Below are positions 1 through 64,000 of a stretch of DNA of 64,000 nucleotides, piece after piece; the first letter of the stretch is position 1; each line of letters starts with the position of its first letter. The notes beneath the pieces are model-generated. The model was not told the origin of the DNA and made no database searches. It worked only from the letters and a program-made list of their open reading frames with translations. The position numbers and the translations under genes were made by a program. Location: the IMG/VR virus record IMGVR_UViG_3300037222_000100, positions 32,001 to 96,000 of that record; one strand, given 5' to 3'. This stretch comes from a virus.

Positions 1-73
1 AGCCCTTGGCGGGATTCGAACCCGCGCAAACCCGCTTAGGAACCGGGCACTCTGTCCGCTGAGTTACAAGGGC
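1..73 (-). tRNA. tRNA-Arg(CCT)
   Basis: Cloverleaf GCCCTTG/CAAGGGC, anticodon loop TT-CCT-AA, T-loop GTTCGAATC. Lies at the window edge. Confidence 0.9.
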
Positions 74-84
74 GTACTACGAAG

Positions 85-490
85 TGGACCCTGTGGGAAT
101 CGAACCCACGTCTCCGGCATTCGTATTGCGTTACTATCTAGCAGCTTTGGGACAGGCTTGGCCCGTCTCCACCACTCGGTTTACGTCCGAGAACGGCACC
201 GGGCCGAAGCCCGACTGATGCACCACCTGGTTTGAGTCCAGGAACTTGTCGCGGGGTGCTACCAACCGTTTTCTGTTCCGAGGCGTACGGTGACCCGGCT
301 CTGACTAAACCAGAGCGAGAGTTGCCTCGCGAGCCGAGAGCGACGGGGAGTGCCCCGGTACGGGGTCTTCCATGAAGCTCGCGGGGATCGCGAGGGTGTC
401 TGTGTTGCCTGTTATGGCTTGTGTCAGGTAGGTGTGACGACCGCTGCGTAACAACAACCGAGTCTTACCAGATCGATACCTGTAAGGCCC
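85..490 (-). ncRNA. ssrA: tmRNA
   Basis: 5' GGGCCTTACAGGTATCGA pairs with 3' GTGGGTTCGATTCCCACAGGGTCCA, giving an Ala acceptor stem with G3:U70 and a T-arm. Internal resume context ATAACA-GGC; length 406 nt. Confidence 0.92.
305..409 (-). CDS. tmRNA tag peptide (A)GNTDTLAIPASFMEDPVPGHSPSLSAREATLALV
   Basis: Open frame from GGC after ATAACA to TAG at 305-307, with a hydrophobic C-terminus. Confidence 0.75.
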   Translation of the reverse strand, partial: GNTDTLAIPASFMEDPVPGHSPSLSAREATLALV

Positions 491-504
491 ATGCGGGGGC
501 GAGG

Positions 505-629
505 CTAGATAGCACCCCGCCCGCCGATGCTACTCGACTAACTGGGTACTGCCTGGATCACCCCCTGTAAGTTGAAGGACAAGGTAACCTCAGATGGCCC
601 GTCTAGAAAGGGCGAAGTCAGCTACCTAG
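505..629 (-). ncRNA. putative structured ncRNA (closed by 9-bp helix)
   Basis: CTAGGTAGC pairs with GCTATCTAG (G:U on the minus strand). Occupies most of the Val-tmRNA spacer. Confidence 0.4.
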
Positions 630-701
630 TAGACGATACTGGATTCGAACCAGTGACTTCCACGTTGTCACCGTGGCGCTCTCCCACTGAGCTAATCGTC
701 T
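630..701 (-). tRNA. tRNA-Val(GAC)
   Basis: Cloverleaf; CCACG-GT-GAC-AA-CGTGG. Confidence 0.93.
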
Positions 702-771
702 AGGCTGCCCGTTGCCACTGGTAGTCTAGTCCAGATGCCGGGCTCTCCACAGGCATTCAACCTGGGAGCAG

Positions 772-842
772 TACTCGGTGAAGGAATCGAACCTTCGTCG
801 TCACGGTGTAAACGTGATGCTAAACCACTCAGCTAACCGAGC
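772..842 (-). tRNA. tRNA-Val(TAC)
   Basis: Cloverleaf; TCACG-TT-TAC-AC-CGTGA. Confidence 0.92.
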
Positions 843-898
843 ATGTGCCCGCCCACAGAGGGACAGGCATCGCACGCCGGGCGAACCCTAAACGTGAG

Positions 899-972
899 CG
901 GGACCTACCGGACTCGAACCGGCGACCTCTGCCGTGACAGGGCAGCGCTCTAACCAACTGAGCTAAGGACCC
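899..972 (-). tRNA. tRNA-Asp(GTC)
   Basis: Cloverleaf; CTGCC-CT-GTC-AC-GGCAG. Confidence 0.95.
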
Positions 973-1051
973 AAGGGTGCCCCTGCGGGAGTCATCGTAT
1001 TGGGGATGACGGGCAGGGGACTTGTATGCAATTGGCCGATCTAGTCGGCAG

Positions 1052-1116
1052 CGGGGCGAGAAGGAATCGAACCCTCGCCTGCGGGTTTGGAATCCGCAGG
1101 TCCATCCAGGCGTCCC
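1052..1116 (-). tRNA. atypical or degenerate tRNA-Trp(CCA)
   Basis: Good T-arm and anticodon arm (TT-CCA-AA), but a vestigial D-arm and two acceptor-stem mismatches; 65 nt. Confidence 0.5.
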
Positions 1117-1124
1117 GATTACTT

Positions 1125-1526
1125 TTACTGCGCAATCCCGCAAGCGGTCTTGATTTCGTCAATGATGTTCAGTGGAACGTGAGAAATCTGTTCAAATTCT
1201 GTAGCCGTGTAGAGAGCGGTAAGATGTTCCGTGGAACAGATGGCCTGCTGTTCAGTAAGAATGGGGGTCTTTTCCTTTTCGATCTTCCTCCGAAGTTCAA
1301 GGCTTCGTGTCGAAGACCAGGAACCTTCCTTACCAAGAAATCCTTCGCCTTGCTTAGGATGGGGTACGGCTACAGCTTCCTTCTGAAGTTCCTTTGAGGC
1401 GTGCGTCAAGCCACTCGTAAGTGCATTGACTACACGTTCCCGCTCAACTTCGTATCCAGCGAAGAAGCCAATACCACCTGCGACTAGCACTGCTACGACG
1501 ATGAGGAGCTTCGCTTTGGTTGTCAT
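1125..1526 (-). CDS. membrane-anchored hypothetical protein
   Basis: N-terminal hydrophobic helix LLIVVAVLVAGGIGFFAGY; has its own leaderless promoter. Confidence 0.75.
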   Translation of the reverse strand: MTTKAKLLIVVAVLVAGGIGFFAGYEVERERVVNALTSGLTHASKELQKEAVAVPHPKQGEGFLGKEGSWSSTRSLELRRKIEKEKTPILTEQQAICSTEHLTALYTATEFEQISHVPLNIIDEIKTACGIAQ

Positions 1527-1532
1527 GCCCGT

Positions 1533-1561
1533 AGTCTACCGAACCACCGCTTGCTTGTCAA
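1533..1561 (-). promoter_or_regulatory. sigma70/SigA-type promoter, leaderless
   Basis: TTGACA-17nt-TAGACT, ATG 6 nt downstream. Confidence 0.8.
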
Positions 1562-1562
1562 G

Positions 1563-1631
1563 CGGGAGATCGAGGAATCGAACCCCGTCCTAGAGTTTTG
1601 GAGGCTCCTTGGCTGCCATAGCCTATCTCCC
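1563..1631 (-). tRNA. tRNA-Trp(CCA)
   Basis: GGGAGAT/ATCTCCC acceptor stem, CT-CCA-AA loop, T-arm; short D-arm. Confidence 0.85.
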
Positions 1632-1952
1632 TCGTTGATACGTGCGCTCCCTGTGACAATTGGCGCAGACGACTTCGCACTTGGCGATCTCTGCCTTGAT
1701 TGTATCCCATGCCGCTGCAATCTTGGCAAAGCGGCTAACCTCACATCTCTTCTCTCCGCGTACATGATCGAACTCCATCACGTAGTAGGGGTAGGCCACC
1801 TTGCAATCAGCACATGGGCGATCCTTGGCCTCACGGATGAGACGCTTCTGAGCCTCTATTCTGACCCTTTTACGGGCCAGAAGAACTTCACGATTGTCTT
1901 TCTGGTACTGACGTTGATACTCGATCTTGGCTGTGCCTTCAAGCGCCATCAT
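1623..1952 (-). CDS. HNH endonuclease
   Basis: CADC...FDH...KCEVVCANCH motif. Confidence 0.85.
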   Translation of the reverse strand: MMALEGTAKIEYQRQYQKDNREVLLARKRVRIEAQKRLIREAKDRPCADCKVAYPYYVMEFDHVRGEKRCEVSRFAKIAAAWDTIKAEIAKCEVVCANCHRERTYQRGR

Positions 1953-2071
1953 CAGTTATGTAGGAGAAGGTCATGGTTTTATTTGGTCACCATGACCTTC
2001 ACCCCAAGAGGCCGGAGTCTGACGAAGTACTCGCGGGGTGATCAACTCCCCGACCGCTCCTCGTCCGGCCA

Positions 2072-2143
2072 AGCCAACACTCGGAGTCGAACCGAGTTCT
2101 CTCGCTTACGAAACGAGTGCATCACCAAGAATGCTTTGCTGGC
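2072..2143 (-). tRNA. tRNA-Thr(CGT)
   Basis: Cloverleaf; CTCGT-TT-CGT-AA-GCGAG. Confidence 0.9.
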
Positions 2144-2146
2144 ATA

Positions 2147-2264
2147 GAACACAAGAGAGTGGCCCGGCAAACCCTGGTGACGGCGAAGGGGAGAACACCA
2201 CATTCACCCTTGAACTTCGACCGCAATGGTGTCCACGACATCTACTGGCGGACCTCCTGTGTTC
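2147..2264 (-). ncRNA. putative structured ncRNA (closed by 11-bp helix)
   Basis: GAACACAGGAG/CTCTTGTGTTC terminal helix with internal hairpins; fills the Thr-Thr spacer almost exactly. Confidence 0.55.
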
Positions 2265-2265
2265 A

Positions 2266-2337
2266 AGCCCACGTCGGGAATCGAACCCGAACCTCATCCT
2301 TACCATGGACGCATGCTACCTTTAGCACCACGCGGGC
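2266..2337 (-). tRNA. tRNA-Thr(GGT)
   Basis: Cloverleaf; CGTCC-AT-GGT-AA-GGATG. Confidence 0.9.
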
Positions 2338-2343
2338 ATCAAA

Positions 2344-2391
2344 GACCCGGCCGCATACCCCAGGTACCTGGGACAGAGGCGGGACCGGGCC
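2344..2391 (-). ncRNA. repeated ~48-nt structured RNA element, copy 1
   Basis: GGCCCGGTCCCGCCTCTG-[hairpin]-GTATGCGGCCGGGTC; flanks identical to those at 4038-4086. Confidence 0.65.
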
Positions 2392-2410
2392 GTACAACAG
2401 TCCTGTCCAT

Positions 2411-2538
2411 GAGCCCTACGGCTGACGACAGGAGCGCTCCGTCCGCGATCCCTCTACCGGGGGCCGACCGAGCAATAGGCAAGGAGTAACCCGCCCTGAG
2501 GACGCTAGCGAGGTTAGATCGCGTCCACCACAGGGCTC
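2411..2538 (-). ncRNA. putative structured ncRNA (closed by 11-bp helix)
   Basis: GAGCCCTGTGG/CCGTAGGGCTC plus inner CGCGATCT/GGATCGCG helix. Confidence 0.5.
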
Positions 2539-2567
2539 ACGCCTCGTGTTTCGTGTGTCACTCCTAG

Positions 2568-2641
2568 TCAGGATAGGAGGATTTGAACCTCCGCCCTCTT
2601 CGTTCCGAACGAAGCGCGCTACCAAGCTGCGCCATACCCTG
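2568..2641 (-). tRNA. tRNA-Pro(CGG)
   Basis: Canonical cloverleaf; CTTCG-TT-CGG-AA-CGAAG. Confidence 0.95.
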
Positions 2642-2650
2642 TAGATGCCG

Positions 2651-2786
2651 CATCGGGTAGACAGGTCCTTGCAGAATCCGCCTACGGCCTGGTGGCCGTG
2701 CGCAACTCATTCGGGACCCGTTACTTTCGATGTCCTCCGGGTCATGAGTCCCGTTGGATACGTCCCTCGCGATGGGATTTCCGACA
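2651..2786 (-). ncRNA. putative multi-branch ncRNA
   Basis: Helices TGTCGG/CCGATG, TCCC/GGGA, ACTCAT/ATGAGT, GACCCG/CGGGTC and ACGGCC/GGCCGT. Confidence 0.45.
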
Positions 2787-2787
2787 G

Positions 2788-2882
2788 TGCGCAAGACGGG
2801 ATTCGAACCCGCATTCGCTGGTGTGAAAAACCAGTGCTGTGGAGACTGTTTGACGGCCTCTCTACCGTTCAGCTACTCACGC
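2788..2882 (-). tRNA. tRNA-Glu(TTC) with 23-nt D-loop insertion
   Basis: GCGTGAG/CTTGCGC acceptor stem, CTGGT-TT-TTC-AC-ACCAG, T-arm; D-stem GCTG/CAGC encloses 30 nt. Confidence 0.85.
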
Positions 2883-2945
2883 ATGTGCTGAGCCAGGCTT
2901 GGCCTCAGCGTGGATGGACATTTGAGTCTGCCATCGATCAGACTA

Positions 2946-3017
2946 TCGGGAATGCAGGAGTTGAACCTGCGCTAGAGCGTTCCAAACGCCCGGTGCGGCC
3001 ACCAACACTTATCCCCG
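2946..3017 (-). tRNA. tRNA-Pro(TGG)
   Basis: Cloverleaf; GGGCG-TT-TGG-AA-CGCTC. Confidence 0.88.
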
Positions 3018-3060
3018 TAGTCGGCACGGGTTACCATGCCGAGGTCATACCGGTTGCTAC

Positions 3061-3363
3061 TTATTCGACAGGCGGCTCGACCGGCGCTGGCGGAGTTACT
3101 GCATCGTCAAGTGCAGTCGTGTTCGCCTCAACCTGAGATGTGCTTGCCGTGACCGTCGTCGTAGCCGCATCGACTGCGGCCTGAGTTGGGTCGTTCGTGA
3201 TCTTGTCAACGGCTGCGGTGACGGCCGTCGTGTTAGCCGCTACAGCGGCTTCGTTGGCGGCAACTGCCGCCGTGAGTGCATCGGTGTTTGCCACTAGCTT
3301 CCTCTGTTCTCGTAGTAGTTGCTCCAAAATCTCATGCTGAGATTTATGGCGTCTGTATTCCAA
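3061..3363 (-). CDS. Ala/Thr-rich coiled-coil hypothetical protein
   Basis: AAGGAGG SD before TTG at 3363 (alternative GTG at 3294). The longer ORF-track start overlaps tRNA-Ala. Confidence 0.7.
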   Translation of the reverse strand: MEYRRHKSQHEILEQLLREQRKLVANTDALTAAVAANEAAVAANTTAVTAAVDKITNDPTQAAVDAATTTVTASTSQVEANTTALDDAVTPPAPVEPPVE

Positions 3364-3389
3364 TAGACCCTCCTTGATTGGATGGGCAG

Positions 3390-3462
3390 TGGACCTGGAG
3401 GGACTTGAACCCTCTACCTCCTGCTTGCAAGGCAGGCGCTCTCCCAGATGAGCTACAGGCCC
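3390..3462 (-). tRNA. tRNA-Ala(TGC)
   Basis: Canonical cloverleaf with G3:U70. Confidence 0.96.
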
Positions 3463-3512
3463 ATACGGCACCCCTGTTCTGAGCCTTTATCTCTCAGCCA
3501 GGTGATGCCAAA

Positions 3513-3584
3513 TGCCCCCGTGGAGAATCGAACTCCAGCATCCGGGGTAAAAGCCCGGCGGTCTACCACTAACCATACGGAGGC
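3513..3584 (-). tRNA. tRNA-Lys(TTT)
   Basis: Cloverleaf; CCGGG-CT-TTT-AC-CCCGG. Confidence 0.9.
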
Positions 3585-3693
3585 GAAGGCCCAGACCAGA
3601 GCGTAGACGCTTCAATGCTTTCGGCTCCACGTCTACGGTTAGCCTGGGGTGCTGCATCATACTCGTGTGTCGTTTGCCGGAGTCATGTCCGGA

Positions 3694-3768
3694 TGCGGCC
3701 CGTGGGACTCGAACCCACAAGCGACACGTTCTAAGCGTGCCAGGTATACCAATTCCCGTCAGAGCCGC
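3694..3768 (-). tRNA. tRNA-Leu(TAG), short variable arm
   Basis: GCACG-CT-TAG-AA-CGTGT; 75 nt. Confidence 0.9.
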
Positions 3769-3772
3769 GTGT

Positions 3773-3873
3773 CCTCCTGCTCTCGATGCTAGGAGGGGTA
3801 CTCTTCTGTATTCATTCTTCGACATCGAGAGCGTGCCGTCCCATCAACTCCCTGATTGGGTGGGCTAGGGAGG
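3773..3873 (-). ncRNA. putative three-way-junction ncRNA
   Basis: CCTCC/GGAGG closing helix and a perfect 10-bp GCTCTCGATG/CATCGAGAGC helix. Confidence 0.4.
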
Positions 3874-3906
3874 CCATCGGTCTTACACCCTAAAGACGAT
3901 TCTTGA

Positions 3907-3989
3907 TGCGCAGGGAGGGAGTCGAACCCTCACGAGCTTTCGCCCACCACGTCCTCAACGTGGCGTGTCTACCATTCCACCACCAGCGC
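3907..3989 (-). tRNA. tRNA-Leu(GAG)
   Basis: Cloverleaf with long variable arm; CCACG-TT-GAG-GA-CGTGG. Confidence 0.93.
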
Positions 3990-3997
3990 GGGTGATT

Positions 3998-4026
3998 ATC
4001 ATAATGCCTCGCATACGCGAGGGCAA
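3998..4026 (-). promoter_or_regulatory. internal promoter of the tRNA operon
   Basis: TTGCCC-17nt-TATGAT just upstream of tRNA-Leu(GAG); an inverted repeat lies in the spacer. Confidence 0.55.
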
Positions 4027-4037
4027 AATTTTTCAAG

Positions 4038-4086
4038 GACCCGGCCGCATACTCTGTCCATGGACGAGCAGAGGCGGGACCGGGCC
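4038..4086 (-). ncRNA. repeated ~48-nt structured RNA element, copy 2
   Basis: Same flanks as 2344-2391, with a different but still pairing apical hairpin. Confidence 0.65.
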
Positions 4087-4093
4087 ACTACAG

Positions 4094-4171
4094 TGCCAGC
4101 GGAAGGAATCGAACCTTCTTGCCGAGGCCACGGGTTTACAATCCGCTATCACTCCATGTGATCTCGCTGGC
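4094..4171 (-). tRNA. tRNA-Tyr(GTA)
   Basis: GCCAGCG/CGCTGGC acceptor stem, TT-GTA-AA loop, variable arm. Confidence 0.88.
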
Positions 4172-4176
4172 ATGCT

Positions 4177-4290
4177 AGTTGGGTCCTTGATCTCCGGGCG
4201 CGATCCGACGAGCAACTTGATCCCACGCCACTACGCGTTTCGGGATCATGCGGTATGGTTACCGCTGCACTCAAGGGGTTTGCCCCAACT
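4177..4290 (-). ncRNA. putative ncRNA: bulged long stem plus three hairpins
   Basis: AGTTGGG/CCCAACT and CCTTGA/TCAAGG close GCGGT/ACCGC, TGATCCC/GGGATCA and a third hairpin. Confidence 0.55.
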
Positions 4291-4367
4291 TGGAAGGCGT
4301 TGAATATGTACGGTGCCTTCTGTGCCGTTCGACGGGGACTATAGCAGATGCTCTGCTTCCCGTCTAG

Positions 4368-4440
4368 AGCCCCGTTCGGGAGTCGAACCCGATGATCGCG
4401 CTTTAGAAGAGCGCTGCCTTTTCCGTTTGGCTTACGAGGC
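4368..4440 (-). tRNA. tRNA-Arg(TCT)
   Basis: Cloverleaf; GCGCT-CT-TCT-AA-AGCGC. Confidence 0.92.
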
Positions 4441-4448
4441 GTAGCCGA

Positions 4449-4602
4449 TGATAACACATCTCCCTGCTGAAACAACAAGAGCCCCGAAGATTTTCTTCGG
4501 AGCCCCTAGATTGGCCTACTTCTGGCGCGTCTAGGGACTAAGGGCCGACCGTTTCTCCGGCCTGCTTGGCGTGGTCATTCAGTTTGGGGGACAAATACAT
4601 CA
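4449..4602 (-). ncRNA. putative ncRNA at operon 5' end: long stem plus three hairpins
   Basis: 5' segment pairs imperfectly with 3' segment, enclosing GGCCG/CGGCC, CCCTAGA/TCTAGGG and GCTCCGAAG/CTTCGGGGC hairpins. Confidence 0.5.
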
Positions 4603-4608
4603 TCACGT

Positions 4609-4638
4609 ATTCTAGCACGGGGTCCCCCTTAGTTTCAA
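4609..4638 (-). promoter_or_regulatory. main promoter of the RNA operon
   Basis: TTGAAA-18nt-TAGAAT with extended -10 TG. Confidence 0.7.
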
Positions 4639-4690
4639 GGGTCCTCGGCGAAAACTTTTGCCGAAACAATTCTGAGGCGAAAGTTTGGGC

Positions 4691-4879
4691 TCAGCCCTCG
4701 GCCCAATATCTCACGTAGCGCTCGCGAAGCTCCCCCTCGGAACGCACGTCCTGATACCCGGTGGCCTCATCGATCAGAGCGTCCATCCCGACCTTGGCTT
4801 GGGCCATTAGCTCGCGACGATTTGATGGCTCGCACCACTCGCAGTCGCAGCATTCTTCATGGGGCAGTGGCTCAGGCAC
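4691..4879 (-). CDS. small hypothetical protein (P63C-like DEATGYQ motif)
   Basis: GTG overlaps the end of the ligase gene; CCDCEWC and ALIDEATGYQ motifs. Confidence 0.5.
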   Translation of the reverse strand: MPEPLPHEECCDCEWCEPSNRRELMAQAKVGMDALIDEATGYQDVRSEGELRERYVRYWAEG

Positions 4880-5594
4880 CGTGCTCCTTACCCTTGTCGT
4901 CGCCCTTGATCGTCGCCTTGAAGAGGGAGTTGCTGTGCTTGTGGTAGAGGACGACACCCTCCGGGTCCATGAAGCCCGGTGCTGCTCGCGACCCATCATC
5001 CTCCAAGGATGCGAGCGCTCCGATCACCGCATCCACCGCGAAGGTATCAGCTTCCGCCAGAACGGGCACAACATGACAACACTTTGGTCGAGGATTGACG
5101 ATCACCGTCTCGCCAAATCCGTTCGCCTCCTCGTACTCGCCCCACCGGGAGACGTTGAAGAGGCTAAAGCGCTTCTCGTCCAAGCCATATTTGCGCTGGA
5201 TGCCAGAGCCCCACCACTCACCGAAGTGAACGCCGACTCCGAGGCCAGCCGCTAGCTTGTGTGCGTTCTCGCGGACCCACTTGGCAAAGCCGAAGTTGTC
5301 CTGCTCCGGGCTGATGACTTGCTTGCGCGACTGCGCGTAGACATACACGGGGTCCCATCCATCGAAATGTCCTTCGAAGGGGGCCTTGTTCACGACGATG
5401 CCAGGACCGACGATCTCGTCCGCACCGTAGCCGTACAGAGATGTCTCGCTGACAACGACCGCCGAGTTGGTGCCGTCGATCTTCTCCGTGATCACGATGG
5501 GACGGAAGAGCCTGCTGATCTTCGGGAACTCAGTGAAGGATGCCTCCGGAACGAAAGACTCCTCCGGGACGCGCACATGTGCCAGTCCGGTCAT
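4872..5594 (-). CDS. RNA ligase (Rnl2-like nucleotidyltransferase)
   Basis: Motif I TEKIDGTN, FGEW, PEGVV and LFK; start re-set to the ATG overlapping the upstream stop. Confidence 0.9.
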   Translation of the reverse strand: MTGLAHVRVPEESFVPEASFTEFPKISRLFRPIVITEKIDGTNSAVVVSETSLYGYGADEIVGPGIVVNKAPFEGHFDGWDPVYVYAQSRKQVISPEQDNFGFAKWVRENAHKLAAGLGVGVHFGEWWGSGIQRKYGLDEKRFSLFNVSRWGEYEEANGFGETVIVNPRPKCCHVVPVLAEADTFAVDAVIGALASLEDDGSRAAPGFMDPEGVVLYHKHSNSLFKATIKGDDKGKEHGA

Positions 5595-6112
5595 TCGCCT
5601 GCCTCCCAGGTCACGCCACACATACCCTCCTCGTCCTCAATCTGGAGGGTGTCGAGCAGAAGCCACTCAACTGCGATGCTTGCGGGCGTGACACAACTCT
5701 CTTCCTTCATGCGCTCCAGAACATCCTCTGGCGTTGGGTGCGCAGGTCCATCGCCTTCCGGCCAGATGTCATCCTCGCTCAGGACCACGGCCGGAAACTT
5801 GATCGCGAAGGTCCGTTCGTCAGGTACCCGACCCTCTACGCCCCGCGTCTCTAGCATGTCACGAAACGCTGCGACATGATCGGTGCTCTGATGGAGTCCG
5901 AAGGTATCCTCATCCTCCCCAAGCCCGATAGTCACCCGAGAGGGATCAGCGAGACGTTCAGTTGCCGTGATCAGCTTAGCCAGCACCGGACTGAGCTTCT
6001 TGATTCCCTCGTTCAGGAATCGACCGGCCTCCGGCTCGCATGACTCGCGCAACCTTGTGCGTGCCTCTCGCGCAAGCGCGAGGACATCGCCTCCTGCATC
6101 TTCGAGTGACAT
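5591..6112 (-). CDS. hypothetical protein
   Basis: Translationally coupled on both sides. Confidence 0.7.
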   Translation of the reverse strand: MSLEDAGGDVLALAREARTRLRESCEPEAGRFLNEGIKKLSPVLAKLITATERLADPSRVTIGLGEDEDTFGLHQSTDHVAAFRDMLETRGVEGRVPDERTFAIKFPAVVLSEDDIWPEGDGPAHPTPEDVLERMKEESCVTPASIAVEWLLLDTLQIEDEEGMCGVTWEAGE

Positions 6113-6835
6113 CTACCGAACCTGGTCCACAAAACCAAGCTTGAGAGCGCTGTCGGCGCTCAGCCACCAGTCCTTACGGTTCCAGTTGCGCTTGATGAAT
6201 GCCTTCGTCGTTTTGTTGTTGATCGGCTGCGCACGCTCCGCAAAGATCGACAGGATGCGCTCGTGGAAGATGTCCACCAGCTTGATCCGGTCCTCGACCT
6301 CGCCGTAGGAACCAACGGCTCCGAATGACGCCTCGTGAATCAGGAGGATGGAGTTCTTTCCCATGATGCGGTTGTCCGCAGCCTGGAGGATGACTCCTGC
6401 CATCGATGCCGCCATGCCGAGAGTCACGATGTCGATCTCGTGTCCCTTCTGACGGAGGTCGCTGAGGAAATCGATGAGCGCGAAGCCCTCGACTACATCG
6501 CCTCCGGGAGAGTTGATCTGAATCTCGATGGCACAGCCAGGCGTCTGGCGTGTCCATGCGGTTAGCTGATCGATGCACGCCTTGACTGACGATTCACCGA
6601 CCGGCTGGTCGAACACGTAGACATGGTTGTGCGCGTTCTTTGCAAGCTCATCCTTCTCGACGCGCTGCTTTGCGCGGAGAACGATCTCCTGCTGCTCAGC
6701 CTCGGCTACCTGGACGCGTGTTTCAGCCTCGAAGAGCGTTGCCTGGGACTCTGCCGCCTGGGCCTCGGCCAAGAACTTCTTCTTCTCCTCCGCTGAGGGA
6801 GGACGACTTGTGGATGTTGCGGTGGAGCTTCCCAT
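6113..6835 (-). CDS. clpP: ClpP-like serine protease
   Basis: INSPGG, GMAASMA (catalytic Ser) and LIHE (His) motifs; N-terminal coiled-coil extension. Confidence 0.92.
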   Translation of the reverse strand: MGSSTATSTSRPPSAEEKKKFLAEAQAAESQATLFEAETRVQVAEAEQQEIVLRAKQRVEKDELAKNAHNHVYVFDQPVGESSVKACIDQLTAWTRQTPGCAIEIQINSPGGDVVEGFALIDFLSDLRQKGHEIDIVTLGMAASMAGVILQAADNRIMGKNSILLIHEASFGAVGSYGEVEDRIKLVDIFHERILSIFAERAQPINNKTTKAFIKRNWNRKDWWLSADSALKLGFVDQVR

Positions 6836-6972
6836 TCTCTTGCGCCTTCCTTTTCTCTTTCGGTGTTTGTCTACGGGTGCTGTGGCCGATTCTTTTGACT
6901 CCTCTGAAGGGGGCCAGCCAAGGAAACCAGTCTGACATGCTGCGCACTATAGCAGCTACGCGTCGCGTCCCA

Positions 6973-7212
6973 TCATGCTAGCGATACCGTCTTCATATGC
7001 GAGCGCTCTTGCTCACGAGTGCTGCGATCAGCGGTCGCCTTCTCTTGTGCCGCATCGATAGCCTGCGTTTCGGTATCCTCTGAGCCATCGCCGACCTTGA
7101 TGCTCTGCGACCAGCGCTCGCCCGCGCGCGTAGAGACGAAGACGTAGTAGTTCCATCGTCTGTTCTCAAGCTCGTACAACTTGACCTCGTAACGCAGGTT
7201 GTCGAGGCTCAT
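6973..7212 (-). CDS. hypothetical protein
   Basis: ATGA-coupled ORF. Confidence 0.65.
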   Translation of the reverse strand: MSLDNLRYEVKLYELENRRWNYYVFVSTRAGERWSQSIKVGDGSEDTETQAIDAAQEKATADRSTREQERSHMKTVSLA

Positions 7213-7511
7213 GGCTTGAAGACCACCACACGATCATCAGGGTGCTTCGCGAGCTTCTTGTCGAGGCCGTCCCAACGGAAAGGCTGCTCGCGCGTCACGT
7301 AGAACGTCTCGCCGCGTGCAGTTGCGACTGCCTGCAAGGTATCCTCGCTCGCGGTGAAGTCGATGTCTCCGTACCAGACGGGACGACGATCCTTGTCGAA
7401 CAGACAAGCATTGAAGAAGCAACGATGGCCCTCCGGACATTGCTTCATGCCATTGATCATCCGACCGCTGTGTAGACCAGCTTCCTCTAGGTCCTGGTTG
7501 AGCGTGCTCAT
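7209..7511 (-). CDS. hypothetical protein
   Basis: SD GGAGG; ATGA-coupled. Confidence 0.7.
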   Translation of the reverse strand: MSTLNQDLEEAGLHSGRMINGMKQCPEGHRCFFNACLFDKDRRPVWYGDIDFTASEDTLQAVATARGETFYVTREQPFRWDGLDKKLAKHPDDRVVVFKP

Positions 7512-7681
7512 GATCCCGAGCCTCCATCCTTTCCACGCGGGTGGTTGATGGGCGGCTTGTCGAGCGCGATGGGGTTCGGAGGCAACGTACGATACGCGGG
7601 CGCGTAGTCGCGGTTGTCAAGGAAATGCTGCCACCCTGAGGAGTCTCGCCGGATGGGTTTTGCTGAAGTTTTCTTGGTCAC
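7508..7681 (-). CDS. small hypothetical protein
   Basis: GTG 8 nt after a TGC-TACACT -10 box (leaderless); stop coupled to the next gene. Confidence 0.45.
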   Translation of the reverse strand: MTKKTSAKPIRRDSSGWQHFLDNRDYAPAYRTLPPNPIALDKPPINHPRGKDGGSGS

Positions 7682-7706
7682 CGCCGCGCAGTGTAGCACG
7701 TCGAGA

Positions 7707-9416
7707 CTAGACTCCGCAAGCGCCGCCTTTGCATGCATCATCGCGATTGTCATCGAAGGTCACGCCGGTCATCCCAACAGCGTGCTCATATGGCACGGCC
7801 TCAAGTGGCTGGCCTGCACGCGTGCCGTCCGGGTAGCAGGTGATGCCACGCAGACGGGGCAGGTACTCCATCAGCGTCTCGCCGAACTGCTTGACCTCCT
7901 GCTCGTCCGTAATCGCGTACGGAAGATTGATCGTGCTAGCGATAGCGTGATCCACGTACCCCTGAAGGTCGGCCTGGAAGCGCAGGCGGCGCTCGACGTT
8001 GTAGCTCAACGAGTAAGCATCCTCGATCTGATCCGGATCGATGCCCTTCTCCTCGATCAGATGATGAGCGATAGGGTCGATGACGTACTGGAACTTCCAA
8101 CGCATGTCCGTATCGAGAAAGCGTCGTTTGTAAGCCACGCAGAAGAGGGGCTCACAACCCGTCGTGGTTTCACCGATGATCCCGATGGTGCCAGTCGGAG
8201 CGATGGCCCGTGTCTTGATCGGTCGGCTCAGGTTGTGCTTGTCAGCCCACTCTGCCGCCGTGTCAGTCGAGCCCGCATAAACCTCTAGCCATTCACGTAG
8301 CTCAGGTACCATCTCGTAGCGATACCCGCGCACGAGAAGCCACTCGTGTAGACCCATGAGCCCGAGGCCGAGGCGTCGGTTCTTCTCGCGCGTTACTCGG
8401 ACCTCATCGTGGGGGATGTCAGAGTAGACGGTCCCCGCGATGAGGAAAAGGGTTGCGAGTCGAACGATCTCTCGGAACTCATCGAGCGTCTCAACGCGAG
8501 CCATGTTGATCGAGCCGAGGTTACAGACATCGCTGTCATCCGCACTCGTGATCTCGGTGCAGGCGTTGCGCAGGTTCTCGCCCTCGTTCTCGCCGCAGTC
8601 GATGGAGAAGCCGGGCTCTCCGTGCGCGACCATGTGGGCCGTCGCCTTCCAGTAGACCTCGTGCGCTAGGTCGTGGCGAGGATGCCCATCGTCGCGGTAC
8701 GCCTCGAAGAATTCGTCATCCAAGATGACCGATATGTTGGTCATGTCGAGCGGAGCCATCACGTCCTGGTCTTTGCCTTCTTCGACGGCCTGGCGCTTCA
8801 TGTCCTTCACGTAGTCCGGCCAATCCTTCTCCACGATCCACGAGAAGATGTCCGGGTGGTTCCAGTGAAGCCCTGCCCAGATCGCGGCGCGTCGATTGCC
8901 TCCGCCGATGATCCTACGAGCAGCGTCGTTGACCATGTTGGCTGGCGTGAGCGGGCCGGTCGCTATGCCGCCCGTCTTGCGGATGCGCGTTCCGTATGGG
9001 CGCACGTCGGAGTACACCACGCCGATGCCTCCACCCGAGGAAAGAGCCATGCCGCACTTGGGCAGTAGCTCTTGGAACCATCCCTCGCGCGAGTCGCGGC
9101 AACGATAGAGGAAGCAGTTGTTGGTCTGGTGGTACTGGCGTCCAGCTTGTGCAAGCTTGCGGCCTCCAGGGATGACGATGCGTTCGGTGATCAGTTGGAC
9201 GAGACGCCGGAACTCCCAGTCGTGATCCGTGTAGCCAAGTGCGCCAAGTTCATGTCGCACAACGCGATAGGACGTGTCCGGCCAAATCTCTGTCGGCTCC
9301 CCATCCTCGTCCTTCCACGAGTACTTGTCGAGGTACTGCTTGTGAGCCCACTCGCTCATCATATCTGCATCTGCAAATTCAAAACCCGCCTCGGCGGGTA
9401 GTAATGCTGCCTCCAT
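7707..9416 (-). CDS. nrdJ: class II (B12-dependent) ribonucleotide reductase
   Basis: NNCF, GGGIG, NACTEI, CNLGS, APTGT and a C-terminal CxxxxC; no small subunit gene nearby. Confidence 0.9.
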   Translation of the reverse strand: MEAALLPAEAGFEFADADMMSEWAHKQYLDKYSWKDEDGEPTEIWPDTSYRVVRHELGALGYTDHDWEFRRLVQLITERIVIPGGRKLAQAGRQYHQTNNCFLYRCRDSREGWFQELLPKCGMALSSGGGIGVVYSDVRPYGTRIRKTGGIATGPLTPANMVNDAARRIIGGGNRRAAIWAGLHWNHPDIFSWIVEKDWPDYVKDMKRQAVEEGKDQDVMAPLDMTNISVILDDEFFEAYRDDGHPRHDLAHEVYWKATAHMVAHGEPGFSIDCGENEGENLRNACTEITSADDSDVCNLGSINMARVETLDEFREIVRLATLFLIAGTVYSDIPHDEVRVTREKNRRLGLGLMGLHEWLLVRGYRYEMVPELREWLEVYAGSTDTAAEWADKHNLSRPIKTRAIAPTGTIGIIGETTTGCEPLFCVAYKRRFLDTDMRWKFQYVIDPIAHHLIEEKGIDPDQIEDAYSLSYNVERRLRFQADLQGYVDHAIASTINLPYAITDEQEVKQFGETLMEYLPRLRGITCYPDGTRAGQPLEAVPYEHAVGMTGVTFDDNRDDACKGGACGV

Positions 9417-9713
9417 CTAGGTGCCTATCTGTCGTGATCCGGTGCCAGTTATCGTTCGCCCACCACGATAGCAACGTGGGTAGCTGGCCTGCTACCCCGG
9501 CACAAAAATCTGGAGGCAAGATCGGCCTGCTAATATCGCGCGCACGCCCGAAAACGCTTTGTATAGATAAGGACAGCAGCCTGAATTCCCATTGGTCCTC
9601 TCCCGAACTCGTGGCCCACCGCTCCACAAGACGGCCCTAGCTAGATTCTTCAGCCTGAACTAGGAAGACTCGCGATTCACGCGCGAAGCTAGGCTGCTAC
9701 ACTGTCGCTCGAA

Positions 9714-10028
9714 ATGTCGCTAATCATGACGCAGAGATGTCTTTCGGCCGAGCCTTGGTTCGTGGTCGAGGTTCTATCTCAGTTGAAGGAGGGGGTCGTT
9801 TACAAGGTCTTGGTTCCCTACCCTGATGATCCGATAGATGAACTCACTTGCGAATGTCCAGGCTTCGTTTTTCGAGGGGCGTGCAGACATCAGGATGAGG
9901 TCTTTGAGACGTTGTGTCGATGGACCTCAGTCGAGGGACCGGAGGCACAGACCGTTGACCAGAGACGCAAACACATCTGTCCTCGATGCGGTGGCGAGAC
10001 AAAGAGTGAGGCCGAGTGGGTGCTATAG
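9714..10028 (+). CDS. SWIM zinc-finger protein
   Basis: CECPGF...CRH plus CPRC. Confidence 0.75.
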   Translation: MSLIMTQRCLSAEPWFVVEVLSQLKEGVVYKVLVPYPDDPIDELTCECPGFVFRGACRHQDEVFETLCRWTSVEGPEAQTVDQRRKHICPRCGGETKSEAEWVL

Positions 10029-10036
10029 TCGCAGCC

Positions 10037-10669
10037 ATGGACCTCGACACGATCACCACCAAACTAGGCAAGGTTTACCGCACCAGCAAGGACTCCGAAA
10101 AGGAACTCAAGGTTGAGAGACAGGAGTTCTTCAAGGCTTGCACGGAGGCCGTCGAAACCGATTACACGCTAGCCCAGAAGACGATCAAAATCCCTCCTCA
10201 TGGACAGGGAGATGTCGAGGCGTACATAGCAAAGTGGTATCCGGGTTGGCAGATCATTACTGCCAAGGCCAAGACGGCAGTGATCGAGGAGGACCCGGCG
10301 TATCAGAAGTTCATCCATGTCAACCTCACGGACGGTCAGGTCTACAACCGCAACGTCACGCAAGCAACCGACTCCTTGGATGACGAGTTGCTTCAGGCGA
10401 AAGACCCAACCCTATGGAATCGCATCACTCGACCTTCGATGGCGCGGTTCAATTGTCTCCTGGAATTCGAGGAGTGGGCCGATGATGAGGTCATCAAAGG
10501 ACGAGTCAAGGATTTCCTCGCGACGCAAGAAGAGAAGCGCGAACTCATCTCCCTCGATGAGCTATCCGAGAAGGATATCGATGCGTTGGCTGAGTACGTC
10601 GTGCCTGGTCCTTTGTCGCTCAAGCTAGAACCCGTCCGCAAAGCAAAGCCGAGTGAGTTGGATGGCTAG
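10037..10669 (+). CDS. hypothetical protein
   Basis: Long ORF in the operon; start at MDLDT chosen. Confidence 0.7.
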   Translation: MDLDTITTKLGKVYRTSKDSEKELKVERQEFFKACTEAVETDYTLAQKTIKIPPHGQGDVEAYIAKWYPGWQIITAKAKTAVIEEDPAYQKFIHVNLTDGQVYNRNVTQATDSLDDELLQAKDPTLWNRITRPSMARFNCLLEFEEWADDEVIKGRVKDFLATQEEKRELISLDELSEKDIDALAEYVVPGPLSLKLEPVRKAKPSELDG

Positions 10670-10672
10670 CTT

Positions 10673-10966
10673 GTGCGCACCACTACCCGCACAAACTGGC
10701 GATTCAGCTTCACAATTTCGGACCTGGGCCGCTTCCTATGCAAGAGCCCGGTCACATTGCGAGGATGGGAGAGCCGGGGATTCATTGCGATCCCTCGCGA
10801 CTCTTCTGGAGATCGAAGACTCACCACCGACGACATCAGACACATCTCAGAGCACGCCTACGCCAATCGACGCATCAGCAAGCATCGAGCAGAGCTAGTC
10901 GCTGCTACGATGACGATGGTCGAGATGATCGAGCACGAAAACAACCGGAAAGCCAAACAACGATGA
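10673..10966 (+). CDS. MerR-like HTH DNA-binding protein
   Basis: FTISDLGRFL..SPVTLRGWESRG.I...R...GDRRLT pattern. Confidence 0.75.
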   Translation: MRTTTRTNWRFSFTISDLGRFLCKSPVTLRGWESRGFIAIPRDSSGDRRLTTDDIRHISEHAYANRRISKHRAELVAATMTMVEMIEHENNRKAKQR

Positions 10967-11196
10967 ACGACGAGCGAGCGATGAAGATTTTCAGTGACGG
11001 GACCCGCTTCGGCACGAAGGTCTACGTGGTGGACGGGAAGCATCTGGTCGAGGTCCCGTACGTACAGCGCGTCTCTTGGGAGTTGGATGTCGAGACGGGC
11101 CTCGCTACAGCTACGCTTACATGCGTCAAAGTCGAAACAGATGTCGAGGTCGAGGTCGAGGGTAAGCGCGTCATTCACAACGAGGTCAGCCGATGA
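10963..11196 (+). CDS. hypothetical protein
   Basis: ATGA-coupled on both ends. Confidence 0.65.
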   Translation: MNDERAMKIFSDGTRFGTKVYVVDGKHLVEVPYVQRVSWELDVETGLATATLTCVKVETDVEVEVEGKRVIHNEVSR

Positions 11197-11828
11197 AGAT
11201 CGCATTGCTAGGGGCACCGGGAGCAGGCAAGAGCACCTTTGCTACCAAGTTGGCCACCGCCCTTCGTGAGCAGAAAGGCGAGGTCAAACGACAGACGGTG
11301 AAGATCGTGGACAAGTACGTAGATCGTCTCATCAAGGACACGGGCTACGCCTACGGCATATTCGCTACCTATCCCCAGAACTTCCAAATCCTTTTTGAGC
11401 GCTGGAGTGCTGAACAACGAGCAGAAAACGCTGGGGCTGAGACGATCATCACCTGCGGCTCGTTGTACGAGACGGTCTTGTACACAGCGTTGCGGGTCAA
11501 CTCGAATGTCGCCCTCAAAGAGGACCAGGAGTTGATCGTACACGGGCGCGTAGCCATGGAAGCCCTTGGTATGATCGAGAAGGAGATCGCCGATCACGAC
11601 CTGCTCTTCTTCCTCCCGTACAGCGAGAAGACATTGGCTGTCAAGGGTCGCTCATATGACACGGTGATCAATGAGAAGATACCGGAGGTCGTCTCCGGAT
11701 ACTTCAAGAATCTCGTTGCGCTCGACGGAACTTCCAAGAAGAAAGTCAAGGATGCCCTCAGAACCATCGACGCTTATGCCGCGTGGGCGACCGAAGTCGC
11801 TTCCGCTGATGAGCAACCAGCAATTTGA
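11193..11828 (+). CDS. P-loop kinase (NadR/AAA_28 or nucleotide-kinase like)
   Basis: N-terminal Walker A GAPGAGKS. Confidence 0.75.
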   Translation: MKIALLGAPGAGKSTFATKLATALREQKGEVKRQTVKIVDKYVDRLIKDTGYAYGIFATYPQNFQILFERWSAEQRAENAGAETIITCGSLYETVLYTALRVNSNVALKEDQELIVHGRVAMEALGMIEKEIADHDLLFFLPYSEKTLAVKGRSYDTVINEKIPEVVSGYFKNLVALDGTSKKKVKDALRTIDAYAAWATEVASADEQPAI

Positions 11829-12600
11829 TGAAGTCGATACGCTGATTACAGCGTCTCCCACGAAGAAGAATGAATGCCCGACCTGCGGAGCCAAGGCCGT
11901 CGAAGTTGCTCCGGGCGTCACCCAATGGGCACCGAGTACCTACCGCCTCAACGGCGAGGAGCATCTCTGTAACTGTGAAGAACAGGAGACGCTGTTCCGA
12001 CACTACCTCCTAGCGCGCATCCCGCAGGAGTACATGACGCTCTCGTTGAAAGAGTACACGGGAGACAAGGCTGCTCTCAAGGTAGTGAAGAGCTACCTGG
12101 AGAACTGGTCCAACATGCGCAAGCATGGCCTGAGCCTGGGCTTCTATGGAGAGCAGGGCACAGGCAAGACCTTCCTCGCTACCTGGCTCGCGCGAGAGCT
12201 AATCAAGGCCGGTGAGTCTGTGTACTACGTCTACTTTCGCCAGGTCGTCAATACCTTTGAGCTACCGTACGAGGCGCGCAAGGATGTGGAGGATCGTCTA
12301 CGTGATTGCACCGTGCTAGTATTGGATGAGCTTACTCGACCGATCTCGGATGCGCAACGCGCGTTGTTCGGAGAGAAGTTCGAGGAGTTGATCCGGCACC
12401 GGAGCAACTACAACAAAGTCACGATGATCACAACGAACTTGACGCCGGATGAGCTTGGCAAGGTGTACCCGCGTACGTATTCCCTCTTGGCAGCCAAGGA
12501 GAAGCCCGTCAACGTCAATGGTGGCGACAAGCGTAGGGAAAGCATCGGAATGCTGAACATTGAACTAGCGGAGAACGGAGAGGTAAGGCCAATCACATGA
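11809..12600 (+). CDS. DnaC/IstB-like helicase loader ATPase
   Basis: CPTC..CNC zinc motif, GEQGTGKT, VLVLDEL, TMITTN. Confidence 0.88.
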   Translation: MSNQQFDEVDTLITASPTKKNECPTCGAKAVEVAPGVTQWAPSTYRLNGEEHLCNCEEQETLFRHYLLARIPQEYMTLSLKEYTGDKAALKVVKSYLENWSNMRKHGLSLGFYGEQGTGKTFLATWLARELIKAGESVYYVYFRQVVNTFELPYEARKDVEDRLRDCTVLVLDELTRPISDAQRALFGEKFEELIRHRSNYNKVTMITTNLTPDELGKVYPRTYSLLAAKEKPVNVNGGDKRRESIGMLNIELAENGEVRPIT

Positions 12601-12878
12601 GCACCAAGGACGAACGGATACAAGAACTGAGTGCCGACCTGGACCAGGCCGAAGGCGAAAAGGAGGAAGGCGACCTCGCGTTGGCTCAAGCTGAGGCGGA
12701 GATCGAGTGCTGGCAGGAGGAGGTTGATCGACGTGACGAGGACAACGAAGTCATGAAGGACCTCGCTCACGCGTCTATCAATTTCGCTTACGCGATACAC
12801 AAAGCCGCGAACCACGCTCTTCAGCGCGAGCTACTCGATGCCTTCGGAGTGGAGCTAGCCGATGTTGATGAGGGCTAA
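12597..12878 (+). CDS. acidic coiled-coil hypothetical protein
   Basis: Coupled ORF with SD GAGGT. Confidence 0.65.
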   Translation: MSTKDERIQELSADLDQAEGEKEEGDLALAQAEAEIECWQEEVDRRDEDNEVMKDLAHASINFAYAIHKAANHALQRELLDAFGVELADVDEG

Positions 12879-13542
12879 GACTCATCGGCGCATCCTGGGC
12901 GAAGCCGCGCACGATCATCAGAAGCAACTGAACGGATGTCGCGCTGACCTCGCAACGCGGGATGCTCGCATTCGTGAGTACGTCAAGCTGGAGAGTAATC
13001 CTGAGGCCATCGCACGATGGACAAGTCCTGATGGCAAGCGTGTACTCAACGATCTTCAGTCGGCGCTGCGCCTGATCCAGGAATACCAGCGCTCGCTCTC
13101 TGTGGTCCTTGCTGCAGACCCTCACTATCGAGAAGCCGATGCTCTCTTGGAGCAATGGGGCATGAAGGGGGACCCGGCCAAAGTAGTGGCGGGCTTCCAG
13201 AACATCCAGACTCCGCCCTCCGTGATCGAGGTCAACGAGCGAGGCAAGGCGGTAAGTTCTCGTCGCGATGTGGTCACCGGAGCCTGCGAGCCTATCGTAC
13301 GCGCCCACGTTGGGAACGAGGAAGAGATCGAGAAGCGCACGCAGGGCGACGCCGCACTCTATGGTGACCAAGCCTACGGACAGGAGACTGCGACCCTCGT
13401 GGCCGAGCGCACGCCAGAGGGAGATCGTCTGTACTTCGTTCGCAAGGATGAGCAGGTCCCAGAGGACGTGCAGGCGGCGCGAGCTACGACCGCATGCGCT
13501 CCGGGTTCAGGGCAGGTCGAAGTTGACGATTCGCCCAAGTAG
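12868..13542 (+). CDS. hypothetical protein
   Basis: Long ORF overlapping the upstream stop. Confidence 0.65.
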   Translation: MRAKTHRRILGEAAHDHQKQLNGCRADLATRDARIREYVKLESNPEAIARWTSPDGKRVLNDLQSALRLIQEYQRSLSVVLAADPHYREADALLEQWGMKGDPAKVVAGFQNIQTPPSVIEVNERGKAVSSRRDVVTGACEPIVRAHVGNEEEIEKRTQGDAALYGDQAYGQETATLVAERTPEGDRLYFVRKDEQVPEDVQAARATTACAPGSGQVEVDDSPK

Positions 13543-13559
13543 TCTGCTAGCGTAGACTT

Positions 13560-14783
13560 GTGCCCAACCTCGACCCTGACAAAGAGCTACTCTCTCATCT
13601 GCCAGACTCCGATTCGTGGTTGGTGCTACGGGCAGAAGGCTTCCGCGATGTCCTGATTCAGGACGAGGAGATTCGGGAAGTCTACCAGTGGGCGGACAAC
13701 CATCTGCGCGAGTATGGCGAGGTAGCAACGGCCCTTGTCCTGGAGGATGAGTTCGACATCGAGTTCACGGAGCCGCAGACGGCTATCGGTGATCTCATCG
13801 ACCGCATGCGCCTGCGGTACATGCACAACGAGGGGCGCGAGGCGCTCAAGGCGATCACCCAACAGTACAAAGAGGATGCATCGCTTGTCCCGAAGCTCCT
13901 CCTCCGTCACGGCAAGGAGCTAACCGAACTCCTCACTCGACGCGGCGAAACGTACGGCAACGGAGACTTCGAACGTGCGATCCAGCGCTACCTCGACAGA
14001 GCGACTCAGGGCGTCGGCCCGAGCTTTGGATTCGAAGAGCTAGACGAGTACTTCCATGGAATGCGAGGCGTGTCCATCTACCTGGGTCCCCCCAAGACCT
14101 GGAAGAGTTGGTTCATGGTCAAAGCTCATCTCTCGAATGCCATCGCAGGCAAATACCCGTGGCTCTTTTCTCTGGAGCTTCCGGCCGAGGAAACCTACCT
14201 GCGCACATGCTGCATGATGGCTGACATACCATGGTGGAAACACACCCACAATGCCTTGTCTCCTGACGAGCGGAAGCTGATGGACGAGGCCATGATGGCA
14301 CTTGACAGCGAAGGGGCGCACAAGATCATGAAGCCCCCGCAAGGCGAGCGCTCGCTGGAGGAGATGGTCGGCCGTGCCAAAGACAATGGAGCCGGGGTCG
14401 TCCTCATCGATCAGCTTCAGTACGTCGAGGTTGATGGCAAGTCTCTCGGTGCTTGGAACAAGACCGAGAAGTACTTCGATGTGCTCGACCATGCACGCAA
14501 CTTGTCCGACGAGATACCGATCTGCTTCGCCCATCAGTTCAATCGCACGACACTCAACGCCGAGGAGATGCCGGTTGTGCAGCAGGCCAAGGGATCGTCT
14601 GCCATTGAGGAGACATCGACCGTGGTCCTGGGACTCTGGGCCAGCAAAGACATGCGCAAGTCGGGGCTCATGGAAATCGGAGTGCTCGCGGCGCGCAATC
14701 ACAACTTCCGCAATTGGAGGGTGGATGTCGATCTCTCGAAACGATGCAGCTTCGAGATTACAGGAGTCGTAGAGGATGACTAG
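13560..14783 (+). CDS. dnaB: DnaB-like replicative helicase
   Basis: Walker A variant GPPKTWKS, FSLE, LIDQLQ, HQFNR, SSAIEE, ARN. Confidence 0.88.
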   Translation: MPNLDPDKELLSHLPDSDSWLVLRAEGFRDVLIQDEEIREVYQWADNHLREYGEVATALVLEDEFDIEFTEPQTAIGDLIDRMRLRYMHNEGREALKAITQQYKEDASLVPKLLLRHGKELTELLTRRGETYGNGDFERAIQRYLDRATQGVGPSFGFEELDEYFHGMRGVSIYLGPPKTWKSWFMVKAHLSNAIAGKYPWLFSLELPAEETYLRTCCMMADIPWWKHTHNALSPDERKLMDEAMMALDSEGAHKIMKPPQGERSLEEMVGRAKDNGAGVVLIDQLQYVEVDGKSLGAWNKTEKYFDVLDHARNLSDEIPICFAHQFNRTTLNAEEMPVVQQAKGSSAIEETSTVVLGLWASKDMRKSGLMEIGVLAARNHNFRNWRVDVDLSKRCSFEITGVVEDD

Positions 14784-15057
14784 AATCCCTGCGCGCATTA
14801 TCCGACGCAAGGCTTCGGATGATCCTACGCCGATTCCTAACTGGATGGACGACTCCGAACAAGTTGGTCCCTGTCCCTGCGGCGAGCCATTCGATCCCGA
14901 CGATTGCATTGTGGTCGAAGGCGACGCAGAACTAGCTCGCTGGTTCCATGAGGAGTGCATCAATTGGTTGGAGTATGAGATGACAGACGAGGAACTTGAG
15001 GCCAAACGAGAGTATGAAGAGTACCGACGCCTCATGGACGAGGACGACGATGAGTAA
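14776..15057 (+). CDS. hypothetical protein
   Basis: CPC..HEEC motif; coupled ORF. Confidence 0.6.
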   Translation: MTRIPARIIRRKASDDPTPIPNWMDDSEQVGPCPCGEPFDPDDCIVVEGDAELARWFHEECINWLEYEMTDEELEAKREYEEYRRLMDEDDDE

Positions 15058-16144
15058 ACGCCCTGTAAAGTACAGCACCTTCGCTGATCAGATCGATGTG
15101 GACGCCTTCGAGGAAGCCATCGACTTCGAGCCCCTAGATCATCTCAAGGGTGAGGATGTGGGCTATTGTCCCGATCTCTGGGGCATGCATAAGCACGGTG
15201 ACTCTACCGGTAAGTTCGCGATCAACCGCGAGAAGCGCGTCTATCACTGTTGGGTCTGCGGTGGAGGTAACTTCCTGTCGCTCGCGATGGAGTTCTTGGG
15301 CGAAGATGAAGAGGCCGCGACCGAGTGGCTCAAGCAATTCGCGCACGGGGACATCCGCTCTGACTCTGATTTCGCCGACGACATCCTCGATGTACTGGCC
15401 AAGCACGAGGCTCGCAAAGCGGAACGCATGCCCTACTTCAATGAGCATGTCCTGGGTCAGTTCGATGCCAAGGGAGAGGACCATGTGTTCTTCAAGGAAT
15501 GGTGCGCTAGCCGAGGCATCGACTACTCCGTCATGGTCACCCACAAACTGGGCTACAGCAGCAGCCATAGGCGTTCGGCCCCCTTGGAAGGCGGCGAGAA
15601 AATCGATGACGACTTCTTTGGACGCGTAGCGGTCTTCCCCCACTACTGGGAAGGACGGCTCGTCGGATGGCAGCAGCGGTGGATAGACTTCAGCAAGGAT
15701 GATCCGGACTGGCCCAAGTGGCTGCCCAAGTACACGAACACGAGCGACTTTCCGAAAACGACGACGCTTTACAACTACGTTCACGCTCTCAAGAGCAGCG
15801 AGAAGGTGGTCGTGGTCGAGTCTGTACCAACCGTCCTCTTCCTAGAGAGCATGGGGGTCAATGCCGTAGCCACATTCGGTTCCGGCGCGGTTGAGAGCCA
15901 ACTGCGTCTCTTGCGCGACTTCACACAGGGCGTCATCATCGCCCCAGACAACGATGCTCCGGGTGAGAAGTTCGCGCAGGGCGCGACCCAATATCTAGAG
16001 CGCTACGTCGAGGTCACTGTACTGCCCCCAGTCAAGCTCAAACCAGGTGCAGACCTAGGCGACTACATGGACGTGGATGATCCCGTGGACGCCCTCTACG
16101 ATCACTTGCAAAAGGGCGAGGTTTCGGGCCTCTCCGTAGAGTAG
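15050..16144 (+). CDS. dnaG: DNA primase
   Basis: CP..H...HCWVC zinc finger, KYTN, TOPRIM VVE..DND. Confidence 0.9.
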   Translation: MSKRPVKYSTFADQIDVDAFEEAIDFEPLDHLKGEDVGYCPDLWGMHKHGDSTGKFAINREKRVYHCWVCGGGNFLSLAMEFLGEDEEAATEWLKQFAHGDIRSDSDFADDILDVLAKHEARKAERMPYFNEHVLGQFDAKGEDHVFFKEWCASRGIDYSVMVTHKLGYSSSHRRSAPLEGGEKIDDDFFGRVAVFPHYWEGRLVGWQQRWIDFSKDDPDWPKWLPKYTNTSDFPKTTTLYNYVHALKSSEKVVVVESVPTVLFLESMGVNAVATFGSGAVESQLRLLRDFTQGVIIAPDNDAPGEKFAQGATQYLERYVEVTVLPPVKLKPGADLGDYMDVDDPVDALYDHLQKGEVSGLSVE

Positions 16145-16150
16145 AGGTCA

Positions 16151-16552
16151 ATGGCACTCTCTCAAGCTGAACGCGATGCTCGATACTACAAGCGCCACAA
16201 AGCAGCCATCCTTGCACGGCGCGATCTGAGCAAGATCATTGCTTGGCAGAAGAGACACGCGGCGAGATTCAAAGCCGCCCAACGACGCTACGGTGCGAGT
16301 CCAAAGGGCAAACGGACTATGCGCGCTAGCGCTGCCAATCGCAGGGCTCGTAAGCTGGATCAATTCATTGAGAACGTCGATCCTGAGATCGTCTACGAGA
16401 TGCATGGCGGCATGTGCGGCATCTGCAAGAAGTTTATCGACGGCGACTTCCACGTCGATCATGTCATCCCGCTCGTCAAGGGCGGCATGCATGGCTATGT
16501 CAATGTTCAGCCTGCGCATCCTAGCTGTAATCTACGCAAGGGCGCGACATAA
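16151..16552 (+). CDS. HNH endonuclease
   Basis: CGIC..HVDHVIPL.KGG.H...N...AH..CN. Confidence 0.9.
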   Translation: MALSQAERDARYYKRHKAAILARRDLSKIIAWQKRHAARFKAAQRRYGASPKGKRTMRASAANRRARKLDQFIENVDPEIVYEMHGGMCGICKKFIDGDFHVDHVIPLVKGGMHGYVNVQPAHPSCNLRKGAT

Positions 16553-16558
16553 TAGGTG

Positions 16559-16720
16559 ATGGTGATGACGAAGTATCAGAGCGTTGAGAAGGCGGAGGTC
16601 TTGACCCCCGACGAGCATCGACGCATTGAGGCAGGCTTGCATCGCCTAGGCAAGACCTCTGCGCAAGACCTCACTGAGGAGCAGCGTCAGCAGGTTCTTA
16701 GCCGTCCCGAGCAGAAGTAG
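16559..16720 (+). CDS. small hypothetical protein (53 aa, below ORF-track cutoff)
   Basis: MVMTKYQSVEKAEVLTPDEHRRIEAGLHRLGK...; AGGTG SD before the second ATG. Confidence 0.6.
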   Translation: MVMTKYQSVEKAEVLTPDEHRRIEAGLHRLGKTSAQDLTEEQRQQVLSRPEQK

Positions 16721-16807
16721 CCGGAACCCCTTTTGGGGACCTGCTATGCTCAACGAGATCAATCGGGCTGACGGTCTTAGACCGGCCCAAGAACGGAGAC
16801 AAATAGC

Positions 16808-17950
16808 ATGTCTGAGATACGCAGAGGAGCAGCAGCAATCCAGGAGGCAGCAGAATCTTCTGGCCAGGGCGGTTCGTGGAGGCCCTACCTACCTTCCATC
16901 TTCTGGAAGGAGGACAAAGAGGAGCGGTATGTCCTCTTCCTGAACGAGGTCGATGACATCCCGACCTTCGACATGATTCAGTTCATCCCGACCGAGAACG
17001 AATTTTACCAGGAAGCGGTGGCAAAGACTTCTGAGCCATTCAGCGAGCGGTACGACTTGTTCGAGAAGCAGTGGGACGCCAAGGCCGTTCAGCGCAGCGT
17101 CGCCATCGCGGTCGAGCTAGAGCCGGTCATCGAGGTCGTCAACGTCAACGGCAAAAACCGACGCAAGCCGGTTGGGTTCGAGGTCAAGACGGTCGAGTAC
17201 GAGCGTCGCATCCTTGACGAGGATGGCGAGGTCACTGACGAAACAGAAGAGGTCACGGCTCCGGCCATCGGGTACATCTCTCAGTCCCCGAACAACTTCT
17301 TCAACCACGTCACCAACTACGATGCGAATGATGCACCGATCACGGTGACGGCGCTGAAGATCACTCGCCTTGGCAAGGACAAGTCCACGTCCTACTCCGT
17401 TCAGGGGTATGACGAACAGCCCATCGACCTGTCGAATCTCGTTGCGTTCGTGGATGGCATCAGCTATCTCACCGACGAGATGGACGAGGTTGTTGAGACG
17501 GTTACGGAGCAATCCCCAGAGGATGCTGCGGCCTACCTCGGCAAACTCCTCCTCGACAAGCGCGAGGGAGAACTGTTGGACGACGACCGCTACCAGGAGT
17601 TGCTAGAGGGTGTCACGGAGTCGATGGACATCTACGGCAACAAGAAAGGTCGCAAAGGCAAGGGCAAAGACACCAAAGAGGGACGGCAGCCCCGTAGCTC
17701 ACGACGTAGCGCTACTCGCGCAGCGGCGGAGGCCGAGGATGCTGACGAGCCCAACGAGGAGTCCAGTGACCCGGAGCCTACGGAGGAGGTCGCTCCAAAG
17801 GGACGTACCCGGAAAACGGCTACGAAACCAGCAGCCAAAACGGCCAAAGCTAAAACAGCAGCCAAAAAATCCGCAACCAAACAGACTCCGCAGGAGCGGA
17901 TGAAGGAGTTGCGCGCACGCGCGGCTGAGAAAGCGGCTGCAAAGGCATAA
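16808..17950 (+). CDS. putative single-stranded DNA-binding protein (gp32-like)
   Basis: Sits between primase and polymerase; ITRLG....TSY motif; low-complexity C-terminal tail. Confidence 0.6.
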   Translation: MSEIRRGAAAIQEAAESSGQGGSWRPYLPSIFWKEDKEERYVLFLNEVDDIPTFDMIQFIPTENEFYQEAVAKTSEPFSERYDLFEKQWDAKAVQRSVAIAVELEPVIEVVNVNGKNRRKPVGFEVKTVEYERRILDEDGEVTDETEEVTAPAIGYISQSPNNFFNHVTNYDANDAPITVTALKITRLGKDKSTSYSVQGYDEQPIDLSNLVAFVDGISYLTDEMDEVVETVTEQSPEDAAAYLGKLLLDKREGELLDDDRYQELLEGVTESMDIYGNKKGRKGKGKDTKEGRQPRSSRRSATRAAAEAEDADEPNEESSDPEPTEEVAPKGRTRKTATKPAAKTAKAKTAAKKSATKQTPQERMKELRARAAEKAAAKA

Positions 17951-17953
17951 CGG

Positions 17954-18361
17954 GTGCTCAACCCGAAGAACATCGTTAGCCTGTGCGAGTGCGGGTGTAA
18001 TCAACCCGCCTCGCCAGGTAAGCGATTCATTAGTGGACACAATCGTCGGGGTAATGGAACCCGTGATCTGTTCTGCAAGAAGGGCCGTTGGTATGTCACT
18101 ACACGCATCTCCAATCAGCACATGCCCTGGTCCCATGTCGTCATGTGGGACAAGACGGGAACGCCGGTTGGTCCCGGTGAAATCGTCCATCACGAAGACG
18201 AAGATTTCCGCAACGACGACCCCGATAATTTGGTCCTCTATGCCTCTCAGACCGAGCACATGCTTGCCTGTCATCCTCAGGAGTGGGCGTGGCAGATGCT
18301 CAAAGCAGCCGTACGGGAGTTGGGTACCGACGCCGTTCGAGGTTACCTTGATGCTCAATAA
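17954..18361 (+). CDS. HNH endonuclease
   Basis: CECGC..FISGH N-terminus, VHHEDE...ND.PDNL. Confidence 0.85.
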   Translation: MLNPKNIVSLCECGCNQPASPGKRFISGHNRRGNGTRDLFCKKGRWYVTTRISNQHMPWSHVVMWDKTGTPVGPGEIVHHEDEDFRNDDPDNLVLYASQTEHMLACHPQEWAWQMLKAAVRELGTDAVRGYLDAQ

Positions 18362-18794
18362 CAAGAAAGGAATCGCGCTCTTCACCGATGGGTCGGCCTA
18401 TCACAAGGACGGCTCCGGTGGATGGGCGTGGGCAGCCATCGACTGTTTCGGCGGCGAAGAAATTGGTAGCGGCAGCGCTTCCGATGTCACGAACAATCAG
18501 ATGGAGATGACAGCATGGATCAAGGGGCTCGATCACCTGTTCGAGTCGCTTGGTTCATGCGATGTCCTCGTGTACAGCGATAGCCAGTACGTCGGATACG
18601 GCGCGATGGATAGGAAGCGAGCACGACGCAGGAACAAGGGCCTCTGGGTCAGCATCGACCTGGCGATAGATCAGCATCGCTACATCGAGTTCGTCTGGGT
18701 CAAGGGTCATCACGACAGCCACTACAATCAGTTGGTAGACGAGCTAGCCGGGAATGCCCGGAAGCAAGGACGCAATGAGCCTACACGTACATAG
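18351..18794 (+). CDS. rnhA: ribonuclease HI
   Basis: FTDGS, TNNQMEM, SDSQY, WVKGH, N..VD.LA. Confidence 0.93.
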   Translation: MLNNKKGIALFTDGSAYHKDGSGGWAWAAIDCFGGEEIGSGSASDVTNNQMEMTAWIKGLDHLFESLGSCDVLVYSDSQYVGYGAMDRKRARRRNKGLWVSIDLAIDQHRYIEFVWVKGHHDSHYNQLVDELAGNARKQGRNEPTRT

Positions 18795-21700
18795 CGAGTT
18801 CTCTTCCCTCGACGGCTGGTCCACAGTCGATGAGATCGGCGACCGCATGGTGGACATCGGCTGCCCCTTCTGCGGGCTGACCGATCACGGCGTTGTCGCT
18901 GGCCACATCGACTTCGACAAAGCCATGCGCAAGCGGGACATCAATCCCGTGTTCGGGGCCGAGCTATACCACGGCATAGACTTCGAGGGACTCAAGAAAC
19001 AAGACCGCGACCAGGCCCATCTCATCGCCCTCGCGATGACGGATGAAGGATTGAAGAACCTCTGGCGACTCGTCAACGCGACAGCCGACCACGATCACTT
19101 CCATCACGTTGGACGTGTGACAAACGAGGACATCGTGAAGTACAAGGAGGGCATCATGTTCACGTCGGCTTGCCCATTGGGGCTCGTGCCCAAGGGCCTG
19201 CTCCGAGGGGACACGACATACCTCAACTGGTACCTGGACAACCTGGGTGACAACTTCCGCATGGAGATCACGACGTACCCTGGCGATGCGGAGTGGCGAG
19301 ACAGAGACTCGGAGGATGAGGAGGCCGTCATCACCCCTCGCCTCATCAACGAACTCGTCATCGAGGCGGCTGACGAGCGAGGCGTACCGATCACCTATGG
19401 AGACGACGGACACTATGCCCGCCCAGATCAGTACCCGGAACATGACATGTACCTTGCTGCGCAGACACGGCAGTCGATCTACACGCCTGTCGAGGAGCGC
19501 AAGATGTGGCATCCGCCTAACGCGGTGTGCATCAAGGACGAGGGAATGGTGCGCGAGGCACTGCATTATCTATCAGAGGAGAGGGTAGATGAAGTACTAG
19601 CCAACACACGCGAGGTCGGAGAACGAGCCGATGCACATCTGCCTGCCGTAGATCGGCCGCATCTGCCGGTGTTCATTCCGCAGGACTGTCCATGGGTGGA
19701 GGAAGACGAGGAGCGCAACGCCACCGATCTCTTCATCGATCTCGTCGGCGAGGGCATCGACCGCATCTACGGCGGTACCGAGCGTGAGGAGGAGGCTTGG
19801 GCGAAAGCCACGCACGAGATGGAAGTGCTCATCGAGGACGGCCTGGAGCACTACTTCCTCATGGCATGGGATGTGGTCCAGTTCTGCAAGCTGGAACGGA
19901 TCAACATCGGTCCCGGAAGAGGCTCTTCCGCAGGAGCCATCGTCGCATACGCACTCGGCATCACGGACGTAGACCCGCTGCACTACGACTTGTACTTCGA
20001 GCGCTTCTGGAACAAGGGCCGTACCGAGGGCTTTCCTGACATCGACACGGACTTCGCCAAGTCTCGACGCGAAGAGATTCGCGAGTACCTGATCGAGCGA
20101 TGGGGTGAGAAGCGCGTCTGCTCCATCGGGACGATCACTCGCATGAAGCCCATCGCCGTCATCGAGAAGCTCGCTGTGGCTTGTGAAATCGGTCACGGGG
20201 ACATGGAACACCTGAAGAAAATCGTCAAGCAGACGAAGGACATCGAGATTCACGGCCACGAACAGATCGGTTGGAGCCCCGAGCGCGAGCCAGACAAGGT
20301 GATCTACATCAACTCTTCCACGGAGCAGAACCCGGAGGGGGACAAGGTAGGACAGGAAATCGAGGAGTGGATCGGGACAGACAAGAAGCGACGCAAGTAC
20401 ATCGAGATGTGCGAAGCTGCTTGCTCCCGGAACTCGAACTACGGCATCCATGCTTCCGGAATAGTCGTGTCGGATATCGATCTGGAAGACTACGCTCCTG
20501 CGTATCTGCGCGGAGGTAAGGCGGAGGGTATTCCAGCCACGCTCTTCCCGATGAGCGAGATCGACAAGCTCAAGCTGATGAAGCTCGATGTCCTGGGACT
20601 CAAGACGCTCGACACCCTCGCCGAGTGGGACATTCTCATGGAGGAGAAAGGCGTTACGACCGAGTGGTCTGGGCTCGACCGCGAGAAGCATCCTGAGGAG
20701 ATGTGGGACCTCATGGAAGAAGGATTCGTGTCCGGCGTCTTCCAGTGCGAGACGCACGCGGGCAAGGACCTGGCAGAACGACTCAAAATGCGCTCTATCG
20801 AGGACCTTGGTGTGCTCGTGGCGCTCAACCGTCCGGGTCCGCAGCGTGCGGGTGTGCCGAACCGCTACATCGCACGCAAAGAGGGGCGGAGTGAGATCAC
20901 CTACCCGCACCCGATGCTCGAAGAACTGCTCAAGCCGACCTATGGACTGTTCGTCTATCAGGAGCAGATCATTAGGTTCATGGGGGCGCTTGGCTACTCC
21001 CTCGGCGACGCTGATGCCATGCGCAAGATACTTGGTAAGAAGCAGCCCGAGAAGCTGACCGCGTTGCTCCAGGGTAAGGGTGAATGGAAGGGCAAGGGCT
21101 TCCTGGAGACGGCTGTGGAGAAAGGCTTCACGAAGAGCCAGGCCAAAGCGGTGTGGGATGACATCGTAGGCTTCGCGAGCTACTCGTTCAACAAGAGTCA
21201 CTCCATCGCCTACGCGATCATCGCGTTCCGTTGCCTGTACGCCAAGTACTACGGCCCGCAAGAGTTCTACATCGCTTGCATCCGTACGGTGGCTAAGGAC
21301 AAACGAGCAGAACTGACGCCGGAGTACATCAAGGAGGCTCGTCGTATGGACATCAAGGTATTGCCTCCAGACATTCGTCACTCGAAGAGTCAGGTGGACG
21401 TACATGACGGCAACATCTACTTCGGGTTCTCGGACATCAAGGGCGTGGGCATAGGCGGTGCGTATCTCGTCAAACTACGCGACGAGAAGGGTCTGGACGT
21501 GTCGTCTCCTGAGGCTCTAGAGGAGGCACTGAACGAGTTCAACGAAGAAGAGCTTACAGCCAAGAAGGAAGCGCTCAAGGAGGGCCATCCCTTTCCCGCC
21601 GATTGGAAGTCACCAAAGCAGGTCCTCAATGAGAAGAAGCTCTCCCTCGTGTGTGCGGTTGGCGCATGGGATGCGCTAGAGGGCTCCATCGATCTGAGAT

Positions 21701-22164
21701 CGAAGCAGAAGTTCGAGCAGGAGTTCCTCAACGTGATCCTGACCGACGACACGGAGGAGATACTAGAAGCTCACGCAGAGGAGATCGAGGAGAAGTGTGA
21801 CGACTTCCGAGTCGCTGCTATGGCATGGGAGGATCGAGAAAGCGATCCGGAATTGGAGTACGAGTGGGTGGACGGCGATGGAGATGAGATTCCGATGAAG
21901 GATCGGCATCGAGAATTCCGCGTATGTGGTATCATCACTGGTGTAAAACCAACCAAGGTGAGGGCCACCGGTAAGGCGATGGGCATCGTCACAATTGAGA
22001 GCGGACGACATGAGTTGACCTTCGCGTGCTTCTCGAACAAGTGGCCTACGAACAAGGCTCTCTTCAGACCACACAGCGTCGGTATCTTCACTATTCGTCA
22101 CTCCCCTCCAAGCGGCAAACGCGGCGAGGGCTACAACTTCGAGAAGGGGCATCTACTGAAATGA
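18775..22164 (+). CDS. dnaE: DNA polymerase III alpha subunit
   Basis: PHP motifs LHVHSEFS/TDHG, GRGSSAG, PDIDTDF, KLDVLGL, YSFNKSH. Confidence 0.96.
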   Translation: MSLHVHSEFSSLDGWSTVDEIGDRMVDIGCPFCGLTDHGVVAGHIDFDKAMRKRDINPVFGAELYHGIDFEGLKKQDRDQAHLIALAMTDEGLKNLWRLVNATADHDHFHHVGRVTNEDIVKYKEGIMFTSACPLGLVPKGLLRGDTTYLNWYLDNLGDNFRMEITTYPGDAEWRDRDSEDEEAVITPRLINELVIEAADERGVPITYGDDGHYARPDQYPEHDMYLAAQTRQSIYTPVEERKMWHPPNAVCIKDEGMVREALHYLSEERVDEVLANTREVGERADAHLPAVDRPHLPVFIPQDCPWVEEDEERNATDLFIDLVGEGIDRIYGGTEREEEAWAKATHEMEVLIEDGLEHYFLMAWDVVQFCKLERINIGPGRGSSAGAIVAYALGITDVDPLHYDLYFERFWNKGRTEGFPDIDTDFAKSRREEIREYLIERWGEKRVCSIGTITRMKPIAVIEKLAVACEIGHGDMEHLKKIVKQTKDIEIHGHEQIGWSPEREPDKVIYINSSTEQNPEGDKVGQEIEEWIGTDKKRRKYIEMCEAACSRNSNYGIHASGIVVSDIDLEDYAPAYLRGGKAEGIPATLFPMSEIDKLKLMKLDVLGLKTLDTLAEWDILMEEKGVTTEWSGLDREKHPEEMWDLMEEGFVSGVFQCETHAGKDLAERLKMRSIEDLGVLVALNRPGPQRAGVPNRYIARKEGRSEITYPHPMLEELLKPTYGLFVYQEQIIRFMGALGYSLGDADAMRKILGKKQPEKLTALLQGKGEWKGKGFLETAVEKGFTKSQAKAVWDDIVGFASYSFNKSHSIAYAIIAFRCLYAKYYGPQEFYIACIRTVAKDKRAELTPEYIKEARRMDIKVLPPDIRHSKSQVDVHDGNIYFGFSDIKGVGIGGAYLVKLRDEKGLDVSSPEALEEALNEFNEEELTAKKEALKEGHPFPADWKSPKQVLNEKKLSLVCAVGAWDALEGSIDLRSKQKFEQEFLNVILTDDTEEILEAHAEEIEEKCDDFRVAAMAWEDRESDPELEYEWVDGDGDEIPMKDRHREFRVCGIITGVKPTKVRATGKAMGIVTIESGRHELTFACFSNKWPTNKALFRPHSVGIFTIRHSPPSGKRGEGYNFEKGHLLK

Positions 22165-23246
22165 GTAGGGACACACAACGGAAGCAGCTTGAAAAGATTC
22201 GTCACAAGACGGTGGAGAACTTCGGCCTGCATTCGTCCGTCCTCGGCAGTGAGAAGTACACGCTCAACGTCGTCCCGTCCCCATCATTGATGTTGGACTT
22301 CAAGCTAGGCCGAGGCGGATTCCCTTACGGAGGCATGGTCGAGGTATTCGGGGGCAACGGCTTGGGCAAGACCACTTGCATCGGTTACGGCACGCTCGCT
22401 AACGTGCAGCGCCAGGGTAAGCTCCCGGCACTCATCGCCATGGAGCCTAACTGGGACGCCGACTGGGCGTTCAAACTTCACGGGCTCGATCCCGACCTCA
22501 TCCTGGTCCAGCGTCCTGACAACGTACAAGAGGCGTTTGCCATGCTCTACGATCTCGTGTACGAGACGGACATCGACTACATCTTGGTCGATTCCATTGG
22601 GGCGATGGGCGATCAGTCCGTACAGGGCGAGGATGTCAAGACGAAGGCGTATGGGGTGTCCGGAGCAGTCACGTCGGGACTCAATGCCATCATGCCTCGG
22701 CTCTTCAAGTCGAACAAGGGCCTCATGCTTCTCAATCAGCAACGCCAGGGCTCTGGTGGTACACAGACGTGGTACGAGTCTCCCGGCGGTGAGGCGCTCA
22801 AGCATCACGCGCTCGTACGCATCCAACTGAAGCCTGGTGACAAGAAATACAAAGCGAAAATCGATGGCAAGGATGTCCTCGTCGGACGCGAACTCAAGTG
22901 TGTGTTCAAGAAGAACAAGATGGCGCAGGCAGCCAGCAAGTCAGCCGAGTTCGATTTCTACAACATCGAATCGGAGGATTACGGCATCCTCGGCGTGGAC
23001 CGTGTGTCCGATGTCATCAAGACGGCGAAGGTGGCGGGCGTCATCAAAGGAAGCAGTTGGCTGGAGCACCAGGTCTTCCCCAAAGGCAAAGTTCAGGGCA
23101 TTGTCAAGGCCCGGAAATTCTTCCAGGCCAATCCCGAGGCATTTGATGTGATCCGCAGCGATGTGATGGCCGTGATGATTCAGAACGAGCTACTCGCAGC
23201 CGAGGCGAATGGCGAGCGGCCTGCGCTCAAGGTAGTCGAGGCGTGA
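22161..23246 (+). CDS. recA: RecA/UvsX-like recombinase
   Basis: GGFPYG.MVEVFGGNGLGKTT, VDSI, NQ.R, PGGEALKH. Confidence 0.92.
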   Translation: MSRDTQRKQLEKIRHKTVENFGLHSSVLGSEKYTLNVVPSPSLMLDFKLGRGGFPYGGMVEVFGGNGLGKTTCIGYGTLANVQRQGKLPALIAMEPNWDADWAFKLHGLDPDLILVQRPDNVQEAFAMLYDLVYETDIDYILVDSIGAMGDQSVQGEDVKTKAYGVSGAVTSGLNAIMPRLFKSNKGLMLLNQQRQGSGGTQTWYESPGGEALKHHALVRIQLKPGDKKYKAKIDGKDVLVGRELKCVFKKNKMAQAASKSAEFDFYNIESEDYGILGVDRVSDVIKTAKVAGVIKGSSWLEHQVFPKGKVQGIVKARKFFQANPEAFDVIRSDVMAVMIQNELLAAEANGERPALKVVEA

Positions 23247-23585
23247 ATGGCCCATCGAGGCACTGTCAAGCGCCTCTCGGTTGATCACGAGGAACACGTC
23301 GCTCGTCTCTACGGAGGAAAGCGGTCACCATCGTCCGGGGGTGCCGGACATGACAATGGCGATGTCAGATGTCCGACACTGCTGGTAGAGTGTAAGGCCA
23401 CGATGAACGCTCGCCCCAAGGTCCTCAAAGAGTTCGAAAAGATCGCCAAGGAGGCATATGCTGAGGGCCGCACGCCCGCTCTGGCTCTCCGCTATTTCGC
23501 CCCCGAGAGCATTCTTGCTGACGTGGGCGGTTGGGTGGACTTGATCGTGTACAACGTGAAGGACGACCATGATCAAGCTCGATAA
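23247..23585 (+). CDS. PD-(D/E)XK nuclease (Holliday-resolvase-like)
   Basis: SGG...GDV.....LVECK. Confidence 0.75.
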   Translation: MAHRGTVKRLSVDHEEHVARLYGGKRSPSSGGAGHDNGDVRCPTLLVECKATMNARPKVLKEFEKIAKEAYAEGRTPALALRYFAPESILADVGGWVDLIVYNVKDDHDQAR

Positions 23586-24324
23586 GGGAATCGACAAGGA
23601 CAAGATCGTCCGCAACCTCGGCAAGAAGTACAAGCTCGTGCCGCATCTGGAGCGTGCATTCAAAGACTTCGAGGACGCGTGGGAGTTTCGCTACGAGGAA
23701 AAGGAGCACGATCAGGCGTGGCATCCTTCGGGCCATTGCACAGAGCCCCCGACCCTGCTCTACAAGATCGCGACCGGCGAGACAGACGGCTTTGGTGAGA
23801 TATCTACGTCACTCCGCAAGACCTTCCAGGTCGGTCACTTCTGGCATCAGCTTCTCCAGTACGTCGTGGTCAACAAACTGGAGATGTGTAGGCCGGAGGC
23901 TGTCGAGCGCGTAGCCACGAAGGACTGGTCCGCTAAGAAGGACCAGCAACCCTATCACTGGGTACGAGGCTCCGGCGACCTCGCTCCGGTAGAAACCCCT
24001 AGCTGGAAGGGACTCGTAGACTTCAAGACCATGCACGCGCAGGCGTTCAAAGAGGCACGGATACCCGCGCGGTTCGAGGCCAAGTATGAGTGCCAGATCA
24101 ACATCTACATGGACCTGTTTGATGAGGATGAAGCGATCATCCTTCCTATCAACAAGGATAGTGGAGAATTCAAGGAGTTCCTCTACGAGCGCAATCAGGA
24201 CCTCATCGATGTGATCTACGAGAAGTGGGAATTCGTATCGGCCTGCGTCGATGCTGGTGAACCACCCACAGACATGGATGACGAGATGTTCCCACTCCCT
24301 CTAACGGGACCGATCTCCGTATGA
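23569..24324 (+). CDS. Cas4-like PD-(D/E)XK exonuclease
   Basis: HPS..C, G..D...VDFKT, QINIYM. Confidence 0.8.
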   Translation: MIKLDKGIDKDKIVRNLGKKYKLVPHLERAFKDFEDAWEFRYEEKEHDQAWHPSGHCTEPPTLLYKIATGETDGFGEISTSLRKTFQVGHFWHQLLQYVVVNKLEMCRPEAVERVATKDWSAKKDQQPYHWVRGSGDLAPVETPSWKGLVDFKTMHAQAFKEARIPARFEAKYECQINIYMDLFDEDEAIILPINKDSGEFKEFLYERNQDLIDVIYEKWEFVSACVDAGEPPTDMDDEMFPLPLTGPISV

Positions 24325-24857
24325 GCAACATCATGGCCATGGACCCCGGTGCCACGCGCGCAGGGTGGGCTATCCTCGGTGACTATCCTCCTGCGCCACC
24401 GACTTACATAGCCTCCGGCGTCGAGCACTGTCCCCGACTGAGCAAGAAGCACCCATTTCAGAAGTACCGCATGGAACTGACCGATTACTGGGTAGGCAAG
24501 GCCCACGAGTTGATTGAAGAGTACAACCCTAGCCTTCTGATCTCCGAGACGGTCCCTTCGCGCGGCGCTGGCATCCCTGAGCAGTTGTACGTGGCCAACG
24601 TGATGATCACCACCGTTCACGCAATTGCCATTGCCTACGGCATTCCTGTGGAGCAGGTATCGGCGCGTACAGTGCAGGCGAAAATGGCTCTGCGCAAGCC
24701 AAATGTGAAAGTGACGAAACCTCAGGTCCGCAACGGTGTACTTACTCATCTACCGGAAATGAAGGAGAGGTTGATGAAGAATGTCAAAGTATTCGAGGAG
24801 TCTGATGCACTAGCCATAGGGTTGTGGTACCTAGGGGTACAAACCAATGTGCTATAG
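24321..24857 (+). CDS. ruvC: RuvC-like resolvase
   Basis: MAMDPG...GWA, ISE, ESDALAI. Confidence 0.85.
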   Translation: MSNIMAMDPGATRAGWAILGDYPPAPPTYIASGVEHCPRLSKKHPFQKYRMELTDYWVGKAHELIEEYNPSLLISETVPSRGAGIPEQLYVANVMITTVHAIAIAYGIPVEQVSARTVQAKMALRKPNVKVTKPQVRNGVLTHLPEMKERLMKNVKVFEESDALAIGLWYLGVQTNVL

Positions 24858-24866
24858 TGGACACAA

Positions 24867-25262
24867 ATGGTCGCTGCAAAAAAGAGCAACAAACCTACCG
24901 CGCCCATCCCGCTGCATCGAATACTCCGCGAGGTTCTAAGGCACTACACCGAGTATCGTGAACTGGTCAACTCGGACGGTCGGCTTCACGTCCTCGACTA
25001 TGGGTACTGGGTCTACAACGAGGATGGCACGCGCTCTCACAAGGAGCACGTCTCAATCTCCTTCTGGGACCTGCACAACGGTCTTCAGGAACTAGCCCCT
25101 CGCAAGCGCGAGGCGATCTTTTACAACGTCATCCTTGACATGAAGCAGAAGGATGTTGCCAAGATCATGGGTATAACTACCGTGAGCATTGGTCAGTACG
25201 TCGAGGCAGGCACGATCCAACTCGCCAAGAAGTACTTCGCAGAGGTACCCGATGGCGACTGA
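24867..25262 (+). CDS. stand-alone sigma-70 region 4 HTH protein
   Basis: L..L.PR.REAI.......M.Q.DVA..MGIT..SI pattern; 131 aa; no region 2 recognisable. Confidence 0.75.
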   Translation: MVAAKKSNKPTAPIPLHRILREVLRHYTEYRELVNSDGRLHVLDYGYWVYNEDGTRSHKEHVSISFWDLHNGLQELAPRKREAIFYNVILDMKQKDVAKIMGITTVSIGQYVEAGTIQLAKKYFAEVPDGD

Positions 25263-25815
25263 GGTCGAGGACGAGGATTACGACATCCTTGAGGCTGAAG
25301 AGCAGGATGCCGTCTTTGACCCGGCCCGGAAGTACACGTCGGAAGAGCTAGTTGCCTTTGCCGACCAACTCCTTCGCGAGGATTCGAACCGAGAGTTATG
25401 CCGCAAGTGCAAGGCGAAGGATGACGACGGAGACTGGCTGCCCTACGGAGAAGAGACGGGTCAGGTCGAGTCCGTTCCGCAATACGACGATGGAGGGGAG
25501 CCGCTTCTCGATGACGAGGGCAACCAGCTATACTTGGAGTTCCCCGAACTGAAGTGCGAGAAAGGGCACAGGTGGTTCCACGGAGAGGGTCAGCGCCGGG
25601 ACATCCGAGGACCGAATCCGATCCTCTTTGAGAGTCACTTGTACAATCGCAAACGTCGAGAGATTTACACAGAGTCAGGCACACCCGATCCAGCGTTCAC
25701 AATGGATAGGCACGGTAGACCCACACAGGGCATGTACAATCGCAGTCACCCCGAGGGACGCAAGATCAATACTAAGACTCAGCGCGCCAAAAACGGAGCC
25801 AGTTACTATCGTTAG
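25252..25815 (+). CDS. hypothetical protein (paralog of 61611-62252)
   Basis: CRKC/CEKGH zinc ligands; conserved C-terminal block shared with 61611-62252. Confidence 0.75.
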   Translation: MATEVEDEDYDILEAEEQDAVFDPARKYTSEELVAFADQLLREDSNRELCRKCKAKDDDGDWLPYGEETGQVESVPQYDDGGEPLLDDEGNQLYLEFPELKCEKGHRWFHGEGQRRDIRGPNPILFESHLYNRKRREIYTESGTPDPAFTMDRHGRPTQGMYNRSHPEGRKINTKTQRAKNGASYYR

Positions 25816-25860
25816 ACTGATGTGCTATACCCCCAACAACAAACGATAGAAGGAGAAGTG

Positions 25861-26295
25861 ATGAAGACAACAGAGATGAACGGTCCAGCGCTACTTGAAT
25901 GGTGTGGCACTGACGCCGCTCGATGGGCACAAGCATTCGCCGAACATTCACCTGCCGGTCCCGATGAGAAATGGGACGAGGGCTTTTTGATCGGGTGGTT
26001 CGCCAACGCCATGTGCATGGCAGACGAGGAGCGACGTGCCAAGGAGGAGAAGACGACCATCGAAACCCTCGGCTTGCTCTCAGCCGTATTGGCCGACCAC
26101 AGTGGCGCATGGGACGGGCTCGCGCCCAACTGGTTCCCACAGCCACCCGAGTGGCTTCAGCTATGGCGAGAGTGCGAGGACGTAATCACCTGCGATCCTG
26201 ATGCACCCGACAAGCCGACGATCACCTACAAGGTCGCTCCAGGACCGGGCCACGCACAGGCGTTCCTAGATCGACTCGAAGCGATAGATGGATAA
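25861..26295 (+). CDS. hypothetical protein
   Basis: SD AAGGAG; DAARWA..F...WFANA motif. Confidence 0.65.
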   Translation: MKTTEMNGPALLEWCGTDAARWAQAFAEHSPAGPDEKWDEGFLIGWFANAMCMADEERRAKEEKTTIETLGLLSAVLADHSGAWDGLAPNWFPQPPEWLQLWRECEDVITCDPDAPDKPTITYKVAPGPGHAQAFLDRLEAIDG

Positions 26296-27043
26296 CGTCG
26301 AGGCACAAGAACTCGGCGTCTCTGACGACGAGCGAGCGAAGCGCCGGAACGTACTTGAGAAACGTTCCGGCGCTGATCTCAAGAAGAAGTGGGAGCAGAG
26401 CGACCGCGCTGCACTAGAGCGGCGTGAAAACGAAATCGCTCCCGAAACCATCACATCGCCACGGTGTAGCGTCTGCCAGAGCGAACACCGCGAATGGATC
26501 GAGATCGCCCTCATCAAAGGGCACTCGTACAAATCGATAGCCGACCGCGTACCCCCTGACGAGGACGGTAAAGGCATCGACCGGCGCTCGATAGCCAATC
26601 ACTATCAGCACCACATGGATGTGGAGCGCATGGTGATCCGAGGAGAGCTTGAGGCCGAGGCCAGGGCGCTGCAACAGAATGTCGAGGAGGGAGTGCAAGG
26701 TGCGCTCACCGACCGAGGCATGCTCAAAGTCCTGGCACGCAAAGCATTCGATGATGTTATCAAGGGCGTCACGACGGTTGAACCCAAGGACCTCATTCAG
26801 ATCATCAAGCTCCTCCACGATCTCAATGAGAACACGGCCAACGTCAAGGCCGAGGAGAACGAGATCGCGCTGCGTACATTCGTGCGCTCTGTACAGGTCG
26901 TGTGCGACCAACACACCATCCAGAAGATCGTCCTCGAAGCCGAACGCATACGCAAACAAGACGACGTACAGTACGCCATGGAGGGTATCCTGGAGAAGCC
27001 TCTGCCCGAGCTAATCGAGGGGACGGTTGTCGATGGAGACTGA
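26288..27043 (+). CDS. Zn/HTH DNA-binding protein (possible small terminase-like)
   Basis: CSVC...G.SY..IA...SI.NH...H; function uncertain. Confidence 0.55.
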   Translation: MDNVEAQELGVSDDERAKRRNVLEKRSGADLKKKWEQSDRAALERRENEIAPETITSPRCSVCQSEHREWIEIALIKGHSYKSIADRVPPDEDGKGIDRRSIANHYQHHMDVERMVIRGELEAEARALQQNVEEGVQGALTDRGMLKVLARKAFDDVIKGVTTVEPKDLIQIIKLLHDLNENTANVKAEENEIALRTFVRSVQVVCDQHTIQKIVLEAERIRKQDDVQYAMEGILEKPLPELIEGTVVDGD

Positions 27044-27245
27044 ATTCAACAAGTGCGAGCACTGCGGAACGTGGCACGAGATCAAAACGACCACGTTCGG
27101 CGGCGTACCGGTCAAGACATGCCCATATATCCCCAGTAGCATAACGGGGTACTGGTATACTGGGCTAAGGGACCCCGATGAAGAGAACCCGATATCAGCT
27201 TCTTACAACCCCACTCTTGGACAAGATCGAGAGCTTGTCTCGTGA
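27033..27245 (+). CDS. small hypothetical protein
   Basis: CEHC..H..CP; overlaps both neighbours. Confidence 0.4.
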   Translation: METEFNKCEHCGTWHEIKTTTFGGVPVKTCPYIPSSITGYWYTGLRDPDEENPISASYNPTLGQDRELVS

Positions 27246-29133
27246 CGAGCAAGCTCAGTATCTCTTCCTGAGCACGAGCGACGAGTTCAAAGGTCGCTGG
27301 CAGGTCACGGCGCTCTGGCCCGACTTCTTCTTCGATTTCGAGGACATCATCGGGCACTATCGCACGGTGTCTCCAGCCAAGCTGGACGAATTCCTGTCGT
27401 TCGCAGATGAGACGGGTTACGTCATCGTCTTCGAGGACCCACCCGAGGCTATCTTGGAAGCATACGAGAGTCTGAAAGACCCTCCACCATTCTCTCTCAA
27501 TTCCTCCCTTGAGAACACAGTCAACGGGATGTTTTCGTGGCAGACGGAAGGGTTCAACAAGCTCATACGTGACGAAGACCTTCAGGCGGGACTTGTGGTC
27601 TGGGATACGGGTACCGGGAAGACGGCATTCATCGCAGCGGCCTTGAAGTGGCATGAGGAATGGGGACACCCATATGACCTCGCTCTCATCGTCGTAAAGA
27701 AGAACAACAAGATCGACATGCAACGTAAGATCAAGGCGCTTGCCGGGTTCGAGTCGTTCGTGGTCGAGGGTCCGCCCAAAAAGCGTGACCCCGTGTATGC
27801 GGCTATCTCTGATGCTCTCGCGGAGAAACGATCACCGATCATGATCACCAACTACGAGAAATTCCGAGACGATGACGAGATGTTCAAGTGGCTCATGGGA
27901 GGGCGTGACTGTCTCGTCTTCTGGGATGAGATGCCGACACGCCTGAGTGAACGCACAACGAAAGTCTACGAGGCCGTGCAGAAGTGTCTCTGGAAGGTCT
28001 TCCAACCCAAGAGAGGGCGACCCACAGCACGACCCAAATGGATGCGTCAGTGGGAGCTAACCGCCACTCCCATCGAGAACTCTCCTGCGGGGGTCTTCAA
28101 CTGCATTCGGCTCATGGTGCCGTGGCTACTGGGTACGGTCACTAAGTTCGAGAAGGAGTATGTGGCAGGGCGCAATGAAATTTCGAGGAAGCCCGAGCAC
28201 TGGCGACACCTAGATCGTCTGGAGGGACAGATCGAGCACATGACCCATCGCGTGAGTCGGGATGACCCCGAGGTAGCAAAGCTATTTCCTGAGGTCATGG
28301 AAGACCCGCTGATCATCGACTGGGATATGCGCGACCGTGCGGTCTACGACATGCTTGCTAGCAACGCAGTGAAAATACTCGAAGAGGAATCTGAGTCGGA
28401 CGAATTCAATGTGCTCGCGATGATCCAGGTCATGCAGATGCTCTGCGATGCGCCCTCTATGATCGGTCAGTCGGCCGAGCATCGCAAAGAGTTCCTTCAG
28501 ACCATCGCAGACCTTGGTGACGAGGACGATCTCCCCCGGCTGGATGGACCCAAAGGCTCCGAGATCGCATTGCGTCTTGTCGAATCGCTCAAACGAGCGC
28601 CAACTGACGACCACCACACTAAGTTCGACACCCTGCACGAAATCCTCACAGAGAAACATCCCAATGAGAAAGTGCTCGTGTACATGACGTGGGCAAGCTA
28701 CGGCTATGGTCCGTTGACGGCCAAGCTAGATGAGTGGGGCATCTCCTACGTCGCGTACACCGGGACTGACAAACAGCGACAGGAGGCAAAGGATGCCTTT
28801 CGCAGCGATCCGGATATCCGAGTCTTCCTCTCATCGGACAAGGGGAGCGACTCCATCGACCTACCTGAGGCTGCCGTTGGCGTCAACTACAACCTCCCTT
28901 GGACGTGGACCCGTAAGCGCCAGCGTCAAGGGCGCAACGACCGAGTGGATTCTAAGCTAGAGACAACCTGGTGGTACGATCTCATCATGGCCAACAGCGT
29001 CGAGGAGCGCAAGCGAGAAATCATCGAGATCAAGAAGGGCTACCACAAGGTTCTCTTTGACGGGCATGCAGTCGAGGACGCTATCTCCGCCAAGCTCACC
29101 CGCGAGGACCTGATGTTCATCCTTACGGGCTAG
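27178..29133 (+). CDS. SNF2-family helicase
   Basis: DTGTGKT, ITNYE, WDE, LTATPIEN, QRQGRNDR. Confidence 0.88.
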   Translation: MKRTRYQLLTTPLLDKIESLSRDEQAQYLFLSTSDEFKGRWQVTALWPDFFFDFEDIIGHYRTVSPAKLDEFLSFADETGYVIVFEDPPEAILEAYESLKDPPPFSLNSSLENTVNGMFSWQTEGFNKLIRDEDLQAGLVVWDTGTGKTAFIAAALKWHEEWGHPYDLALIVVKKNNKIDMQRKIKALAGFESFVVEGPPKKRDPVYAAISDALAEKRSPIMITNYEKFRDDDEMFKWLMGGRDCLVFWDEMPTRLSERTTKVYEAVQKCLWKVFQPKRGRPTARPKWMRQWELTATPIENSPAGVFNCIRLMVPWLLGTVTKFEKEYVAGRNEISRKPEHWRHLDRLEGQIEHMTHRVSRDDPEVAKLFPEVMEDPLIIDWDMRDRAVYDMLASNAVKILEEESESDEFNVLAMIQVMQMLCDAPSMIGQSAEHRKEFLQTIADLGDEDDLPRLDGPKGSEIALRLVESLKRAPTDDHHTKFDTLHEILTEKHPNEKVLVYMTWASYGYGPLTAKLDEWGISYVAYTGTDKQRQEAKDAFRSDPDIRVFLSSDKGSDSIDLPEAAVGVNYNLPWTWTRKRQRQGRNDRVDSKLETTWWYDLIMANSVEERKREIIEIKKGYHKVLFDGHAVEDAISAKLTREDLMFILTG

Positions 29134-29917
29134 CTACATCTGTCGTGGTGGCGGTGTCTTCCACTGTGCGCCGTCGATGTACCTGTCGTGTCGGTGCTGC
29201 ATCGACGGTTACGGCCCCCTCTCCTGTGCTTTCCCGGTGCAAGTGCGTCGTGCGTGTCGCCACGTCACTTGCCAAAGCCACATCGCCGGTCCTACGCTGT
29301 GCATGGGTCGTACCGCTTGCCGCATCATGCGTGAGGGCAGCATCATTGACATCGCGCACTCGTTTGCCTCCACGATGTATCCATTCGGGCGTTGCTGGAC
29401 CATCATCTGCTAGTGCGACATCGGACGTTTCTGCCACGCTTTTGACCGGCGGTTCTTCGGTGTTTTCTCCCCGGATCACATAGGGCGAGACGAATCCAAA
29501 TGCCTCATAAACGAGATTGACTGGGCGAGCAACCGACCAGCGCTGATTACGCGAGTCGATGACGGTGAGAGTAACTTCGATGTTCGGGTCTACGACCTCG
29601 AACGTATGTGTGACGGTCGGTCCAAAGCCTTCAGTGCCATCACCAAAGGTCCAGTGGTACTCCAGAATCGTGACTCCCGGAGGCGTGCGGACGTAAGGAC
29701 GTTTCGGATGCGCTGGATTGAACTCGGCTTCGAACACGACAGGGAGATGCACGGGCGTAGTGTTGAGCAGGTAACGCGTGTCACCTTCATATAGGGGTTC
29801 GTACGGGTAGGTGTCGCCGTCGTATGTAACGGAACCTGTCGGCCCATCCTGTTTGAAGAAGAAGTCGGCCTCAACATCGAGTGGCGGGAACGGAGGGTCG
29901 TTGATGATGGAGGCCAT
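29123..29917 (-). CDS. PKD-domain virion protein with C-terminal repeats
   Basis: WTFGDG..G.G..VTHTF..VTLTV.D; ~19-aa D.A...D.A repeats. Confidence 0.75.
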   Translation of the reverse strand: MASIINDPPFPPLDVEADFFFKQDGPTGSVTYDGDTYPYEPLYEGDTRYLLNTTPVHLPVVFEAEFNPAHPKRPYVRTPPGVTILEYHWTFGDGTEGFGPTVTHTFEVVDPNIEVTLTVIDSRNQRWSVARPVNLVYEAFGFVSPYVIRGENTEEPPVKSVAETSDVALADDGPATPEWIHRGGKRVRDVNDAALTHDAASGTTHAQRRTGDVALASDVATRTTHLHRESTGEGAVTVDAAPTRQVHRRRTVEDTATTTDVASP

Positions 29918-32397
29918 TAGACTACCACTATCGTTTCAGTGGACTCGCTGCGTAGACCATTGCGGTCGGTCACGACGAGAGTTGCGTGATAGGTACCTTC
30001 CTGCGTGTACCTGTGTTCAACGACCGTACTATCTCCTGCCTCGATGGCTCCATCTCCAAACAGCCACTCGCGTGAGATGATCGACGCAGTACCGTCTGTG
30101 GATTCATCAATGAATTCGAAGGTGCTAGGGTTCGTGCCATTGATGGTGAGTTTTGCGGTCGGCCCAATCTTGCCCGTGAGCTTTTCCTCAGGAAACACGA
30201 GACGCCCTAGCTGTGCGTATCGAGGGATGATCTTTGGACTTCTGATCGTGGCGTTCTGCCGCAGCGCTCGACCGCGTAGCTGTAGCTCTTTGCCACGCGG
30301 CGAGAGAAGAATACCCTTGCGATTGACGTTTACGATCTCCCGGAAGTCGGTCCAGGGAGCATAGTTGCTCTTCCATGGATCGTCCACGACTGATCGTGCG
30401 CTCCATTGCACGGCTCGCTCGAAGATCGAGACGCTATCGACCCACCAAGTAGAAGCCACTTTGGTCGGCTGGAGAATCTGAAGGGCATAGCGACCCGTCT
30501 GGAGGATCAGGTTATCCGGAATGCGCAAGATGACCTCCTGCCATTGATTCGTTTCGAGTTCGGGGATACCGAGCCTGTAGACAACGCCCTGGTCACTCAC
30601 GAGGTTAGCGATGATGTTGCTCTCCATGACCTCATCGATGCTCGTGTACCCTTTGCTTGGGAAGAACGGCGGAAACAGGTGCGGACTAGGCAGCGTCGGC
30701 GCATGTACGGTTTCGACTCTTTCGACCTGCCTCGGTTCGCCCGCGAACCAGAGGTTGAAACGAATCTCGAATTGCGAGAAGTCAACGACTTCGAAGAGGT
30801 TGGTTTCGAGCCCAACGTTGTTGGTTGTACCGTCTGTGTCTACACGGAAGCTTTCGCCACTGGTTGTACGAGCTTTGTCTCGCGTGAGTCGCAGCGCTTT
30901 GGATTCTGCGGGGTACTGCTTGAACCCTTGGTCCCAGAGTTCTTCGTTGCCCGTGAAGCTGGCAAAGAGTTGCGCGCCATCGACGGGTGTGCGGCTCTCC
31001 AGCGGGGCACTCTCGTATTCGGCGAAGCATACGCTCCGGGGCCTGATATTTTGGACATAGGCATCCGCATCCCCTAGGGTGGCCTGCCAACCGACGCGCC
31101 CCTTGCGCCTGCGGAAGATGCCGTCATCATCGATGACCGTTGAATCGAAGATGGGCTCCTGGATAACCGTTTTGTCGTTGTTGAGACGATAGATGCGAAG
31201 GCGTGCGGTTGACCCCGCTAGCGATGCAACCAATAGGTAGTTAGCGTTGCTATCGAGCGGTTCTGGGAGTTTCGGGAACACGTAGCCAGGACTTGTGGAG
31301 TTGGCCATGGTGATACTCGTTTTGACGGCATCCCATTTGAGCGTGAAGAAAACCCAACTCTGCTCGACGGGGTTTTCAACCGCGATACGCTCAAGGTCCT
31401 CCATCGTCTCTAGGTGATCAAACTGTTCCATGGGGCGTTTGTCGAATTCGCCCACTGTACGAGGGAGGAACTCGACAGTACCTAGATCGGGCTGAGGCTT
31501 ACCGTCGAGGTCAGACATAGTGATCCCAATGAGGTCTAGCTGGTTCTGGAAGATCATCGACTCCTCGCGGAAGAAGAGTGTGATGCTGTTGTCGTGCAGC
31601 GCTGACCCCGTATTGAAGGCAACCCCGAACTCCGTGTCGATTGGCGTCGGATCGTTGATCCCTGGCAATGGTGACGCTCGCCAGAGTGTGCTCTGGATGA
31701 AGAGAGGTCCGCTAGAGACGTTGCCATCGAGCGGCGTTGGTTTGCGGAGTCTACCGTTCCAGTTATCGAAGTCCACTGTGCTCACGACCCAACCCGGCTT
31801 GGCGGTCGGGGCAAGAACGAGCTTGAGGCCCATGATGATGAGTGAAGTGGGTTCATTGGCCACGACCCTGAAACGAACGCCGGTGATCTTCGACAGATCG
31901 ATTGCGTTCTGCTGGAATGCAGAACGCAAAACCCGGAATTTGCAACTGCCTTCGATGAGCGCATCGAGGCTAGCTTTGAAGGTAACCGATGCCGTGACAG
32001 AAGCGTTGGAACAATGACCTTCCGGATCGGAGGTAAGTTCGATGCGACTCTGGTTCGTTTCGATCCCCGCGAGCGGGAAGTCAGGCAACGAGAAGGTGAT
32101 GTAGTCGCTATCTGAGAAGTCCGTTTCCAGATCAAGAGGGTGGTCTGGCGTAGCTGACTCCAAGAACGTCAGTTCTTCTGTCGTGTCGAGTTTGAGCGCC
32201 GGATACTGGGCAACGGTTGGCTGGAACCCAAAGATGCCCTCGCTCCAGCGCTCATTCGAATCGGCCATGAAAGTACGAATGTCAACGTGCCTCTGGTAGG
32301 GGAAATGTTGGCGCGTTTCTTCGTCGTAAGCGTCATAGTTGATCCAGGCGTCCAGGTCGAACTCCTCGTGCAGCGGGATGTTAGAGCGTTCGGTCAT
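29917..32397 (-). CDS. minor tail/baseplate protein with C-terminal PKD domain
   Basis: WLFGDG...H.Y...GTY..TL.VTD; position in the tail module. Confidence 0.75.
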   Translation of the reverse strand: MTERSNIPLHEEFDLDAWINYDAYDEETRQHFPYQRHVDIRTFMADSNERWSEGIFGFQPTVAQYPALKLDTTEELTFLESATPDHPLDLETDFSDSDYITFSLPDFPLAGIETNQSRIELTSDPEGHCSNASVTASVTFKASLDALIEGSCKFRVLRSAFQQNAIDLSKITGVRFRVVANEPTSLIIMGLKLVLAPTAKPGWVVSTVDFDNWNGRLRKPTPLDGNVSSGPLFIQSTLWRASPLPGINDPTPIDTEFGVAFNTGSALHDNSITLFFREESMIFQNQLDLIGITMSDLDGKPQPDLGTVEFLPRTVGEFDKRPMEQFDHLETMEDLERIAVENPVEQSWVFFTLKWDAVKTSITMANSTSPGYVFPKLPEPLDSNANYLLVASLAGSTARLRIYRLNNDKTVIQEPIFDSTVIDDDGIFRRRKGRVGWQATLGDADAYVQNIRPRSVCFAEYESAPLESRTPVDGAQLFASFTGNEELWDQGFKQYPAESKALRLTRDKARTTSGESFRVDTDGTTNNVGLETNLFEVVDFSQFEIRFNLWFAGEPRQVERVETVHAPTLPSPHLFPPFFPSKGYTSIDEVMESNIIANLVSDQGVVYRLGIPELETNQWQEVILRIPDNLILQTGRYALQILQPTKVASTWWVDSVSIFERAVQWSARSVVDDPWKSNYAPWTDFREIVNVNRKGILLSPRGKELQLRGRALRQNATIRSPKIIPRYAQLGRLVFPEEKLTGKIGPTAKLTINGTNPSTFEFIDESTDGTASIISREWLFGDGAIEAGDSTVVEHRYTQEGTYHATLVVTDRNGLRSESTETIVVV

Positions 32398-34731
32398 TTA
32401 GTAGGTGAACCAATCCAGGTCTTCGACCACGAAGTCATTGCGGTCAGTATTTACATCGTCAGCACCCGTCTCGATGTAAAGCGATGTGTCACTTGCCTGC
32501 GTGTAGGTGTTGCGGATGAACGCTAGCTCGTTGAGGCCCGCGAAGTAAGCGCGGTTGTCTTCGAGGAGCGCACTCAGTTCCTTGTATTCGTGACGACAGG
32601 TAACCCAGAAGAACATGACTGGCATTGACTGATCCAGGATGATCGCCTGCCTGTCTAGTCCTGATACGGCGATGCTTGGGTTGCCTTCGAATGTGGGCGT
32701 GCCCTCGACAGGGTAGTTTTCCTGATTGTGAGCGTTGAAAGCAGCTTTCTGTCCAAGCAGCGTAAGCGGGTGTGCCCGTGCAGCGGGAGGCTGGAGGTAA
32801 GTGTTGATCGTGAGGTTGATCCTTTCCAGCGTTTCGGGGTCCACCTTATTGGCAGCGGGTCCGGCGATAGCGGGCGGCGGTTCAGGATGTTCTGGAGACA
32901 GCGGTCCTTGCTGGAGGCCCGCGAGGAGTGGTTTGTACGCGAGATTGAGTGCGTCGTATGCTACGCCTACGCGCTTGGCCACGAAGGCTGGCGTGCTGAT
33001 TTCTGCGAGGAATGGGGTAGCTACCCAGTCAGGGAAGAGCTTGTACTGTGTCGGCTTCTGATAGTCGCCCGGATCATAGGGTCGAGCTTGAAGTTGACTG
33101 AACTCGATCTTGACGAACTTGGCAACGATGGGTTCTGGTAGCACATACGTCGTCTTGACGGCAGTCATAAAGGACTGCGGGACGTGAATCCATAGCTTCT
33201 GCTCCCACTGTTCGTCCGTCATTTCTCCTTCTTCCTCGCTGCCGGTGAGGTCTGTCGTGTAATAGACATTGAAGGCCACGCCTGGCGTGATCGGATCGAG
33301 GAGTACTGAGTCGATGACAACGGTATCGTCTTCAACCTCTGGCTCACGAATTTCGACGGAGCCAGAGCGACCGCGCTGATTTTCCCACTTCGAGCTAGGG
33401 CTGTCGCCATCGATATAGCTCGCGGCGACGAGTCCGCTGTTGACCATGGCTCCGTCGAGATAGAACGTATGCGCTGGCGTTTCTACATCGTGCAGATCGG
33501 ACGGAAGAGGGATCACAACGCCCACAGAGGTCGTTCCTGAAGCCACAGGTGTGAGCGTGACCGAGAATCGCGTCCATTCGCTGGTGATTTCCACTCGTAC
33601 TTCTTCATAACCAACTTCGCCATCGCCGATGACGAGTGCCACTTTGAAACCAGGTCCTATGGTCCGCGCCCAGATCGAGAACGTAATCGGTTTGTTCATG
33701 CCAACCTGGATTTCGTCCTGGTAGGCTCCTTCGGGTTCGAAGTAGCGTTTGACCGGATGCTCGTGTGTATTCACTTCGAGGCAGTGCGTCCCGTGAGGCG
33801 TTTCGAGCGTGTTGATGACGTTGAGAGTGGCCAGAGAATCGTAGTCGGAGAACGCGAGGCGTGCGTGAAGTTTCTGACGGAATTCCCCCGCTTTGATTTC
33901 TTCGACAGTAAAGGGTTCGACGGGTGTGAGGTCAGCTAGCGGTGGTGTGACTGTCCAGAGAGCCGGGGGCTGACCTACGATGTCATACTCGAAGCTTGGG
34001 TTCGTGATGCGATTGATCGTGCCGTACACGGGAACCTCCGGGAACGGGCGTACATCGGAGTAGTGACTAGTGACTGCAAAGCTCGATGGCTGTGGCGCAG
34101 AGAGCCAGTAGCCCGTCTCGACGTTGCCCCCGACTGGAGCTTGTGCTGAGGTATGAACCGCAACAGAGCGGTAAGGGTCCCCCAGGAAGTCCGTGCCGCT
34201 GTCGGCGGTAAGGCCGAGGAGTCGGAAGCAGAACGAGCCGGAGGGGCTGAGAGGGGTCTTCCCGTCGCTCTGGAAGCCTTCTACGAACCCCGGCAGTGGG
34301 TTGGGGTGCGCATAGAAGACATCTTCGATTCCGGACGCCGCCTGAAAGCCGATTCGTAGCTGTGATACGTCTGTGGTCATGCTGGCGTCTACGGGAATCT
34401 CCTTGTCCAGGATGACATCCATCCAGACCTGGCCATCAGCCTGCGCCCCGACGACAGTGCCTTTGGCTAGCGAGGTCCAGCCAGACCCAAAGAAGTACTC
34501 ATCGATAGTCCAATTCAACGTGGCGATTTTCTCCTGGCCTGCCGCTATAGCCACGAGAAGTTGAAACCCAGAAAGGCTAGGAAAGCGCTGCTCGTCGCTG
34601 CGCGTACCGTGTCGATAATCTTCCGGAAGCCGGAAGGTTTGGTAGTGGAAGTCGGGACCAGCAGAGAGCGTCGCCGTCACGACGTTCTGATCGATCACCA
34701 CTCCACTGTATTCGGCGCAAACGTTCAGCAT
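32398..34731 (-). CDS. minor tail protein (carbohydrate-binding-like domain)
   Basis: NRITNPSFE...W.RFSVT...YIDG pattern; position in the tail module. Confidence 0.7.
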   Translation of the reverse strand: MLNVCAEYSGVVIDQNVVTATLSAGPDFHYQTFRLPEDYRHGTRSDEQRFPSLSGFQLLVAIAAGQEKIATLNWTIDEYFFGSGWTSLAKGTVVGAQADGQVWMDVILDKEIPVDASMTTDVSQLRIGFQAASGIEDVFYAHPNPLPGFVEGFQSDGKTPLSPSGSFCFRLLGLTADSGTDFLGDPYRSVAVHTSAQAPVGGNVETGYWLSAPQPSSFAVTSHYSDVRPFPEVPVYGTINRITNPSFEYDIVGQPPALWTVTPPLADLTPVEPFTVEEIKAGEFRQKLHARLAFSDYDSLATLNVINTLETPHGTHCLEVNTHEHPVKRYFEPEGAYQDEIQVGMNKPITFSIWARTIGPGFKVALVIGDGEVGYEEVRVEITSEWTRFSVTLTPVASGTTSVGVVIPLPSDLHDVETPAHTFYLDGAMVNSGLVAASYIDGDSPSSKWENQRGRSGSVEIREPEVEDDTVVIDSVLLDPITPGVAFNVYYTTDLTGSEEEGEMTDEQWEQKLWIHVPQSFMTAVKTTYVLPEPIVAKFVKIEFSQLQARPYDPGDYQKPTQYKLFPDWVATPFLAEISTPAFVAKRVGVAYDALNLAYKPLLAGLQQGPLSPEHPEPPPAIAGPAANKVDPETLERINLTINTYLQPPAARAHPLTLLGQKAAFNAHNQENYPVEGTPTFEGNPSIAVSGLDRQAIILDQSMPVMFFWVTCRHEYKELSALLEDNRAYFAGLNELAFIRNTYTQASDTSLYIETGADDVNTDRNDFVVEDLDWFTY

Positions 34732-34736
34732 CACAC

Positions 34737-34758
34737 ATTAGGGGGAAGAAGTGGTCTA
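34737..34758 (-). promoter_or_regulatory. putative late promoter TAGA-N14-TAAT
   Basis: TAGAccacttcttcccccTAATgtgtgATG. Confidence 0.6.
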
Positions 34759-36753
34759 CGGCGATACATTGCGACCGATGCGCAGGTTGCGTACCTCAAC
34801 GCTGTAAGGAGTAAAGCTTCCATCCGCTTCTAGGAACACGCCAGGGCGACGTATGAACTCGATTCGGATGAATCGTGTGAAGATCATGCTGCCGAGGGCG
34901 TTCTCGACGTTGAGAGACACGAGACTCCAGTTGTTCTCGTGGGTCGCATCGTAATGCAAGCTGAGCACTGATGAGGCTTCACGTTCGTTGACGTAGGTGA
35001 CGGGCACAAAGCGACGCGCTGGAGCGCCGTCGAGCAGATCGTAGCTGACCAAGATGTCGTGCGGCTTCTTCGTTGCTTCAAAGACGATGAAGTTGACGCC
35101 CTGTACCTTGCCCAGATCGATCTCTAGGAAGTCTTCCCCTTCTGGACGCTCTAGAGAAGACCAGAAAGGAGCCGTTTCGGATGGGGCTCCCGAGATGGTC
35201 GTAAGCGTTTGATAGTCCACTGGGTAGATACCATTGACGAGGGGTACCGCACCTGCCTGTGTGGTTAGCGGTTCTGGTGGATCGACAGGTCCGTCTACGG
35301 CCTTGAATTCCTCGGTGGTGGTGTTGAAGGTGGCGAGGAATGGGAAGAGCGCACGTTGCGCAGGAGAGTAGATGCCAATATGTTCGTCTTTGTAGTTGTC
35401 TTGAACCGTGGGCCACAAGACAGTCGCATAATCAGGGTCGGTCAACGCAGCCTCGGTGTATGCGACTGCTGTACTGATATTGTGGAAATTGACGTAATGA
35501 GACTGCTGTGCGTTGAGGGATACAGGACCCTCGTGCTCGATTCCGGGTTCGATCCAGTGCGTTGCATCAACCGGTGGCCATGGCAGACCGCGCCTACCTG
35601 TGACGTAGCGCAAGACCTCGATGAATTCGGAATCTGCGAAGGACGCGCTCGGTATCTGACGCTTGGTGATGCCCGGAGCTTTGCCGGGTGTTACGATGGC
35701 CGTCATCGGCTTGATGTTGTCGATAGCAGCCTGCGCGTAGTACCAGTCTTCGACCGGGATAATCGCTGTCTCGCCATCAGCAGAGACACCGACCTGTCCG
35801 ACTTCTACTTCAATCTCAACGAGATGTTCTTCGAAATCCGCAAGAGAGTTTTGCACAACAAGGATTTCCGGAATGGGCCTATCTGCCAGTTCGCCCGTGA
35901 AGCGGACGGTAATGGGGTTACCGGGAAGAGGTCCACCTTCGGTCACGACGTTGTGAGAGCCCACGACAGATAGGGCTTCGAGCGCTTCGCGAACTTCTAT
36001 GAAGTCGGCATTGAATTGAAGCAACCCGGTAATGGTCGTGTTCTGGGGACCACCTTCTCCGTTTGCCCCCATTGGGATAGCAAGCCGGAAGGTACCCTGG
36101 AGCGGATTACCTAGAATCGAGAGCGTCTGCTGTGAACTTTGTGGTCGCTCTTGACGCGGGAGAAGAATGACCTCCTCGGTCGATTTGGTCACCCCGATGA
36201 AATCGATCCCAAGTGGGTCATCAGAGTATTTGTCGTACAGCGCGCGGTAATTCTCTACCACTTCCACGGCATGATCGAGGCCGGACTTGGCCGCAAGCGT
36301 AAGGCCCAGAAGCGTGCCGCCAGCACGAATGGCCTTGAGATAGTTGATGGCGCGATTCTTGTAGGAAGCATCCGATTCCTGAATCTTCTCCCACTTAGCA
36401 TTCGAGAGAAGCCCCTCGGTATCGTCCTCGTACGTCTCGAAGGCAAGGCGAGCAAAGGAAAACGGTTCTGCATAGAGGGCGTCGAGTTCTGTCGTACGCA
36501 GACCATTAGCTTCGACGGCAAGTCGAGCTTCGAGGAAGTTCTTCTTGAGTCCACCCACTCCAGCGGGACCCAGTAGCGTGTACATGATCGCGACGAGGTT
36601 AGAATCAAGCGACTTGTTATAGAGCGATTCCGGGAAGGCATCAAGGTAGTTGATAGGGTGTTTGGGTCCACCCTGCGGCTCGATGAAGAACTGCTGGTTG
36701 ATGACACCCGTAATGTCAGGCGGTTCGACTGTGCTGTTGATCGGTTCTGCCAT
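34756..36753 (-). CDS. baseplate wedge protein
   Basis: Follows baseplate J; DASYKNR..YL.A...GGT..G motif. Confidence 0.7.
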   Translation of the reverse strand: MAEPINSTVEPPDITGVINQQFFIEPQGGPKHPINYLDAFPESLYNKSLDSNLVAIMYTLLGPAGVGGLKKNFLEARLAVEANGLRTTELDALYAEPFSFARLAFETYEDDTEGLLSNAKWEKIQESDASYKNRAINYLKAIRAGGTLLGLTLAAKSGLDHAVEVVENYRALYDKYSDDPLGIDFIGVTKSTEEVILLPRQERPQSSQQTLSILGNPLQGTFRLAIPMGANGEGGPQNTTITGLLQFNADFIEVREALEALSVVGSHNVVTEGGPLPGNPITVRFTGELADRPIPEILVVQNSLADFEEHLVEIEVEVGQVGVSADGETAIIPVEDWYYAQAAIDNIKPMTAIVTPGKAPGITKRQIPSASFADSEFIEVLRYVTGRRGLPWPPVDATHWIEPGIEHEGPVSLNAQQSHYVNFHNISTAVAYTEAALTDPDYATVLWPTVQDNYKDEHIGIYSPAQRALFPFLATFNTTTEEFKAVDGPVDPPEPLTTQAGAVPLVNGIYPVDYQTLTTISGAPSETAPFWSSLERPEGEDFLEIDLGKVQGVNFIVFEATKKPHDILVSYDLLDGAPARRFVPVTYVNEREASSVLSLHYDATHENNWSLVSLNVENALGSMIFTRFIRIEFIRRPGVFLEADGSFTPYSVEVRNLRIGRNVSP

Positions 36754-37163
36754 TACAACTCCACAGGTTCGACATGGTGCGACCCACATTCAGAGCATCG
36801 TATGACAATGCCAGGACCATGTTGCCCTTGACGCAGTTGAAGGTTCTCAATGCGATTATCGGCTTTGTCTTCGTTGATGTGATGCACCGTCTCTGATGCG
36901 AGGAGCGCTCTGCCAAGAGCGACTTCTATTACCAATCGATGCTCTCTCTTGAGGCCCTCTTCACAGCGTACTTTGATATACCCTTCGCCGTCCAGTTTGC
37001 GCCAATGACCCGGCTCAGGCCAGTACGGTCGATCATATCTCATCGGAAACTTCGCGCCATTGAGTACTTTGTAAATCTTGGACTTGTACGTGCCCAAGTC
37101 TCTCATGATTTGAGTGATGGTGTCGCCTCGTTGATAGGCGTCTAGGATGGCCTCATCGATCAT
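36753..37163 (-). CDS. HNH endonuclease
   Basis: EHRLV....GR.L...ETVHHINEDKADNRIENL. Confidence 0.9.
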   Translation of the reverse strand: MIDEAILDAYQRGDTITQIMRDLGTYKSKIYKVLNGAKFPMRYDRPYWPEPGHWRKLDGEGYIKVRCEEGLKREHRLVIEVALGRALLASETVHHINEDKADNRIENLQLRQGQHGPGIVIRCSECGSHHVEPVEL

Positions 37164-37167
37164 CGAT

Positions 37168-39843
37168 CTAAGCCTTCTGCCATACGTTCTCAGCGCGAGG
37201 ACGAATGATCAGACCCGGAACCGTGTCTCCTTCTTGCAGTCCGGTTGGCAGAGTAGGCAACTCGTCATCGCGTAGGAAGAAGTCGGAATCGTAGACGTAT
37301 TCGCCACCCTCCACAGGGGTTTCGGTGCTGTAGATAGCCTGTGGAATTGGGATACCCGCGACTTCTTCGCCATAGGCGATACGGAAGGAGCGAATGGGGC
37401 TTGCTACGCCCACGAGTGAACGCGAGTCCTCGGTCACGGTCAGTTCTGGCGCTTCCGGATGCGCAATGCGCAGAGCAGCTTCCAGTTCAGCGGCGGTTAC
37501 GGTGGCGATAGGAAGCGCAGTCGTTTCAAGTTCTCCTTCGACCGCGCCATAGCGAAGTCGGAATGTGCCCTCTGTTGGATTACCCGTGATGTAGAGTGTT
37601 TGAATGGCCGTATCACCTGTGCTACCCCACCGGAAGCGGTCGCCGGTAACGCCACGAAGAGGTACGCCGTGGTTGTCCGTCTCGAACACGCGTACGAGAT
37701 TGTGATCGTTCGGGACATCGTTCGACCAACGAACATTCTGGACGCCCGCGACGTTGTGAATCTGCTGAAGTAGATCGGAGAGACGAATGACACTGCCGAA
37801 GTACTGATTGGCGAAGAAGGTTGCTAGCGCTTCGCGGATGTTTGTGTTGACCGTAGCGGGCGTAGCCTGCGGCGAGTAAACGACGGTGATGTCAAGCTTG
37901 AAGAAGCGCAGATGTGCCTTGTGAGCCAGCACATCGGTAGTGATCTGTCGATTGGCCTCCAGTGCAGCTTGCAAATCTTCAATGTTCTGATCGTAGAAAT
38001 ACGGTTCGACTTCGAGCGTCGTGGGACTGTGAATTTCGCTGAATCGAAAACCTCCATATTCGGGTTCTGGTTTTGCGGGAGTCGGAATACCTTCTTCGGG
38101 TCCGCCCCTATCGCCCTTGATCGTGGCGCTCCACTCGATGCCATCGCGAGCGCGGATCGTGCCCTCGTGAAGAGACACATTATGCACAAGCCAGTAATGG
38201 GTGCCGAGGTAGTATTTGCTTTCTCCGATGGTGATCTGTTGCGGCAGATTGAGGATAGGCTGCGAGAAGAGCGGAGTAAGGATGTTGCCTTCCATAGGAC
38301 GCTTTGTCGGTTCCCCATCGCGTCGATAGTTCTCGTAGTAGTACATGCTGATCGGGTCATCCACAAACGCCTGTGTGCTCGTCGCAAGGGGCGCGGTGAA
38401 GATCGTAGATGTGGCCTGTTCGTTGCCACCATCTACGTAGACATCAACCGCATTCGTGACGTTGTGCAGGATGCTGTTGCGCGAGGATGTTGATGTGTAG
38501 GCGTATTCGATCAACACGATATCTTCTGGGGCGACGGCCTTGATTGCTTCCTGAGCACCTAGATAGACGTTGATGAACGTGAGGTTGGGCTGTGTGCGTC
38601 CGGTAGGGTCGGTACGGGGGTCTGGGCTCGTGCTATCGATCATGGCGCGCAGCGTGTCTCCCTGGAGCGCAGGCGGGAAGCTGAAGTTGAAGTCTACGCC
38701 CTCGCGGAAGAAGAATTTGCTAATGCCCGATGTGATGTTCGATACGAAGACGGGGAGCGTACCCCAGATTTCCTTGGCGAACGGATTGCTGGACAGGCCA
38801 GTGGTCCACTGATCCACGAGTAGTTCTTCTGCTGGCGTTTTGTCTCCAACGAAGAGCCATCCGTCATCCACTTTGGGCTCCGACATGCCTTTGCTAAGAA
38901 CCAATTCGGTTCCGTTCAAGACTTCTTTGATCGTACCCGAGAAGATCAAGGCCGGGTTACTGCCGCCTTCGTAGACGAGCGCCGGTTCACCCGCTTTGAC
39001 CCCGATGGTGGACTCGATGATGATTGTGGCTGCTTCACCATTACAGCGCACCATGGTGGGGTATGGCACGCCGCTGTAAGGAGTGCCTCCACCGAATGGA
39101 TAGGCCGTCGTATCATCGCCCTTCGGGACCTGGACATACTCCTGATATTTGGAGATTGGTCCGATGGCGACGGCCTTTGTGCTGAAGGCCGTAGCAACAG
39201 CGAGTGCTAGGAATTGATCCTGCGTACCCGCGAGGTTCCTAAAGACGGTATTCTTGAACCGGACCTTGAAGCTGTTGTCGTCCTCTTGATCGGACCCTCC
39301 AGTCGTAGCAGCCGGATTGGTGACGCCCGTGATGCCCAAGATCGACGCTTGGAAAACGAGGATCGTAATCGCTTCAGCCGGGACGTTTCCTGGCGAACCG
39401 GCGTTACGGGCACGCACTGGACAGAGAGGCGTTTCAGTTTCTCCTGCGGGCAACGTCACCGATGCCGTTGTGACGAATTCCTGCAACAGACCGTCTGTTG
39501 TGGTGGCTACGTGGGACTTGAGGATGACGCCTGCGGGAATGACGATATCGACATTGACTGGCGATGTGCGAGTGAACTTGACGAAGCCGGTTGCCGTAGA
39601 CGCTTGAAGTCGGTCGAACCCAAAGAGGGCCATGAAGTTCGTGAGGTTCGACCCGAACTTGCTATCTACGTTGAGGGCATTCTGGAGCCCGATAAGGTCA
39701 ATCGAGTTCTCTGAAATGGCATTGGCTACTGTGTCGAAGACGAGGCGCTCAGGGGTACCTACTTCAGCCGAGATCGACGGCTTGAGCAAGCGTACCTGCG
39801 CAACCATCTGTTCTGCAATCTGCTGCTGTGTCAAGACGGGCAT
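37168..39843 (-). CDS. baseplate J-like protein
   Basis: R..A..ATG.V.F, G..GNV, VTN....GG.D.E.D..F..R. Confidence 0.88.
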   Translation of the reverse strand: MPVLTQQQIAEQMVAQVRLLKPSISAEVGTPERLVFDTVANAISENSIDLIGLQNALNVDSKFGSNLTNFMALFGFDRLQASTATGFVKFTRTSPVNVDIVIPAGVILKSHVATTTDGLLQEFVTTASVTLPAGETETPLCPVRARNAGSPGNVPAEAITILVFQASILGITGVTNPAATTGGSDQEDDNSFKVRFKNTVFRNLAGTQDQFLALAVATAFSTKAVAIGPISKYQEYVQVPKGDDTTAYPFGGGTPYSGVPYPTMVRCNGEAATIIIESTIGVKAGEPALVYEGGSNPALIFSGTIKEVLNGTELVLSKGMSEPKVDDGWLFVGDKTPAEELLVDQWTTGLSSNPFAKEIWGTLPVFVSNITSGISKFFFREGVDFNFSFPPALQGDTLRAMIDSTSPDPRTDPTGRTQPNLTFINVYLGAQEAIKAVAPEDIVLIEYAYTSTSSRNSILHNVTNAVDVYVDGGNEQATSTIFTAPLATSTQAFVDDPISMYYYENYRRDGEPTKRPMEGNILTPLFSQPILNLPQQITIGESKYYLGTHYWLVHNVSLHEGTIRARDGIEWSATIKGDRGGPEEGIPTPAKPEPEYGGFRFSEIHSPTTLEVEPYFYDQNIEDLQAALEANRQITTDVLAHKAHLRFFKLDITVVYSPQATPATVNTNIREALATFFANQYFGSVIRLSDLLQQIHNVAGVQNVRWSNDVPNDHNLVRVFETDNHGVPLRGVTGDRFRWGSTGDTAIQTLYITGNPTEGTFRLRYGAVEGELETTALPIATVTAAELEAALRIAHPEAPELTVTEDSRSLVGVASPIRSFRIAYGEEVAGIPIPQAIYSTETPVEGGEYVYDSDFFLRDDELPTLPTGLQEGDTVPGLIIRPRAENVWQKA

Positions 39844-40298
39844 TATGGAGTCACCGGAATGTTGAGTTCGAGCGTGTCATTCCCAATTTCGAGCGTCAAA
39901 GTACAGATCAGGTGATCCTGCGCCTGGACGAAGGATAGGTCCACGATGCGCAACAGAATCTCACCGGGCGTAAGCGTGAAGCGCCCAAAACGCGACGCAT
40001 CAGATTCGTTGCGCGCGATCTGCTGCGCCTGGTAGTTTTGACAGATGCGCACTAGCTCTGCGTTGACAACGGTGGCGATACGACTGAAGTCTTTTTCGCC
40101 GAAGATGCCAGGGATATCGGGGTTGATGAGGTTGTCCTCTAGGGTCGAACCAAATTCCGGGTGCAGTTCATCAAACCCTAGCGGTGTCAGGATGGCACAC
40201 TTGAGGTCTTGCTGGAGCTTGGCAGCGTCCACGACGGTACCCAAGGAGGTACCGCTGAGTGCCAGATCGCCGTTTGTGAGTTGCAATGAGAAGCTCAT
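39843..40298 (-). CDS. baseplate wedge subunit (gp25/gpW-like)
   Basis: NGDL, LTP.G....HPEFGS. Confidence 0.85.
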   Translation of the reverse strand: MSFSLQLTNGDLALSGTSLGTVVDAAKLQQDLKCAILTPLGFDELHPEFGSTLEDNLINPDIPGIFGEKDFSRIATVVNAELVRICQNYQAQQIARNESDASRFGRFTLTPGEILLRIVDLSFVQAQDHLICTLTLEIGNDTLELNIPVTP

Positions 40299-40304
40299 CC
40301 GCCT

Positions 40305-40326
40305 ATTACCTACCCGAGACGCTCTA
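40305..40326 (-). promoter_or_regulatory. putative late promoter TAGA-N14-TAAT
   Basis: TAGAgcgtctcgggtaggTAATaggcggATG. Confidence 0.65.
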
Positions 40327-40329
40327 CGA

Positions 40330-40980
40330 TCATACGCTTTCCCACAAGGCGACGATGCTCACATCGGGAGCGTTGCTGCCTTTGATAATCGCCGGTACTC
40401 CAGGGGGGAGCACAATGGTCAACGTCGTTTTGTAGTTTAGTCCAACGGAACCCGAACGTTCGGTAATCGCGATCACGTCTCCTTCTACTTCGATGGCCCC
40501 AAACTGCTCCACTTCAGTGATGTTGAAAATGACCAGAAGGAATCGGGCCTTCTCTTGTGCTTTGACTTCGTAAGTTCCTAGTCCTTTCCCTTTTGCGGCT
40601 TTGTCTTCTACGTATCCTGATACGCTAAGTTGAGTTTGTAGTAGTGGTTCAAGTTGGCCATCGACGTTCTTCCAGATGGTGCCCGTTGAAGCGGTAATCA
40701 CAGTATCCCCTGGCTGCACATGTATAGGCGCGCCTGGGGTTGGTTCGAACGGCGTCTGTTCCTCCCAGATACCCTCCAAGAACCACGAGCCGTTTTCTTC
40801 GCGCACGATCCACTTCTCGCCTACCTTTGGCCACCGGAAAGTAGGCGATGCAGAATAGGCGTTGATCTGGATGACCTCGCCGCGTTGGGTTTGTGCTTCG
40901 ATGATGCGATTCGCTGGGTCACAAGTGATAATGCGACAGCCACGCTTGACCTGCTGGTTCATGTGGTCACTGAGGCCCAT
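40330..40980 (-). CDS. baseplate spike-like protein (OB fold)
   Basis: P.VGE.W.V motif; lies between hub and gp25. Confidence 0.6.
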   Translation of the reverse strand: MGLSDHMNQQVKRGCRIITCDPANRIIEAQTQRGEVIQINAYSASPTFRWPKVGEKWIVREENGSWFLEGIWEEQTPFEPTPGAPIHVQPGDTVITASTGTIWKNVDGQLEPLLQTQLSVSGYVEDKAAKGKGLGTYEVKAQEKARFLLVIFNITEVEQFGAIEVEGDVIAITERSGSVGLNYKTTLTIVLPPGVPAIIKGSNAPDVSIVALWESV

Positions 40981-43862
40981 TATCCACCAAACGAATTCTG
41001 TTGTGTTATTTCATTCAGCGATCCGAAGATTGGCCCGGTGGGTTTGGCGTTTTTGGTTGTCTTGCGAGGCAACGCCTTGCGTGTCGGCGTGACGGGCTGT
41101 GATACTTCTCCGCGCTGTGGCTCTAGAAGAGCATCCACCATGTGCGGTGGCAGTTGACCCTCGACGGCGCTCTGTGCCGTTTCTTGGTACACAGACGGGG
41201 CTGTGAGCTTGGCCATTGTCATGAATCCATCCGTGAGGTCCCATGTGTGGGTGACCTCTTCGATGTACATCTGGATGCCGTGCTCCGGGAAAGCCACTTT
41301 GCCTCCGGGGTATAGCTCCGGCATAAAAGTGAACGTGAACGTTGACGCAAACTGCCGTGACCACGAGACGAGAAAGGACTGGTATGCCAAGAGCGACTCA
41401 TAGAGTGTCGAGTAGACCATCGGGAATTCCGTCTTGAGCGGACGAGCACCATAGCGCTTGATGAAGTCGATAGCTTCGCTTGTATGGACGACCTTCGACT
41501 GACCGGGTTGCTGGCTAGCGATTGCTTCCGCTTCTGGGTTGTGGAGTAGTCCGCCCTCGAAGGCTTCGAAGATGGTCATGACTCCGGCATTGACTTCGTT
41601 GATCAACTCCTGGCTTCCTGGCCATGTGCTGTTGCCGATAGCAAAGACGTGCGTTGCGAGCCCCTCGTCGGTAAGATCGATGCCGCCGTCAAGAATCTCG
41701 ATGTCGTAAATCTTCCAGTATGGATTGCGGTGACCCAACTCGCCAAAGTAGTCGGGGTAGAATCCAAAGAAGTCACCATTGGGTAGGGACTGGAAGCTAC
41801 GTAGCGTTGATTCACAGACCTGCTGCACGAATGGCAGTAGGGGCTGCGCATTCATCAATGCCTTCTCGCCCCCGAAGAGTTGTGCTTTGACACGTTCGTC
41901 CGTAGATGGATATGCGATCTGTGAAATGAAGGACGCTGCTGTGGCTGTGCTGTAGAGACTACCTTCGCCTCCGCCAGCGCCATGTGGCTTTTCGGCTCCT
42001 TCTTCCCCTTCGCCTTCGCTGCTACCAGGCAGTGGGGGTGGCTTCGGCCCCGAATAGGTTTCGGTCAGGTGTTCGAGATGCACGGCAGAGAATGATCCTT
42101 CGTCCTCTCCGCCATTGCCTGGACGAAATCCCGCTCCCCCACCTGGGTTGCTACCCGAGGTCGAGAAGTACCGTTCCTGCCCTCCGCTCTTGATCAGCAT
42201 CCAAGCGTGATCCGAGTTGTAGAAAACGGTAATGCTTGGGTCCCCGCCCTGAGCAGGACCAGCAGCGAATCCCTTTTTGCCAAGCAGCGATCCAAGAGAA
42301 CCTGATCCTCCGACTGGTGCTCCCGATGGATAGTACCCGCCTGCTGCAAGAGCGCCCGCCACAGACCCCGAGCAATCGAAGCCATTGACTCCCGCAGACC
42401 CCGCAGGGCCTCCAGCCTCACCGATGCTAGGTGAGCCAGCCGCAGCATGGCCTCCGCCCCACGAGTAGGGATAGTGCTTGTCGGTAACTTCCTGAGCCCA
42501 CTTTTCGATGGCTGCTACGCGAGTCGTTTCGCCGGAGCTTGCCTTTTCCTTTTCTTCACCATGACCACGTTGGCTTTCTTCGGGTTCTCCTTCTCCTTCG
42601 GCTTTCTTACCAGCGTACTGTGAGATCATGCTCTTGGCCCGAGCAACTTCAGTGCTCCAGCGGTCGTGATAGCTACCAGCTAGCGGATGTTGAACTGCTT
42701 CGGCCCACTTTTCCCAGTTGCCTTCCTGGCTCAGCGTGTTGTCGGATGCGAGAGCCGTCTTTGCTGCTTTGGCGAAGGCGTCAGAGGCGATGGATGTGTC
42801 CTTGGCTTCTGCCTGTGTGTATGCCTTCTGGCCGGGGTATGGAGCGTACGTCGGCTTTCCTTCGAACTGGAACTGAAACCATCCAATGGCTCCGCCGCTT
42901 TCTCTGTTGATGCTGCTCTGACTAAAGCCTGTCTCGCAGAGACAAGTGGCGATGACAAAGGCGGGAGGCACGCCATTCTTTTCTGCGTTGGCGACCATCG
43001 TGTTGGTAGCCTTGCCGATGTCAGCGATGTTACCCGTCTTTCCGACTTCACTGCCATTGCCTTCGCCGCCGCCTTTGCCATGTGAAGAGCCCCCAACAAT
43101 AGCTTCCCAAAAGGCTTCAAGCTGCTGTTGCTCGACTGTATGACCGTCCTTTTCGAAGTTGGTCCAAAGGGCGTTGATGAGCTTAGGCACCGTAGAAGGC
43201 ATGGCCTCCAGGTAAATCTGCTCATCGCGCCAATCGGCGATGAAGTAGAGAAGTCCCCAGAGCATCTTGGAGAAGGAACCGTCATTGCCGACCTTCGCTC
43301 CAGGTGACGAGGCGAAAGGAACGCCGTTTGGCGTTTTCGTGAATCCTTCGTCTCCCGCATTCTTGAGTTCCTGTTCGATTCGATTCTGGACCGCCGCACC
43401 CTCTGCTTCCGGCCCGATGATCTGGCCACCACCGCTTGGCGACTGAATGGTCCAGCCCAACTTCTTGAGGAAGGACATGGTATAGGGCTGTGAGAGTTGG
43501 AAGTAGGTATACTGAAGCTTCTTGAGCGTGCAAGACGCCTTGAGCGTCACTACGCCAGGGAACAACTGCGTGTAGGGCGTCTGGTCGAGATACCCTGTGA
43601 AGACCTGCACAGGGTACCCTGCGCGCCGCTCCAGGTAGATGGTGATCGGGTCCATCGGGTGGAATGCGACCGGCGCTGTGGTGAACCGCATTTCTGGGTT
43701 ACGCAAACGCAGTTCTGCCGAAGAGACGGCGTTGGTGACGCGATCGACCGAGCCCCCTACGACGTACTCTTTGAGATCGAGGATGTCGCCTTCGATGTTC
43801 TTCACATAGGCGTAGCACTTGGGCGAGTAGACGAAGCGGTTGGGGGCGTTAGCGGTGGGCAT
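40980..43862 (-). CDS. baseplate hub with lysozyme-like and NlpC/P60 domains
   Basis: ETGF...GAIGWFQ, YPYSWGGGH..FDCSG..H; hub-like termini. Confidence 0.85.
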   Translation of the reverse strand: MPTANAPNRFVYSPKCYAYVKNIEGDILDLKEYVVGGSVDRVTNAVSSAELRLRNPEMRFTTAPVAFHPMDPITIYLERRAGYPVQVFTGYLDQTPYTQLFPGVVTLKASCTLKKLQYTYFQLSQPYTMSFLKKLGWTIQSPSGGGQIIGPEAEGAAVQNRIEQELKNAGDEGFTKTPNGVPFASSPGAKVGNDGSFSKMLWGLLYFIADWRDEQIYLEAMPSTVPKLINALWTNFEKDGHTVEQQQLEAFWEAIVGGSSHGKGGGEGNGSEVGKTGNIADIGKATNTMVANAEKNGVPPAFVIATCLCETGFSQSSINRESGGAIGWFQFQFEGKPTYAPYPGQKAYTQAEAKDTSIASDAFAKAAKTALASDNTLSQEGNWEKWAEAVQHPLAGSYHDRWSTEVARAKSMISQYAGKKAEGEGEPEESQRGHGEEKEKASSGETTRVAAIEKWAQEVTDKHYPYSWGGGHAAAGSPSIGEAGGPAGSAGVNGFDCSGSVAGALAAGGYYPSGAPVGGSGSLGSLLGKKGFAAGPAQGGDPSITVFYNSDHAWMLIKSGGQERYFSTSGSNPGGGAGFRPGNGGEDEGSFSAVHLEHLTETYSGPKPPPLPGSSEGEGEEGAEKPHGAGGGEGSLYSTATAASFISQIAYPSTDERVKAQLFGGEKALMNAQPLLPFVQQVCESTLRSFQSLPNGDFFGFYPDYFGELGHRNPYWKIYDIEILDGGIDLTDEGLATHVFAIGNSTWPGSQELINEVNAGVMTIFEAFEGGLLHNPEAEAIASQQPGQSKVVHTSEAIDFIKRYGARPLKTEFPMVYSTLYESLLAYQSFLVSWSRQFASTFTFTFMPELYPGGKVAFPEHGIQMYIEEVTHTWDLTDGFMTMAKLTAPSVYQETAQSAVEGQLPPHMVDALLEPQRGEVSQPVTPTRKALPRKTTKNAKPTGPIFGSLNEITQQNSFGG

Positions 43863-44629
43863 TAGAAGCCCGCCTGATGGATTTGTTCGCCCGTAGGCAC
43901 AGGAGTGGCGGCGGGTTCCTGTGTCGTGGACGTGGGCTTGCTGTTCTTCGCGGTTTCAGATTTTTCGACTTGACTCGTGTACGGCTTCATGCCCTGGAGG
44001 ATTTCCCACCAGCTTTCTTGTGTCGGTTCGTAGCCACCGATTTGTCGATAGAGCCCTGTGAACTCAAACGCGACGACCACGTTGAAGGTGAAGGTGGGGG
44101 CATAGGTGCCCGCCTTATACGTGCGTCTGATCTCTTCCACAAACCCCTGTGCGCAGATGGGTTTGCGCACGCCTCGCATGATCGGTCGCCGAGTCTTGAT
44201 GCCGCCCTTGAGCACATCCAACTGCGTGAGGTTGCCTGCCCTAACGTTACCCACGGCTTCCTGTTGCAACTTGTGAACGAACTCGACCAACGTGCCATAG
44301 TCCTGTTGGTCTAGGCAGTGTCCTTCGACCACATATGACGGCATGATGATGTTGTGGGGATAGAAGTCGCGCGTACGACGACCTTGCCCGGTTGATCCTG
44401 AGATACCCAGATCGATTTTGATCTCGTTGACGAAGAAGAGGACCTTTTCACGGCTGTTACTGAGTGCTCCATTTGCGCGGGATAGCGCGGCGGTGCGACG
44501 AGCGTCGCCAAGTCGAGTGGCCCGTATGTCGTAGCCCGTGTCGGTGGCCGGAGACACGACACTGGCCCCTGCGGATGCATCAGGCGTGAAGAAAGGAAGG
44601 GCTTGGCTGTTGTAGGCTACGGGTGGCAT
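43862..44629 (-). CDS. tail/baseplate protein
   Basis: Position in module; preceded by the late-promoter motif. Confidence 0.65.
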   Translation of the reverse strand: MPPVAYNSQALPFFTPDASAGASVVSPATDTGYDIRATRLGDARRTAALSRANGALSNSREKVLFFVNEIKIDLGISGSTGQGRRTRDFYPHNIIMPSYVVEGHCLDQQDYGTLVEFVHKLQQEAVGNVRAGNLTQLDVLKGGIKTRRPIMRGVRKPICAQGFVEEIRRTYKAGTYAPTFTFNVVVAFEFTGLYRQIGGYEPTQESWWEILQGMKPYTSQVEKSETAKNSKPTSTTQEPAATPVPTGEQIHQAGF

Positions 44630-44634
44630 CAATG

Positions 44635-44656
44635 ATTACCTCGGCGATGTCCTCTA
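44635..44656 (-). promoter_or_regulatory. putative late promoter TAGA-N14-TAAT
   Basis: TAGAggacatcgccgaggTAATcattgATG. Confidence 0.6.
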
Positions 44657-45454
44657 GTGAATCTTCGGCTGTGGTTCGCCCGTATTGGGTGTGCCCTGGA
44701 GGAGTTCGTCCGGGGATTCTTCGCCCTTGCCCCCGTGACCGAATTCTGGCTTTGCTCCTGCTACTCCGATGATGTCAGCGAAGTTGCCATTCATGTAGGC
44801 AGGCAACAGGCTGTTGTAGTAGTCTGCGATCTTACCCAGACCCGCAGTGATTTCCTTGGCTTCCTGTTCCTTGAATTCAGTTTTGCCTGTGGCCCTGACC
44901 GGCGCGATGAATGGGTTGAGTGCCGGATCACCGGAATCGGGTGAGATGACGCCAGTGAGCTTGAACTGGTCCGCGTTGGCAGCTTCGTGGACGGTTTCTT
45001 TGACCACCATGGCCTTGAGAGATTCAACGTCCAGTCCTTTGTCTACTACGTGCGCAGTCATGAACCACTTGGGTGCGACCATCTTCTTGGAGTAGGTGAA
45101 TCCAGGTGCGTGCAACGGCTGGATTTCGAAGGTCCAGTCACGGTGCGGGTAGGTCATGATCATCGGGGTCTGTTCAAAGCTCGCCCCAGGCCCACTCGAA
45201 GGTCCCTGTGTGGCGATGATGAAGTACTGCATGAAGAAGGAGTAAATCTCCTCTGCCTTCTCATACGTACCTACCGTACCTGTGATCGTGATGTCATCGA
45301 TGAAAGCGCTTAGGATTTGTACGACTTCACCACCGTACGTTGGATACTTGGCGACGTTGAGTCGGTATGCCCATGCGATTTCATCGACACCTGTCTCAAC
45401 GGTCAACGGTGCTCCGCCATTGACTCGTTCGTGCTGAAAGTGAACGGACGGCAT
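44654..45454 (-). CDS. tail/baseplate (tube-initiator-like) protein
   Basis: TYGGEVVQILS motif; immediately after the tape measure. Confidence 0.65.
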   Translation of the reverse strand: MPSVHFQHERVNGGAPLTVETGVDEIAWAYRLNVAKYPTYGGEVVQILSAFIDDITITGTVGTYEKAEEIYSFFMQYFIIATQGPSSGPGASFEQTPMIMTYPHRDWTFEIQPLHAPGFTYSKKMVAPKWFMTAHVVDKGLDVESLKAMVVKETVHEAANADQFKLTGVISPDSGDPALNPFIAPVRATGKTEFKEQEAKEITAGLGKIADYYNSLLPAYMNGNFADIIGVAGAKPEFGHGGKGEESPDELLQGTPNTGEPQPKIH

Positions 45455-45457
45455 GGC

Positions 45458-47653
45458 TTATTCCTTTACGGGCGTTGCACTTGAGCCTTGAGCTTCAGCG
45501 GCTCTTTCTGCTCCCTGGATCATCGACTGCATGTGTGGTGAAAGGCGCTGGAAGTTCTTGTTGGATTCGGCGTTGCTTGGGGTACCACCCGCCTTTGCTT
45601 CCTTGCTCGCGGCAGCTTTAGGGTCCTGAATCTTGAAGAATCGTGCCGCCTCCGGCGTAAGTCCAATCACACCCTTGAGGCCCTGTTCATCTTCGGGTTT
45701 GGCTTCAGTTTGTTTTTCGATCTGTTTTTCATAGGCGGCAACCTGGGCTTGCATCGGTAGTTTGGAAATCTGATCAATGGCGGGCTTTGGAATCTGAATC
45801 TTTTCGGCTTCTCCCCGCAACTGTGCAATCGCGGGACGGAGCCTCTTTTCGCCTTCTTCCTGCTCCTTGCTCTTCTTGTGATCGCCGCCTCCACCGAAGA
45901 TGCCGTGGAAGATATCTCCTCCGGCTTCTGCGATTTTACCCGTGGGTAGACTAATGCCGCCAATGTCCAAATTCGGTATTTTCTTACCGACATTGGTTGC
46001 CGCATCCACGATAGAAGGACCCGCTGGCTTTTGCCCCTTATGCCAAGCATCCATCTGCTTGTTGATCGCACTGAGTCCTTCTTTCATGTGCGAGCGTTCA
46101 GCGTGATGTTCTTTGATATTGAACATATGCTCAATCTGCTGTCCGCTGATCCCCTGCAATTCACCTACTTCCTTCATCCATGCCAATTCGTTTTCTTTGG
46201 CACCTAGGAGCAATTCGCCCTTGGGTCCATACTTGTTTTCCTTCGCTTCTTGTGGCACCATGGACTGGAGATTCTGAATTGTCGTGAAGGCCAAGTCTTC
46301 CTGCGCTGGTCCCTTGAGGGCCGGTACCTGTCCTGGTCGTACGCCCATCTGTGCCGCCGCAGCGAGAGCAAACGGGCTCTGGTTGAGTTGTGCAACGGTC
46401 GTCGGCGGCAGACCAGTACCCTGTGTCACTTCCTTACCGGCCCTAGCTGCTTCGATGCCGAGCATGCCGTGTTCTTCGGCGTTCTTCGTGTACTCTTGAA
46501 TGGACTGGGCCATCTCGTCTAGTGGGAGTTTCGCCGTACGAGCTACGTCGCCCAAGTGACTGGTTACGTCAGTCAGTTCCTTGAGGCTACCGGAGCCGTA
46601 GCGTGTGAGGTTCGCAAAGTTCTTCGCAACGCCCGGAGATAGACCTTCCTTGACACTGGGCGCGAGGGCTAATGCCAAATTCTCTTGTTGACCTCCAGTG
46701 GTTAGTCCCATGAAGCCACTCTGTTGGTTAGAAAACCCTTCGTCCGCTAATCCGCTCATCAACTGTTGTGACTGCCCCTCGGAAATTCCAGTACCCAATC
46801 GCGCCATGGAGAAGGCATCGACTCGTTGACCCAACGTCTGCTTTCCCGCTTCGCTCGTCATAGCGGCGAGAGGATTAGAAAATCCGGCTATGTAGGCTGG
46901 ACCTGCGCCCGTCTGTGGAGAGAATCCTAGGGCCGTACCGGGTTCGAGTGCTGCCCGAGTATGAGCGCCTAGAAAATCCGCATTGCGTTTGACAAACGCT
47001 GTGCCAGCAGCCGCATAGGTGGCATATCGTGATGCTTCAGTCAATCGTCCTGAGACGTTGCCCGCTGAGAACGGACCGGGTTCTTCTGGCGGCAATGGTG
47101 GTTCTCCGGCTTCACTTCTTGCCGTTTCTGCTTGGCTGCGCTTTTTTGCTTTGGTAAGAGCTTTTTTACCTGCGAATTGAGAACCCAATTTCAAGAAGGC
47201 ATCCATACGCCAATCGCCGAAAGTCGGAATTCTTATGGGTTCGTCCTCCATTTCTTGCGCCTGTTGATTGGTCATGCCATGAATCGGGCTTTGTGCCGTT
47301 GGGTCTACGCCAGGAGGAAGACTTGGGGTTGAGCGACGGCCTTGACTGCCGGGAAGTTCTTCGTCCCAAAGCTGCTTTGGTTGTTGTGGGGGCGTGGACT
47401 CGTTCGTGCCTGATTGCGGTTGTTGTGCCGGGGACCAAGCTTGAGATATGAAACGCGTCATAAGAGAGCTTTGGGAACGCTTACCCAATCCGGCAATGCC
47501 GTCTTCGGTAGATATTTTCTCGCGCATAAGGCTCTGCTCCATCGTCGGGGCTTGCATCGCCCCAACATGTTCATCAAGGCGTTCAATCGCGCCCTGGAGA
47601 CTCGCCATGGCTTTGCGCTGAGTGTCTACAGGATCAATAGGGCTAGTGGGCAT
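45458..47653 (-). CDS. tape measure protein
   Basis: Ala/Gly/Gln-rich 731 aa; lies downstream of the tail chaperone and upstream of the hub. Confidence 0.7.
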   Translation of the reverse strand: MPTSPIDPVDTQRKAMASLQGAIERLDEHVGAMQAPTMEQSLMREKISTEDGIAGLGKRSQSSLMTRFISQAWSPAQQPQSGTNESTPPQQPKQLWDEELPGSQGRRSTPSLPPGVDPTAQSPIHGMTNQQAQEMEDEPIRIPTFGDWRMDAFLKLGSQFAGKKALTKAKKRSQAETARSEAGEPPLPPEEPGPFSAGNVSGRLTEASRYATYAAAGTAFVKRNADFLGAHTRAALEPGTALGFSPQTGAGPAYIAGFSNPLAAMTSEAGKQTLGQRVDAFSMARLGTGISEGQSQQLMSGLADEGFSNQQSGFMGLTTGGQQENLALALAPSVKEGLSPGVAKNFANLTRYGSGSLKELTDVTSHLGDVARTAKLPLDEMAQSIQEYTKNAEEHGMLGIEAARAGKEVTQGTGLPPTTVAQLNQSPFALAAAAQMGVRPGQVPALKGPAQEDLAFTTIQNLQSMVPQEAKENKYGPKGELLLGAKENELAWMKEVGELQGISGQQIEHMFNIKEHHAERSHMKEGLSAINKQMDAWHKGQKPAGPSIVDAATNVGKKIPNLDIGGISLPTGKIAEAGGDIFHGIFGGGGDHKKSKEQEEGEKRLRPAIAQLRGEAEKIQIPKPAIDQISKLPMQAQVAAYEKQIEKQTEAKPEDEQGLKGVIGLTPEAARFFKIQDPKAAASKEAKAGGTPSNAESNKNFQRLSPHMQSMIQGAERAAEAQGSSATPVKE

Positions 47654-47658
47654 CAGAT

Positions 47659-47679
47659 ATTACGGTGCGTTTGGCTCTG
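47659..47679 (-). promoter_or_regulatory. variant late promoter CAGA-N13-TAAT
   Basis: CAGAgccaaacgcaccgTAATatctgATG. Confidence 0.45.
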
Positions 47680-47692
47680 CTAAGATGATGCT

Positions 47693-48253
47693 ATGGGTTC
47701 TGTTGAGAGTAGGGCGTATCATCGCGCCTGGTATCAACGCAACAAAGAGAAACGCATTCGACAGGTCGCCGAATGGAAGGTCGCCCATCCGGAGGATGCA
47801 AAGCGACATGCAACAACGCCCAAAGCTAAAGAACGCCATCGCCTATCGCAGCAAAAGCGTTTGTCCGATCCACAAAGGCGAGCCGAACGCAACGAGTATA
47901 TGCGCATTCGACAGAGCGCATATGAACCCCAATGGCGAGCGGCAAATCCGGAGAAGGCGAAAGCTAGGGCGCGACGTGCTGAACTCCGCCGTAAGGCGCG
48001 TTCAGCAAATGCTCCCGGCACGGTTACAGAGGAGCAGCTTCAAGCCCGCATCGATTTCTATGGACGACGCTGCTATCTACCATGGTGCGGTCATTGCGAC
48101 TGGGATGCCCTTGATCCGTTTGACCAGACCATCGACCATGTTATTCCGTTGAGTCAAGGTGGGACGGGGTGGCCTGCAAATCTGCGTCCAGCCTGTCGCC
48201 CCTGTAACGCCAAAAAGTATGCAAAGGCCCTTGACATGGCTCTTGCGGCTTGA
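47693..48253 (+). CDS. HNH endonuclease
   Basis: TIDHVIPLSQGG...ANLRPACRPCN; leaderless after TGC-TAAGAT. Confidence 0.9.
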   Translation: MGSVESRAYHRAWYQRNKEKRIRQVAEWKVAHPEDAKRHATTPKAKERHRLSQQKRLSDPQRRAERNEYMRIRQSAYEPQWRAANPEKAKARARRAELRRKARSANAPGTVTEEQLQARIDFYGRRCYLPWCGHCDWDALDPFDQTIDHVIPLSQGGTGWPANLRPACRPCNAKKYAKALDMALAA

Positions 48254-48259
48254 TATACT
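48231..48259 (+). promoter_or_regulatory. near-consensus sigma70/SigA promoter, leaderless
   Basis: TTGACA-17nt-TATACT, ATG 6 nt downstream. Confidence 0.85.
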
Positions 48260-48265
48260 AAAGGT

Positions 48266-48586
48266 ATGATCAACTTCTTCCTCACCTTTCTCTTCCTCGT
48301 CTTCCTTTTCGCCGTCGCCGCATACATCATGGGTGCGTTCTACTTCTGTCTCAAGGACGCAGAAACCTGGGGTGATGTAGTAGGGGGTCTAATAGGCGGA
48401 TTCTTTTTCTGCGCCATCTGGCTGCCTATGCTACTTGTCCTACTCCTGTGTTGGATTGGAGACAAGCCCATCGGCACGAAGCCTCTACGGACAAGTCCCG
48501 TGGTCCCGAGTCCTCGCGATTATCAAATGGCGCAGTGGGAGGACAAGCAGAGGCGCAATGACGAAAGGCGAGTTCGGAGCGCTTAG
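48266..48586 (+). CDS. two-TM membrane protein
   Basis: Two long hydrophobic segments; has its own promoter. Confidence 0.75.
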   Translation: MINFFLTFLFLVFLFAVAAYIMGAFYFCLKDAETWGDVVGGLIGGFFFCAIWLPMLLVLLLCWIGDKPIGTKPLRTSPVVPSPRDYQMAQWEDKQRRNDERRVRSA

Positions 48587-48930
48587 TCCTCAGGCGGGAC
48601 ATAGCCCTCGCCCTCCCACTCGCGGATCATCTCCTCGAAGTCCTCCTCGGTCGTCGGTTCCCTGATCTGGATGCCCTGACTTCCTTCGGCTACGTCGCTG
48701 GCATAGACGGCCTTCCATAGCTCCGGGTTGTGGGCGAACAACATATGCTCGAAGTTGCGATCCGCTTCCGCGCTCGCGATCTTGTCTTCGTTGAGCCGGT
48801 GGTATGTGAGGAGTTCGGTCTGGAAGTCGTTTAGGGCTGGATATCCGTGAACGTCGGCACGTCCGAAATGCCCGGTGATGTCAAGGAAGCGGGCGAAGGC
48901 TGCGATGGGACCCGATTCCTCTCGGATAAA
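48583..48930 (-). CDS. tail assembly chaperone -1 frameshift extension (gpGT-like)
   Basis: Frame FIREESGPIAAFARF...YVPPED* has no start at its 5' end and is entered at G GAT TTA. Confidence 0.75.
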   Translation of the reverse strand, partial: FIREESGPIAAFARFLDITGHFGRADVHGYPALNDFQTELLTYHRLNEDKIASAEADRNFEHMLFAHNPELWKAVYASDVAEGSQGIQIREPTTEEDFEEMIREWEGEGYVPPED

Positions 48931-49379
48931 TCCTGTAGCTCTTTGGTCGCCTTGAGCGCTTCTTGCTCTAGGGCAAGATACTGGTCATAGAGAAACGCAA
49001 GCGTTGGGCTGTGCCAACCATCTTGTGCGTTTGTCACATACCGTAGACGCCCCTTGGCAAACTCGTTGATGTTCGGCCCCATGGGAGGACAGAACTCTGG
49101 ATCGTCATCGACCGCAACGAGTGCCATGCCGACTTGGGCATGAGCCCACACTTCTGGCTCTGAGATAGTGTCCCGCCAAGGCTGTACCGCAAGGGCGATA
49201 GCTGCCTTCTCACTGGGACGCAAGGTCTTGAGCGTGAACGAGTGACCGCAGAAGATCACGTCCTTCTGAATATGTCCGATGAACGCCAGTCCGCGTACCG
49301 GAAGGCGAATCTGCTCCGAGAAAAGCGAGAGTGGGTCGATGCGCTCTTCCTCTGGGGGTGCTGCTACCTCGTCTGACAT
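48831..49379 (-). CDS. tail assembly chaperone (gpG-like)
   Basis: SD AGGAGG; lies between tube and tape measure. Confidence 0.8.
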   Translation of the reverse strand: MSDEVAAPPEEERIDPLSLFSEQIRLPVRGLAFIGHIQKDVIFCGHSFTLKTLRPSEKAAIALAVQPWRDTISEPEVWAHAQVGMALVAVDDDPEFCPPMGPNINEFAKGRLRYVTNAQDGWHSPTLAFLYDQYLALEQEALKATKELQDLSERNRVPSQPSPASLTSPGISDVPTFTDIQP

Positions 49380-49414
49380 GTTTACCTCCTGGTGCCCTGT
49401 TCAAGGGCCTTGAC

Positions 49415-50086
49415 TTACAGTGGGTTGTCGCGGACCTTGAACGCAAGCGATTCGTTACCGTTACGGGTTACGTAGCGGAAGTTGACTGTGATCTGCTTGA
49501 GGACAGCCATCGTTCCGACCGCGATCTGCTCGCCATCGGCGACATTGGTAATGACGCAGCCGTGGTACTCCTCTGTGTACGGCTGAATGGGGGACCCGGC
49601 CGGTCCCGATGCTCCAAGGGGACGGATGATCTTGACGATCTGAAGGGCTGACGGGTCCGCCTGTGCCTGACGGATGAAGATATCTACGATGTCAACGGCA
49701 CCCATGAAGATGCCGCCGTTGTTCGCGCCCGTTAGGTTGAAGTTGGTTGTAGCGTTAGCAGGTGATTCTGAACTGAACGGACCGTTCTTGGCTCCGAGGC
49801 TGAGTCCGAGGCGATCCCAGACCTTGGATGCTGTTCCACCTGAACCGAACAACTCGAAGAGGTTGAGGACAAGCTGTCCCGATTTCGCTGCGGCCGGTGT
49901 GATGATCTCAATCGGGTATGGCTCGTCCATCGGCTGGATTTCTTCCATGCCTCCGCCGACTGGAGTAGGGGACGTGAGACTAACCTGCTGACAGAACGTG
50001 ACGGGCTGACCACCGAACGTGAAGATCGTAAAGCCAGAGCCACCTACGCGAGCCCTGCTTGTGAATGTGGGGTCTTTGAATGCCAT
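49415..50086 (-). CDS. tail tube protein
   Basis: Follows the sheath gene; YHGCVIT motif. Confidence 0.8.
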   Translation of the reverse strand: MAFKDPTFTSRARVGGSGFTIFTFGGQPVTFCQQVSLTSPTPVGGGMEEIQPMDEPYPIEIITPAAAKSGQLVLNLFELFGSGGTASKVWDRLGLSLGAKNGPFSSESPANATTNFNLTGANNGGIFMGAVDIVDIFIRQAQADPSALQIVKIIRPLGASGPAGSPIQPYTEEYHGCVITNVADGEQIAVGTMAVLKQITVNFRYVTRNGNESLAFKVRDNPL

Positions 50087-50091
50087 CGTCT

Positions 50092-50113
50092 ATTATCCCT
50101 TAGTTAGCTTCTA
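50092..50113 (-). promoter_or_regulatory. putative late promoter TAGA-N14-TAAT
   Basis: TAGAagctaactaagggaTAATagacgATG. Confidence 0.65.
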
Positions 50114-51641
50114 CCAAAGTGACTGTCTGGCTGGACAGGTCGAGGGCGAACACGATGTCGATGTAGTTGAGGGTGAAGGCCGGTCGGTATGAGAAGCTCG
50201 CGGTGATCGTGGTCGGCTCAAGCGATGCGATTGCGACGACGGGAGTCTTGTACCCTACGAGGCTACCTGCCGACTGGAGAGCGGAGAGCACGCCAACGAT
50301 TGCAGAACGAACGATGATCGGTGAGTTGCCATCTGCGATGATCTGACCAATGATCTGGTTTTCGAGCGTCTGACGGATAGACTCGACCATCGTGAACTTG
50401 GCACGGACGACCGATATCTCAGAACGAGAGGCTCCATGGGTGTTGTCCAGCGTGATCGCGTGACGGCAGCGGATCGTTCCTCCGGGAATCTGCTCGACCA
50501 CAAAGAGCCCTTCTCCAGCATCTTCGTTCTTCTGGCTAGGCGTGCGGAGGTCGTTGATTTTCGTAAATCCGTTGAGGCCCTTGCGCGTGAGTGAAGAGGC
50601 GACCGGACGAGAGGCGAGTGCGCCCGCGACGGCTGCGGCTGCGAACTGACCACCGACGTTCTTTTCGCCGCCTTCTGGAAGCGAAACACTGAAGTTGCCA
50701 ACGTTGAGTAGGAGATTCTGCGAGGCAAGATCGCCATTGGCGTACGCACGAAGTTCTGTACCGTGCGCATGGAGGGTCGCATCCAGTCCTTCCTCGCCGG
50801 TTGAATCCTCGCCAAAGCAGCCGAAGATGAACTGCTCTTCGGCATTACGCTGCTGCTCGTAGCCAAGGACCGCTTTGAAGATGGCTGTGATTGAGCCGTC
50901 TTTGACTTTGCCTTCTGCCTCGCCTTGACCGACAACCGGAACGATGATGTCGATACCTTCGACTAGGTTCAATGCCTGCAAAGTGGTTTCCCAGGTGGAT
51001 GCTTCTGAGACTTGTTTCGCGGTTGGGAATTCTGCATTCGTGATGAACCCACCGGAGTTGTACACGATAGTTCCGTCAGACGTATGGAAGAGAGGCTGTG
51101 TGATGACGCTGCTGGCTCCGCTTTCGAATGCCTTCTGCGCCGCGAGACTCAGTGGCGATAGGAATTCGCCATCTTCGTTGGTTGCGAGAGCCTGACCGTA
51201 GCGGTTCTGGACTTCGTTGAAGTTGAAGAGGCGGATCGGGTTGTAGTAGTCAGCCGAAACGTAGGTGTACGTCACGTTGATCAGCGTGTTGGATTTGATG
51301 CCTTTGCCCGCAACGAGGTTGATCGTGCCTTCTTTGGAGTCAACTTCGTAAGCCGTTTCTTTGAAGCCTTTGCCTTCGTTTTCACCTTCGGACGGGTTAG
51401 TGGCGCTGATGACCGATAGCACGCTTTCGAGTTTTGATCCGGGGATCGACGCTAGGAAGGGCAGTTTGACCGGGACGCCGATGCCTTCCGCTTCGGTTAG
51501 ACGCACCTGATCTGTGCGCTTCTGGTGACCAAGAGCCACTCCGACGAGGACGACATCCGAGGCCGAAGCGATAAGCGGGACGACCTGCGGAGCTACGGCC
51601 TCCGTGATGGTGACGCCAGGTGGTACGTACGGTTGAGCCAT
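50100..51641 (-). CDS. tail sheath protein
   Basis: N-terminal YVPPGV.I.E; C-terminal EISVVR...Y.P...LNYI. Confidence 0.9.
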   Translation of the reverse strand: MAQPYVPPGVTITEAVAPQVVPLIASASDVVLVGVALGHQKRTDQVRLTEAEGIGVPVKLPFLASIPGSKLESVLSVISATNPSEGENEGKGFKETAYEVDSKEGTINLVAGKGIKSNTLINVTYTYVSADYYNPIRLFNFNEVQNRYGQALATNEDGEFLSPLSLAAQKAFESGASSVITQPLFHTSDGTIVYNSGGFITNAEFPTAKQVSEASTWETTLQALNLVEGIDIIVPVVGQGEAEGKVKDGSITAIFKAVLGYEQQRNAEEQFIFGCFGEDSTGEEGLDATLHAHGTELRAYANGDLASQNLLLNVGNFSVSLPEGGEKNVGGQFAAAAVAGALASRPVASSLTRKGLNGFTKINDLRTPSQKNEDAGEGLFVVEQIPGGTIRCRHAITLDNTHGASRSEISVVRAKFTMVESIRQTLENQIIGQIIADGNSPIIVRSAIVGVLSALQSAGSLVGYKTPVVAIASLEPTTITASFSYRPAFTLNYIDIVFALDLSSQTVTLVEAN

Positions 51642-51655
51642 TCTACAGGTTATCT

Positions 51656-52063
51656 CTACGCACTAGCGGCTTTGTAAGCCCGTGCTGCTTTCAGCTTCGG
51701 AACTAGAGCATCGATACGCCCCAAGTCTTTTGTCGATTTGGCAAGAACCGCCTGTCTCCAGATGTGATAATCCTCAGTCTTCCGCGCTCGCATCGGGAAG
51801 CGATCTAGGATTTGGACCAGCCGACATTGGTCGGCAACCCGAGCTACTTGCCATGTGATTTGTGGCTTACTATTTCCCCGCCCCCGACTTCGATGTATGG
51901 TTCCAAATCCCAGTCGATCTTGTATCTCGTATATGATGGCGGCATCATCATCGCGTTGAGTCAATGTGAACGAGATTACCCAACACCCATGGTTGCGTGC
52001 GATTGCAAAGCAACCCTCTCCTGCGATGAAACCAGCTAGCCAGTGACCAAACTCTGTATCCAT
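51656..52063 (-). CDS. LAGLIDADG homing endonuclease (single motif)
   Basis: WLAGFIAGEGCF..., GFG.I, K..DY..W. Confidence 0.9.
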   Translation of the reverse strand: MDTEFGHWLAGFIAGEGCFAIARNHGCWVISFTLTQRDDDAAIIYEIQDRLGFGTIHRSRGRGNSKPQITWQVARVADQCRLVQILDRFPMRARKTEDYHIWRQAVLAKSTKDLGRIDALVPKLKAARAYKAASA

Positions 52064-52105
52064 GTTCTCTAGTGTTATTACACTAGAATCGGAGCGATAG
52101 TAAGC

Positions 52106-53203
52106 CTACAGTTTGACCGGCACAAGGCTGGCACCCAATCCAAGCGACCCTAGCTGCGTGCGTACGCGGTACGGTTCCTTCTTGGGGTGGTTGACGATGT
52201 GGTAGTAATCGTCCGTTGGGATGACGCCACCTGGGAAGTCTTCTGGCGCGATCTCTCCGAAGGCACCATCCGGTTCGTCCGAGATGCCCGCAGTGTTCCA
52301 TGGGTATACATCGACCTCCCTGACCAGATCAAGAGTGCCAGCACCCAGTTGCGGCGTGACGCTGTAGAACTCGCCCAGAATCGGTACACGGTACTCGCAG
52401 CGATAGAGCAGTTGATCTTCTGGTCCCCACGGCGGCATTTCCTCACGCTCGCCGAAGCCCGACACAAGGTCTGTGTTGACGGCGATGAAGTGCCAGTCGG
52501 AGTACGGACTAAGCCCGATGGTATCGTAGATACGTTCCTGGAAGGAAACGCCCTCCGGGCCGACTGTGCCCATCTGAACGATTTCAAGGATCGCGTCTGC
52601 GATCTTGTCACGATCCACAGAGCTAAGTCCATAGACCTCCAGTGCCACATCGCCCTGATACATGCTGTGGTGATACTCGATGAATTTGGTGAAGAGATCG
52701 ACAGACCCCCGGAAGGACAGATTTTCCTCGCCCGATTGGGACGCAGGCTTGTTGACGAGAATGCTGTGAGCGTCAATGATCTTGAGCACGAAGGTGCCTT
52801 GCGGCAGGCTGGAGGCTTTCACTTCAGTTTCGCCAGGGAAGAGGTCTTGCACCGTAGGCAATTCCCCAATGACGCCCGACCCCTTGGTTAGCTTGCCTTT
52901 GCCGAACAGACGCAGTTCGTCTTCGACAGGTCCCCACTCTTTGTGGCCGACACCGATGTTCTGGATCGTCTGCTCATAGAACTTGACAACGATGGCCGGA
53001 TAGTCCGCGCGATCAGACGAGTAGTCCACAGCTATCTTGGTTTTGAGCAGGGTCGGATCGACATACAGGTTGAAGGCGTTCTGGAGCGCCTCGACCATCG
53101 TCCTCTTCAAGAACGTCTTGTACTGGAGCGTCTGCTGCGCTACGTATTTAGGCGCGATACGGCCCGGTCCAGTCTTCTCGACTAGCTGGTCTTTCTGAGC
53201 CAT
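52106..53203 (-). CDS. neck/tail-terminator protein
   Basis: YPAIVV motif; position upstream of the sheath. Confidence 0.6.
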   Translation of the reverse strand: MAQKDQLVEKTGPGRIAPKYVAQQTLQYKTFLKRTMVEALQNAFNLYVDPTLLKTKIAVDYSSDRADYPAIVVKFYEQTIQNIGVGHKEWGPVEDELRLFGKGKLTKGSGVIGELPTVQDLFPGETEVKASSLPQGTFVLKIIDAHSILVNKPASQSGEENLSFRGSVDLFTKFIEYHHSMYQGDVALEVYGLSSVDRDKIADAILEIVQMGTVGPEGVSFQERIYDTIGLSPYSDWHFIAVNTDLVSGFGEREEMPPWGPEDQLLYRCEYRVPILGEFYSVTPQLGAGTLDLVREVDVYPWNTAGISDEPDGAFGEIAPEDFPGGVIPTDDYYHIVNHPKKEPYRVRTQLGSLGLGASLVPVKL

Positions 53204-53953
53204 TTATCTATCGACCTCAACCAGGTAGATGGGGTCCGTCTCCGGCACCTTGTTGGCTTCGCATTGGTGCCCGACTACGAAACGGTTTCCGCCATCCGTC
53301 AAGCCCGCAGAGTCAACCTCGCGGCGTCCCTGGCGATCATGTCCGCGCATGGTGATCGGACTGACCTGCTTCAACTGGTAACGCTCGAAGGTCTGAAGAA
53401 TTTCTTCGGACGGACCAATTTCGAGCGTGATGAGTAGATCGTTGTCCCCGACGTGCGGGTACCACGGAAGCTGAAGTCGTGCCTGCTGTACTTTGATCAG
53501 CGCACCTGCTTCGGTGTGCTTGTAGACATCTTCCGGCACATCAGGCAGGATCGCGTACGTCAAGTAGCCAGGGCCATAGCCTCTGTACTTGGGCGCAGGG
53601 ATGTATTCGGGCTCCGGGCTGTCGGTGATGATGAGTTCAGCCGATTCCGTTTCAGTCGCGGGCTTGATCCATTCGCCATGCTGCGTCTCAACAGAGACGT
53701 AGCCGACGCCATAAGAGAGTTGATCGTCGTGGGTCGGTTGCTTGTAGATCGTGTCGTAGCCCGCACTTGGTTCAGCGATCCCTTTCTCCACATCCTCGAT
53801 GGTGAACATGTGCTTGATGAGGACAGGCGTCCCCATGCGGCGCATCGTTTCCAGCGAGAGACGACGGCGGCGTAGCATGTCTTGCGGCACGCCAGGATCG
53901 CCGAGGTACCGGATTACGTTCTTGTAGATGGGTTTGAGTAGCGCGGTAGGCAC
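53204..53953 (-). CDS. head-tail connector protein
   Basis: Start re-set to GTG (VPTALL) after SD AAGGA; position in neck region. Confidence 0.6.
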   Translation of the reverse strand: MPTALLKPIYKNVIRYLGDPGVPQDMLRRRRLSLETMRRMGTPVLIKHMFTIEDVEKGIAEPSAGYDTIYKQPTHDDQLSYGVGYVSVETQHGEWIKPATETESAELIITDSPEPEYIPAPKYRGYGPGYLTYAILPDVPEDVYKHTEAGALIKVQQARLQLPWYPHVGDNDLLITLEIGPSEEILQTFERYQLKQVSPITMRGHDRQGRREVDSAGLTDGGNRFVVGHQCEANKVPETDPIYLVEVDR

Positions 53954-53964
53954 ACTGATTGTCC

Positions 53965-54165
53965 TTAGATCACCGGCAGCCAGCCGTAGCCGTGTCGCCA
54001 ACACCACCAGCGACATAGCCAGTAGCCAAGCTCCCCGTCGATATAGCGGGGGTTCCCATAGCGCCCAATCTGAGGCAAGTAGAGACACGTTTCGTCTTGC
54101 GTTACCTGCCAACGACCATGGTCGCAGTAAAGCGCTGGATCGAGCGTCACGCCGATGTGTCTCAT
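53965..54165 (-). CDS. small Trp/Cys-rich hypothetical protein
   Basis: TAATG-coupled to the upstream gene. Confidence 0.5.
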   Translation of the reverse strand: MRHIGVTLDPALYCDHGRWQVTQDETCLYLPQIGRYGNPRYIDGELGYWLCRWWCWRHGYGWLPVI

Positions 54166-55157
54166 TAGAAGAACCCTCTGCCAATGTTGCGCGAGCGTAG
54201 GATGTTGCCGCTGAAGAAGAGGCGACCTGCCTTGCTCGAAACCAGCAGGGCCGAGTGGCCAAGGTTGAGTTCTTGACGCTTCCAGAGGCGCACCATCGTG
54301 TACCAGTCATCGTGCTCGATCTGATAGACCTGCTGCCACGCCTGCGCGTACCGCGTGCGGTCCTCGTAAGCGATCTGTGCGCCCTGTGGCACCGGCTGCT
54401 CGACGTAGGAGCGGATCAAGTGCTGGAGGGTCTTGCAGAGCACGCCTTTGGAGAGGAGTGGCATCAGTTCGTTGATTTTGCCCGGACCGATCCATTCCCA
54501 AGTTTCAGGGTGCAGGTTTGGTTTGACATCCGCGTTGTCGCTCAGGGCCTTGAAGTTGACTCCGTTTTCGGACGCCTCCTCGCCCGTAACGTAGCTCTTG
54601 AGTTCTTCCCACGCTGGAGACATGCCTTCTGGATGACTGAAGTCCGAAACCTTATGTTGTGACGGGGGCATCTGTACGTTGATGTCGAGCAACGCGTCTG
54701 GGATGAATCGTTCGATCTTCTTCTGATCGAAGTTGGCTAGCGTGTAATCGCGTAGCACGGGTCCGCCCTCCATGGAATCGAATGAATCCTCGAAGCGGAG
54801 CCACACTTCTTCGGCGACAAGCTGCTCGTCTGTGACGGGAGGGACATAGAAGGGGTCCTCGACCACGAAGTTGACCATGACCGACCGGACCTCGCCATTG
54901 AGCAACGTGAATTGTGCCTGGGCAAGATAGGGTCCTCGTTCGGTGGTCGGTTCGTACTGGAGGTAACCCTGACCGTCGTCTTCAATTTCGCCCGAGACGG
55001 GTGCTTCCACTGCACCGTTTGGGCGCTGGACCGTGAATTCGACACTGGCGATTTCGTTGGCGGGCACGACGCCATCGCGTTCACGCAGAGCCGCTTTCAA
55101 CTCTGCCGTGTCGCCTTTGTTGATCTCACCTATGTAGTATCTCACCCCAAGCGACAT
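54165..55157 (-). CDS. head-tail adaptor with Ig-like N-terminus and CBM5/12-like insert
   Basis: Position in neck region; AW....Y..G......G..F.A......P...W insert. Confidence 0.65.
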   Translation of the reverse strand: MSLGVRYYIGEINKGDTAELKAALRERDGVVPANEIASVEFTVQRPNGAVEAPVSGEIEDDGQGYLQYEPTTERGPYLAQAQFTLLNGEVRSVMVNFVVEDPFYVPPVTDEQLVAEEVWLRFEDSFDSMEGGPVLRDYTLANFDQKKIERFIPDALLDINVQMPPSQHKVSDFSHPEGMSPAWEELKSYVTGEEASENGVNFKALSDNADVKPNLHPETWEWIGPGKINELMPLLSKGVLCKTLQHLIRSYVEQPVPQGAQIAYEDRTRYAQAWQQVYQIEHDDWYTMVRLWKRQELNLGHSALLVSSKAGRLFFSGNILRSRNIGRGFF

Positions 55158-55570
55158 TAGTGAACGCCCTTGATGCGATTACAACGCCCACATGCGGGAC
55201 GCAAGTTGGCTGGCCAATTCGTTCCGCCACGACTTAGGGGGATAACATGCTCGATGTGTTTTTCCTTGGGCACAAGCGCATCCCAATCGCAGCCGCAGAG
55301 ATAGCAACGCCGTCCATAAAGATCGATTCGCGCTTGTAGCTGCTCAACGGTATACGATCCGGGAGCCGAACGCCGTAGATGTTTACTTCGCCGCGTCAGA
55401 ATACGACCCCTAGGGGATGTTTTCCAGGCATGGGCGTTGCGGCTTTCTCGCTCTCTCGTAGAACGTTTAGCTCGCGTTCTTGCCATTTTGGCTTTGACCT
55501 TTTCAGGATTTTCTCGCTGCCATTTCAGGACACGCGCTCTATTTGCCTCGGCAGTCATCATCTCATCCAT
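55157..55570 (-). CDS. HNH endonuclease
   Basis: IEHVIPLSRGGTNWPANLRPACGRCN. Confidence 0.9.
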   Translation of the reverse strand: MDEMMTAEANRARVLKWQRENPEKVKAKMARTRAKRSTRERESRNAHAWKTSPRGRILTRRSKHLRRSAPGSYTVEQLQARIDLYGRRCYLCGCDWDALVPKEKHIEHVIPLSRGGTNWPANLRPACGRCNRIKGVH

Positions 55571-55639
55571 TATGGGTCCGGACGACGCTGCTATACTCTA
55601 CGAGTCTGATTCACCGACCCTTGACGAAAGGACTGAAGA

Positions 55640-55855
55640 ATGCCAGTGCTGTTCCCGACGTACAATCAAAAGGAGCGTGAGCAGCTTCAAGCTCTCCGCG
55701 ACCATCAGGCCAAGGTGCGCTCGCACAACGCTGCGAAAACGCGCGTTACCGCTGCGGCGGAGGCACTCTCCAACGCTGAGACGGACCACTCTGTTGCGCA
55801 GACTGAGGGGTCCCTCGCCAAGTCAACGTTGACGAGTGTGATCGATCAGGCGTAG
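55640..55855 (+). CDS. hypothetical protein
   Basis: SD AAGGA; TGC-TATACT -10 box upstream. Confidence 0.6.
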   Translation: MPVLFPTYNQKEREQLQALRDHQAKVRSHNAAKTRVTAAAEALSNAETDHSVAQTEGSLAKSTLTSVIDQA

Positions 55856-55857
55856 GC

Positions 55858-56295
55858 ATGTATCGCCATGTCGCGGTCTTCGAGCTTGAGGGTGACTTCC
55901 TGGGGTATGCAATCCGGGATGACAAGGCCCTCAAGCTCCAATCGACCAACCTGTACTCCGAGGATGAGGGACCAGAGCTTGCGGATCGCTTGCGCGAGTT
56001 GAATGAGTCGCAAGCGGTCACGGCCGTGTGGCCCGACGCTCGCGACCCGGAGGTACAGGACCTCGTAAATGACCCAGAGTTCGAGCCCATCGAGTACGTC
56101 GAAGATGACGTGGTAGATGAGGACAATTCCTTCTTGGTCTACCTCAAAGACCCCGATGGCGAAGACACGCTCGACATCGACCGCGAGGCATCGGTGCTCG
56201 TCTACAAGAAGGCTCGCGTTCCAGCGCGACCCTCCGATTACTTCGAGCGCACGAAGAAGGCGTGCGAGGTAGTTGCCCGCAGACGCGCGACCTGA
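55858..56295 (+). CDS. acidic hypothetical protein
   Basis: Operon position and phage-like codon use. Confidence 0.7.
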   Translation: MYRHVAVFELEGDFLGYAIRDDKALKLQSTNLYSEDEGPELADRLRELNESQAVTAVWPDARDPEVQDLVNDPEFEPIEYVEDDVVDEDNSFLVYLKDPDGEDTLDIDREASVLVYKKARVPARPSDYFERTKKACEVVARRRAT

Positions 56296-56308
56296 TACAC
56301 TGCGCCCC

Positions 56309-57352
56309 ATGAGCACACAGCTAGCTGAGAAGCCCAAGGTGGCCTACGCCCATCCCGCCACTCTGGAGGATGTTCCTTGGAACGAGGACACGCTAGAGGA
56401 GATGGCCCGCACCTACAAGGAGATACGACAGGTGAAGCCGACTCTCGTCATCGGCGACTGCCATGGTCACCTAGATCGCCTTGAGGCCCTTCTGACACAA
56501 GAGGGGATCATCGGGGCCTGCCCGGCGTGTGGAGGCACCGGAGACGATCTGAGCCCGCCCGAGTCAGAGTTCTGCGCCCCCTGTAACGGGACTGGCATCG
56601 CCCGCATCAATCGCGATGTCGAGGTCGTACAACTAGGGGACCTCGGTCACTACGGAGCCGACACGATGGGCAAGGATCGACTCATCTGGGAGTACGCGCC
56701 TCGATGGGTTGATGTGATCCTGTGGGGTAACCATGACCGGGCCATCATTGACGGGCGGCATTTCTTCATGGGCTACCAGAAGCCGTTGCCCGAGACGACT
56801 CGTGCTATCGACCAGGCGATTCTCAAGGGGCAGATACGGATCGCTTATACTGCCCACGGCTTCCTATTCACGCACGCCGGTCTACACGCATGCTTCAAGC
56901 ACCAGAAAATCCCAGTGGAGTTGAAGCGTGACATAGGACAATTGGTGGACTGGCTCAACGAATGTGATGGTTGGTCCGCCAACGAGCCCGCTCCTGACGA
57001 AGACGAGTTCCTTGCCATCGTCAATGCCATCAGTCGTATGCGCGGAGGTCCTTGCGACGCCGGAGGCATCCTCTGGCGCGACGCTCGCGAGAGCTACTAC
57101 CCCGACTTCCGACAGGTCTTCGGCCACACGGCGAGGGACACGACCTGTCGCACATACGAATCTCCCGTAGGCAACTCGTACTGCATCGACGTAGGCGACA
57201 AGCACAACGGTCGTCTCATGGGTATGTGGCTACCTGACGAGCGTGTCGTGGAGGTCCATGTGCCGGAGAAGATGCGCGACCTGCATGAACTGACCCAGGA
57301 TGATCCTGTGCTGGACGAGGTTGTTGAGAAGTACAGCCAGTTCTTGCGCTGA
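56309..57352 (+). CDS. calcineurin-like metallophosphoesterase with DnaJ-type Zn-finger insert
   Basis: IGDCHG, LGDL, GNHD, THAG, FGHT, CID motifs. Confidence 0.88.
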   Translation: MSTQLAEKPKVAYAHPATLEDVPWNEDTLEEMARTYKEIRQVKPTLVIGDCHGHLDRLEALLTQEGIIGACPACGGTGDDLSPPESEFCAPCNGTGIARINRDVEVVQLGDLGHYGADTMGKDRLIWEYAPRWVDVILWGNHDRAIIDGRHFFMGYQKPLPETTRAIDQAILKGQIRIAYTAHGFLFTHAGLHACFKHQKIPVELKRDIGQLVDWLNECDGWSANEPAPDEDEFLAIVNAISRMRGGPCDAGGILWRDARESYYPDFRQVFGHTARDTTCRTYESPVGNSYCIDVGDKHNGRLMGMWLPDERVVEVHVPEKMRDLHELTQDDPVLDEVVEKYSQFLR

Positions 57353-57624
57353 TGCCCATCTACGAGTACCGCTGCGATAAGTGCGGTCATGAGGATGAGA
57401 GCATCTTCCCGATAGCTCGTGCGCGGAAATCCATCCGCTGTCGAGGTTGCGGCGGAAGGGCAATTCGTGTATACTCTACCCCTGCGATCCACTTCAAGGG
57501 CAACGGCTTCTACAACACCGACTACAAGAACAAGAGCGCCAAGGACAAACCGAAGGATGAGAAGCCGCCTCAAGAGGTCAAGAAGGACGCCGATAAGAAA
57601 GGGAGCAAAGATGGTAGTCCGTAG
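57352..57624 (+). CDS. FmdB-family zinc-ribbon protein
   Basis: MPIYEYRCDKCGH...C.GCG...FKGNGFYNTDY. Confidence 0.9.
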   Translation: MPIYEYRCDKCGHEDESIFPIARARKSIRCRGCGGRAIRVYSTPAIHFKGNGFYNTDYKNKSAKDKPKDEKPPQEVKKDADKKGSKDGSP

Positions 57625-57841
57625 ACCAATCTCTATCGAGATGAGTCAGAGGGCCGCAAAGGCACTCTGGGATCAGCATCGCGAGCTTGAGGGTCGCGTA
57701 GTCTGGGAGGATGCCGCATCTTGGGCTCGTGAGCCCTACGAACAAAAGGCGCGATTGGTTCTCGAAACAGCCCTCCCCCAGGAGGCATATTTCTTGCGGC
57801 TCTTCGCTGAGGAATGCAAGAAGGTGGCTGACATCCTATGA
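57611..57841 (+). CDS. hypothetical protein
   Basis: SD GGGAG; coupled ORF. Confidence 0.6.
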   Translation: MVVRRPISIEMSQRAAKALWDQHRELEGRVVWEDAASWAREPYEQKARLVLETALPQEAYFLRLFAEECKKVADIL

Positions 57842-58170
57842 CCCTCCACGTTCTAAGAGCGACAGCAAATCCGAGAGTCCTTGATGGACACTGGGTAGTT
57901 TTCGGACGACGTTTTCCGCGAAAGCTAGTCTTCCCTGTCGGGATGGTTCTTTTCGCTGCCGCCGGTATCTTCTCGCCGCTGTTTGATCTCAATGCCGTTC
58001 ATGGTCCACCAAGCTTCCTGCTCTACGCGCAGCATCTCTTCTTCGATGGTATTGCTGACGCTGGAGGATTCTGGGCAGCGACGTTCTGCAAGCACAAATG
58101 GCATCAGGTCGCTATCGCTACGGCATTTGCTCTGGCAAGCACTTTCGCCTTGATCACTATAGTCGGATGA
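57838..58170 (+). CDS. membrane protein
   Basis: Hydrophobic segments; ATGA-coupled. Confidence 0.65.
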   Translation: MTLHVLRATANPRVLDGHWVVFGRRFPRKLVFPVGMVLFAAAGIFSPLFDLNAVHGPPSFLLYAQHLFFDGIADAGGFWAATFCKHKWHQVAIATAFALASTFALITIVG

Positions 58171-58179
58171 CCAAAGCTG

Positions 58180-58410
58180 ATGTATAGCCAGTACGGATAC
58201 GTCCCGCCGTCGAACGACATCGTGCATCTGACGCCAAGGATGCTCAGGGCGCTGGCCGACATCCCGAACCCACGCAAACGGCACATCTCGCTCGAAGAAT
58301 ACCGAGGGCGTCACCGCATCGTGTTCGCGAGCGTCAACGAGGGTAAAGGCGGAGACAACCCATGCTGGCAGGTCTGTCAGAACGGCAAGCTGAAACTGAT
58401 GAAGACATGA
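58180..58410 (+). CDS. hypothetical protein
   Basis: Fills the gap in the operon. Confidence 0.55.
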   Translation: MYSQYGYVPPSNDIVHLTPRMLRALADIPNPRKRHISLEEYRGRHRIVFASVNEGKGGDNPCWQVCQNGKLKLMKT

Positions 58411-58664
58411 GCTACAAGCCATGGGATAGTTGGGACAGCGAGTACCTTACCTTCGAAGAGGACGATCACTACGAGGGTAAGACCAAGCTCCTCCATGTGC
58501 AGAGCAAGCGCAAGATTGAGATTCTCGCGGTGATCAAGTGGTACGGTCCATGGCGGCAGTACTGCTTCTATCCGATGCCTGAGACGATTTGGAACAAGGG
58601 CTGCATGGAGGACGTGCAGACGGTGATCAAGGCGCTGATGGATGAACGCAAGGTCAAGCGATGA
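58407..58664 (+). CDS. hypothetical protein
   Basis: IKWYGPWRQYCF.P motif; ATGA-coupled. Confidence 0.7.
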   Translation: MSYKPWDSWDSEYLTFEEDDHYEGKTKLLHVQSKRKIEILAVIKWYGPWRQYCFYPMPETIWNKGCMEDVQTVIKALMDERKVKR

Positions 58665-58891
58665 TCTCTAAGATCGCCATCCACGTCTGTCCTGTTGATG
58701 GGTGTCCTGCGCTAGGGTCCAAACCGGTGCAGTGTCCCACACACGACAAGACACTCGTGCGGGAGGTCTATACCCGTGTGATCGAAACGCGGACGACGCG
58801 CGAGACTCGCGTCGATGAGGTCGTCAAGAACATCACGGACCCGAAGTTGCGCCGGACGTTGCAAGACATGGGCAAGAGATTTGGACTATGA
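58661..58891 (+). CDS. hypothetical zinc-binding protein
   Basis: CPVDGC..CPTH; coupled ORF. Confidence 0.6.
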   Translation: MISKIAIHVCPVDGCPALGSKPVQCPTHDKTLVREVYTRVIETRTTRETRVDEVVKNITDPKLRRTLQDMGKRFGL

Positions 58892-59073
58892 TCCTCGTGG
58901 AGATCGGTATTGGCCTGGGCACATCCTTCGTCGGGAGCTTCCTGGCCGTACTTGTGGTGATACACTGGGACATCGAGGGCTTCTGGCAACAGCGGCGACT
59001 GGAGCACGGCAAGAGGCTCGATCAACGTGCAGAAGAGGCGGCGAGGAAGCATGGCGCAAAAAGGTCTAGATGA
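58888..59073 (+). CDS. small membrane protein
   Basis: N-terminal TM helix; coupled ORF. Confidence 0.6.
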   Translation: MILVEIGIGLGTSFVGSFLAVLVVIHWDIEGFWQQRRLEHGKRLDQRAEEAARKHGAKRSR

Positions 59074-59426
59074 ACTGTCCTCTCTGTCACAGGCCGCTCG
59101 AAGATGACGAAGGCGATGAGAAGTTCATCTATCGCTGCACGCACACCAACCTCAAGACCGGCGTGACCGAGACGATTTGCGTAGACTGCGCTTCGGGGCA
59201 GATCGCAGAGGTAATAGGTGATGCAGGCCAAGTACCATGTGACGATCCCGACGACGGACGAGCTAAGACAGCCGCTTCACCGGATGCTCCCGGCAGCGGC
59301 CCATCAGTGGCTATACGAATCCCAACCGCGACTCTTTCATCAGACGTGGGTGGAGGGTCCGCACTCCCATTCGTTTGGACCAGCACACCATCTCGTGACA
59401 GTGGCGGAGGACAGTCCGGAGACTGA
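59070..59426 (+). CDS. hypothetical zinc-ribbon protein
   Basis: MNCPLC..C; its 3' half overlaps the next gene. Confidence 0.45.
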   Translation: MNCPLCHRPLEDDEGDEKFIYRCTHTNLKTGVTETICVDCASGQIAEVIGDAGQVPCDDPDDGRAKTAASPDAPGSGPSVAIRIPTATLSSDVGGGSALPFVWTSTPSRDSGGGQSGD

Positions 59427-59607
59427 CGCCTACGTCAAGCAGCTAGCTGCGCACGTAGGACAGATAGCCAACCATCCCGTCATCGCCGTGGGTAAGGACG
59501 GCGAGAACGGGATGGAGTCATGGCCGGTAGCGAATAGAGGCTACCAGAGAGGCACAGGGGCCTCTCCTGAGCTACTCGACCCATTACCCGTGGATAACGT
59601 CCTCTAG
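59221..59607 (+). CDS. hypothetical protein
   Basis: GAGGTAATAGGTG upstream of the ATG. Confidence 0.6.
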   Translation: MQAKYHVTIPTTDELRQPLHRMLPAAAHQWLYESQPRLFHQTWVEGPHSHSFGPAHHLVTVAEDSPETDAYVKQLAAHVGQIANHPVIAVGKDGENGMESWPVANRGYQRGTGASPELLDPLPVDNVL

Positions 59608-59838
59608 CGTGACTTGTCTGATAGGCTCGTCTCTCTCGTTGCGCAAGAGATACGCCGGACCTCGCTTTGCCTTCTCGATCTCGCTCTGTGGCCAAAAGGC
59701 ACGTCTATCGAGCATACCGAACGTGAGACTGTCCGTGATCAACCGCGCGCGAGTACGCTTATTGCGCCAACCCGCTATCCGTTTCACAAGGAGTTTGCGC
59801 TTGATCTTGAGCCACCGCCTGGGGGATGGGCGTTTCAT
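59584..59838 (-). CDS. basic hypothetical protein
   Basis: ATGA-coupled to the 59835-60722 gene. Confidence 0.5.
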   Translation of the reverse strand: MKRPSPRRWLKIKRKLLVKRIAGWRNKRTRARLITDSLTFGMLDRRAFWPQSEIEKAKRGPAYLLRNERDEPIRQVTLEDVIHG

Positions 59839-60722
59839 GTCTTGACTGTGGGATCAACCGATACCTGGAGGCTCAGAACCTCCTCTGGCCTACCCTGGAC
59901 GCCCTTGAGACGAGCGAGCTTGTCCGCGACCGCCAGCCTAGCTGTATCGGTCAACTGGGGTCCGGTCTGGAATCCTGAGGACACGATGGCCGGGTTGCCG
60001 CCTGTCGGGACGAACTGTCGAATCTGCTCAACCTGATCTGGACGCACGATGCCGCCTAGAGGAGCTTTCGGCTTCGCGTTGGGATCGACGTAACCGACGA
60101 CTACGCCCTGTCGGTTGTACTCTGTCTCAACCGTCAGTTTGTTGATCGGCTGACCCGTCTCGTTGACGATCATGGCCAGAGTCGTGTTTGTCTTCTGGAT
60201 GTTCACGGTCTGGTTTTCTGCGATCCTCTTCGCCTCACCATCGCCGATCAACTGGATGAGTCCGGTCTGTAGGTTGGCAATCAGGATGTGATCGCTTTCA
60301 TCCTCTGGCCGAAGTGGGAACATGTCTCCACGCTGGCCACGGGGCGCGAGATCGATGCGCTCCTTTTTGTCCTGACGCTGAAGCCTAAGTGAGAACGGCG
60401 CGTTGTAACCGTTGCGTACCCATTTGGGTCCAGTCGCGTCTCGCTCTGCCTGTAGGGCGTCGGCCTCCTCGGTAGCCTCTACGACTGCCTCCTCCGTGGC
60501 CTGCTCTGCGGCAAGCCATGCCTCAACGGGCTCTGCGATCTCAGCGGGAACAGGAAGACCTGCGCCCTTGAGGTTGCTGTAGGTTTCTAGCAGCGCTGCC
60601 CATTGGGCCTCGGTCAACTCGACCGTGCGAGTCTCGATCTTCGGCGTTGCTTTCGGTGCTGCTTTGCGAGCGCGCGTTTTCGTTGCTTTGCGCTTCACGG
60701 GTGCTTTCTTCGTAGCTGGCAT
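59835..60722 (-). CDS. hypothetical virion-module protein with Lys/Ala-rich N-terminus
   Basis: SD AAGGAG; 295 aa. Confidence 0.75.
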   Translation of the reverse strand: MPATKKAPVKRKATKTRARKAAPKATPKIETRTVELTEAQWAALLETYSNLKGAGLPVPAEIAEPVEAWLAAEQATEEAVVEATEEADALQAERDATGPKWVRNGYNAPFSLRLQRQDKKERIDLAPRGQRGDMFPLRPEDESDHILIANLQTGLIQLIGDGEAKRIAENQTVNIQKTNTTLAMIVNETGQPINKLTVETEYNRQGVVVGYVDPNAKPKAPLGGIVRPDQVEQIRQFVPTGGNPAIVSSGFQTGPQLTDTARLAVADKLARLKGVQGRPEEVLSLQVSVDPTVKT

Positions 60723-60830
60723 GAGCCAATCTCCTTGTCGATATGTGAACCTAGCTGGTGCTGCGTACTACAACTCACCTATTCTTGCGACAGGGAGGGT
60801 TAGAAATCAGGCATATCGGCGAGCTAGTCT

Positions 60831-61592
60831 ATGATGGCCATTATCACTCCGCAGGGGCATGCTCTAGGTTGGAATCGACCGCTTCCTGGGCTCACATATC
60901 CGACAGCCGATCTTTCCGGCGTGACGATCCTGTCAGAGGTTGATCCTAGACCACACATGCCGCCCGCCTTGAATCAGCTAAAACTCGGTTCGTGTACGGC
61001 GAATGCCACCAACCGCTGTTTCCGTTATGACTCGATCAAGGACGGCAAAGACTGCGGAGAGCTTTCACGACTGTGGACATACTTCTTCGAGCGCCAGATC
61101 GAGGGCACTCTCAATCAGGGCGACTGCGGAGCCATGGGCCACGACGCCTTCACCGTCGCGAAACATGGAATCCCAGATGAGACGCTTTGGCAGTACGACA
61201 TCAGCAAGTTCGAAATCAAACCGCCTAACAAGCCTCGTGCTTACACCCTGACCAAGCAGGTCAAGGCCGTACCGCAATCGCTTACTGCAATTCAGCAAGC
61301 TCTATCGGCGGGGCAGACGATTCCGTTCGGCTTCACGGTCTACTCCAGCTTTGAGTCAGAACAGGTGGCCAACACGGGTATCATGCCGATGCCGAAGCCC
61401 AACGAGGAAGTCCTTGGAGGGCATGAGGTTCTCGCTTGCGGCTATCTCAAGAAGTACCCGCACTACCTACTCGTCCTCAACAGTTGGGACGTATCGTGGG
61501 GACTCAACGGCTACTTCTTGATGCCGGTGTCGTTCATCCTGGACTCGCACTACGCCAGCGATCTGCGCACTATCGCGCGCCCCATCGCCTAA
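60831..61592 (+). CDS. papain-like C1 cysteine peptidase
   Basis: Q..LGSCTANA, GGHEV, NSW...WG..GYF. Confidence 0.9.
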   Translation: MMAIITPQGHALGWNRPLPGLTYPTADLSGVTILSEVDPRPHMPPALNQLKLGSCTANATNRCFRYDSIKDGKDCGELSRLWTYFFERQIEGTLNQGDCGAMGHDAFTVAKHGIPDETLWQYDISKFEIKPPNKPRAYTLTKQVKAVPQSLTAIQQALSAGQTIPFGFTVYSSFESEQVANTGIMPMPKPNEEVLGGHEVLACGYLKKYPHYLLVLNSWDVSWGLNGYFLMPVSFILDSHYASDLRTIARPIA

Positions 61593-61610
61593 AGCGCTAT
61601 ACTCCCCGGC

Positions 61611-62252
61611 ATGGGATATGATGTCCTCGGATCAGGACTATTGAAGGGCGGCGGCGTACGCGGAGCCAAGGTACGCCAGCATGTCATTCGGGGCGGCAAG
61701 CTCAGGCACTTCCCCGACGTGCATATCACCGATTCAGGTCGGATCAAGGAGCTTGTGCCGGACTTCGAGCCAGCCTTTGAATTCGAGTACACGCGGCGCG
61801 AGCTACTGCTGCTCGCGGAGAAGATGCTGCTGAACGATTCTAAGCCCGGTGGCGAGCACCCTGCGTATCTCAATGCTCATGCGTTGCGGGCGCGACAGAA
61901 ACGAGAGATATACTGCGCCAATGGAACGCCCGAACCACACATCATTCAGGGCATGTTCTGGCGCACCCATCCTCAAGGCCGTCCATGGGCGACAGAGGAG
62001 ATGCGTCGCGCCACGGGCTGTAGCTTCTACTCCGGCGTCAAACAGACCAGCCGAGAGATTCTACCTCCGCCGCCTGAGCCTCAGGAGCTAGACTGCCTAT
62101 TTGAGGGATGCATCTATCCCGTTGTCTCGTGTGGCCTCTGCGCAGCCCACACGAGACAGAAGAGGGCTGGGAAGCCGCTTGGTCCAATCAGGAGGAACCA
62201 GGGTCTATCCAAGCTCGCTAAGCGCCTGATGGCTGTCGAGGAACATCGATGA
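61611..62252 (+). CDS. hypothetical protein (paralog of 25252-25815) with C-terminal CCCH finger
   Basis: Leaderless after TATACT; shared REIY..GTP.P...GM..R.HP.GR block. Confidence 0.7.
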   Translation: MGYDVLGSGLLKGGGVRGAKVRQHVIRGGKLRHFPDVHITDSGRIKELVPDFEPAFEFEYTRRELLLLAEKMLLNDSKPGGEHPAYLNAHALRARQKREIYCANGTPEPHIIQGMFWRTHPQGRPWATEEMRRATGCSFYSGVKQTSREILPPPPEPQELDCLFEGCIYPVVSCGLCAAHTRQKRAGKPLGPIRRNQGLSKLAKRLMAVEEHR

Positions 62253-62264
62253 AATCCTAGACAG

Positions 62265-62393
62265 ATGTCGGATCGTATTCTCGCGCGAGTCGTCAACCTA
62301 GTAGATATGACGACACGAGACAAACGTGCGATTGAGGCTGTCATCGCAGCCTGGGTCCGAGTACAAGAGAACAAGAAAAAGCCCCGCATGTAG
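62265..62393 (+). CDS. small hypothetical protein (42 aa)
   Basis: MSDRILARVVNLVDMTTRDKRAIEAVIAAWVRVQENKKKPRM; ends within the terminator. Confidence 0.35.
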   Translation: MSDRILARVVNLVDMTTRDKRAIEAVIAAWVRVQENKKKPRM

Positions 62394-62404
62394 CGGGGCT
62401 TTTT
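62376..62404. terminator. bidirectional intrinsic terminator
   Basis: AAAAA-GCCCCGC-ATGTA-GCGGGGC-TTTTT between convergent genes. Confidence 0.9.
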
Positions 62405-62424
62405 CGTTGCGTCTTGGTTGGACC

Positions 62425-63516
62425 TTACAGCGTCCAGGTGCCAGGTGCGCCGGTTCCGAGGCCCGTGATGTCGAGCTTCGAAGGTGCAGCGTTGCTTGAC
62501 GCCTTGAGGATGCGAGACAGTCCACGCGGGTTGAGGATAAGCATTCCGACAAGCTCGTCCATGACCCATCCCTTGTAGAACTGCTCGACCTGATGGTTCT
62601 CCTCGACATCGAGAGAGTACATGACAGGGAAGACCCCGATGAACTCCGGCTCGGCTGCGAGGAAGACCTCACCCTGAGGGATGATGATCGAACGCTGGAT
62701 TTGGAACTCGCCGAAGGACGTAATACGTCCGCCTGCGAAGACCTCATCCTTGAAGCGGAACCCTGTGGCGTTGAGGTCCCAGTTGTAGAGGTCGCGAATG
62801 TCTGCCGGGTGGGCAAGCACGCGACGTGCCTCTAGCTGGTTGATCTCGATCTGAGTTACCGCGTTGTAGAAGTCAGCGGGCTCCAACGGGTTACCGGCTC
62901 CGAGGAGAACGGTGTGCTCGTTAGGCTCTGCTTCCGGTCCTGCTGCGATCCCAACTGCGCGACCACCAGTAGGTGCGAGGCCAACGACGTTGTTGGTAAG
63001 CGCTTCGCCGAGTCCTTTGATGGCCTGCTCAAGAAGTAGGACTAGACGTGCGTCCTCCTGCTTCTGGATGGCCTGACGGGACTCGTCCTGCGCGTATTCA
63101 ACCGCGTTGACTCGCAAGTAGTAGAGGTCCTCCTTGCGGATGCGTGGGAACGTCGCCAAACGGAACAGAGCAGGGAATGCCTGCTTGCCCTCGAACGGCG
63201 TGATCTTGACCTCGGCGTCAGTGCTGTTCAGCACGTACGCACGTCCAAGGTCGTCCAGGATGTCGTAAGGCATGAGGGGTCCGCGCTCTAGCGTATCCTC
63301 CACGAGGACGTTACGAACGATACCCTCGTACCTTAGACGAATCTGAATCGGGCCGATCATGCCCTGGCCGATACGACGCATCGCGTTACCCTTGTCGGCA
63401 AGGATAGCTTCGAGGCGTCCGACCTTCTGCTTCTTGGAGAGCTTCGGAAGGTCCTTTAGCTTCTCCTCGTAGTCACCAGAAGCGACTACCTGACGTTGGA
63501 AATTCTCATATCCCAT
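62425..63516 (-). CDS. major capsid protein
   Basis: SD AAGGAGG; 363 aa with HK97-like features (AIQKQED, E.VGM.ILNPRG); followed by the terminator. Confidence 0.85.
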   Translation of the reverse strand: MGYENFQRQVVASGDYEEKLKDLPKLSKKQKVGRLEAILADKGNAMRRIGQGMIGPIQIRLRYEGIVRNVLVEDTLERGPLMPYDILDDLGRAYVLNSTDAEVKITPFEGKQAFPALFRLATFPRIRKEDLYYLRVNAVEYAQDESRQAIQKQEDARLVLLLEQAIKGLGEALTNNVVGLAPTGGRAVGIAAGPEAEPNEHTVLLGAGNPLEPADFYNAVTQIEINQLEARRVLAHPADIRDLYNWDLNATGFRFKDEVFAGGRITSFGEFQIQRSIIIPQGEVFLAAEPEFIGVFPVMYSLDVEENHQVEQFYKGWVMDELVGMLILNPRGLSRILKASSNAAPSKLDITGLGTGAPGTWTL

Positions 63517-63531
63517 GTCTGTCTCGCCTCC

Positions 63532-64000
63532 TTAGACTAGTAGCTTGAATCGCAGAACGCTTGGGTTGCTGTAGTCAACAACTTCCGCGATCTTGGTTTC
63601 GTTGGTACCTTTAGTTACGCCCAGGCGTCCATCTTTGCCGACGTACAGGTACACAGGCTTTCCTTCTTTGTTTTCCGCAACCTTCGTAGAAAGTTCCGTT
63701 GAGTCGAAGCCCGGTGCGATCAGATCGTACACGGAGTCCGGTCCCTGCCATGCAGAGATTTGGTTGGACTGTTTGATGTTGTCAAACGTTCCACCGACCC
63801 ACTGCCCAAGGAGTCCGTAGACACCCGTTGCAGTCCCGGCGTCGCCGATGGCGAAAGCTTCGCCTACCGTCTTGACGAGGACTAGTCCAGGTACGAGTGA
63901 ACCTTCAAATGTGAAGGCATCTCCCGAACGCGAGAACGGGGCTGCTGCTGCTCCACCGACCGGTGTGACTCCCGCTTCGTCCGTTTTCAACGGAACGCGA
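63532..64000 (-). CDS. capsid decoration/cement-like protein (5'-truncated by window)
   Basis: ORF directly upstream of the capsid gene and open to the window end. Confidence 0.6.
   Translation of the reverse strand, partial: RVPLKTDEAGVTPVGGAAAAPFSRSGDAFTFEGSLVPGLVLVKTVGEAFAIGDAGTATGVYGLLGQWVGGTFDNIKQSNQISAWQGPDSVYDLIAPGFDSTELSTKVAENKEGKPVYLYVGKDGRLGVTKGTNETKIAEVVDYSNPSVLRFKLLV

Follow-up and report, generated by a model that had tools for sequence, protein, structure and literature searches.

The tRNA cluster of phage T4 encodes stable non-tRNA RNAs, species 1 and species 2, for which we know of no partner. A different kind of small RNA accompanies the AbiF-like HEPN toxins, which are the ancestors of Cas13. 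The abiF RNA motif (Rfam RF03085), exemplified by RCd22 of C. difficile and AbiFr of PbAbiF (PDB 8VZ6), is a short GC-rich hairpin linked to an Abi_2/HEPN gene, and known abiF RNAs lie 5′ of the toxin gene on the same strand. AbiF RNAs act as antitoxins (PMC12373285; PMC12737573), PD-T4-5 is an abortive defence against T4 (PMC9519451), and phage PhiTE escapes the ToxIN system by means of a pseudo-ToxI RNA (PMC3475682).

We analysed a window of 64,000 nucleotides (positions 32,001 to 96,000 of IMG/VR record IMGVR_UViG_3300037222_000100) from the 167,869-bp genome of an uncultured myovirus. Two hairpins of about 48 nt are encoded in its tRNA array on the minus strand, in the same sense as the tRNAs. 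Copy 1 (2344-2391) occupies the ancestral slot just 5′ of tRNA-Thr(GGU) (2266-2337, minus strand, detected by ARAGORN and Rfam), with 6 nt between its end and the 5′ end of the tRNA. Copy 2 (4038-4086), an additional copy seen in this phage alone, begins 6 nt beyond tRNA-Tyr(GUA) (4093-4171, minus strand), and its end lies 48 nt from its 3′ neighbour, tRNA-Leu(GAG) (3907-3989, minus strand), so the closeness to tRNAs pointed out in the initial annotation was borne out. A conserved leader, UGUAC (2392-2396, minus strand), precedes copy 1, and the corresponding UGUAGU of copy 2 (4087-4092, minus strand) is at the same time its spacer to tRNA-Tyr.

The exact flanks reported for the two copies were found solely on the minus strand, at 2374-2391/4069-4086 and 2344-2358/4038-4052, with 0.11 and 0.14 matches, respectively, expected by chance. 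The repeat (family D10) continues for 5 nt more on the 3′ side with one mismatch, and the apical inserts, which differ between the copies, are both perfect DNA palindromes. Exactly two copies were present in the whole genome, as determined by pattern search and by covariance model. Both fold as had been proposed, with energies of -27.5 and -26.2 kcal/mol (z of -2.3 and -2.8), and both fold better on the minus strand than on the plus strand. Copy 1 is followed by UUUGAU and then by the tRNA, and copy 2 by CUUGAAAAAUUUU; since there is no U-run directly 3′ of either hairpin, a reading of these copies as intrinsic terminators was rejected. Further hairpins with an unpaired CUCUG, claimed at about 846-870 and 3590-3648, proved to be at chance level, as the minus strand of positions 1-4700 carries six CUCUG compared to 4.7 ± 2.1 in shuffled sequences, and neither hairpin was picked up by the covariance model.

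A covariance model was built and searched, and homologs were found, giving a family of 25 members which we define here as the Abi_2-linked divergent hairpin sRNA (models R1 and R2, alignment A8). Copy 1 scored 66.7 bits with R1 and 50.2 bits with R2, and copy 2 scored 70.3 and 51.2 bits. The family alignments are model-based, and MAFFT misaligned the homolog from the related contig L004. In A8 every one of the 339 stem cells is a standard pair, and both partners vary in 9 of the 15 pairs, counts which are flattered by the fitting of the alignment to the model; none of 500 shuffles reached these values, and slid controls paired at 21-43%. G·U pairs occur that are compatible with the hairpin strand only.

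In the family layout, a basal stem of 7 bp is followed by a CGC/GCG stem of 3 bp and then by an upper stem whose first pairs are U-A, G-Y and C-G; both window copies conform to it. Sequence is not kept in the basal stem, where 5 of 7 pairs change on both sides across members, while pairing is. Across the family the apical stem ranges freely from 3 to 33 nt, which accounts for the apparent swap of the hairpin top between the window copies. Loop letters are near-fixed (CUC opposite a single U) and are accompanied by a (U)GUAN leader in phage and bacterial members, both features being carried by the window copies. The inner loop had been described as CUCUG opposite UAU; it is CUC opposite a single U, because the next U-A and G·U or G-C pairs are always formed, both in the predicted folds and in the 25 relatives. 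Likewise, the 2-nt bulge noted earlier is a 3-by-1 loop in most members, since 15 of 20 have a mismatch at alignment columns 10/64. We also inspected the inner loop by eye for a K-turn and discarded that reading, as tandem G·A pairs are lacking. Taken with the homologs, covariation and fixed loops strongly support the proposal of a selected structured RNA.

With models R1 and R2, one copy was found in each of six related phage contigs, where it has the orientation of the tRNAs and lies within the array at 3-7 nt from the end of a tRNA. The slot of copy 1 is also filled in L004, L021, L076, L089 and L094, and in L022 the hairpin adjoins other tRNAs. The slot after tRNA-Tyr, where copy 2 lies, is filled by an unrelated hairpin in L004, and most tRNA spacers in the array lack the hairpin of the family. 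We asked whether a conserved block 5′ of copy 1 forms a longer RNA together with the hairpin, and rejected this because block and hairpin lie apart in L022, and the hairpin stands alone between two tRNAs in L089 and L094. Outside the arrays, an orphan copy was found in the tail operon of an unrelated siphovirus fragment, between the genes for the tail tube and the tail chaperone. The window phage and a second complete relative have no homolog of Abi_2 or P0001; the phage copies are thus orphan members, lacking an Abi gene and placed in a tRNA array without a U-tract. Pattern searches recovered little else. The exact two-flank pattern had no match in IMG/VR, the first degenerate pattern matched L004 only, and a relaxed pattern gave 125 stretches in metagenome and genome collections, 5 of which passed a base-pairing filter while the remainder were chance-like. 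A 14-mer of the bacterial core matched 94 viral stretches, with a complete hairpin in only one, and when the hairpin was compared by blastn with GenBank phages and complete E. coli genomes, nothing meaningful emerged.

In bacteria and plasmids, a short form of the hairpin is encoded on the opposite strand, 22-30 nt 5′ of the start of a gene for an Abi_2/HEPN protein of about 235 aa, in all 15 distinct loci sampled. These take in a Bosea conjugative plasmid, and the plasmid-borne module is available from a cultured strain, Bosea sp. AS-1, on whose plasmid NZ_CP022370 the Abi gene is a 239-aa CDS beside L271:2500-2538. A diverged form of the hairpin lies beside an Abi gene of 39% identity. Twelve of 13 loci have a sigma-70-like promoter on the hairpin strand, with a TTGACN box, a spacer of 17-18 nt and a TATCCT-like box that ends 10-13 nt before the hairpin (10 in most), and a U-run follows a few nt 3′ of the hairpin in 12 of 13 loci. 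The promoter of the RNA overlaps the ribosome-binding site and first codons of the Abi gene. Homologs of the Abi protein occur in 5 of 401 sampled genomes in the class of the L128 genome (Ca. Thiosymbion MAG, Gammaproteobacteria), and the subfamily has more than 1,000 to 2,000 metagenome homologs, mostly annotated as hypothetical.

The bacterial Abi protein scored 31.5 bits for Abi_2 and 62 bits for PD-T4-5, and its HEPN motif, R-x4-H, is invariant. Its AF2 model (pLDDT 88.7) matched 8vz6_A, the chain of PbAbiF bound to its ncRNA, with a Foldseek probability of 1.0, and VIA-align gave a Z of 12.7 over 204 residues, the next match being 6.3. Identity to PbAbiF is 14%, and the link between the two proteins is one of fold, as searches of PDB chains by sequence and by profile yielded no match. 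Every bacterial member sampled is therefore associated with an AbiF-type protein, which we infer to be the candidate protein partner of the hairpin RNA. Toxicity, RNA binding and neutralisation in this Abi subfamily are predicted by analogy with distant relatives.

Compared with the abiF motif, the hairpins share a common core, seen between its consensus and our alignment, in which a 3-bp stem that ends in GC leads into CUCU in the 5′ strand, with AU-GC in the 3′ strand. They differ in the lower loop, which has 3 nt on the 5′ side against 1 nt here and 1 nt against 6 in abiF, and in the upper part, which is a closed stem of variable length rather than an 11-nt loop. In contrast to known abiF RNAs, the bacterial RNA gene is on the strand opposite to the toxin gene and has its own promoter. 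RF03085 (gathering threshold 37 bits) found no match at E≤10 in positions 1-4700 of the window or in six bacterial loci, while the positive control, cyanophage S-CREM1, scored 52.2 bits. S-CREM1 has a canonical abiF motif within its tRNA array, 4 nt 5′ of a tRNA, and model R2 gave no score for that hairpin.

Since the window hairpins share a family with an RNA whose bacterial genes adjoin that of an AbiF-like suicide toxin, we consider them probable decoy antitoxins that would switch off this defence. We incline, by a small degree, to the view that they function as an orphan antitoxin mimic released from a tRNA precursor, comparable to pseudo-ToxI. What is observed is a covarying RNA family, a constant linkage to Abi genes, an AbiF-like protein fold, and no Abi gene in the phages. 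On the bacterial side, the RNA would serve as the antitoxin and hold the HEPN toxin in check by binding it with the two asymmetric loops of fixed sequence, a mode modelled on AbiFr/PbAbiF and on RCd22/AbiF of C. difficile. The phage copies would be transcribed inside a long tRNA precursor, in which RNase P and the 3′ tRNA-processing enzymes may cut 3-7 nt from each side; RNase P cleavage at the 5′ end of tRNA-Thr(GGU) would set the 3′ end of copy 1, and 3′ processing of tRNA-Tyr(GUA) would free the 5′ end of copy 2. A stable RNA of about 55-65 nt is predicted to be released early in infection and to substitute for the decaying host antitoxin, so that the toxin would stay silent and the infected cell would not kill itself. 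The two copies may provide a higher dose, or cover for two toxin variants. Besides the inverted RNA gene, the low identity to PbAbiF and the lack of a score with RF03085, it counts against a decoy that L003, the closest complete relative by RNR, has no copy, and that upper stems are longer, and basal stems of another sequence, in the phage hairpins than in the bacterial ones sampled.

As with pseudo-ToxI of PhiTE, an RNA similar to the antitoxin RNA of a host is encoded by a phage that lacks the toxin gene, and the proposed outcome is escape from abortive infection. Pseudo-ToxI differs in that the toxin is ToxN rather than an AbiF-like HEPN protein, that it is a repeated pseudoknot unit rather than a single hairpin in a tRNA array, and that its function has been demonstrated, whereas here it is predicted. 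Species 1 and 2 of T4 are likewise small RNAs between tRNA genes for which release by tRNA-processing enzymes is expected, but they have no sequence or structural relation to the window hairpins.

Because the RNA gene is inverted relative to known abiF, it may act as an antisense RNA rather than by binding a protein. The bacterial RNA would then regulate the mRNA of the abi operon in cis, by type I-like antisense pairing, and the phage copy would achieve anti-defence by pairing with the conserved, complementary 5′ stretch of the host abi mRNA and blocking or destabilising it. In favour of this, the RNA gene runs antisense to the intergenic segment immediately 5′ of the Abi start, its promoter shares sequence with the ribosome-binding site and first codons, and the core is so nearly invariant that a phage copy would have complementarity to a large number of abi loci. 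However, a cis-antisense pair co-varies automatically and needs neither the fixed loop letters nor the compensatory stem changes that we see, the predicted transcript starts 5′ of the ribosome-binding site and heads away from it, and the basal stems of phage and bacterial copies differ in sequence. We regard an antisense mode as unlikely. The same low probability applies to a cis-acting hairpin that processes or insulates the tRNA precursor and has no role once cleaved. An RNase III-type site such as T7 R1.1 is compatible with the hairpins in general shape alone, that of an interrupted helix of about 20 bp with internal loops, and eight phage copies lie 3-7 nt from tRNA ends. Such a spacer would not need fixed loop letters, however, and the RNA also occurs beside Abi genes far from tRNAs, with its own promoter and U-tract, and in a siphovirus tail operon; it serves other tRNAs in L022 and is absent from most tRNA spacers of the array.

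The identical flanks of the two copies and their palindromic apical inserts might suggest a DNA-level repeat, such as a recombination or endonuclease site or a miniature mobile element, without RNA function. This is very improbable given that G·U pairs are retained on one strand only, that all copies are co-oriented with transcription units, that compensatory changes occur across 25 members, and that promoter and terminator signals in bacteria are on the hairpin strand. Still harder to credit is the analogy with Ro60-binding Y RNAs raised in the initial annotation, which was not supported. As in Y RNA and YrlA, a bulged, GC-rich terminal stem lies near tRNAs, with GGUCCGG as its 5′ strand in some members. 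None of the defining features tested was present, however: no Y_RNA or YrlA match was obtained even at E≤10 in positions 1-4700, no TROVE/Ro60 (PF05731) match was found within the 168-kb phage genome although control genomes were detected, the would-be Ro-binding helix is the variable basal stem, and there is no tRNA-like domain inside the stem. Searches against all Rfam families, of the whole window at gathering thresholds and of positions 1-4700 at E≤10, gave tRNAs and a weak tmRNA only, leaving the hairpins unmatched; a phage RNase P RNA likewise found no confirmation at gathering thresholds.

Returning to the orphan antitoxin, we are evenly divided on a wider proposal, namely that phage tRNA arrays are expression platforms for RNA counter-defence, in which orphan hairpin antitoxins of AbiF-like HEPN toxins sit between tRNAs and would be released by the tRNA-processing enzymes. 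This would have arisen independently with two different antitoxin RNAs, namely our hairpin family and the canonical abiF of cyanophage S-CREM1, and the bacterial side would be an undescribed AbiF-type module with an inverted RNA gene whose promoter overlaps the translation start of the toxin. To our knowledge, pseudo-ToxI of PhiTE is the sole known case of RNA-based antitoxin mimicry by a phage, and the hairpins, if this is true, would be a second case, natural and widespread. Some of the non-tRNA sequence in large phage tRNA arrays, so far unexplained, would thereby acquire a concrete function. A large Abi_2/HEPN subfamily would gain a defined ncRNA partner, absent from Rfam and arranged unlike known AbiF systems, and the finding would be relevant to the possible evolution of Cas13 guides from hairpin RNAs bound to toxins.

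The source virus record, which is 167,869 bp long and rated complete in IMG/VR, encodes a tail sheath, baseplate J, DnaE and ribonucleotide reductase, and carries 32 tRNA genes in a minus-strand array at genome positions 26360-36440, 15 of which lie in window 1-4440. The duplicated hairpins described in the initial annotation were recovered exactly at 2344-2391 (-) (copy 1) and 4038-4086 (-) (copy 2), both on the tRNA strand, and the genome has no further copies. Each folds into a single long interrupted hairpin, better on the minus than on the plus strand; the 3′ end of copy 1 lies 6 nt before tRNA-Thr(GGU), and copy 2 starts 6 nt after tRNA-Tyr. Two other proposals of that annotation fell away: the supposed extra CUCUG hairpins occur at chance frequency, and the likeness to Ro60-binding Y RNAs failed each test run. 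Within the array, 2788-2882 (-) is a 95-nt tRNA according to Rfam (56 bits) that ARAGORN missed, reading as tRNA-Glu(UUC) with ~23 extra nt in the D region and with a look-alike in the phage contig L004. A tmRNA-like match at 82-490 (-) scored 27.7 bits, under the Rfam threshold of 47, and its syntenic place is occupied by ARAGORN tmRNAs in three relatives (L003, L021 and L022). Just upstream of the array and co-oriented with it are genes for an RNA ligase family protein (PF09414; 4872-5621 (-)) and a ClpP-like protease (6113-6835 (-)).

GenBank phages shared nothing with the hairpin region beyond short tRNA-Ala matches, and syntenic tRNA arrays were found in uncultured relatives with ribonucleotide reductase as bait. 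R1, a covariance model built from the two window copies, detected a homolog in L004, 5 nt upstream of tRNA-Thr(GGU), where the adjoining tRNA sequence is strongly diverged from that of the window. Pattern scans together with the model added five further phage members. Those in L021 and L076 also lie upstream of tRNA-Thr(GGU), those in L089 and L094 fill the spacer between tRNA-Pro(CGG) and tRNA-Thr(GGU) exactly, leaving 4-5 nt on each side, and the one in L022 lies between tRNA-Gln and tRNA-His. Each hairpin-bearing relative has one copy, and L003, the closest complete relative, has none. The slot of copy 1 is the ancestral one; since L004 holds an unrelated hairpin with a 9-bp stem after tRNA-Tyr (L004:15402-15470 (+)), in the slot matching copy 2, copy 2 is a later duplication within the source phage. 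In these arrays the spacers look like interchangeable sites for structured RNAs.

Two neighboring elements are also conserved. Directly after copy 2, positions 3996-4032 (-) comprise an A/T-rich segment and a small hairpin whose loop reads GUAU; both are kept in L004 despite the different preceding element, and they may serve the array as an internal promoter or terminator. A second module (2397-2478 (-)), immediately upstream of copy 1, consists of a ~27-nt near-invariant block that begins much like a tRNA D-arm carrying an insertion; behind the block come a semi-conserved stretch, a small hairpin that covaries and a U-rich tail. Six viral contigs contain an exact 19-mer of the block, and in two of them (L019 and L020) no tRNAs lie nearby and a terminator-like hairpin follows the block. 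This module has no Rfam match and may represent either a promoter or a further small RNA.

The final alignment, A8, has 25 members, and one mismatch-prone pair (columns 10/64) was taken out of its structure. Standard pairs occupy 339 of 339 stem cells and 9 of 15 pairs show change on both sides, counts that are flattered because A8 was fitted to the model; compensatory changes are nonetheless plain in the raw sequences. None of 500 shuffles reached the pairing and covariation of A8, and slid controls gave 21-43% pairing. In the consensus, a 3-by-1 loop separates the 7-bp basal stem from a 3-bp stem, above which a further 3-by-1 loop of fixed letters (CUC opposite U) leads into the upper stem; this begins U-A, then G-C or G.U, then C-G, and is topped by a variable apical part of 3 to 33 nt. 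Since this apical part is free to change, the two window copies have "swapped" tops. The covariation and the homologs bear out the original suggestion of a selected RNA.

Pattern-matched hairpins were also found in L128 and L043, two contigs that lack tRNAs; in each, ~17 nt separate the hairpin from the start codon of a divergent gene matching Pfam Abi_2, a member of a large, well-conserved ~235-aa subfamily. DNA was fetched for further subfamily members, and in this sample of bacterial loci all 15 distinct loci, among them one on a conjugative Bosea sp. AS-1 plasmid, had a 36-52-nt form of the hairpin on the strand opposite the Abi gene, 22-30 nt upstream of its start. A diverged hairpin with the same layout accompanies a 39%-identical Abi gene. 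In 12 of 13 loci the hairpin strand carries a TTGACN box some 40 nt ahead of the hairpin, a 17-18 nt spacer, a TATCCT-like box ending 10-13 nt (mostly 10) before the hairpin, a short GUAG-type leader, which is retained in the phage copies, and a U-run starting a few nt after the hairpin. This layout is the signature of a predicted independent ~55-60-nt RNA gene, whose putative promoter shares sequence with the ribosome-binding site and the first Abi codons. No Rfam family matched the bacterial hairpin loci. Because in most loci the Abi gene is preceded on the same strand by a gene for a ~170-aa winged-helix protein (RP-C/DnaD_N/HTH_36; L154:1925-2431 (+), with equivalents in L156, L158, L166 and L171), the bacterial module may be tripartite. 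These loci are set among integrase, ParD, BrnTA and restriction genes.

The Abi subfamily has an invariant R-x4-H HEPN motif and matches the PADLOC model PD-T4-5 (62 bits), a plasmid-borne distant AbiF/D relative conferring abortive defence against T4 (PMC9519451). PDB sequence searches gave no matches; an AlphaFold model (pLDDT 88.7) matched one structure far better than any other, PbAbiF in complex with its ncRNA (Foldseek probability 1.0, TM 0.62; VIA-align Z 12.7, rmsd 3.3 Å over 204 residues), followed by HEPN domains at Z 5-6. As modelled, the protein thus has an AbiF-like fold. AbiF is a HEPN RNase toxin kept inactive by a hairpin ncRNA, as shown for RCd22 of C. difficile (PMC12373285) and likewise for PbAbiF/AbiFr (summarised in PMC12737573). 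The Rfam abiF consensus (RF03085) and the window family share a core, a 3-bp stem ending in GC followed by CUCU (5′) and AU-GC (3′). However, the lower loop asymmetry is opposite, abiF is topped by an open 11-nt loop where the window family has a closed stem, and abiF RNA lies on the toxin's strand whereas our bacterial RNA lies on the other. Given these three differences, and since neither model detects the other family, we treat the window RNA as related to, and distinct from, RF03085.

Abi_2 proteins and subfamily homologs are absent from the source genome and from a second complete relative. A short-form hairpin also occurs in an unrelated siphovirus-like fragment (L268:1501-1537 (-)), between and co-oriented with genes for a tail tube (Phage_tube_2) and a tail assembly chaperone, and the 22-kb record of this fragment has no Abi gene. 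An abiF-motif RNA has been reported in the Synechococcus cyanophage S-CREM1 (PMC9964418). This canonical motif (RF03085, 52 bits; L274:1032-1068 (+), OP535465 10531-10567) lies inside the phage's tRNA array, with tRNA-Asn ending 29 nt before it and tRNA-Gly starting 4 nt after it, the kind of position that the window hairpins also occupy.

These data demonstrate a structured RNA family, linked in bacteria to a gene for a protein of modelled AbiF-like fold and orphaned in phages. A pure processing or spacer role in the tRNA precursor is unlikely because the same RNA also stands alone far from tRNAs, and a role at the DNA level is unlikely since only one strand fits the G.U pairs and carries the promoter and terminator signals. 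The inverted gene arrangement leaves an antisense mode open, although loops that stay fixed while the stems covary freely point to a protein, rather than a complementary RNA, as the partner that recognises it. The RNA is probably the antitoxin of the bacterial Abi module. The phage copies would be excised from the tRNA precursor by RNase P and 3′ processing enzymes and, once released, would silence the host toxin, in the way that pseudo-ToxI silences ToxN (PMC3475682).
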